The position numbers and the translations under genes were made by a program. From Candidatus Aenigmatarchaeota archaeon (lineage in GTDB: Archaea; Aenigmatarchaeota; Aenigmatarchaeia; Aenigmatarchaeales; JACQIB01): a stretch of DNA of 22,547 nucleotides. The stretch spans positions 16,498-39,044 of the forward strand of contig JAWABM010000005.1 of NCBI GenBank assembly GCA_038999215.1, written 5' to 3'. Of the stretch, positions 1-22,547 are shown piece after piece. The notes beneath the pieces are model-generated. The model did no database searches, was not told the DNA's origin, and saw nothing but the letters and a program-made list of their open reading frames with translations. Position 1 is the first letter of the stretch. The number at the start of each line of letters is the position of its first letter.

Positions 1-74
1 GCATGAATCTTTTTCAAAACAAAAAACATCTTACACCAGCCGGTTTTGAAAGGATTAAGAGGTTGTGGTTTGTC
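1..74 (+). mobile_element. 3' end of a putative intron/insertion in 16S rRNA helix 8 region
   Basis: Non-rRNA sequence abuts CGCGAAAGTGAGGCTAAT. The expected 5' arm of helix 8 (GGATAACCT, pairing with AGG at 85-87) is missing and replaced by coding-like DNA. Exact junction uncertain by a few nt. Confidence 0.6.

Positions 75-101
<27 letters not shown>
1..101 (+). CDS. 3' fragment of a probable LAGLIDADG homing endonuclease ORF (16S insertion-encoded), 5'-truncated by the window
   Basis: Frame starting at base 3 reads MNLFQNKKHLTPAGFERIKRLWFVRESEANAP* (TAG 99-101). KKHLTPAGFERIKRL resembles the 'K.HLT.EG...I..L' C-terminal motif of rRNA-intron LAGLIDADG enzymes. Bases 1-60 are AT-rich and not rRNA-like. 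Confidence 0.65.
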
Positions 102-1473
<1,372 letters not shown>

Positions 1474-1583
1474 ATTTAATCCATGTGCGAGGGCTTCGGA
1501 GCGCTTATGATTCGCCAGCATCGGTTCCATTTTTTCCTGCTAGCTTGAGCTACAGCGTTTCAAACCAGAAATCATCTTGAAAA

Positions 1584-2111
1584 CTAGATATTATCGTGCT
1601 GGATACGTGTCACATGCCCGTCTTTCTCGAGTTCCTTTACGTACTTTTCAACCTGCTTCTCGGACATGCCGGTTGCATCCGCTATAGCCGCGATGGTGGA
1701 CGGGTCCTCCTCCAGGAACACTTTGTCTACCCTCTTCTTGCCCTTGTTCTCGATTCCTGTAATCCAATACGCCCTTCCGCAGAGCAACAGCCTTCCGCGC
1801 CCGTCAGGGCCTTCCTTGAGCTCGGCGCCGAGCGCAAGCAGGGCTTCCAGCTCCTCGTTGGTGACATATTTGTTGCCGTCCTCTTCCCCGAGGTCGTATT
1901 TGCCCTTCTTTTCGTCGTACCGAATCTCATCGCCAACCTGGATTTTTACAGGGTTGTTGCTCATGTCTCTTATGGCGTACATCCTGCCCTCTATTTCCAT
2001 CGCAAAGAATCTTTCGGTCTCATCGCAATAGATTTTGCAGCGTTTCCCCTTCTTCTTGAGGGCTTCGAGGTCCTTCTTTTCGAGCGTGCGGCCTTCATAG
2101 CTCTTTTTCAT
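1584..2111 (-). CDS. Hypothetical protein with C-terminal winged helix-turn-helix
   Basis: Lys/Glu-rich ORF ending in STIAAIADATGMSEKQVEKYVKELEKDGHV (HTH pattern). ATG at 2111 lies ~25 bp from TTTAAA (2134-2139); alternative GTG start at 2147. Confidence 0.7.
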   Translation of the reverse strand: MKKSYEGRTLEKKDLEALKKKGKRCKIYCDETERFFAMEIEGRMYAIRDMSNNPVKIQVGDEIRYDEKKGKYDLGEEDGNKYVTNEELEALLALGAELKEGPDGRGRLLLCGRAYWITGIENKGKKRVDKVFLEEDPSTIAAIADATGMSEKQVEKYVKELEKDGHVTRIQHDNI

Positions 2112-2133
2112 GGAAAGATATTGCGGCACAACC

Positions 2134-2139
2134 TTTAAA
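2134..2139. promoter_or_regulatory. Palindromic TATA box possibly shared by tRNA-Ala (+) and the wHTH gene (-)
   Basis: TTTAAA is 28-33 bp upstream of tRNA position 1 and 23-28 bp upstream of ATG 2111 on the other strand. Confidence 0.5.
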
Positions 2140-2166
2140 TTCTCCACGCCATTACCTTTATTTCGA

Positions 2167-2241
2167 GGGCTCGTAGATCAACGGTAGATCGCTTGCTTTG
2201 CAAGCAAGAGGTTTGGGGTTCGAATCCCCACGAGTCCACCA
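2167..2241 (+). tRNA. tRNA-Ala(UGC), CCA encoded, no intron
   Basis: Acceptor GGGCTCG/CGAGTCC with the G3.U70 alanine identity pair. Anticodon arm CTTGC-TT-TGC-AA-GCAAG, T-loop GGTTCGAATCC, 3' ACCA. Confidence 0.97.
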
Positions 2242-2249
2242 AACCTTCT

Positions 2250-2270
2250 TTGGCAAAGAAGCTTTGCCAA
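2250..2270. terminator. 9-bp inverted repeat between tRNA-Ala and a convergent ORF (possible terminator or processing stem)
   Basis: TTGGCAAAG-AAG-CTTTGCCAA. Confidence 0.4.
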
Positions 2271-2293
2271 TAAAGCGTGCATTTAAAGAACCT

Positions 2294-2488
2294 TCACGCG
2301 CCCTTGTAGAACGGGTTTATCTCGCAGCCGGCGCACTTGTCATCGCCTTCCTTCGGGGCGCGGCCCCCGGGGCAATACGGCCCCCCGCACCTGTCGTAGT
2401 TTATTCCGCACGGGCCGTGCCTTATTTCGGCGGGCGCGGGCTTCTTTTCGCCCCTCATCTCCGCGAGCAGGTCGTCCAGCCTTCCCAT
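2294..2488 (-). CDS. Small Cys-rich hypothetical protein (64 aa), possible metal binding
   Basis: ATG start, five Cys including a terminal CxxC (CAGC), fills the gap between tRNA and alba, TTTAT ~25 bp upstream. Confidence 0.55.
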   Translation of the reverse strand: MGRLDDLLAEMRGEKKPAPAEIRHGPCGINYDRCGGPYCPGGRAPKEGDDKCAGCEINPFYKGA

Positions 2489-2537
2489 GCGAAAAAATTG
2501 CGCGGAAAAGGATAAATCTGGGTAGGTAATGATAGGG

Positions 2538-2560
2538 AAAAACGGGCATCAGAGCGCCCG
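2538..2560 (-). terminator. Hairpin plus T-run terminator after alba
   Basis: Minus strand reads CGGGC-GCTCTGAT-GCCCG-TTTTT, starting a few bp after the alba stop. Confidence 0.5.
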
Positions 2561-2565
2561 CAAAA

Positions 2566-2853
2566 TCACTGCTTCTTCGCCAATGCTATCTCTATCGAGC
2601 TGACGTTCAGCTTCTCGCCGTTGTCGCCCTGCACTGTTTCGGTCCCTATGAGCACGTTCTTCACGTGCGTGTCCGTAACGAACTTGTTCCTCACTATCTC
2701 CGCCACGTCCACGGCATGGCTTATGGCCCTGCCCCTGGCCTTGAGGAGCACCTCGGGCCTGCCGTCATTGAACTGCGTGACGCAGGCCAGAACATAGCTC
2801 ATTGCGGGCTTCTTGCCGACGAAAACTACGTTGCTCTCCGCATTTTCTGCCAT
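2566..2853 (-). CDS. albA: DNA/RNA-binding protein Alba
   Basis: [14 protein letters not shown]...[22 protein letters not shown]...VSSIEI matches the Alba family signature; GGGGGTG ribosome-binding site upstream. Confidence 0.96.
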
Positions 2854-2880
2854 CGTTTTGCACCCCCTGTTTTGACTGTC

Positions 2881-3219
2881 TTACTTGATTCTCTGCGGTG
2901 CCGGAAGGTTCGGGCATGCGCCTGCGCACACCACGGTCTTGCAGCACAAATCCTGGTTCCTCGCATCCGTTGCGTAATCCTTGCACTTGGATTGGCAATA
3001 GTTGTACAGGTTCGTGTAGTTCAGGTACTTGAACGGTATGTTCGCCGTGTTGGAATCGCAGCCCCTGCTCTGCAGCTCGCTACAGGCCGCGTTTCTCGCC
3101 GAGTTCTCCGCCAGAACGTTGCCCGGGTTCGCGAAGTATATCGCTATCAGCCCGAGCATCACCAGCACTGCCACTGCTATTATGACGAGAACGTTCACCG
3201 GAAGCTCTATCCCTTTCAC
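2881..3219 (-). CDS. Class III signal peptide (pilin-like) protein, Cys-rich
   Basis: KG|IELPVNVLVIIAVAVLVMLGLIAIYF. GTG 3219 follows AGGTGA, complementary to this genome's anti-SD; alternative start 3228. Confidence 0.85.
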   Translation of the reverse strand: MKGIELPVNVLVIIAVAVLVMLGLIAIYFANPGNVLAENSARNAACSELQSRGCDSNTANIPFKYLNYTNLYNYCQSKCKDYATDARNQDLCCKTVVCAGACPNLPAPQRIK

Positions 3220-3264
3220 TGTTTTCACCTAAGACCTATTTGGGACACTATATATAAATAGTTT

Positions 3265-3564
3265 TCATGGCACGCTGCATCCGCAGAACTTCCTGCATTC
3301 GTTTGCTGTCGTTTTTCCGTAGCATTCGCTGCAGACCTCCTGCAGGTTCGTGATCAGCCTGCCGTTCTGCGTGAAGTTGGCCACCTTTATGTTTTTCGGA
3401 TCGTTGCTGCAGTCCTGCACCATCCTCAGGCAGGCGCTCGCCTTGGCCGAATCGCAGCTCATGCTCGGCGTCGTGAATATGAGCACGACCAGCGTTATCA
3501 GCACTATGACCGCCACAACGATTATGACCAGCACGTTTATTGGAAGTTCGAGCCCTTTTTTCAT
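3265..3564 (-). CDS. Class III signal peptide (pilin-like) protein, Cys-rich
   Basis: MKKG|LELPINVLVIIVVAVIVLITLVVLIF; paralog of 2881-3219. Confidence 0.85.
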   Translation of the reverse strand: MKKGLELPINVLVIIVVAVIVLITLVVLIFTTPSMSCDSAKASACLRMVQDCSNDPKNIKVANFTQNGRLITNLQEVCSECYGKTTANECRKFCGCSVP

Positions 3565-3597
3565 GGAAGAATTTTTGGTCGAACCGCCTTATAAGCT

Positions 3598-4569
3598 TTA
3601 TCCGCTTGAAACCTCGGCTTTCCTTGGCAGTTCGTAATCATAGTTTGTCAGGAACTCGAGCCTCGTGCTGTCGAAGCCGCCGGGATAGAGCGAGATGGAT
3701 TTGCTGTCCTCTATTGACACCTTGATTCCGAGCTTTACCAGGACCGTGTCTGTCCTTATCAGGGTGTCCTTTGTCACGCTTATGTTGAACGCATAGCCGT
3801 ACTTGCTGGCCAGGACCGATTCCATCTGCTCCCTTATATCGGATATTGCGCTGTTGGCCGCCTCGCTGTCATAGAAGTCAAGCCCGGCCAAGCCAGCCCG
3901 GTCGCCGAGCCCGCACTGGAACGAGTATTTTATGAACTCTGTGGCGTTCCTCTGCATCGCCTTGCATTCCTCGCCTAGCTTGCCTTTTAGGCTGTCGGCC
4001 GCCGAGGCGGCCAGCGCCCTGTCCTCGTTCTCGAACAGGTTGCGGCCGGCCCTGAGAAGGCCGAAATATGACGTTTTGACTGTCCTGTTGAACCTTCCAG
4101 AAGTCTCCACCGTGACCCTGGGGTTCTTTGCGTTGATTATGACGAACCTCTTGCCGCCGGACGCCGTCACATCGCTGTCCGTATGGCTTATTGAAAGGTC
4201 CGCAGCATCCCAGCTGACGGTCATGTTCTTGAAGAGCGTTATCTCCGATAGCCTGCCCATGTCGCCCGCCACGCTGTCGTTGAATTTTTCCTCCAGCTCG
4301 GCCATTGTGGGAGAGGCCGCCGACCACCTGGCAAAACCCCCGCCCTCGCTGCCGAGCGACGTTTGCCGCAGCAGCGAGAACCCGGCCGCCGAATCTATCG
4401 TCCTTTTCATCTCTTCCGCGGCCAGCTGCGCCGCATAAACGTGCCTTGCGCTGCTCGCTATGCTAACCCTCTTGTCGTACTCCACCGACTTGTCGAGCAC
4501 GAACAGCACGGTGACTATGATTATTATCACTATGCCCAATATGAAGGCTGTCGCCCCTTTCATCATCAT
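3598..4569 (-). CDS. Pilin-like / N-terminally anchored secreted protein (~323 aa)
   Basis: MMMKG|ATAFILGIVIIIIVTVLFVL then a soluble domain; ATGA overlap with the upstream stop. Confidence 0.8.
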   Translation of the reverse strand: MMMKGATAFILGIVIIIIVTVLFVLDKSVEYDKRVSIASSARHVYAAQLAAEEMKRTIDSAAGFSLLRQTSLGSEGGGFARWSAASPTMAELEEKFNDSVAGDMGRLSEITLFKNMTVSWDAADLSISHTDSDVTASGGKRFVIINAKNPRVTVETSGRFNRTVKTSYFGLLRAGRNLFENEDRALAASAADSLKGKLGEECKAMQRNATEFIKYSFQCGLGDRAGLAGLDFYDSEAANSAISDIREQMESVLASKYGYAFNISVTKDTLIRTDTVLVKLGIKVSIEDSKSISLYPGGFDSTRLEFLTNYDYELPRKAEVSSG

Positions 4570-5069
4570 CCGCTCCACAGGGACAGCGCGGCCCTGTCCT
4601 TTCCCGCCTGTACCACGTACTCGGTCCTCACTGCGTGCTCGGTGTGGACGCCCATCCTGGCAAGCTCGGTCTTCCGGCCGCCCGCCTCGAGCATGAGCGT
4701 GTAGGGCTTGTCCGTGAGCTGGCTCATTATGATGGCGCTGGACCTTTTCAGGTCTATCTCATTGCCGTTCAGCGTGAAGTTCGTGCTGCCAGCGCTCACC
4801 GAATAGGTCAGAAGGTCCCTGATCCTGTAGCCGTGGTCGGTGGTCTCCAGGTAGGAAATCATAATGTTGTCCGCGTTCGGCGAGTCGTAGAGCAGCACGC
4901 CGTTCACGTACACCGTGACGTTGACGTGCATTATGAACATCACCAGGGCCGCTATGAAGAGCATGGTCAGCGTGCCGAAAAGGGACGTTATGAATGTGAA
5001 TATGTCCGTGAGGTAGAATATCCCGCCTTTCCCTTTACGCCATGGCCTGTACCCTGACAACCATCTCAC
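4566..5069 (-). CDS. Pilin-like protein (~165 aa)
   Basis: RKGKG|GIFYLTDIF followed by a hydrophobic stretch; start uncertain (GTG 5069, or TTG 5060 after AGGTGA). Confidence 0.75.
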   Translation of the reverse strand: MRWLSGYRPWRKGKGGIFYLTDIFTFITSLFGTLTMLFIAALVMFIMHVNVTVYVNGVLLYDSPNADNIMISYLETTDHGYRIRDLLTYSVSAGSTNFTLNGNEIDLKRSSAIIMSQLTDKPYTLMLEAGGRKTELARMGVHTEHAVRTEYVVQAGKDRAALSLWSG

Positions 5070-5451
5070 CTGCCACTATCCTGTCTTCCGAAAACTTGAG
5101 CGAGACAGGGAACGTTCTCGTCTCGCCTTTTGTCGTCGCTCCGCCGAAGCTCCACGTCCTTCCGCCGCCCGTTATTTTCACGCTGTACACCGCATCCAGG
5201 TCGATGCACAGCTCCTTTGCGCTGTCCAGCTTGCTCACCTCGAACACGCCCCTCCTCGGCTCGCCGTTCACCGTCTCCGTGAGGCACGGCGCGGAAAGCG
5301 CGGCCTGCCCCAAGTTCAGCGTCATCCTGTCCGCGTCGAATATGACTATGCTCCCGTTGTACGATATCGACTGCATCACCATGCCGAGTATGCCGAATAT
5401 CAGTATCACGGTCGTCATCAGCTTCAGCAGGAACTCGGCTATTTCCATCAT
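5035..5451 (-). CDS. Pilin-like protein without a basic leader (138 aa)
   Basis: MMEIAEFLLKLMTTVILIFGILGMVM; ATG 5451 overlaps the upstream TGA (ATGA). The longer track start at 5556 lies inside the upstream gene. Confidence 0.75.
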   Translation of the reverse strand: MMEIAEFLLKLMTTVILIFGILGMVMQSISYNGSIVIFDADRMTLNLGQAALSAPCLTETVNGEPRRGVFEVSKLDSAKELCIDLDAVYSVKITGGGRTWSFGGATTKGETRTFPVSLKFSEDRIVAGEMVVRVQAMA

Positions 5452-5906
5452 TCGACACCCAATGTTATCTTGCCGTCCGTTTTGTTGACCACGAACGCCT
5501 TGTTTTCGGCCGGGTTCATCGTCACGTTGCCTGTCGCCACGTTCGTGCCCGCGCACCTGACATACGCTATCGGGCTCGGCGGGCCGAACTTCACGTACCC
5601 TCCCCTCTCGATGGTACGGCCTCCCCTGTAGGCGTCCTCAGGCGGCAGCACGTTTATGGTCTTCGCGCCGAGCACAGCTGTGAGCGGCGTCGGCGTCACT
5701 GCCAGCTCGACCGTCATGTTCCCGCCCCCTATGCAGCCTGCGCCTATGAAGCTGGCCAGCGAGTCCTGGACAGTCGAAGGCGCGGAATAGAGCATGTCCG
5801 AGACGAGCTGGGCGCCGTAGGTCACGGCCCAGTAGAACACCACGAATATCAGGACTATCACTCCCACCAGCACGATTATGTCGTAAAGCTGCGTGCCTCC
5901 CTTCAT
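5448..5906 (-). CDS. Class III signal peptide (pilin-like) protein (152 aa)
   Basis: MKG|GTQLYDIIVLVGVIVLIFVVFYW; GGAGG RBS and ATGA overlap at 5903-5906. Confidence 0.8.
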   Translation of the reverse strand: MKGGTQLYDIIVLVGVIVLIFVVFYWAVTYGAQLVSDMLYSAPSTVQDSLASFIGAGCIGGGNMTVELAVTPTPLTAVLGAKTINVLPPEDAYRGGRTIERGGYVKFGPPSPIAYVRCAGTNVATGNVTMNPAENKAFVVNKTDGKITLGVE

Positions 5907-7906
5907 TTGGCCGCCTCCGTGGCGTTGCCGAACGCCACCTTGCTGTAGTCGAGCGTGTACAGCCCTATCTCGTCCCCGCCCGTTATTATGAAGTTCTCCT
6001 TCCCTGCCTCCTTGAAGTACTTGTGCCAGCCCTGCTCCGATTCCGACCACTTCGCCACCGAGTCGCAGGTCCGCACCTGATTGCACAGGTCCGACGCCGT
6101 GGCGCTGTAGCCCTCGGGCACGATGAAATAGACGTACCTGAACGGCTCGATGCCGTATTCCGCGCCCTTCACGGCCTCCACTGCGCCCTCCCTCGCCGAG
6201 CCGAGCGCGACCATGCTCCAGTTGAACTTGCAGCTGCCCGACGCGTCGGCCAGCCTGAGGTACCTGAATGCGTAGCCGTCCTTCAGCAGCATCCTCGTCG
6301 TGTTGCCCTCCATCGAGGTCTCGGCTATCTTGGCCCAGCTCTTCGTGTCGTTGGATGCCTGCACCGTCACCGTGGTGTTACAGCCCTTGGCCGCCGGCTT
6401 CAGCGAGATGAATACGGTCCTTTCGTTCCTCACGGTGCCGAAGTCGTACGTGTGCGTCGCATAAGCGCCGCAGTTCTCGTAGTTGTGGTCTGCCCTAGAC
6501 TCGGCCGTCTCAAGGCACTCTTTGGTCGAGTTGCCCTTGATCAGCGAGCACATTACCCCTATCCTGGATTCGCTAATCCCCATGTAGCTCGTCAGCTGCT
6601 TCAGCGTGATGTTCCTGAAGTCTAGCGGCACCCTTTTCAGCTCGGACTCGGGCACGTCCGCATATATGTCCGGCTTTATCACCTTCACCAGGTCCGCGGG
6701 ATCGTCGCAGGTTATCTTCGTGGCGTTCTTCTCCGCGCCGTACTCGTACTTGAGGCAGCATGACATGAGGACGGAGCTGGCGCTGTCGAAGCTCTTGCAG
6801 CCCGACTGCATGTTAGCTTCCGTGAGCTCGCTGAAAGGCCAGCCCGGCCAGAGCGCGGCCGTTTCCGCGCAGGCCCCCGCTCCCCTGCAGTAGTCGACAT
6901 CCAGGCACGGTATCGGCGCCACCATCGCGATGAACTGCGTCCCGCTGGCGGGTATGGCCAGCTTCTTGCCGGCCGTCTTGGCTGCGAGCTTGGCGACGGC
7001 CTTGGCGCTGGGCTTCGACCCGAGCGAAAGCACGTCGGTGATCAGGTCGACGACATAGCATCCTGTTTCCGCGCTGTACGCCGTCAGAAGAGACGCGAGC
7101 GTCCCCTCGTCGGAATAGCAGTAGTTGGAGGCGTCCCCAGCGCTGCACTTGTCTACATAGCCGTAGATCGTGCTTCTTCCGCCCTCCTTGCCCACGTCGT
7201 CCCCCCTCCTGAACGTCACCTTGCCGTAGCAGGGCGCTATGAGATAGAATGTCGGGTCGTTGTCCGCTATCAGCATTCCGTCCCTGACTATCCTCACGTT
7301 CGTCACGTTCGGCGAGCTTATCTTGACCACCTCCTCTCTCCCGCGGATGTTGAAGCAGAGCGCGTTCCCGCTCGTGCAGGGCTCTTCCAAATACTTGGTC
7401 TTGAAGAACTCCTTGAACTGCGTGGTTGTCGGCCTCACGTCCCATGGCCTCTGCCCCGCGAACGAGCGCTCGAACGGATACGACTCCGAGAAGTGGAACA
7501 GGCTCTTCAGCTTCTCGTACGCGTCGACGGCGGCTACGCCCGTGGCGGGCTTTTCGCCGGGCGTGAACACGCTCTCGACAGGCTTCTTCGGGAACTCCTT
7601 GTAGTAGGCCATGTATTCCGGCACCATCATCCCCATGTAGGCTTGCACATAGCCCACGCCGTAGAGCGAGAACGTGTCCTCCTGGCAGAACCTGACGGAA
7701 GCGACGTTGCACGGCTTGCCTGTCACAGGGTCCTTGTAGTTCTCGTAGTTGCCCGCGCACTCTATGGCCCTCTTCATCTCCTCGATGCTCAGCCTGGCAA
7801 GCTCGTCGCAGTTCGAGCGGGGGAACACGACATACACGAGTATCAGCGTGAGTATGGCTATGATGACGGAGACCGCGAACATGACGGCGTGCGATGTCCC
7901 GCGCAT
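5903..7906 (-). CDS. Large Cys-rich pilin-like/adhesin candidate with a discoidin (F5/8 type C)-like domain (667 aa)
   Basis: MRG|TSHAVMFAVSVIIAILTLILVYVVF, many Cys, and VTVQASNDTKSWAKI...FRYLRL, the typical discoidin/galactose-binding fold pattern. Confidence 0.8.
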   Translation of the reverse strand: MRGTSHAVMFAVSVIIAILTLILVYVVFPRSNCDELARLSIEEMKRAIECAGNYENYKDPVTGKPCNVASVRFCQEDTFSLYGVGYVQAYMGMMVPEYMAYYKEFPKKPVESVFTPGEKPATGVAAVDAYEKLKSLFHFSESYPFERSFAGQRPWDVRPTTTQFKEFFKTKYLEEPCTSGNALCFNIRGREEVVKISSPNVTNVRIVRDGMLIADNDPTFYLIAPCYGKVTFRRGDDVGKEGGRSTIYGYVDKCSAGDASNYCYSDEGTLASLLTAYSAETGCYVVDLITDVLSLGSKPSAKAVAKLAAKTAGKKLAIPASGTQFIAMVAPIPCLDVDYCRGAGACAETAALWPGWPFSELTEANMQSGCKSFDSASSVLMSCCLKYEYGAEKNATKITCDDPADLVKVIKPDIYADVPESELKRVPLDFRNITLKQLTSYMGISESRIGVMCSLIKGNSTKECLETAESRADHNYENCGAYATHTYDFGTVRNERTVFISLKPAAKGCNTTVTVQASNDTKSWAKIAETSMEGNTTRMLLKDGYAFRYLRLADASGSCKFNWSMVALGSAREGAVEAVKGAEYGIEPFRYVYFIVPEGYSATASDLCNQVRTCDSVAKWSESEQGWHKYFKEAGKENFIITGGDEIGLYTLDYSKVAFGNATEAAK

Positions 7907-7939
7907 ACCCTAATATTGCGGTTGGGCGATTAAAAAGTC

Positions 7940-8269
7940 TTACTTACAGCAGGCTTTCTGCACTCCCGCCCTGGTCGCGGCATAGCCGGATTTGCCCGCC
8001 AGCGCGGTTATCTTCATGAACCCGCTGCTGTCGATTTTCTTGTCGACCGCGCAGTCTATGTCCTCGAACGCCGCGTAATTGCCCTGGTCGTTCTTCTGGC
8101 AGAAGCCGTCCATCACGAACCTTGTGCAGCAGGCGGTGAGCGTCGCCGAGATTTCCTGGCTGCTGGCCGTGCCTGTCAGGGGCGCGAGCATGAAGTACGC
8201 GACCAGCACCACGACGAAACCTATGATCACCAGTATTATCAGCGTGACCGCGAGATCCACGCCTTTCAT
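7940..8269 (-). CDS. Class III signal peptide (pilin-like) protein (109 aa)
   Basis: MKG|VDLAVTLIILVIIGFVVVLVAYFML; Cys pairs (ACC...C...C...ACC). Confidence 0.85.
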   Translation of the reverse strand: MKGVDLAVTLIILVIIGFVVVLVAYFMLAPLTGTASSQEISATLTACCTRFVMDGFCQKNDQGNYAAFEDIDCAVDKKIDSSGFMKITALAGKSGYAATRAGVQKACCK

Positions 8270-8424
8270 GCCCTTGCGCCTCCGCTTATCATGCTCCTCA
8301 GCTGGTCCAGGAGCGGGTTGGACGCTCCGGATATCATGAGCACCAGCAGCGCCGCTATTATGGCCGCTATCAGCACTATTATCAGTATCACCGTCGCGTT
8401 TATCGGGAGCTCGACGCCTCTCAT
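8266..8424 (-). CDS. Micro-pilin-like protein (52 aa), not in ORF track
   Basis: Manual translation MRG|VELPINATVILIIVLIAAIIAALLVLMISGASNPLLDQLRSMISGGARA*; GGAGG RBS; stop/start overlaps at both ends. Confidence 0.85.
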   Translation of the reverse strand: MRGVELPINATVILIIVLIAAIIAALLVLMISGASNPLLDQLRSMISGGARA

Positions 8425-8579
8425 CAGTAGCCCCTCCTAAGCAGCGAGTTGAAGAAATCGACCAGGCCCTGCGCCGGGTCAGCCGCCTGTCCGCTGAACA
8501 CGCCCATCACTATCAGGCCCGTGAGCAGCAGCGCTATCGCCACTATGACTATCATCAGGAACGTCATGGCGCTTATCAT
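8424..8579 (-). CDS. Micro-pilin-like membrane peptide (51 aa), not in ORF track
   Basis: MISAMTFLMIVIVAIALLLTGLIVMGVFSGQAADPAQGLVDFFNSLLRRGY*; GAGGGTGA RBS; ATGA and TGATG overlaps. Confidence 0.8.
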   Translation of the reverse strand: MISAMTFLMIVIVAIALLLTGLIVMGVFSGQAADPAQGLVDFFNSLLRRGY

Positions 8580-8668
8580 CCTATCACCCTCCACAGGACG
8601 AAGGCCGCTATTATGGCCAGTATTATCATCACCAGGAAGCTTATAGTTTCCTCGGATATGCCCTTCAT
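8576..8668 (-). CDS. Minimal pilin-like peptide (30 aa), not in ORF track
   Basis: MKG|ISEETISFLVMIILAIIAAFVLWRVIG*; AGGTG RBS; TGATG overlap upstream, ATGA overlap downstream. Confidence 0.8.
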   Translation of the reverse strand: MKGISEETISFLVMIILAIIAAFVLWRVIG

Positions 8669-8838
8669 CACACCTTGCCTCCCATGCCGCTTAGTATGCC
8701 CTGCAGCCAGTCCGGCTTGGTGATGTCCATGCCCGACTGGTAGGCCTGATAGGCGATGTATATCGCCACCGCGACTATTAGCAGCACTATGAATACGAAT
8801 ATTGCCATTTCGATGGACGCCTGCAGCCCTTTAGACAT
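8668..8838 (-). CDS. Micro-pilin-like protein (56 aa)
   Basis: MSKG|LQASIEMAIFVFIVLLIVAVAIYIAY; GGAGG RBS before ATG 8838. Confidence 0.85.
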   Translation of the reverse strand: MSKGLQASIEMAIFVFIVLLIVAVAIYIAYQAYQSGMDITKPDWLQGILSGMGGKV

Positions 8839-10669
8839 TGTAGAACGCCTCCAGCCTCTCATTGTCAACTATTATAAGGGAATAGTCGTAATAAAGCGTG
8901 TCGGTCCTCACGCCGTCGTATTTGGCGCTTGGTCCGCCCTTGCAGTCATACGACCACCTGTTGGTCTTGTCTGTGCAGCTGTTTATGCAGAACTTGCATT
9001 CGCCCGGCACGCCCATTGCCCCGCAGCTCGGCCCGCCCCAGCCCGTGCTCTTGTCGTACATCCAGTACGTGACTATCACGTTGTAGGTCTTGTTCGGTTC
9101 GAGGTACTCCTCGTTGACTATCAGGTTCGAATTCACCTGTATGGTCTTGAAGTCGGGGTTGTCGGCCTTGAGCTGCTTCTGGCATGAGTCCTTCTCCGAC
9201 CAGTACTTGTAGTTCATGTCGCCGAACGTAGAGTCTGTAGCCCATTCCATTAGCGACCCGACGATCCAGCCCCCCATTTCCACGCTCTTGTCGCTGCTCA
9301 TTATCTTCTGCCTTGCCCTCTTGTACTGCGTTTGCTTGGGCAGGGTGACGTAGCAGTCCGGCCCGTCGCATTGGTTGTAGCGGAACGTCCAGAGCGCGCT
9401 GCTGTCGCTCTCGCTCTTCACCTGGATGGCTTTCACGTATTCTGCCGCGAAGTCGTTTATCAGCATCTTCTGGCTGGGCCTGAACGTGATGTTCCTTATC
9501 ATCCTCAGCTCGGGGTACAGCAGCCCTGCCGGGGTGCCCCTGGCATTGTAATCATTGTCCTTGAACAGCGCGCCGAGGTCCTTCGCGACAGCGGCAGGGT
9601 CGGCCGTTCCTATGTCCTGGCCCTTCGGGATCCTCGGCATGCTCACCTGATACGATTTCGTGCCCGTGTTCCAGTAGACCACGTACATGAAGTCGGGCAC
9701 GCAGTTGTTTGGCGTGTAATAGCCCGTGGCCTGGCTGGTGACGCTGCAGTTCTCATAGCCCGGCGGGAAGAAGTCCACCTTGCTGTCCTTGACCTTGTAG
9801 GTGCTCTCCTGATAGTCCTTCCCGTACCTCGTGCTTGTGAAGTAGTCCGCTCCGCCCGATGTCCAGCTCGTTATCCTGTCCGCGTCCGGGCATATCTGGC
9901 AGTCTTGCACCCAGTCCGGAGAAACCGTCGAGGCGACCTTTTTCTTCTTGGTGAGATATTCTACCAAAGATGGCGGAAATATGTCTTTGATAATATCCTT
10001 TGTCGCCTGCCCTGTCATCGCCAGCACGTTGGTGACTTCGACGTTCTCGCACTTGCTGTTGCCGAACTTCAGGTTCTCCCCGCCTACGTTCACCGTGCTT
10101 GCGCCGGTGCAAAGCTTCTTCTCGCCCACCTTCATCCTGTTGAGCAGAAGCGAGACGCAGGCCTCGTCGAGGTGCTGCGGGCAGTTCGGAAGGAGCGGCG
10201 TGTCGAGCCCGCACGCCTCCGCTATCTTCTTCCTCTGGTCCTCTGTCAGGCTGGCCGACTCCCAGTAATGCGTGAATGTGCCGTAGTTGATCGTATCAAT
10301 GTCTATTGCGAACTTCTTCGCGCCGATGACCCTGAGCTTGTCGCTCAGCGCGAGCGCCTGGCCCCTGCCGGCCGAGTCGGACTCGCCGTACCGGACGAAG
10401 TCGTCCCTTATCGTCTTGGCGATCGAGCAGCCCACTTCCGTCGCCGTGGTCGGCAGGCCGAGCCCTGTCAGGTCCACGCTCTCCACCCCGAACGCCGAGG
10501 AAGCGAGCGGCGGCCTTATCTTCGGTATCGAGCCTATCACCATCTGCGGGAACATCTTGCCGAGGTCCCCGCCCGCCGCAAGCAGCCCTATGAGAAGCAG
10601 CGAAATTATTATGATTCCTACGACAGCCGCCAGCGATTCGACCGCTATTCCTCTCATTCCTGCCACCAA
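8831..10669 (-). CDS. Large Cys-rich pilin-like/adhesin candidate (~610 aa)
   Basis: MRG|IAVESLAAVVGIIIISLLLIGLL (ATG 10657 or TTG 10669) followed by a Cys/Thr/Tyr-rich extracellular-type region. Confidence 0.8.
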   Translation of the reverse strand: MVAGMRGIAVESLAAVVGIIIISLLLIGLLAAGGDLGKMFPQMVIGSIPKIRPPLASSAFGVESVDLTGLGLPTTATEVGCSIAKTIRDDFVRYGESDSAGRGQALALSDKLRVIGAKKFAIDIDTINYGTFTHYWESASLTEDQRKKIAEACGLDTPLLPNCPQHLDEACVSLLLNRMKVGEKKLCTGASTVNVGGENLKFGNSKCENVEVTNVLAMTGQATKDIIKDIFPPSLVEYLTKKKKVASTVSPDWVQDCQICPDADRITSWTSGGADYFTSTRYGKDYQESTYKVKDSKVDFFPPGYENCSVTSQATGYYTPNNCVPDFMYVVYWNTGTKSYQVSMPRIPKGQDIGTADPAAVAKDLGALFKDNDYNARGTPAGLLYPELRMIRNITFRPSQKMLINDFAAEYVKAIQVKSESDSSALWTFRYNQCDGPDCYVTLPKQTQYKRARQKIMSSDKSVEMGGWIVGSLMEWATDSTFGDMNYKYWSEKDSCQKQLKADNPDFKTIQVNSNLIVNEEYLEPNKTYNVIVTYWMYDKSTGWGGPSCGAMGVPGECKFCINSCTDKTNRWSYDCKGGPSAKYDGVRTDTLYYDYSLIIVDNERLEAFYNV

Positions 10670-10698
10670 TAATAATTGGCCGGCTTATTTAAAATGCT

Positions 10699-10887
10699 TC
10701 ACACTTCGATTATCCTCGGCCCGAAGAAGAAGTACATCATGTCGTAGTATATGCTCCTCACGAACTGGTAGACGAAGCTGTTCGGGCCCTGGCTGACCAC
10801 GAAAGCTATGAATATGGCCATGAAGGCCACGCCTATTATGAGCACAACTATGAACATCGTCGACTCCTCGGAAAGATGGTAAGGCAT
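10699..10887 (-). CDS. Micro-pilin-like membrane peptide (62 aa)
   Basis: MPYHLSEESTMFIVVLIIGVAFMAIFIAFVV; GAGGTGA RBS. Confidence 0.75.
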   Translation of the reverse strand: MPYHLSEESTMFIVVLIIGVAFMAIFIAFVVSQGPNSFVYQFVRSIYYDMMYFFFGPRIIEV

Positions 10888-10891
10888 TCCA

Positions 10892-11080
10892 TCACCTCAG
10901 TATTACCTTGAGCTGCGCCATCATGTAGAGCGCTATGGCCGCGAACAGGTCCTGCACGGCCTTGAATATGTCGCCCGGCCCGGCTCCCGTCAGCACGCCG
11001 AGCAGCAGCAGGAATATGGCGACCACCATGATTATGGTCACCACGAGCCATATCGACTCCTTTGTCATTTTTACCGGCAT
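10892..11080 (-). CDS. Micro-pilin-like membrane peptide (62 aa)
   Basis: MPVKMTKESIWLVVTIIMVVAIFLLLLGVL; AGGTGA RBS before ATG 11080 (alternative GTG 11089). Confidence 0.75.
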   Translation of the reverse strand: MPVKMTKESIWLVVTIIMVVAIFLLLLGVLTGAGPGDIFKAVQDLFAAIALYMMAQLKVILR

Positions 11081-11089
11081 GCCGTTCAC

Positions 11090-11263
11090 CTATATCCCGG
11101 GCACCTTCGACCCGAGGTTCTCGAACATCTTCGCCAGCCCCGTCCAGAAGTCGAACTTCGGCAGGTCCAGCTGGCCCGTGTAAGCGAGCAGGCCTATTAT
11201 CACCATTATTATCGCCACCGCGAATATGAGGTATATTATCAGCATTACCGCCTTGTCTTCCAT
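11090..11263 (-). CDS. Micro-pilin-like membrane peptide (57 aa), not in ORF track
   Basis: MEDKAVMLIIYLIFAVAIIMVIIGLLAYTGQLDLPKFDFWTGLAKMFENLGSKVPGI*; fills the gap between its neighbours. Confidence 0.8.
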   Translation of the reverse strand: MEDKAVMLIIYLIFAVAIIMVIIGLLAYTGQLDLPKFDFWTGLAKMFENLGSKVPGI

Positions 11264-11264
11264 G

Positions 11265-11798
11265 TCATCCCACCGCCCCGGGCATCACCGCGAACTCCGC
11301 CCTGAACTTGTCTATTGGGCCTTTCCCAGCGGCCGCCGATATCTCCCTCAGCTTCGCGCCCTCCGGGAACGTGAACGTCTTGCACGCCTCGCTGTACGGG
11401 CTTGTCGTAACAGCTTCCTTTGCTTCCTGGCCGTCGCCATAGGTCACCTTGAACGTGATCAAGGTGTACTGTCTCGGCACTGCGCAGACCGTCACGTTGC
11501 TCGCCCACACGCTGCCGAACTTGTCCTCCACGTTGACGAACTGCACCGAATCGCAGTCGCCCATGCCGATGGCCGGCATCCTGCACTTCGCGCACTCGTC
11601 CGAGACGACCGAGCTGAAGCAGGCCTTCCCTACCTTGCCGTCGAAGCTTATGCCCGAGCTCTCGGTGCCTATCTCCATTGGCTGCAGTACCGAAAATATG
11701 AACTGTCCGACGAGGAAAAAGGCGACCACGACCACTGCCGCGAGTATTATCCATATTACCATCATCACGACTTCGTTCGTTATGCCTTTCATGGTCAT
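11265..11798 (-). CDS. Class III signal peptide (pilin-like) protein (177 aa)
   Basis: MTMKG|ITNEVVMMVIWIILAAVVVVAFFLV; ATGA overlap with the platform gene stop. Confidence 0.85.
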   Translation of the reverse strand: MTMKGITNEVVMMVIWIILAAVVVVAFFLVGQFIFSVLQPMEIGTESSGISFDGKVGKACFSSVVSDECAKCRMPAIGMGDCDSVQFVNVEDKFGSVWASNVTVCAVPRQYTLITFKVTYGDGQEAKEAVTTSPYSEACKTFTFPEGAKLREISAAAGKGPIDKFRAEFAVMPGAVG

Positions 11799-13954
11799 CC
11801 GCCTGATGCCGCGAGGTTGAGCGTTTCGGGCGTGAGCAGCGAGGTTATCGCAGGCCCGAACAAGCCGTACGTCACGAGCCAGCTAATGACATAGATGAGG
11901 ACGCCTATCGTCAGCGTCCTGCCTAGCGTGGACCTCAGGCCGACAGCGTCGTCCCCGAACTCTATCCTGTTCACGAACACCGAGAGCAGTATGATGGTCT
12001 CTATCATGTAGATGCCGACTATTATCTGGAATTCCGCCGGCCCGATTGGCATCTTGCCGCCCATCATGGACGGCCCGAACATGAAGCTGTACTGGAACGA
12101 GTTCATGCCCTCCCCTCCCGCCGACACGAGCCCGGCTATCTGCGAGCCGAGCTTTGAGAGTATGTTTATTATCACGACCGCCATGGTTATCGTGACGCCT
12201 GCCACGAGCGGTGTGAGTATCGTGGCGAGGAACCTCATCGAGGACAGCGTCTCCCCGAGCACGCTGTTGACCTCCTCCTTCACCTCGTGCACGCCGTCGA
12301 GGTACTTGGATATCGTGAGCATCGCCGACGACGTCGCCGCCATGCCCTTCTTGCTGGATTCCAGTATGGTGGACATTATCGACCTTATCAGCCGCGACGG
12401 GTAGTGCCAGACGGCGCCCACCTCCTTGTCGAAGAGCGCCTGCTCGAAGGTGTAGCCGAACTTCTTCATGTTCTCGCTGGTTATCTTGAACAGGTCGGCT
12501 ATCTTCATGCCCTTCATGTTGGCCGAAGCCCTCTCTATCGCCAGCTCTATTGGCGTGCCCTCGGATATCTGGTTGCCCAGCTGGAACAGGGCGACCGAGA
12601 ACTCGTTCTCTATCTTCTCTATCTCGCTCCTTATCTTCATCTTCTGTAGGCTGTCCAGCACGCAGTACGTCACTATCGACATCGATATCGCCGCCGTCAC
12701 CAGGAGGGAGAGGTTCACGTTCGCGAAACTGGCCCTCGTGCACTCCAGCTCCACCTCGGCCGATGCCGGGCTTATGCACGGCCCGACCGTGTATATCGAT
12801 GCCGCCATGAGGGGCAGGAGCACCATCAGCGAGAACACCCATATCGGCACCAGCGCGCCGCCTATCCTGAGCTTGCCCATCGGGGGCACGCCCCTTGCGA
12901 GCGATATGTCCGGCTGCGAGAACGTCGGCGGCCTGGCCTTGAGTATGTAGTCGATGAACACCCAGAGGAACACCGGAAGTATGAAGTTGTAGCCGAGGAA
13001 CAGCATGGCCGGCTTTATGACGTCGGCCATGAAGATGACTATTATCGGGAACAGCACCAGGCCCATGACCGGAAGAAGGACGCCCATCGCGTGTATGAGC
13101 ATGACCGGCATCCTCAGCCCGCCGACGTAGTGCTTTGTCCTTTCCATCGTGCCGTTCAGTATGACGCTGAGGGTCTCCTCGAAGAGCTTTTCCCTCCTCT
13201 CCTTCTCCCTCACTGAGCCCCTCAGCAGGTTGAGCGCCTCGGCGAACTCCTCGTTCCTGCCCTTCCACTTGTCTATGTATGACGCTATGGCCGCGTCGGC
13301 CGTGGAATAGACGCCGACGTTTATGTCCCACAGGAGCTTCTTGAGGTCCCAGGCGAGCGGGCCCTTCAGGTTCTCGGACGCGAACTTTATTGCGCCCTCC
13401 ATGTTCGGGCTGGTCCGCATGTAGATTATCATGTAAAGCACCGCGAGGACAGAGTCCGCCGACATCTTGAGTATGGTCTTCTTCGCGTTGGCGGACGGGT
13501 AGGTGAAGATGTAGTAGAACGCGCCGATCATGATTATGACCAGCATTACCGTGAAGAAGCCCAAGTTATAGACGAGCGAAAGGAACGTGGCTATGAACAG
13601 CATGAAGAACGTCAGTATCGAGAAGGCGAGCACGCCCCTCGGCGTCACGCCGAGATAGCCGGTTTTTATGTCGTCGTCCATGCTCCTTGCAATGCCCGCC
13701 GGCGGGTCCACCGGAAGTATGCGGGCGGACGCGGAGCACAGCCTTTCGAACAGGTTTTTCGGCTGCTCCTTTATCTCTGCCAGAAACTCCCTGTATTCCG
13801 TGGCCTTCGTGGCGATCTGCTTCTTTTCGGGCAGCCTGAGCTCCGCGGAGCTTATTATCTTCTTGAGCTCCGCCCTTTTCGCTTCGAGCGCCTTTCTCCT
13901 GGCCTCCTCAAGTTCTTCCCTCTTGCTTTTTTTCCTGCCGAAAAGCCCCATCAT
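11795..13954 (-). CDS. Type IV pilus/T2SS-F family membrane platform protein (PilC/TadB-TadC/ArlJ-like, two F-type repeats)
   Basis: Polytopic membrane protein with two repeats (YMRTSPNMEGAIKFASE...; GNQISEGTPIELAIERAS...), directly downstream of the secretion ATPase with ATGA overlap. Confidence 0.88.
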   Translation of the reverse strand: MMGLFGRKKSKREELEEARRKALEAKRAELKKIISSAELRLPEKKQIATKATEYREFLAEIKEQPKNLFERLCSASARILPVDPPAGIARSMDDDIKTGYLGVTPRGVLAFSILTFFMLFIATFLSLVYNLGFFTVMLVIIMIGAFYYIFTYPSANAKKTILKMSADSVLAVLYMIIYMRTSPNMEGAIKFASENLKGPLAWDLKKLLWDINVGVYSTADAAIASYIDKWKGRNEEFAEALNLLRGSVREKERREKLFEETLSVILNGTMERTKHYVGGLRMPVMLIHAMGVLLPVMGLVLFPIIVIFMADVIKPAMLFLGYNFILPVFLWVFIDYILKARPPTFSQPDISLARGVPPMGKLRIGGALVPIWVFSLMVLLPLMAASIYTVGPCISPASAEVELECTRASFANVNLSLLVTAAISMSIVTYCVLDSLQKMKIRSEIEKIENEFSVALFQLGNQISEGTPIELAIERASANMKGMKIADLFKITSENMKKFGYTFEQALFDKEVGAVWHYPSRLIRSIMSTILESSKKGMAATSSAMLTISKYLDGVHEVKEEVNSVLGETLSSMRFLATILTPLVAGVTITMAVVIINILSKLGSQIAGLVSAGGEGMNSFQYSFMFGPSMMGGKMPIGPAEFQIIVGIYMIETIILLSVFVNRIEFGDDAVGLRSTLGRTLTIGVLIYVISWLVTYGLFGPAITSLLTPETLNLAASGG

Positions 13955-16188
13955 GACACCTTCTTTGCGGAATCCTTGAACCATGCGAGCCATTCGTCAT
14001 AGACTCGCCTGCTGTCCACATCGCCTGTCTCCTTCCTGCTTTTTTCGCAGAGCGAGTGGAACATCTGGTTTGAGGCCACGGTAGTCTCCGCCTCCATCAG
14101 CTCCCTGTTGCCGGTCTGCCTGGCTATGTCGACGATCGACTGGAGCACCTTCCCCCTGAGCTGTATGTTGTCCCATATCGCGTCCCACCTTCCGGCCCAG
14201 CCCGGCACGCTCTTGGATATCTGGTTTATCACGTAGCTTTCCCCGTTCATCAGCGTGTCCGTGGGCCTGAGCGAATCGCTGTCGCTGCTGTATTCAAGCA
14301 GGTTTACGAAGCCGTGCTCCTGCACAGGGTCCTTCTGCCAGTGCTTCCTCACCTCGGTGACTTCCGTCACCCTTCGCAGGCTCCTCAGCCCGTCCGGCGT
14401 CCTGAGCTTGTTGCACACCACCACGAGGTCGGTCGCCTTGAAGCTGGTCGGAGGCACGCCCAGGTCGTTCACGACCCTGTCGAACACTCCGTACGCCGAT
14501 TCGCCGTGTATGGTGCCGGCCACGACGTTGGCGAGCGCGCCGATGCGCATGGCTTCGTAGAGCGCCTTCGCCTCCACCGAACGGACCTCCCCGATGAACA
14601 GGCAGGAATCGCCGAGACGCAGCGCGGTGCGCAGCGCCTCCTCGGCCGGAAGCTCGAGCTCGACTCTTGTTATCACGGAGCGCGACTTTAGGCGCTCGAT
14701 GTTGTAGCCCAGCGAGCGCAGCGCCTCGACCGGAAGCTCGAATGTGTCCTCGACCGTGATTATCCTGTAATACGGTATCACCTGCAGCATTATCGAGCCC
14801 AGGAGCGACGTTTTGCCCGCCCCTCGCGTGCCCGCCACCAGCAGCGTTCTCCCGTATGAGGCCATGAACCACAGCAGGCCTGCGAAGAGGGGGTTGAAGA
14901 ATTTCGCGTCAAGGTAGAGCGGGAACGTCCACGGCTTGAACCTGTGCCTCCTCAGCGCGAACGCCAGCCCTTCCGGAGACAGCCGTGGCGCTATCGCCGC
15001 GACCCTTGCCACGCCTCCAGGCACCGCTATCTCTGTGTCGAGCACAGGGTTCGCCTCGTCCAGCGGCCGCCCGCTCAGAAGCTTGAACCTTGTGGAAAGG
15101 CGCTCTGCGTCGGTCACTGTCGGTATGAGGTTGGTCTCGCACTCGTCGAACTCCTGGTGGTTCACGAAGAGCGGCGTCCTGCCGAGCGGGCTGTTGATGT
15201 TTATGTCCTGTATCTTGGGGTCCGCGAGCAGCGGCTCTATTATACCGAATCCGGCCGTGTTGCGCGTCAGTATGGCGGCGAGCCTGGCCATCTGCTCCGA
15301 GCTCATCTTGAAGGCCCTGACGTCGGCCAGGTCCCTTATCAGCTCCTCGCTTATGGACTGGAATATCTCCCTCATCCTCTGCTGCTCCTTCATCTCAAGC
15401 TCGTGCGGCCTGCGCTTCTCCAGCACCCTGCGGGCGTCGTCGAGCAGGGTGTACTCCTCCTCGGTCAGCCTGAACTCCGGCGGAACAATGAAGTATATCG
15501 GCCTCACCTTGCCGGGCACCTTGTAAATCTCGACCTTTATGTCGCCTATGTCGTACTTGGAGAGCAGGTCGCCTTTCGGGGGCATTGTCACGTATTTGGT
15601 GAACATGAAGCTGGGCCTGGTGAGCGGATGGAACAGCTTCCTGTATACCGCCCTGTCGCCGACCTTGAGGCCGGCTATGAAGGGCTGCGCCCTCTTGATC
15701 AGCTCGGTCCGCTCGAGCACGTCCCTTATCGGCAGCAGCACGTTGTTCAGGTAGGCGTCCATGCACTCCTTGTCGACGCCCTTTTCATGCAGTATCCTGA
15801 CGTGGCGTATCTCCCTCAGCAGGCTCACGTACGCGCCTATCGGGTCGCCCCTCAGCTGGAACGTGGCGAAATTGTACAGCCACGAGTACCAGGCCGAACG
15901 GTACTTGTCGCACTTCACCGGCCCGAGCGCCTGCTGCGAGATGAGCTTCCGCTCCTTGGTTATCTCTATTATCGCGCCCGCTATCTCCGACAGCATCGCG
16001 GTCTGCTCGTAATCGTACTCATTGTCCCTTGTCTCGGTCAGAATTATCGTGTGGACCTTGCGGTCCGTGACCAGGCGGTCGATTACCCTGGCCATTATAA
16101 CGTCGAAGTCCTCTATGTTGGACCCGAATATTCCTCCGAGGCAGTTCATCTTCAGGACTCCGTTTTCGACTTCGATTTCATATACCAT
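13951..16188 (-). CDS. Type II/IV secretion system ATPase (PilB/TadA/VirB11/ArlI family), 745 aa
   Basis: GFGIIEPLLADPKIQDININ, Walker A GTRGAGKTS, Asp box ITVEDTFEL, ALRLG..., Walker B LFIGEVR, His box GTIHG. Confidence 0.95.
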   Translation of the reverse strand: MVYEIEVENGVLKMNCLGGIFGSNIEDFDVIMARVIDRLVTDRKVHTIILTETRDNEYDYEQTAMLSEIAGAIIEITKERKLISQQALGPVKCDKYRSAWYSWLYNFATFQLRGDPIGAYVSLLREIRHVRILHEKGVDKECMDAYLNNVLLPIRDVLERTELIKRAQPFIAGLKVGDRAVYRKLFHPLTRPSFMFTKYVTMPPKGDLLSKYDIGDIKVEIYKVPGKVRPIYFIVPPEFRLTEEEYTLLDDARRVLEKRRPHELEMKEQQRMREIFQSISEELIRDLADVRAFKMSSEQMARLAAILTRNTAGFGIIEPLLADPKIQDININSPLGRTPLFVNHQEFDECETNLIPTVTDAERLSTRFKLLSGRPLDEANPVLDTEIAVPGGVARVAAIAPRLSPEGLAFALRRHRFKPWTFPLYLDAKFFNPLFAGLLWFMASYGRTLLVAGTRGAGKTSLLGSIMLQVIPYYRIITVEDTFELPVEALRSLGYNIERLKSRSVITRVELELPAEEALRTALRLGDSCLFIGEVRSVEAKALYEAMRIGALANVVAGTIHGESAYGVFDRVVNDLGVPPTSFKATDLVVVCNKLRTPDGLRSLRRVTEVTEVRKHWQKDPVQEHGFVNLLEYSSDSDSLRPTDTLMNGESYVINQISKSVPGWAGRWDAIWDNIQLRGKVLQSIVDIARQTGNRELMEAETTVASNQMFHSLCEKSRKETGDVDSRRVYDEWLAWFKDSAKKVS

Positions 16189-16205
16189 GGACAGTCCTCG
16201 AACAA

Positions 16206-16248
16206 TATTTATATACAGACCTAATTATAATATAACCTGTAAATAAAT
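16206..16248. promoter_or_regulatory. Divergent promoter region with TATA boxes
   Basis: AT-rich 71-bp gap between divergent genes, with TTTATATA (16208-16215) and TTATAATATA (16225-16234). Confidence 0.65.
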
Positions 16249-16259
16249 GTTGTGATTTT

Positions 16260-16589
16260 ATGGCTGAGCTGGACATCCAGGCTGTTCTTAACGAGGCCTA
16301 CAGGAGGCTTAACGAGGACACTCGCAGGCTCCGCGCCCTTGAGGAAAGGAGCGACCTGCTCGAGAGCAGGATAGGCAGGCTTGAAGGCGACATTCTCAGG
16401 GTGCAGGACGACTCAAGAAAGAGGTTTGACGCGGTTGCAGCGGCGATGAAAGGTCTCGAGGAGAGGATGGTGCTCCTGGATAATGAGATAACCAAGCTGA
16501 ACAAGCTTATGGAGAAGACCGCCAGGAAGAGCGAGGTCGACGCGCTCCAGAACCTTGTTGAGCTCTACAATCCGTTCAAGAAGAAGTGA
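16260..16589 (+). CDS. Coiled-coil hypothetical protein ending in YNPF (109 aa)
   Basis: Heptad-rich sequence; GTGAT RBS; C-terminal ...LVELYNPFKKK. Confidence 0.85.
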   Translation: MAELDIQAVLNEAYRRLNEDTRRLRALEERSDLLESRIGRLEGDILRVQDDSRKRFDAVAAAMKGLEERMVLLDNEITKLNKLMEKTARKSEVDALQNLVELYNPFKKK

Positions 16590-16594
16590 TGATT

Positions 16595-17251
16595 ATGGCA
16601 GAGAAGGAGGTAATTCCGGTCGAGCTGGTGCAGAGGCTGGCTGCGCAAGGAAAGTCCGAACCGCAGATAATAGCCGAGCTCAGGGCGCACGGATTCACGC
16701 CCGCTCAGATAAGCAGGGCGATAAAGGAGGCCCTGAAGGAGGAGGTTTCTAAGCCAGAGGAGCTTGTGCCAGCGCCGCCAGCCAGGCCTTCCGAGCCGGG
16801 CGGCCCGCACAGGATGCCTGCCGAAGTAAGGCGCAGGGAGGCCGTCCTGCCGGTGCCGGCCGAGATAATGCCACGAAAGGAGAGGATGGCCTTGCCAGAA
16901 GCAAAGCAGCCTTCCGAAATATCGCTTCCCGTGCCTGCTGAAAGGCCTGCGCCGGCCGTGGTCGCCCCCAAGATAGGGGTCGAGGAGCTGGTCGAGCAGG
17001 TGGTCGAGGAGAAGTGGAAGGAGACGAGGGAAAAGATAGACGGCTTCCAGAAGCAGGTCGACGCGGCCAGGGAGGCCGTCGAGGGGATGAAGGCGCGCCT
17101 GGCGGCCGCCGGGACAGAGGAGAAAGGCGAGGAGAAAAGACTAGGCGCTCTCATTGAAAGCCTGCGGGCCGACGTGGAAAAGCTGGATTCGCGCACCGAA
17201 GCGCTCGAGAAGGCGTTCAAGGAATTCTCGTCGTACATGAAGAAGAAATAA
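16595..17251 (+). CDS. Hypothetical protein: small helical N-domain, Pro-rich linker, C-terminal coiled coil
   Basis: VQRLAAQGKSEPQIIAELRAHGFTPAQISRAI, Pro-rich spacer, EELVEQVVEEKW coiled coil; alternative starts 16586/16589. Confidence 0.85.
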   Translation: MAEKEVIPVELVQRLAAQGKSEPQIIAELRAHGFTPAQISRAIKEALKEEVSKPEELVPAPPARPSEPGGPHRMPAEVRRREAVLPVPAEIMPRKERMALPEAKQPSEISLPVPAERPAPAVVAPKIGVEELVEQVVEEKWKETREKIDGFQKQVDAAREAVEGMKARLAAAGTEEKGEEKRLGALIESLRADVEKLDSRTEALEKAFKEFSSYMKKK

Positions 17252-17276
17252 ATAGTATCGTCCCATAATCTTTCTT

Positions 17277-17627
17277 ATGGAGGAAGAAAAGATACACGTC
17301 AAGGTCAGGATTCCCGAACTGAACAGGACCGTCGAGATGGATGTCGGCTATCAGGAGAGCGGAAGGAAGATACTCGGCGACGTCTACGAAAAGTTCAAGC
17401 CCGAGTTCAACGTCAAGGGCGTCGACGACGTCAGGAAGATGGTGCTTTACGAGAGCAGCGGCAGGAATCCCCTGAACAGGAGCAAACAGGTCATCGATTA
17501 CGCCAAGCCGCACGAAAGGTTCGTGGAGGTCGTGGTCGGCACAATCGACGAATACAAGAAAAAGTTCTTCGACAAGGTCAAGGAGGACGCGGCGAGGATG
17601 CGCGCCGCGCGCGCGGCCAGCGCCTAG
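17277..17627 (+). CDS. Hypothetical protein, possible ubiquitin-like (beta-grasp) fold (116 aa)
   Basis: Pattern beta(IHVKVRI)-beta(RTVEMDV)-helix(GRKILGDVYEKF)-beta(MVLY)-PLNRSKQVIDY-beta(FVEVVV). Confidence 0.7.
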   Translation: MEEEKIHVKVRIPELNRTVEMDVGYQESGRKILGDVYEKFKPEFNVKGVDDVRKMVLYESSGRNPLNRSKQVIDYAKPHERFVEVVVGTIDEYKKKFFDKVKEDAARMRAARAASA

Positions 17628-18379
17628 GCTTTCGAGAGGGCCTGCATCAGCTTTTCCATCCTTTCCACGAAGCGGCCAGTCTTTTCCATCGCTTCCTCTA
17701 TCTCCTTCGGCTCCACGCTCTTCTTTTCCCCGTGCTCTATGCCCTTCATGAGCCTTACCATCTCCTCCGCGTACCTGGCGTACTCGGCCTCAAGCATGCC
17801 TTTCTCGACGAAGTGCGTCCTGAGCTTCTCCGGCAGCTCCTTCGGTATCGGCGGCGTCACGCCTATGAGCAGCAGGGGCGCCTGGCCTGCGTCTATCACC
17901 GCCATGGCCAGCTCGTCTATTATCTTGAACATGAAGAACCTCTCTATCCTCAGGAGCTTGAGCGGCGCCTCCTCCAGGAGCGAGCGCATGGCTTCCTTTG
18001 TGCCAGGTATCCTCCCCTGGGCGAGAAGCTTCTTCATCGGTATGAAGAACCCTGACGGGTCGTAGACAGGCAGGCCCTCCCTTATCTCCGCGAACGTGAC
18101 CGGCGACCCGTGCCTGAGCAGCTCCCAGTAGTCGGTCAGCATGTAGAAGTTGACGTCCATCAGCACGCCTTTCTCCTTCTCCACGCCGGCGGCAATGGCC
18201 GGCGCTTCCAGCTTTATCATCCTGAGCGAGGCCTCGTCCAGGCCGCGCGTGTCGTCCAGGAGCATCAGCAGGGTGTGCTGCTTCCCTTCCTTGATGAGCC
18301 ATATGGCCTTCACTATCTCCTTGTACTTCCCTGTGACCTTCTCAACGAACGATTTTACCGCCTCGATGCTGTCCTTCAT
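17624..18379 (-). CDS. Degenerate nucleotidyltransferase + HEPN-like helical domain protein (251 aa)
   Basis: Paralog of 18376-19455 (VKAIWL, LTDYWELLRHGSP, PVYDPSGFFIPMKKLL..GR) but lacks the GS and DxD motifs. Confidence 0.85.
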   Translation of the reverse strand: MKDSIEAVKSFVEKVTGKYKEIVKAIWLIKEGKQHTLLMLLDDTRGLDEASLRMIKLEAPAIAAGVEKEKGVLMDVNFYMLTDYWELLRHGSPVTFAEIREGLPVYDPSGFFIPMKKLLAQGRIPGTKEAMRSLLEEAPLKLLRIERFFMFKIIDELAMAVIDAGQAPLLLIGVTPPIPKELPEKLRTHFVEKGMLEAEYARYAEEMVRLMKGIEHGEKKSVEPKEIEEAMEKTGRFVERMEKLMQALSKA

Positions 18380-19455
18380 GATTTGACACCCTTGAGCGCA
18401 TGGCTCAGGTTCTTCGCGTAATACACCGATGAATATATGTCCCTTTCCGCGACCTCGTCCAGCTTGCCCTTTTCCATCGCGGTCCTGAGTCCGAATATTT
18501 TCTTAAGCACCTCGAGATATTCTTTGTCTATCATGCCTGTCTTGACAAGGTATTCTTCGACGTATTTTATTAGCTCCTTCTCCTGCGGTTGCTTTCCGAC
18601 CTTCTTGAGCGCGGCCATGCAGGCCTCGACGCTTTCCTTAGTGGCCTCGCTTATCAGCTCCTTCTTCTTGTTCTCCTCCAGCACAGCGAACAGCTTCTCC
18701 ATCCTGTTCAGGAAGGCTTTTGTTCTGTTTATCCACTTCTCTATCTCCCTGCCGGTCGCTTTGGTCATCTGGCCGTGGTCTATCTTCCTCGTGATCTCGA
18801 AGAAATCGTCGTACCATTCAGGATACCCTCCCTCCAGGTACGTTGGCACGAAGTTCTTCCTCAGCTCGCTGCCTATGGAGGGCGCGGCCGGAGGCGCCAC
18901 TCCTGTGAACATCAGGACCGCCTGCGAGCTCTCCACCATGGCCGAAAGCAGGTCCGAGCTTATGTCGTCCAGAAACATCTTCCTGCACTTCTCTATCCTT
19001 ATCGGCGCCCTCTCTATCAGCATCTGGGCCCTTTCCCAGGTCCCGTGCAGCCTGCCGCTCCTCAGCAGGCGCTGTATCGGCTCTATGTAGCCGCTCGGGT
19101 CGTACAGCGGTACAGCGTCCCTCATCGAGGTGAACACCCAGGGCTCGCCCGACCGCAGCATGTCCCACCAGTCGCTCAGCCGCTTGGGCGACTGGAGCGA
19201 GAGCATGAGCTTGGTTCTTTCGCGGACTGCCTTGACTATGTCCTCCATCACGTCCTCCATCTCCTCCAGTTCCGAGCGCCTCACATCCTTGTCAGTGTCG
19301 TCGATGAGGACCATGATGTCGATGTCAGAGGTCTTCTTGAAATCGCCTGTCCTTGCCATGGATCCGAAGAACCAGATTGCCTTTATCCTGCCGTCATATT
19401 CCTTGAGTATCTTGTCCGTGACTTCCTGGAGCGCCCCGAGTATCTCTTCTTTCAT
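18376..19455 (-). CDS. Pol-beta-type (minimal) nucleotidyltransferase + HEPN-like domain protein (359 aa)
   Basis: IWFFGSMARTGDFKKTSDIDIMVLIDD is the hGS...DhD motif, followed by helical-bundle domains. Confidence 0.9.
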   Translation of the reverse strand: MKEEILGALQEVTDKILKEYDGRIKAIWFFGSMARTGDFKKTSDIDIMVLIDDTDKDVRRSELEEMEDVMEDIVKAVRERTKLMLSLQSPKRLSDWWDMLRSGEPWVFTSMRDAVPLYDPSGYIEPIQRLLRSGRLHGTWERAQMLIERAPIRIEKCRKMFLDDISSDLLSAMVESSQAVLMFTGVAPPAAPSIGSELRKNFVPTYLEGGYPEWYDDFFEITRKIDHGQMTKATGREIEKWINRTKAFLNRMEKLFAVLEENKKKELISEATKESVEACMAALKKVGKQPQEKELIKYVEEYLVKTGMIDKEYLEVLKKIFGLRTAMEKGKLDEVAERDIYSSVYYAKNLSHALKGVKS

Positions 19456-19490
19456 ACCAAGAAATAACCTTAGCCGCTATATAAGAATTC

Positions 19491-20021
19491 CTACTCTTTC
19501 TCGAAAATCATCCACATTATGGCCGCCACCACGATGACAAAGAACAGTATGGACATCGTGGGCATTCCGCCGACAGCCACGCTTATTCCCAGAAGGTTCA
19601 GCCCGCCGGCGCCTATGAATATCAGTATTGCCAGTATTATGAAGAAGGCGGCAAAGTGCTTCCCGTACTTGTGCAGCACCTTTACTGGCACCAGCTTTTC
19701 GGATTTCTTGCCCTCCTTTTCTTCCACTACCTTTTCGAACACCGTCACGCCCGCGACCTCAAGGAACACGATGAATACCAGTATTCCCAGCACGACAAGT
19801 ATCAGGCTTTGCGCCATCTTCTCGAGCACGCTTATCAGCGCTGCCGGCGCCGCGAGTATCACGAAGAAAGCCGCGACTATGGATATGATCGCCCTTGAAG
19901 CCTTGTCCTTTGGCACCCCTGCCTGGCTCATTAACCCGTAGAGCGCAGCGAACGAGAGCAGCCAGAGCATTATCTGCGGGAACCCGAGGTTCGTCAGGTA
20001 TGCGGTTATCGGATCTGCCAT
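19491..20021 (-). CDS. Multi-pass membrane protein, paralog 1 of tandem family
   Basis: About 5 hydrophobic segments; LGFPQIMLWLLSFAALYGLM..VPKDKASRAIISIVAAFFV. Confidence 0.88.
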   Translation of the reverse strand: MADPITAYLTNLGFPQIMLWLLSFAALYGLMSQAGVPKDKASRAIISIVAAFFVILAAPAALISVLEKMAQSLILVVLGILVFIVFLEVAGVTVFEKVVEEKEGKKSEKLVPVKVLHKYGKHFAAFFIILAILIFIGAGGLNLLGISVAVGGMPTMSILFFVIVVAAIMWMIFEKE

Positions 20022-20060
20022 GCAATCACTCTATTATTTGCTCACCCTGCTTATATATCT

Positions 20061-20561
20061 TTAACCCTTCGATTCCTTCATCAGCACCCAGATGGCGCCT
20101 ATCATCACCGCTATGAGCAGCACGAACGTTGCCACAGCCTCAGTGATAACTATCCTGGGCAGGCCTATTACCTGCAGCCCGCCCGCGCCTATGAATATCA
20201 CGACGAAGAGGACGAGTATTATGGCTCCGAAGAACTTCGGGTGGGACGCGAATATCGATATCTTCGATTCCCCGACCTTCACGCCCGCTATCTCAAGGAA
20301 TATGACAGTGAGCAGCAGGCCGAACGCTATGATAATAGATGCTGTCACGAGGTTCTCCAGGAACGCCACGGCCGGCCCTGCGGCAGCTGCGAGCAGCACG
20401 AGGAACGCGGCTGTTATCGATATCACGCCCCTTGCTGTCACGGACTTGGGTATGTTCACGTGCTGGAGCAGCCCGTAAACGAGCGCCAGCGTGAGCGCCC
20501 ACAGAAGGACCAGGGCGAACCCCGCCTCCCTCAGCGCCAAAATCACTTCGGTCAGTGCCAT
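20061..20561 (-). CDS. Multi-pass membrane protein, paralog 2
   Basis: AGFALVLLWALTLALVYGLL..IPKSVTARGVISITAAFLV; shares IFLEIAGV and IFIGAGGL with paralog 1; alternative start 20570. Confidence 0.88.
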   Translation of the reverse strand: MALTEVILALREAGFALVLLWALTLALVYGLLQHVNIPKSVTARGVISITAAFLVLLAAAAGPAVAFLENLVTASIIIAFGLLLTVIFLEIAGVKVGESKISIFASHPKFFGAIILVLFVVIFIGAGGLQVIGLPRIVITEAVATFVLLIAVMIGAIWVLMKESKG

Positions 20562-20599
20562 TATAATCACATAATTCTTCGGTTACCCTCAATATATAT

Positions 20600-21091
20600 T
20601 TAACCCTTCTTTCCGCCGCCCTCTCCTCCGCTGCCCATTTTCATGGCGCTCCAGAACAGGGAGACGACGAATATGAAGCCCAGCAGGAAGAGCAGGTTCT
20701 CCCCTCCGCCTATCAGCGGGAACTGCACCGGGAACTCCTGCAGCACCATCCACCCGACCGAGAGCATGACCAACAGCACGCCTGCGTTGACCACCATAGT
20801 CTCGACGTCCCCTCCGTGCTTCCTCACGCCCAGCAGCTGCATGGTGAACGCAAGGAAGAACATGACTATGAAGAACCATGTCACGTTCGGCAGGAAGTTC
20901 CAGAGCGTCGCTATCAGCGGCGGGTAGGTCGAGGCGAAGAAGCCTATCGCCAGGGCGATCACGAGGTGCACCGCCCTGCTCTTGAACACGTTCGAGAGCT
21001 CCAGCACCCCGAATATGACCGCGAATATGAACAGCGACGATATGAGCGTCTGGTTGCCTATGCCCAGCCCGAGTATGTCGGCCGCCATCAC
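20600..21091 (-). CDS. Multi-pass membrane protein, paralog 3
   Basis: LFIFAVIFGVLELSNVFKSRAVHLVIALAIGFFA has the same N-terminal hairpin pattern. Confidence 0.85.
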   Translation of the reverse strand: MMAADILGLGIGNQTLISSLFIFAVIFGVLELSNVFKSRAVHLVIALAIGFFASTYPPLIATLWNFLPNVTWFFIVMFFLAFTMQLLGVRKHGGDVETMVVNAGVLLVMLSVGWMVLQEFPVQFPLIGGGENLLFLLGFIFVVSLFWSAMKMGSGGEGGGKKG

Positions 21092-21657
21092 TCCTCAAGC
21101 TCCTCTATCTTTTCTTCTATCTTTCTCTCGAGCTCCAGATATTTGGCTATGCTTTCGCTGATTGCCTCGGTCTGCGGTTCAGCTTTCAGTTTTGCTATCA
21201 TTTTTCTGACATTTTCCTTCTCCTTCTGCAGCGCCTCAATCTGCTTTTCCTTGCTCACAGAGGCCTTGGTGAGCCTTTTCGCGACCTCGCCCCCGAAGCT
21301 GGCCACGCCGCCGACGAATATCGGCGGTATTACCCTTACCGCTATGAACGTTATGAATGCCAGCGCCAGCCACAGCAGGAAGAAGTTCGATATGAAGGGC
21401 GCCAGGAACGAGCCGTACCATCCGCTCAGCACTATCACCAGATAGCCGGCTATCGATATGAGCATCTGGAACCCTTTGTGGTCCTTCGCCGCCCACATGC
21501 CGAAGGAGAACAGAAAGAGCAGCAGCACTATATGCGGTATAAGTATGAGGTAGAGCAGCTTGTCCGTGAGCGTGGCGTACTTGGCCAGCACATTCGGCGA
21601 GAACCTCAGTATCTGCTCGAATATCAGGTACTGGAGGTTGAACGTCTGCACGACCAT
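21088..21657 (-). CDS. Membrane protein with C-terminal coiled coil (possible distant member of the same family)
   Basis: Three to four hydrophobic segments then a charged heptad tail; TTTAAA 25 bp upstream; ATGA overlap downstream. Confidence 0.85.
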   Translation of the reverse strand: MVVQTFNLQYLIFEQILRFSPNVLAKYATLTDKLLYLILIPHIVLLLFLFSFGMWAAKDHKGFQMLISIAGYLVIVLSGWYGSFLAPFISNFFLLWLALAFITFIAVRVIPPIFVGGVASFGGEVAKRLTKASVSKEKQIEALQKEKENVRKMIAKLKAEPQTEAISESIAKYLELERKIEEKIEELEE

Positions 21658-21687
21658 AGAAATTATACGGGAATTCTAATATTTAAA

Positions 21688-22547
21688 TTACTGCCCGTTC
21701 TGGCGCCTTCTCCTTCTCTCTTCCATTTCCGCCTTCCTTGCGTTGATTTCGCCCATCTTCTCGGCTATCTTCGCTATCTGATGGTTCGACCTTTCCACGA
21801 ACTCATGGCCCCTTTCCTTTACTATGCTGTTCATGGCCTCGGCCACCTTCGGCGTCATTGCGACGACGCTCTTTATCCTCTTCTTTATCCTCTTCTTGCC
21901 CAAGATGCTGCCGCCGTTGTACTCCGGCCTGACGTCCCTGCCGTCCTCCAGGCCGTATTTGCTGACCATCCTTTCGTATTCGCCCTGGTCGGCCACCCCG
22001 ATCAATCCGGCGTCCTGGACAAGCGGCTGCTTCATCTGCCTGCCCTCGTCCCTCTTCGCCTGCTCCTCGAGCCTCCTGCCCGCGTATTCGTCCTTCCTCT
22101 TCTCGAGGGCCTCCTTGCCCTTCTGAGTTATCGGGATGACCGAGTCCCCGCTGAACCTGTAATCTATGTCCTCCGTGAGCTCGTACTTCCTTTCCACGAT
22201 GGCCTTGAACATCCTTGCGTCGCTCAGCCCGAGCGAGCCCAGCCTGTAGCCCTCTATCGGCCTCTTCGCGACCTTCTTCGGCGCCGGCTTCGGCTCCTCG
22301 GCCTCAATCTGCTTGAGCTTCTGCTCGTAGGCCGTTTCTTTGGCTGCAGTTGCAGGCGCTGCATTCAGGCCTCTGATTATCTCGTCCGCTATCTTCTTGT
22401 CCTGCGTCAGCCTCTGCTCCTTGGCCGCGAGGTCCTCCTCGAGCTCCTTGAGCGCGCTGAGCTTTGAATCATAATCCTTTTTGAGCTGGGCCTCCTTAGC
22501 ATTGTAGGCCTGCTCCATGGCCTTCAGCTCCTCCTCTTTCTTCTGCA
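21688..22547 (-). CDS. Coiled-coil hypothetical protein, 5'-truncated by window end
   Basis: Frame stays open upstream of ATG 22518 (QKKEEELKA-MEQ) to the window edge; highly charged. Confidence 0.8.
   Translation of the reverse strand, partial: QKKEEELKAMEQAYNAKEAQLKKDYDSKLSALKELEEDLAAKEQRLTQDKKIADEIIRGLNAAPATAAKETAYEQKLKQIEAEEPKPAPKKVAKRPIEGYRLGSLGLSDARMFKAIVERKYELTEDIDYRFSGDSVIPITQKGKEALEKRKDEYAGRRLEEQAKRDEGRQMKQPLVQDAGLIGVADQGEYERMVSKYGLEDGRDVRPEYNGGSILGKKRIKKRIKSVVAMTPKVAEAMNSIVKERGHEFVERSNHQIAKIAEKMGEINARKAEMEERRRRRQNGQ

Follow-up and report, generated by a model that had tools for sequence, protein, structure and literature searches.

Within the 16S rRNA gene of a Candidatus Aenigmatarchaeota archaeon, helix 8 is interrupted by DNA that encodes an open reading frame (ORF) without a stop codon of its own, which runs on into the rRNA exon and terminates there. 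The locus thus raises two questions, namely what kind of element has been inserted and how a protein could be produced from a gene that ends inside 16S rRNA. The window analyzed here is the whole stretch of 22,547 nucleotides (G000:C5:16498-39044), which opens inside the insert; features upstream of it are given in coordinates of the same contig (C5).

Position and boundaries of the insert

A covariance model of the small-subunit (SSU) rRNA was matched over all of its positions 1-1478, with a 420-position insert in the loop of helix 8 and one short insert further on, which bears out the preliminary description in that non-rRNA DNA is joined to 16S helix 8. The same model finds a complete archaeal 16S 5' exon upstream of the insert (exon 1, C5 16024-16158, + strand, upstream of the window), where that description had suggested looking for one. 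Given this complete exon and the occurrence of the same architecture elsewhere, a chimeric or truncated 16S gene was rejected. Alignment to E. coli 16S rRNA places the first intron after A161, in the helix 8 tetraloop, rather than at 155-160 as initially estimated, and the second after G727. The A161 intron, which has a GC content of 0.34, starts at C5 16159 and measures 419 nt as assembled with 10 N, or about 424 nt with a gap of 15 nt. Upstream of the window and on the + strand, it carries the 5' arm of its terminal stem (C5 16160-16170), a TATA-like box (16173-16180), a palindrome that may be a hairpin or a homing-site mimic (16181-16203), and the ATG of the ORF (16205), whose LAGLIDADG motif occupies codons 5-15. 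The 10-N scaffold gap (16488-16497) falls inside this ORF, directly 5' of window base 1.

In the window itself, where all features described here are likewise on the + strand, the 3' end of the intron occupies bases 1-80, and the last 32 codons and the stop of a single-motif LAGLIDADG ORF of about 132 aa in total occupy bases 3-101; within this ORF, the ATG at 3-5 codes for an internal Met. The 3' arm of the terminal stem (h', 64-74) overlaps a conserved Trp codon and forms eight Watson-Crick pairs at 67-74, or 11 pairs with a G-U extension. One strand of the 4-bp central helix of the BHB motif (75-78) and a 3-nt bulge (79-81) follow, with the predicted 3' splice site at 80/81. The 3' exon junction therefore does not lie near base 74, as had been supposed, but between bases 80 and 81: bases 67-80 are the 3' arm, central helix, and bulge of the intron, and they imitate exon sequence because the CGCG of the central helix is a palindrome. 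Any unspliced transcript would find six rRNA-exon codons and a TAG stop at 81-101. Exon 2 of the 16S rRNA (81-606) is followed by the second intron (607-651) and exon 3 (652-1474). This second intron, a 45-nt hairpin with a strict BHB after G727, is absent as numbered from the 13 loci in the available text of PMC4496867 (the nearest being 722), and inserts near G727 are also present in several relatives.

The expectation that the site would prove 5' of the known archaeal 16S intron loci is confirmed by comparison with the 13 loci listed in the accessible part of PMC4496867, which span 374 to 1391 and do not include 161. Archaeal group I introns, as listed in the part of PMC6125680 that was available, occur in the SSU only at 1498. 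Ten 16S intron sites of the bacterial CPR are numbered in the accessible portion of PMC11270868, and a CPR insertion close to 161 may exist. A literature search on DPANN 16S introns returned no description of the A161 site, an absence that carries little weight since most archaeal intron papers from 1988-2003 lay outside the search. A161 is a 5'-proximal 16S intron site that was not found in the published lists compared and that recurs across DPANN lineages.

Intron type and splicing machinery

Folded together, the two intron ends give a stem and a 4-bp helix, with one 3-nt bulge between them and a second bulge beyond the helix. Cleavage of BHB motifs falls after the second base of each bulge, and a cut at this position restores the GAAA tetraloop; removal of the intron gives a GAAA loop in all 12 introns compared. 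In 19 introns (these 12 and seven more), the central helix consists of four standard pairs and occurs in four sequence versions, although the scripts required pairing and the pattern that retrieved the seven additional introns prescribes part of this helix. The terminal stems vary in sequence among introns and retain their pairing. On the exon side, all 12 introns have a weak helix, with at most two of four pairs and never two stacked beside the bulge, which falls short of a strict BHB. Judged by its predicted pairing, the motif of the query intron is of the relaxed HBh' type, a described form that, according to the accessible text of PMC5829648, needs two-subunit or epsilon-type endonucleases.

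The host encodes two adjacent splicing-endonuclease subunit genes as well as RtcB. The pair, of 162 and 179 aa, lies at 1300-2324 of L003 (G000:C9). The 179-aa alpha-like subunit has 3iey_A as its nearest PDB entry, with which it shares a basic loop insert; its Tyr and His are kept, and an Ala is aligned with the catalytic Lys, while the 162-aa subunit is without the His. From what is established for archaea in general, the intron would be cut from the pre-rRNA by the splicing endonuclease of the host and RtcB, with restoration of the helix 8 tetraloop.

An Rfam search of the intron region gave no group I or group II match up to E=1, on which ground a group I/II intron was rejected. On these sequence features, the insert is almost certainly an archaeal BHB intron in 16S rRNA. 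The earlier proposal of a mobile intron encoding a LAGLIDADG protein, which had named BHB and group I as candidates, thus stands as to the protein and is settled for the BHB type, and the distribution pattern fits mobility. In a search of sequencing runs, none contained more than 0.14 of the intron words, and the four runs mapped cover exon 1 of other organisms and nothing of the intron. With regard to other RNA genes of the genome, ARAGORN returned 22 tRNA calls with introns, many of about 40 nt, some of which look spurious. The 23S gene (L321, G000:C6:8235-11686) is unlinked from the 16S gene and spans 3452 nt versus the 2987 positions of the model; it contains no long endonuclease-like ATG ORF and no low-GC 100-nt block, and perhaps harbors several short inserts.

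The LAGLIDADG ORF

The ORF occupies all of the intron but 46 nt. Frame 3 of the window encodes the KKHLTPAGFERIKRL motif, stays open through the junction, and ends at TAG 99-101, as had been described, except that it reads six codons into the rRNA and not eight, given the junction at 80/81. The resemblance of KKHLTPAGFERIKRL to LAGLIDADG C-termini, pointed out previously, is borne out by the upstream part of the ORF, whose first 94 codons match LAGLIDADG_1 (Pfam PF00961) with E 4.6e-13 and 50.4 bits versus a cut-off of 23.1. E13, Q40, and K91 are invariant in alignment A1, which includes the N-terminal 94 aa of the query, and catalytic roles are assigned to them by analogy with I-CreI. A model of the closest homolog, P0001 (pLDDT 82), has the alpha-beta-beta-alpha-beta-beta-alpha LAGLIDADG fold and is nearest to I-TnaI, I-CreI, and I-Vdi141I; its last helix ends at residue 123, and pLDDT is <50 for residues 128-133, which puts the exon-derived tail beyond the fold. 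The query ORF would accordingly be read as a putative homodimeric, single-motif LAGLIDADG homing endonuclease. Its predicted homing site, the DNA of helix 8, is pseudo-palindromic at six of nine arm positions. From what is established for archaea, the endonuclease would cut this DNA in intron-less alleles, and the intron would then be copied in.

As assembled, the 10 N break the frame of the ORF. A decaying pseudogene, or a local mis-assembly in which the gap hides a lesion, would account for this, and decay does occur in the family, with one relative frameshifted (L108), one without an ATG (L104), and ten remnants. For the query copy, such a reading is nevertheless highly improbable, as both flanks of the gap are open, the N-terminal part of the protein is 76% identical to its best homolog, and the motif residues are kept. 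Moreover, a 6-residue filler scores best in four of four close homologs, indicating a true gap of about 15 nt, in frame, and a protein of 132 aa, and a chimeric origin of the feature is excluded by the same architecture in nine other introns.

Distribution and mobility

Ten distinct gene-bearing A161 introns are known from this work (the query, L024, L025, L026, L027, L104, L105, L107, L108, and L185), the set being compiled from the loci of metagenome and genome scans together with a search of the phylum, with duplicates removed. The scans yielded 159 loci, of which ten include 16S sequence and nine have the gene at the A161 site; the search of the phylum found a match in 22 of 371 genomes, five of them strong. 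Hosts include Ca. Aenigmarchaeota (L104 and L105, both in genomes of the query's class), Micrarchaeaceae (L107), and Parvarchaeota (L108). A word search recovered ten proteins, nine of which have C-terminal tails that translate exon 2, and among the 150 proteins listed, exon-like tails were seen by eye in 11 of the 15 short ones. The protein tree is poorly resolved.

A junction pattern was matched in 34 of the 371 same-phylum genomes, 15 of which have an intron at the site, the others being intron-less. These 15, a lower bound, comprise five introns with a full-length gene and ten remnants of 29-254 nt; 241 of the 371 genomes match this 16S region. One intron, L212 (G032), is a 29-nt minimal hairpin after A161 and represents an end state of decay. 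The exact 22-bp site of the query is intron-less in two genomes, one of which belongs to the same family. Patchy distribution, intron-less alleles, and decayed remnants, all taken from sequence comparison, fit intron mobility, and the coexistence of full, decayed, and empty states observed at A161 fits the homing life cycle described in the available text of PMC2602781. A locus search of genome contigs with the single protein was negative, viral contigs contained only distant LAGLIDADG genes, and samples of 401 and 301 genomes around two non-Aenigmarchaeota hosts held no member beyond those hosts.

At other sites, the 16S genes L007, L008, L009, L011, L014, L017, L023, L105, and L108 contain many more ORF-bearing inserts, of about 580-990 nt; some of their ORFs do not look like LAGLIDADG genes, and several seem to end in the exon. 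Elsewhere in the window, a series of small ORFs on the minus strand occupies 3000-6000; with hydrophobic helices at their N-termini, their products by eye resemble proteins with a class III signal (pilin-like).

The missing intron stop

All ten gene-bearing introns are without a stop in their last 30 intron codons. The exon-encoded tails are in phase 0 with 6 aa in seven of the ten and in phase 1 with 1-3 aa in three. Selection against the third phase, in which tails would have 9-48 aa, was considered and set aside as weak: the phase is never seen, but the two phases that do occur are clustered on the tree. Given that a linear excised intron would be a stop-less message, the protein must come from unspliced RNA or from a circle.

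Joining the ends of the query intron in silico, a check proposed in the preliminary description, does bring up a stop, after an 18-aa tail versus the 6 aa of the precursor. Different C-termini are therefore formally possible, as had been anticipated. Two functional protein isoforms, on the other hand, are not supported by the sequences and the model, in which the circle tails are unconserved and the exon tail is disordered. Translation of the ligated circle in the manner of I-DmoI, with both isoforms existing and the exon stop used only when the precursor is occasionally translated, has several points in its favor: the circularized 23S intron of D. mobilis codes for an endonuclease of 194 aa (PMC11724312, in the part accessible), stable circles arise from archaeal rRNA introns that contain ORFs (PMC3326292, likewise), the host has RtcB, and every circle has an in-frame stop, which overlaps the start codon in two of ten. 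This route appears rather unlikely all the same. Across the ten introns, the circle tails would be 18, 17, 9, 11, 6, 26, 5, 2, 0, and 22 aa long and have no common sequence, the P0001 model has the exon-derived tail beyond its last helix, the start codon of the query is within a hairpin in long RNA, and a conserved TATA-like box in the intron is left unexplained. A conserved circle isoform or a coupling of stop and start on the circle was also rejected, the tails being unconserved and the overlap confined to two of ten, as was an endless rolling-circle ORF, since a stop is present in every circle, even the one with a length divisible by 3.

A candidate promoter inside the intron

The TATA-like box was evaluated against a host reference of 536 upstream regions of crudely called genes, in which the TATA signal peaks 28-30 nt before the ATG and has a shoulder out to 41 nt. 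TTTA[AT] occurs 27-48 nt before the start in all ten introns, where the expectation is 0.7 on the basis of their coding bodies and 1.4 after shuffling; the 27-48 nt range was chosen after inspection of the data, and eight of the ten boxes are within the host's 27-41 range. In intron numbering, a TTTA[AT] box is present at nt 13-23 in nine of ten introns versus none of nine remnants, L235 being left out of the ten. On the host-trained matrix, the query box scores 8.2 (host upper quartile, 7.4; p=0.002), and p is <0.05 for four and <0.1 for seven of the ten boxes, values that are overstated because the A161 introns are kin. In the query, 32 nt separate the box from the ATG, which puts it 2 nt beyond the host peak, and the A-rich run found upstream of host boxes is absent. 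The intron leaders have a mean identity of 47%. A start predicted 29 nt past the box falls from 19 nt before to 2 nt after the start codon in ten of ten introns. In five of ten introns, the query among them, the TTT at the front of the box is paired at >=0.7 with the 3' end of the intron, so that RNA structure explains part of the conservation of the box.

This pairing enters into another explanation, by which the absence of a stop and the presence of a TATA-like box are both incidental to the compactness and AT-richness of an intron whose ORF overlaps its terminal stem, and translation takes place at a low level from the pre-rRNA, the circle, or both, with no regulation of its own. The conserved Trp is separated from the BHB helix by only about two free codons, too little room for a stop to be expected by chance; half of the family has its TTT paired with 3'-end codons; several intron ORFs at other sites also seem to pass their 3' boundaries, though these boundaries are rough; and the clustering of the two reading phases on the tree implies few independent events. 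We consider this explanation quite unlikely. In eight of ten introns, the final four box bases are largely free of pairing with the 3' end, the box is wholly unpaired in L185, and the remnants keep their terminal stems while a box at nt 13-23 is absent from nine of nine. In addition, by eye, near boxes (27 and 29 nt) come without a ribosome-binding-like sequence and far ones (36-45 nt) with one, as in real promoters.

On the sequence evidence, the main source of the endonuclease is probably a TATA promoter of its own within the intron, the best-fitting mechanism and one placed ahead of the circle route, with a likelihood slightly better than even. The promoter, just inside the 5' terminal stem, would start transcription at about intron nt 44-47. 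The resulting RNA would be unspliceable: since the 5' BHB strand is missing, the splice motif cannot form and the transcript must use the exon stop, ending translation in exon 2. One main product of 132 aa with a short, disordered, exon-derived tail would be expected, and the exon stop could thus be explained by the internal promoter rather than by two isoforms. The overall model, in which a mobile BHB intron at 161 encodes a homodimeric endonuclease that is expressed from an internal promoter with an exon stop, is favored with moderate confidence. An internal promoter as the rule for DPANN 16S intron ORFs was rejected, as only three of 17 ORFs at other sites reach p<0.05 (combined p 0.065; starts uncertain). 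A search on internal promoters in archaeal rRNA introns found no publication, with most archaeal intron papers of 1988-2003 outside its reach.

Hairpin and homing-site resemblance at the start region

The long RNA of the query is predicted to form a 12-bp hairpin (z -3.3) over its start codon and the bases around it, with pairing of 0.7-1.0; the hairpin disappears from the predicted short transcript, which is almost unstructured here. The hairpin would thereby cover the start codon in both the pre-rRNA and the excised circle. A significant hairpin of the start region is found in three of the ten introns. The palindrome of the query also resembles its homing site, matching 14 of 18 arm positions around a center of 5 bp, not 4 bp. 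When the own site of each intron was compared with 430 decoy 16S sites, p was <=0.007 in three of ten and 0.05-0.07 in two, and the result was null in five; the right arm of the palindrome is at the ribosome-binding-site position, which confounds the mimic match. Both the hairpin and the mimic overlap the TATA-like promoter region in the query. The best homing-site mimic, with the native 4-bp spacing, is at nt 39-80 of the L104 intron, whose ORF is without an in-frame ATG and has an out-of-frame ATG nearby.

It is tempting, if speculative and on balance doubtful, to regard the DPANN introns at position 161 as self-contained, self-regulating cassettes convergent with T4 I-TevI, which would combine an internal promoter, an mRNA that escapes splicing, an exon stop, silencing of the ORF by a hairpin in pre-rRNA and circle, and autorepression by the dimer through an uncleavable copy of the homing site located over the start. 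If this were true, translation of circles, the textbook route for archaeal intron endonucleases, would not be the rule.

Significance

The query is a genuine archaeal BHB homing intron at a site not found in the lists compared, with an exon stop that is family-wide. In the literature found, protein production from archaeal rRNA-intron genes rests on a few hyperthermophile examples with stable circles. The A161 family provides a compact and testable alternative to the circle route, for which the remnants without the box serve as natural controls. It also adds very small endonucleases (about 132 aa) aimed at helix 8, and its recurrent insertion in DPANN has consequences for the assembly of these archaea and for full-length 16S amplicons.

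Comparison with known systems

I-DmoI is a two-motif monomer, and its intron ORF has no stop within the intron and can acquire alternative C-termini. Its host intron, in the 23S gene of Desulfurococcus mobilis, is likewise an archaeal rRNA intron, known for the coding circle cited above (PMC11724312, available in part). Unlike it, the A161 family has an unconserved circle tail and a TATA-like box inside the intron. Closer in enzyme type is the I-Vdi141I intron at L1927 of the Vulcanisaeta distributa 23S gene (PDB 3e54), also an archaeal rRNA intron that, according to the accessible text of PMC2602781, encodes a single-motif homodimeric LAGLIDADG enzyme with a pseudo-palindromic rDNA site. The structure of I-Vdi141I matches the P0001 model with a TM of 0.79 at 26% identity; it is, however, a 169-aa enzyme from a 23S intron of a hyperthermophile, whereas the query encodes about 132 aa in 16S helix 8 of a DPANN archaeon. 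Neither a promoter nor an exon stop is mentioned for I-Vdi141I in that text. The 16S BHB introns of Thermoproteales, Desulfurococcales, and Aigarchaeota, as presented in the available part of PMC4496867, have BHB junctions as well, with full-length, hairpin, and remnant forms at one locus, but they occupy loci 374-1391, with 161 absent, and DPANN hosts are not covered there.

In terms of regulation, the nearest likeness is phage T4 I-TevI, for which the accessible text of PMC2988022 describes an intron promoter, a hairpin that hides the start in long transcripts, and an operator resembling the homing site. I-TevI is a GIY-YIG enzyme from a group I intron with a phage promoter, all of it experimental (PMC2988022), in contrast to the archaeal TATA promoter and LAGLIDADG dimer of the A161 introns, all of which are inferred and in which the mimic is clear in three of ten.

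Follow-up and report, generated by a model that had tools for sequence, protein, structure and literature searches.

A putative type IV pilus locus with a subclade 4F-like motor and seventeen single-helix genes in a DPANN archaeon

Gene Content of the Locus

The window, by which we mean the whole analyzed stretch of 22,547 nucleotides, contains a gene for a secretion ATPase, a single gene for a membrane platform and, behind these, 17 open reading frames (ORFs) of 30-667 aa that all lie on the minus strand, from 11798 down to 2881 (Table 1). Each of the 17 has a single hydrophobic segment close to its N-terminus, and in this the sequence-only reading, which had described 17 co-oriented genes of that size range with one N-terminal helix each, proved right. 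A genome of the same genus (G001) has a positional orthologue for every one of them, in the same order and at 43-71% identity. Codon differences between the two genomes are more frequent at third than at second positions in all 17 genes and therefore even the 30-aa ORF, gene 7, is a real gene (9/2/19 differences, with third-position changes predominating; its orthologue in G001 also has 30 aa and is 70% identical). Overlaps occur at nine of the 17 junctions, seven of them of the ATGA/TGATG type (eight with a start at 11798), and the remaining junctions are gaps of 1-41 bases; that most genes are joined by such overlaps was an overstatement. Gene 14 lacks an ATG close to its KG motif (window 5035-5069) and overlaps gene 13 by 26-35 bases, and the same long overlapping leader is found in G001.

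Table 1. Coordinates and properties of the features of the locus (↓, predicted cut).
Feature	Coordinates	Strand	Length (aa)	Remarks
Gene 17	2881..3228	-	115	KG↓IELP, 8 Cys; candidate major pilin; TATA-like TTTATATA 22 bases upstream
Gene 16	3265..3564	-	99	KG↓LELP, 8 Cys; candidate major pilin; TATA-like TTATAA 24 bases upstream
Gene 15	3598..4569	-	321-323	MKG leader; family in 15 loci
Gene 14	4566..5060	-	~164	KG motif; start TTG 5060 or GTG 5069; family in 17 loci
Gene 13	5035..5451	-	138	Leaderless in window; predicted minor pilin, DUF7285-like fold; family in 23 loci
Gene 12	5448..5906	-	152	MKG leader; predicted minor pilin of conserved block; positional alignment
Gene 11	5903..7906	-	667	MRG leader, 24 Cys; predicted tip adhesin
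Gene 10	7940..8269	-	109	6 Cys; distant ELP-head family member (A5 profile E 6.5e-10), conserved directly before gene 11
Gene 9	8266..8424	-	52	RG↓VELP N-terminus, headless; 35 bits on ELP N-terminal profile
Gene 8	8424..8579	-	51	Without KG
Gene 7	8576..8668	-	30	MKG leader and helix, nothing else
Gene 6	8668..8838	-	56	MSKG leader, helix-only
Gene 5	8831..10657	-	608	MRG leader, 18 Cys; predicted large adhesin-like subunit
Gene 4	10699..10887	-	62	Helix-only, without KG
Gene 3	10892..11080	-	62	Helix-only, without KG
Gene 2	11090..11263	-	57	Helix-only, KA motif
Gene 1	11265..11792	-	175	MKG leader, 6 Cys; predicted minor subunit; orthologue in G001 only
Membrane platform (PilC/TadC type), single	11795..13954	-	719	~9 predicted helices
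Secretion ATPase (VirB11/TadA type)	13951..16188	-	745	Subclade-4F-like, long N-terminal domain; PF00437 above cut-off
Divergent coiled-coil protein	16260..16589	+	109	Homologue in 63/80 ATPase loci; likely a coiled-coil protein (CCP) of Hamm et al. (2024)
Divergent coiled-coil protein	16586..17251	+	221	Pro-rich linker; homologue in 62/80 ATPase loci
Three paralogous multi-helix membrane proteins	19491..21091	-	176, 169, 163	Upstream of ATPase; family in 55/80 loci; no Pfam name
Membrane protein, C-terminal coiled coil	21088..21657	-	189	14/21 Aenigmatarchaeota-type loci, 0/59 others

The two coiled-coil genes and the upstream membrane-protein family are part of the conserved neighborhood. 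The boundaries first given to the locus (2881..16188) were too narrow, as they omit the conserved upstream genes at 16260-17251 and 19491-21657. Between these two groups, at 17624-19455 on the minus strand, lie two tandem paralogues of 251 and 359 aa, the longer with a nucleotidyltransferase domain, which are present in only one of the 80 loci and possibly represent the DPANN MNT-HEPN family listed in Table 1 of Makarova et al. (2019; PMC6393860). The other end of the window (1-2241) holds an archaeal 16S rRNA gene, then a 187-aa winged-helix gene on the opposite strand and a tRNA-Ala gene; no 23S gene lies within the window.

The Motor and Its Relation to Subclade 4F

The Walker A and B motifs and the Asp and His boxes of the ATPase are intact (motifs at 453, 478, 532 and 558). 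The platform protein scored under the PF00482 cut-off, and BLASTP against the one named TadC that was compared, the 4F TadC (arCOG01814) of Haloterrigena turkmenica, gave an E-value of 6e-34 over 518 columns. A platform gene is present in 69 of the 80 ATPase loci. Together with the PF00437 match, these results bear out the claim that a single ATPase/platform pair of a type IV filament machine is encoded here. Two domain scans, of 31 and 36 window proteins, found no prepilin peptidase, ArlH or ArlF/G in the window, as had also been stated.

The nearest ATPases are 64-80% identical and many of them come from records titled Ca. Aenigmatarchaeota, which agrees with the DPANN origin proposed earlier (the genome is Aenigmatarchaeota-like); those of Woese- and Pacearchaeota come next, at 41-60%. 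A match at an E-value of 4e-102 or better was found in 58 of the 61 genomes searched. The best annotated match is the ATPase on a plasmid of H. turkmenica, whose neighbors were labeled subclade 4F in the text available from Makarova et al. (2016; PMC4858521). The window ATPase scored 234.5 bits against this 4F protein, compared with 112 against AfGspE, 78 against CpaF and 74 against FlaI. Trees of 48 and 23 rows, in which 4F alone of subclades 4A-J was represented and the long-branched H. turkmenica protein was its one named member, separated the window ATPase, its DPANN orthologues and H. turkmenica from other DPANN secretion ATPases with an SH-aLRT support of 100 (100/100 with a mixture model on the 23 rows). 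The AU test rejects moving the H. turkmenica ATPase to another paralogue group. On these sequence comparisons the motor groups with Makarova's subclade 4F, and the locus is a lineage variant of 4F. The cysteine-rich N-terminal domain of the 4F ATPase aligns with the window protein, which keeps few of the cysteines; near paralogues retain CxxC.

ATPase frames of 1,250-2,000 aa occur in genomes G001, G008, G023, G024, G027, G032, G043 and G053, with the match split near 457, 478-499 or 537, as expected for inteins. DPANN-type ATPases at 44-47% identity were found in loci L028, L063, L067 and L070, whose records are titled Bacillota or Methanosarcinales; these are probably mislabeled bins. The source genome also contains a second platform gene with five pilin-like genes (G000:C1:24-3878, L086). 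Two of the five start with (KG↓I)EGLP, similar to the major pilin of the H. turkmenica 4F system (arCOG02981, RA↓IEGLP). EGLP-type genes in related genomes come after a paralogous ATPase of 670-710 aa and therefore family f1 possesses another 4F system, of a more euryarchaeal-like kind. The source genome lacks the ATPase of that system, probably because of a contig break at this place.

Leaders and Prepilin Peptidase

No match above the cut-off to the Pfam and NCBIfam pilin families was obtained for any of the 17 array genes. Twelve of them have [KR]G ahead of the helix and five do not, compared with 2/51 other ORFs of at least 100 aa with an N-terminal helix in the source genome (Fisher p 6.5e-8; ORFs defined by our own heuristic, without a gene caller). 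The leader is mostly just MKG or MRG. In 27 arrays, the window included, K/R-G/A was found in 259 of 433 genes and a three-residue leader in 149. In the form used here, the FlaFind rule fits five of the 17 genes and leaves out the other 12; an acidic residue at +5 is conserved neither in the window array nor in the 27 arrays.

The family of gene 13 is informative on processing. It comprises 381 clusters, and among the 150 listed a leader is present in 80, absent in 66 and could not be scored in four. In 75 of the 80 leader-bearing members, 11-12 residues separate the predicted cut from an anchor at a fixed position of the profile, and in 47 of the 66 leaderless members the initiator methionine lies 10-11 residues from the same anchor, so leaderless members start about where processed ones would. 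A quick tree of 70 rows implies at least seven changes of leader state (branch support not considered). Some relatives have G↓Q at the predicted cut. This register is the strongest argument from sequence for the predicted cleavage after glycine and, together with the [KR]G sites, it is consistent with the class III-type N-termini of the sequence-only reading.

A genome-wide search for the peptidase, as had been suggested, found one A24 peptidase, on another contig (G000:C1:47147-47488), which is above the cut-off and has both aspartate motifs and approximately eight helices. Prepilin peptidases were found in 53 of the 61 genomes. In Woese- and Pacearchaeota, 13 of the 26 loci with at least 5 kb past the platform have a peptidase downstream on the same strand, and all six of those tested pass PF01478.

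Candidate Major Pilin

A family of small cysteine-rich proteins, here called ELP, includes the products of genes 16 and 17, and each of these two genes is preceded by a TATA-like box, judged by eye. The family gave 200 database matches. Among the 120 listed, none has a Pfam domain, 117 have [KR][GA]-x-x-LP with Glu at +2 in most, six or eight cysteines are present in 106, and a DxDxDG-like loop, missing from both window copies, in 70; the FlaFind rule in the form used above is passed by two of the 117. Members occur in 54 of 61 genomes, with 1-10 matches apiece, as tandem copies and as copies distant from the locus. Since repeated and stand-alone genes are a criterion for major pilins in Makarova et al. 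(2016; PMC4858521, in the text available), the family is major-pilin-like by this criterion. The ELP family is likely the main building block, missed by standard pilin searches.

A confident structural model of gene 17 built from 136 sequences (pLDDT 89.8, pTM 0.66) has a long broken N-terminal helix (11-32 and 35-55) followed by a small cysteine-rich head consisting of a short hairpin and two helices, and a search of PDB structures with this model gave no match. The N-terminus of arCOG02981 of H. turkmenica resembles KG↓IELP, and the ELP profile detects two sequences at an E-value of 0.0015, but on the N-terminal profile the score is 6.1 bits, no better than other helices. BLASTP of the H. 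turkmenica PilA-family pilin against ten window subunits gave no match.

Large and Minor Subunits

For gene 10, 18 positional orthologues were aligned. The following gene 11 has a conserved N-terminal part of approximately 140 aa and a variable remainder; its family occurs in 19 loci, and the window copy has a weak discoidin-like match at 483-564 that is below the cut-off (PF00754, E 0.014). In some orthologues (e.g., L091:11582-14053) the conserved N-terminal domain is followed by a GG-containing segment and a long variable, cysteine-poor insert, which is absent from the window copy. This layout presumably resembles that of polymorphic cargo proteins. A search with the tail of gene 12 matched only G001. 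The helix of gene 13 is only moderately hydrophobic (2.24), and an Atlas model of its product gave a TM of 0.63 to a euryarchaeal DUF7285 cluster, a family that lies in haloarchaeal pilus loci. Families for the analysis of gene order were defined after removal of the helix. The order 11<13<14<15 is kept in 15/15 loci that have all four, usually with KG↓xELP genes next.

The family of gene 5, for which no Pfam or NCBIfam match was found, has 12 members in eight loci. Of 89 large subunits in related loci, 70 were scanned for domains. No named domain was present on 61 of these, and eight carry adhesin-type or repeat domains (CARDB, PKD, Big_1, GLUG, InlB-B and LVIVD). The one left, a 791-aa array subunit of genome G056 (L098:12840-15212), combines the SLT transglycosylase and amidase domains of a peptidoglycan hydrolase, which suggests contact with bacteria and also points to something beyond plain adhesion.

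Conservation Across DPANN Archaea

Six of the 57 relatives carrying an ATPase orthologue gave partial matches or matches near contig ends; the downstream DNA of the other 51 was examined, and it extends for at least 9 kb in 39. In 26 of these 39 informative relatives the platform is followed by 9-21 single-helix genes without interruption. The median is 17, so that the subunit set of the window, described earlier as unusually elaborate, is of ordinary size. Among the 13 relatives without an unbroken array of at least nine genes, one array is inverted, one interrupted, one displaced and one scored seven genes, and several lack a nearby platform or array. In locus L096 (G009) the minor-subunit block is inverted and faces the platform gene, with its internal order intact. 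The front half of the array (genes 1-9) is variable and, except for gene 5, was matched in G001 only.

In Woese-, Pace- and Nanoarchaeota there are 59 loci, 26 of them with at least 5 kb past the platform, and 15 of these have a run of at least six single-helix genes. The arrays of Woese- and Pacearchaeota are similar to that of the window and often end in a prepilin peptidase. The genomes searched are kin and therefore the conservation counts are not independent tests.

Proposed Function

We consider it probable that the locus encodes a type IV filament system of DPANN origin, in which a 4F-type motor and 17 single-helix products would build a predicted surface pilus that likely attaches to other cells. 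Cell attachment is most likely the function, and this prediction is the weakest step of the proposal. The subunits would be inserted in the membrane through their N-terminal helix, and the A24 peptidase may then cleave after K/R-G and remove the three-residue MKG/MRG leader; leaderless subunits would begin at about the cleavage point and need no cut. The fixed block of genes 11-12-13-14-15 may form a priming or tip complex bearing large cysteine-rich proteins. The KG↓xELP proteins, which are multi-copy and whose genes 16 and 17 each have a TATA-like box, would form the shaft. Assembly would be driven by the 4F ATPase, and the coiled-coil pair and upstream membrane proteins may position or regulate the motor.

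A far-reaching form of this proposal is tentative, and as a whole we regard it as rather doubtful: the locus would be a near-universal host-contact machine of cluster 2 DPANN, with a shaft pilin whose disulfide-bonded head has a new fold, with many minor subunits that have lost the leader and bypass the peptidase, and with the 'missing' nanoarchaeal 4F pilins in order directly behind the motor.

Several alternatives have to be weighed against the pilus. The small and leaderless genes could encode membrane-anchored assembly factors, so that the filament would consist of products of KG-bearing genes only. Genes 2-4 and 6-9 lack a folded head, such genes number 1-8 per array and they were matched in G001 only. 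Also, in the text available, Sivabalasarma and Albers (2026; PMC13705601) assign to their system 2 both membrane proteins and pilin-like proteins that lack SPIII. However, the leader is present or absent in register inside one orthologous family, that of gene 13, and Epd and Flp pilins are headless too (PMC13705601, text available). We think it unlikely that the filament is restricted in this way.

The main rival is a short pseudopilus, resembling the bindosome or type II secretion and without a long filament, which would carry large class III proteins and enzymes across the S-layer and deliver them onto the surface or into a partner cell. The median array has several proteins of at least 400 aa; the long inserts of gene-11 orthologues and the SLT and amidase subunit would suit such a role, and an ATPase found almost throughout the class, at 47-80% identity, looks more like a core function. 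Against this, the tandem and off-locus copies of the ELP family are like those of a major pilin by Makarova's criteria, and no substrate-binding domain was detected among the 70 large subunits scanned. A pseudopilus is therefore improbable in our judgment, somewhat more so than a filament of KG-bearing products only.

A pilus for uptake of DNA or nutrients instead of adhesion seems distinctly remote. Import of DNA by pili was proposed for Nanohaloarchaeota and Undinarchaeota in the text available from Xie (2022; PMC9563170), but among the neighbors within the window there is no DNA channel or nuclease, and the named domains on large subunits of relatives are mostly adhesin-type. That the genes encode ordinary Sec signal or anchor proteins that chance to follow a motor would accord with the lack of pilin family matches, but it is hardly credible given the [KR]G enrichment, the conserved gene order, the in-register leaders and the linked peptidase in other DPANN.

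Comparison With Known Systems

The locus bears on how DPANN archaea locate their hosts and keep hold of them. As far as the available texts of three papers go, no cognate pilins could be assigned to the nanoarchaeal 4F ATPase (Makarova et al., 2016; PMC4858521), Nanohalo- and Undinarchaeota are without annotated pilins (Xie, 2022; PMC9563170), and the pilins of Nanobdellati are scattered, with DPANN making up 1% of ordered 4F hits while an unordered Asgard/DPANN table has arCOG01814 at least 1,091 times (Sivabalasarma and Albers, 2026; PMC13705601). Such pilins were overlooked, we suggest, because their leaders have three residues or are absent, Glu is at +2 and many genes encode only 30-60 aa.

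The archaellum was rejected as a model. Its ATPase belongs to the same superfamily as the window ATPase, which scored 135 bits on the FlaI model, below the cut-off of 550; no archaellin match was found in the source genome (88% complete), and ArlH and ArlF/G gave no match in the window. The Epd pilus (system 1) of Methanococcus is similar in its many pilins, headless small pilins and large adhesins, and also in the G↓Q seen in some relatives of the window locus, but it has two TadC genes and the window a single platform. PF04021 (QxSxE, Epd-type) gave no match in the source genome, with a positive control in M. jannaschii, and the Gln at +1 and Glu at +5 of Epd pilins do not occur in the window; this system was rejected as well.

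Subclade 4F, by contrast, combines ATPase arCOG01818 and a single TadC arCOG01814 with a coiled-coil partner, as the window does. According to the tables in the text available (PMC4858521), the two proteins have 714 and 606 aa in N. equitans and 747 and 669 aa in Nst1, compared with 745 and 719 aa in the window. The halobacterial 4F loci described there have one or two PilA-family pilins (arCOG02981, arCOG10216), an S-layer-like protein and the coiled-coil protein arCOG07564, whereas in the window the subunits number 17 and the candidate major pilin is rich in cysteine.

The locus type had been called uncharacterized, and in outline it is already published, as far as the texts available show. 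Makarova et al. (2019; PMC6393860) described DPANN islands of a FlaI-like ATPase, TadC and unannotated signal-peptide proteins, read as 'diverse pilins'; the text at hand gives one example and does not go into families, clade, major pilin or cleavage. Two conserved loci of pilus and coiled-coil-protein genes in cluster 2 DPANN were reported by Hamm et al. (2024; PMC11291902). In these loci, which occur in Aenigm-, Woese-, Pace-, Nano- and Nanohaloarchaeota, an ATPase (there CpaF) and TadC lie next to genes for coiled-coil proteins, as in the window, and proteins of the T4P-CCP loci were detected by proteomics in Ca. Nha. antarcticus (text available). In the legend there, filament proteins (FlaF, PilA) are given for locus 1 alone, and the text as examined mentions neither the pilin array and its order nor leaders or a kinship to 4F. 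On layout and taxonomic range, the window locus may correspond to locus 2. The literature searched holds no account of the ordered array, the ELP family or in-register leader loss. What is added here is a candidate major pilin and a family with in-register presence or absence of the leader. The locus thus offers testable parts, namely a candidate shaft protein found in most of the genomes surveyed, a set of minor subunits encoded in a fixed order and a leader rule.

Follow-up and report, generated by a model that had tools for sequence, protein, structure and literature searches.

Four overlapping micro-genes for pilin-like proteins, one reduced to a leader and a helix, in a type IV filament gene cluster of an Aenigmatarchaeota genome

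Introduction

Subunits of type IV filaments are held together by their hydrophobic helices, and minor pilins that are encoded together form a tip complex that starts assembly, some of them with grafted domains (PMC10191384). The class III rule for their leaders places G, A, or S at position −1 and a charged residue at −2, ahead of the hydrophobic domain (PMC4371748). Pilins devoid of a globular domain have been described from Tad systems, whose subunits of 40–60 aa consist of a helix without a C-terminal domain (PMC10710030), and from Methanococcus maripaludis, whose Epd pilins are 54–63 aa in their mature form (PMC3875500; PMC13705601). The Epd leaders comprise 5–13 aa ending in Gly and are followed by Gln at +1 and Glu at +5, and MMP1283 (EpdD), of the same 54–63-aa class, is an essential minor pilin of that organism (PMC3875500). 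EpdE (MMP1685), of arCOG06620, is the major pilin and belongs to the archaeal type IV filament system 1, or clade 1. System 1 has two platform genes with its ATPase and accounts for 18 of the 30 Aenigmatarchaeota rows among those listed in the S5 Table of a recent census (PMC13705601; 32 of 452 Aenigmarchaeota rows).

A 2016 census could not identify the cognate pilins of one nanoarchaeal ATPase type (PMC4858521), and a 2019 study described islands with FlaI/TadC beside many unrecognizable signal-peptide proteins, which were proposed to be diverse pilins (PMC6393860). The 2026 census found DPANN pilin genes scattered away from the ATPase and platform genes and called this puzzling (PMC13705601). 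Here we describe a contiguous cluster from an Aenigmatarchaeota genome that includes four overlapping micro-genes, termed ORFs A to D.

Organization of the cluster and its genomic setting

The window, by which we mean the whole 22,547-nucleotide stretch analyzed (contig JAWABM010000005.1, positions 16,498 to 39,044), comes from an assembly of 571 kb that is 88% complete (hereafter G000) and holds the end of an archaeal 16S rRNA gene and a tRNA-Ala. On its minus strand lie, in order, a secretion ATPase, a platform protein, 17 genes, and Alba, with all 17 intervening products showing an N-terminal hydrophobic segment:

13951..16188, minus strand: secretion/pilus assembly ATPase, 745 aa (PF00437, E 8e-15)
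11795..13993, minus strand: platform protein, 732 aa, with two T2SSF stretches (PF00482, E 0.0014, under the cut-off)
11265..11798, minus strand: 177-aa pilin-like protein immediately following the platform gene; most relatives have a headless protein of about 40 aa in this place
11090..11263, minus strand: 57-aa single-helix micro-ORF, absent from the list of the initial annotation
10892..11080, minus strand: 62-aa single-helix micro-ORF without a class III motif
10699..10887, minus strand: 62-aa single-helix micro-ORF without a class III motif
8831..10657, minus strand: large pilin-like protein with leader MRG, 608 aa, or 612 aa if started at an upstream TTG
8668..8838, minus strand: ORF A, 56 aa (52 aa if cut), with leader MSKG, a hydrophobic helix, and a short amphipathic tail ending in glycines
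8576..8668, minus strand: ORF B, 30 aa from its ATG (27 aa if cut), with leader MKG and a single hydrophobic helix
8424..8579, minus strand: ORF C, 51 aa, without a class III motif, with a hydrophobic helix and then an amphipathic C-terminal helix
8266..8424, minus strand: ORF D, 52 aa (49 aa if cut), with leader MRG, a helix, a conserved Pro, and an amphipathic helix
7940..8269, minus strand: E, 109-aa pilin-like protein with a small Cys-containing head
5903..7906, minus strand: F, large Cys-rich pilin-like protein of 667 aa, with a weak F5/8 type C match near the C-terminus (E 0.014, under the cut-off)
3598..5906, minus strand: four pilin-like genes of 152, 138, 167, and 323 aa, with a weak DUF7285 match on the 138-aa one
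2881..3564, minus strand: two pilins (99 and 112 aa) whose N-termini read KG↓xELPxN (the arrow marks the cut site), belonging to the most conserved helix class

The 667-aa protein F is likely an adhesin, and the two terminal pilins are likely the major subunits. ORF B would be 31 aa long if started at a GTG one codon upstream, and ORF C 56 aa long from an upstream GTG.

A Peptidase_A24 gene (273 aa, with eight hydrophobic segments by a simple scan) lies on another contig, so that ATPase, platform protein, and prepilin peptidase genes are all present in G000. The platform gene was matched in 56 of 61 genomes, at about 33–43% identity to genomes of the same class, and the peptidase gene in 30 of 31. 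Using a pattern of our own, we found 20 class III-like ORFs genome-wide, 11 of them within the 17-gene run. G000 has a second type IV-like cluster at the edge of another contig (C1, 24–3878, plus strand), with a 573-aa platform-like gene (25% identity), a 62-aa pilin with a KG leader, and four helix genes of 114–172 aa.

Around the run, positions 1–2241 carry the 16S gene, an opposite-strand HTH gene, and then tRNA-Ala, and the absence of a 23S gene from the window points to an unlinked rRNA operon. The Alba gene (2566–2853, minus strand) follows the pilin run here as it does in G001, G005, G031, G032, and L085. Beyond the ATPase, and divergent from it, are two coiled-coil genes (16260–17251, plus strand), then two similar-looking genes of 251 and 359 aa (17624–19455, minus strand), the longer with a nucleotidyltransferase domain, whose product may belong to the MNT-HEPN family of DPANN mentioned in the 2019 study (PMC6393860). 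Finally, 19491–21657 (minus strand) encodes four adjacent multi-helix membrane proteins of 163–189 aa, three of them visibly paralogous, with no Pfam match.

ORFs A to D are conserved genes

ORFs A to D belong to a long gene cluster for a type IV filament and are conserved. They adjoin each other and their neighbors by short overlaps, viz., 8 nt between the 608/612-aa gene and A, 1 nt for A/B, 4 nt for B/C, 1 nt for C/D, and 4 nt for D/E (TGATG or ATGA). Each start is preceded by a 5–6-nt match to GGAGGTGAT, the complement of the 3′ end of the window's 16S rRNA; matches of that length precede 1,034 of the 18,227 ATGs of the genome (5.7%). The coordinates, overlaps, and ribosome-binding matches agree with the initial annotation, which had described frames of 56, 30, 51, and 52 aa tiling the region without gaps. 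Its account of B as an MKG-led product of 27 aa once processed, lacking a globular head, is likewise accurate, B being composed of a leader and a helix only. In all four products, 17-residue Kyte-Doolittle means reach 3.2–3.6 over a hydrophobic stretch of about 20 residues.

Such an arrangement is not recovered by chance: when the region was simulated 4,500 times by a Markov model, four abutting strong-helix ORFs of 25–70 aa arose in none, the longest simulated chain being 1, and among 3,612 windows scanned across G000 chains of two or more such ORFs were found in only four, all at this locus. By a synonymous-codon score the annotated frame is the best of six for each of A–D (0.23–0.60 bits per codon; the long-gene average is 0.20). 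For comparison we took 47 stretches from relatives, in which genes, including their start codons, were called by our own heuristic tiling. At the positions of A, B, C, and D stand proteins of 54, 32, 52, and 51 aa in G001, of the same genus, 57, 32, 56, and 54 aa in G005, and 63, 77, 64, and 55 aa in G002. An alignment of F, used to scan metagenomes, yielded 11 loci, 10 of which have at least part of the A–D set (L090 begins within reach of E only, and L093, identical in sequence to G002, was counted once).

Purifying selection is most pronounced on the shortest of these genes. Against the metagenomic locus L087, B retains 93% identity, the highest of the six genes A–F (61–81% for the others), with a pN/pS of 0.07 (Fisher p=5e-8) and substitutions distributed 2/0/14 over codon positions 1/2/3; against G001 it shows 70% identity and a pN/pS of 0.26. 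The corresponding pN/pS values against L087 and G001 are 0.33 and 0.36 for A, 0.50 and 0.44 for D, and 0.62 (p=0.058, not significant alone) and 0.44 (p=1.5e-6) for C. All four have p<1e-4 against G001, while values of 0.77–0.87 against G005 are near saturation and hence uninformative. The stops fall at the same place in G000, L087, G001, and G005. Given this selection and the conserved relatives at the same positions, A–D are real genes and not fragments; both outcomes that the initial annotation had named as fatal to its proposal, unconserved frames and frameshift fragments of longer genes, are thereby contradicted, though 3 of the 11 relatives of B are longer. The 57-, 62-, and 62-aa micro-ORFs upstream of the 608-aa gene, all three overlooked in the initial annotation, are also kept in G001 (pN/pS 0.30–0.48).

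Family-level searches placed none of the four. Pfam and NCBIfam gave no match above the cut-off for A–D; ORF A is the genome's best match to PF04021 (Class_IIIsignal; DUF361), at 12.8–13.4 bits against a cut-off of 23.7. The D profile found nothing among PDB sequences, nor did Foldseek with a D model, for which a two-helix model is uninformative. That model predicts helices at residues 8–32 and 37–49 with a break at the conserved proline, and an amphipathic end helix after the break scores above shuffled sequences in 11 of 11 relatives for C and 12 of 12 for D. A listing of RNA elements had no entry for the A–D region, and the promoter scan, whose models are bacterial-type and hence uninformative here, recognized no separate promoter signal at the locus.

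Gene order in relatives

For the wider survey we chose 32 loci that hold a chain of helix genes, the other stretches being short or lacking the cluster on their contig. These loci contain 430 helix genes, 156 of ≤80 aa, 48 of ≤45 aa, and 9 of ≤35 aa, a few of them edge ORFs that are possibly false. An order-wide layout emerges: a gene of about 40 aa after the platform gene, a triad of 50–79 aa, large proteins, a Cys-rich gene of 85–131 aa (slot 'a'), a gene of 42–57 aa (slot 'b'), genes of about 100 aa, and F. The first of these positions also illustrates how much a head may vary: two genomes of one genus, G015 and G027, encode products of 40 and 126 aa there, respectively. The contiguity of the cluster is common and not universal, since in several genomes (G002, G009, G016) it lies apart from the platform gene or in the opposite orientation to it. 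By far the best conserved are the terminal 99/112-aa pilins (self score 63, as against 15–50 for the other slots).

In family f4 (L052 8821–8922, plus strand, from G016, and the G009 locus), a separate helix-only gene of 32–33 aa stands where E and F are found elsewhere, so genes of about 30 aa recur at another position. The numbers of small and large genes showed no co-variation (rho 0.09, p=0.72, 19 loci), which leaves without support a role as spacers for bulky heads, the core-filler function that had been suggested for these subunits.

ORF B is likely a truncated relative of a head-bearing subunit

The 11 relatives of B, assigned by position and sequence, have tails ranging from nothing to 60 residues, and eight of them are ≤48 aa long. 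The three longer ones comprise proteins of 77 and 90 aa and one in-frame run into C. Throughout this variation in the tail the K/R-G motif is kept in 11 of 11 relatives, whose identity to B spans 27–93%. The site itself, KG↓IS, is the one listed for Sulfolobus acidocaldarius UpsB (PMC4371748, Table 1). The 90-aa relative (L092, 625–897) bears a DUF4215-like Cys-repeat module (E 8e-6, just under the cut-off), a head unlike that of slot 'a'. In L096 (3956–4306) and L094 (1–257), the same DNA on two contigs, B runs in frame via a T-rich hydrophobic linker into C, and the C relative there keeps its own MKG start.

The helices carry a signal of position: with whole genera left out, 73 of 158 were assigned to the correct slot on 27 residues (chance, about 14), and in a control, profile halves recovered their own slot in 10 of 14 cases. 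The B profile ranked slot 'a' first in three subsets (all 11 relatives, the 8 short ones, and 4 core ones), with scores of 29–35 against 24–30 for the next slot. Outside this lineage the slot 'a' subunit has 85–131 aa, with a Cys-rich head in all 18 genomes tabulated. On a tree of the platform protein, obtained by a quick rather than a careful search, these genomes flank the family of G000 and include one member of it, G004. Since headed slot 'a' genomes thus lie on both sides of the family, the head is likely ancestral and B a truncation. As judged from sequence, B is likely an old, cut-down form of the head-bearing slot 'a' subunit, kept under selection. For the head of one slot 'a' protein, no nameable match was found in the ESM Atlas; B itself is absent from it, and the nearest clusters are unnamed proteins of 45–49 aa (0.80–0.82), which are leads only.

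The N-terminus of D, VELPIN, resembles those of the terminal, likely major, pilins and scores best against them (24–29), with the terminal pilins and E about equally similar. Profile comparison placed neither A nor C in a slot, and the C profile did not match slot 'b', its positional counterpart. In other families five positions precede F, and we dropped the idea that A, B, C, and D correspond to them one by one, because the profiles grouped B with slot 'a' and D with either the terminal pilins or E, and assigned neither A nor C.

Distribution of the class III motif

Of the four micro-pilins in the title of the initial annotation, three bear the class III motif before the helix, viz., A (KG↓L), B (KG↓I), and D (RG↓V). 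C begins MISAMTFL, with no K/R-G/A there nor from its upstream GTG, which corrects that title: C is not a canonical prepilin. Counts in relatives follow suit, with K/R-G in 8/10 for A, 11/11 for B, 3/11 for C, and 7/12 for D. Overall, 187 of 398 cluster genes carry the motif ahead of the helix, as against 2 of 29 helix genes taken as controls from other parts of G000, which argues that it is under selection. It is nevertheless distributed unevenly: 50 of the 156 small genes (≤80 aa) in the 32 loci have it, as do slot 'a' (16/18), F (7/15), and E (9/15), against 0 of 11 for the second large gene and 1 of 50 in the upstream triad outside this lineage, in whose tails a Cys pair is common. Among calls from the heuristic tiling, a possible upstream leader was found for 5 of 205 genes scored as leaderless. 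Orthologs of F change leader state six times on the platform tree, with at least four changes forced.

Where the leader is missing, the mature register is preserved. In the leaderless relatives of D, Met lies exactly 35 residues before the conserved Pro in all five, at most two residues before the cut site, and in the seven leader-bearing relatives the cut site lies 32–34 residues before that Pro. The mature register of leaderless and leader-bearing forms is likewise close for F (median 31.5 versus 29) and E (43 versus 43). The second residue of the five leaderless D genes is Thr, Ala, or Val. These residues permit removal of the initial Met. At the level of sequence, this suggests that leaderless subunits are made at near-mature length, although the five D genes may represent a single inherited event, and leaderless proteins may equally need only a membrane anchor.

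Possible roles of the micro-genes

We lean toward a reading in which A–D are headless minor pilins that fill fixed helix positions in the initiation or tip stack of a filament. The cluster would be expressed as one transcript with coupled translation, and the A24 peptidase would cut A, B, and D after the glycine, whereas C and the other leaderless subunits would be synthesized at close to their mature length. Extraction of the helices from the membrane by the ATPase and platform protein would follow a fixed order that also includes the minor pilins with heads and the two large adhesin-like proteins, after which the 99- and 112-aa major pilins would extend the fiber. Each gene would thus supply one helix to an ordered stack, the head being optional cargo and A–D the cargo-free cases. 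In B the helix would be the part under selection, with the head of its counterpart lost and, in one relative, an unrelated Cys-repeat module in its stead. This reading gains support from the selection on B, the strongest among A–F against L087, with its −1 glycine motif kept in 11 of 11, from the position-specific signal of the helices at positions where the heads vary, and from the precedent of MMP1283 as an essential minor pilin of the 54–63-aa class. It is weakened by the lack of the motif in C and its near-absence from the triad, which fit membrane-resident proteins as well, and by the failure to match any pilin family above the cut-off (Pfam, NCBIfam, PDB). A and C remain without a slot, C mismatches slot 'b', and the small- and large-gene counts are unlinked. 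Further, the surface of the Tad pilus is made up of the polar outer halves of its subunits (PMC10710030), and a 27-residue subunit has no such half.

In the main alternative, which we regard as appreciably less probable, A–D are pilin-derived single-pass membrane peptides that never enter a filament and serve as accessories of the assembly machine, such as platform partners, anchors, or chaperones whose helices pair with those of the large adhesins. The scarcity of the motif among the small genes, the triad, and the second large gene speaks for it; in C and D the amphipathic end helix could rest against the surface of the membrane, and small leaderless genes carry a slightly positive charge after the helix (+0.37 versus −0.36). 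A permanent anchor would, however, have no need of the peptidase motif kept in B and slot 'a', nor does this alternative account for the mature register being kept on leader loss, or for clear orthologs of the large Cys-rich F switching leader state too. The sizes of A, C, and D, within the Tad range (PMC10710030) and near that of Epd (PMC3875500), and the affinity of the D N-terminus to the terminal pilins would suit thin fibers of Flp or Epd type, helical throughout, in which A, C, and D served as alternative major subunits and B as a variant of them, but this is improbable: the coupled overlaps in mid-cluster with genes of 600–700 aa imply similar amounts, the terminal pilins are far better conserved, both the flp and Epd motifs are absent, and in clade 1 the gene for a major pilin usually stands alone (PMC4858521). 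Slightly less probable again is a regulatory function as decoy substrates or plugs tuning the peptidase or the ATPase–platform cycle; B, strongly conserved yet hardly more than a class III signal, would befit such a role, against which stand the fixed place inside a run of structural genes, the descent from a head-bearing subunit, and the lack of a recognizable separate promoter in a scan for bacterial-type promoters. That the four ORFs arose by chance, or are remnants of longer pilin genes undergoing decay or broken by frameshifts, is scarcely credible. The three longer B relatives and the in-frame passage of B into C in L096 hint in that direction, but pN lies well below pS in comparisons with two relatives for A, B, and D and with one relative for C, the stops are shared by four genomes, each gene has its own start and ribosome-binding match, and the simulations yielded no such chain; selection and simulations together refute it, unless the three closest genomes share assembly errors.

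Should the ordered-stack reading hold, a subunit would be reducible to a bare 27-residue helix and subunits could be born mature. If B is cut and assembled, its 27 residues would make it shorter than the Tad (40–60 aa) and Epd (54–63 aa) pilins (PMC10710030; PMC3875500) and would define the minimum unit handled by the machine. If the leaderless orthologs assemble, the class III leader would not be required for every subunit, and motif-based counts of pilins would be too low. DPANN archaea are thought to be dependent on contact with a host. Leaderless pilins being invisible to searches for class III motifs, their existence would explain why DPANN pilins look missing or scattered; the pilin candidates of this class form a contiguous, ordered run that family models do not recognize, with more than a third in genes of ≤80 codons. 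By extension, we tentatively picture the tip in Aenigmatarchaeota as an ordered stack of up to about 15 pilin helices with fixed slots, swappable heads, and optional leaders, the start codon lying at the cut site, a generalization that we hold with distinctly less confidence than the role proposed for A–D. The main interest of the locus, more than the existence of small pilins as such, is that a 27-residue truncation is strongly selected, that the genes follow a slot-like order in which heads and leaders are optional, and that the cluster is contiguous, in contrast to the scattering noted by the census.

Comparison with described systems

Features in common with the Epd pilins are the very short length without a globular domain, the KG-type leader, and the presence of large adhesin-like proteins in the cluster. 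Unlike in Epd, the leaders here are of 3–4 aa, followed in A, B, and D by L, I, and V at +1 and I, T, and I at +5; PF04021 stays below its cut-off, B is half the length, many subunits are leaderless, and 17 helix genes stand in one run. In contrast to system 1, the locus has one 732-aa platform gene, the second platform-like gene being on contig C1. The EppA-type peptidase of system 1, of which the Epd pilins are substrates, is a 9-TM protein (arCOG02300); a simple scan gives eight hydrophobic segments for the A24 peptidase of G000. With respect to Tad/Flp, of which the 45-aa PilA of Caulobacter crescentus with its continuous helix is an example, A (52 aa), C (51 aa), and D (49 aa) fall within the 40–60-aa range and B (27 aa) below it. 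The earlier description of the four as Flp-like or smaller thus stands as to size and not as to sequence or shape: the flp motif Thr2/Glu5/Tyr6 is absent and D is predicted to break at its proline. A–D are probably minor and not major subunits, in contrast to the Tad PilA, and because both motifs fail we file them under neither Epd nor flp.

The tip complexes PilHIJK, ComGD-GG, and Streptococcus sanguinis PilABC, the last with grafted domains, consist of two to four subunits, each of which has a head and a leader, whereas this locus offers up to 15 candidates, seven of them headless, and no sequence link to those complexes was found. A coiled-coil gene is described for the loci of subclade 4F (PMC4858521), and coiled-coil genes occur here in a divergent pair next to the ATPase, but no PilA-family pilin or S-layer-like gene was recognized. 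The text passages on DPANN islands in the 2019 study contain no micro-genes, fixed slots, optional heads, or leader loss (PMC6393860), and a literature search, with thin coverage of subscription journals, found no report of leaderless or headless archaeal micro-pilin arrays. Headless pilins of 40–63 aa are already known from Tad and Epd; what is new here is that the site of B is kept in 11 of 11 relatives despite the change of tail, that slot 'a' is the closest match to its helix, and that leaders have been gained and lost in other subunits.
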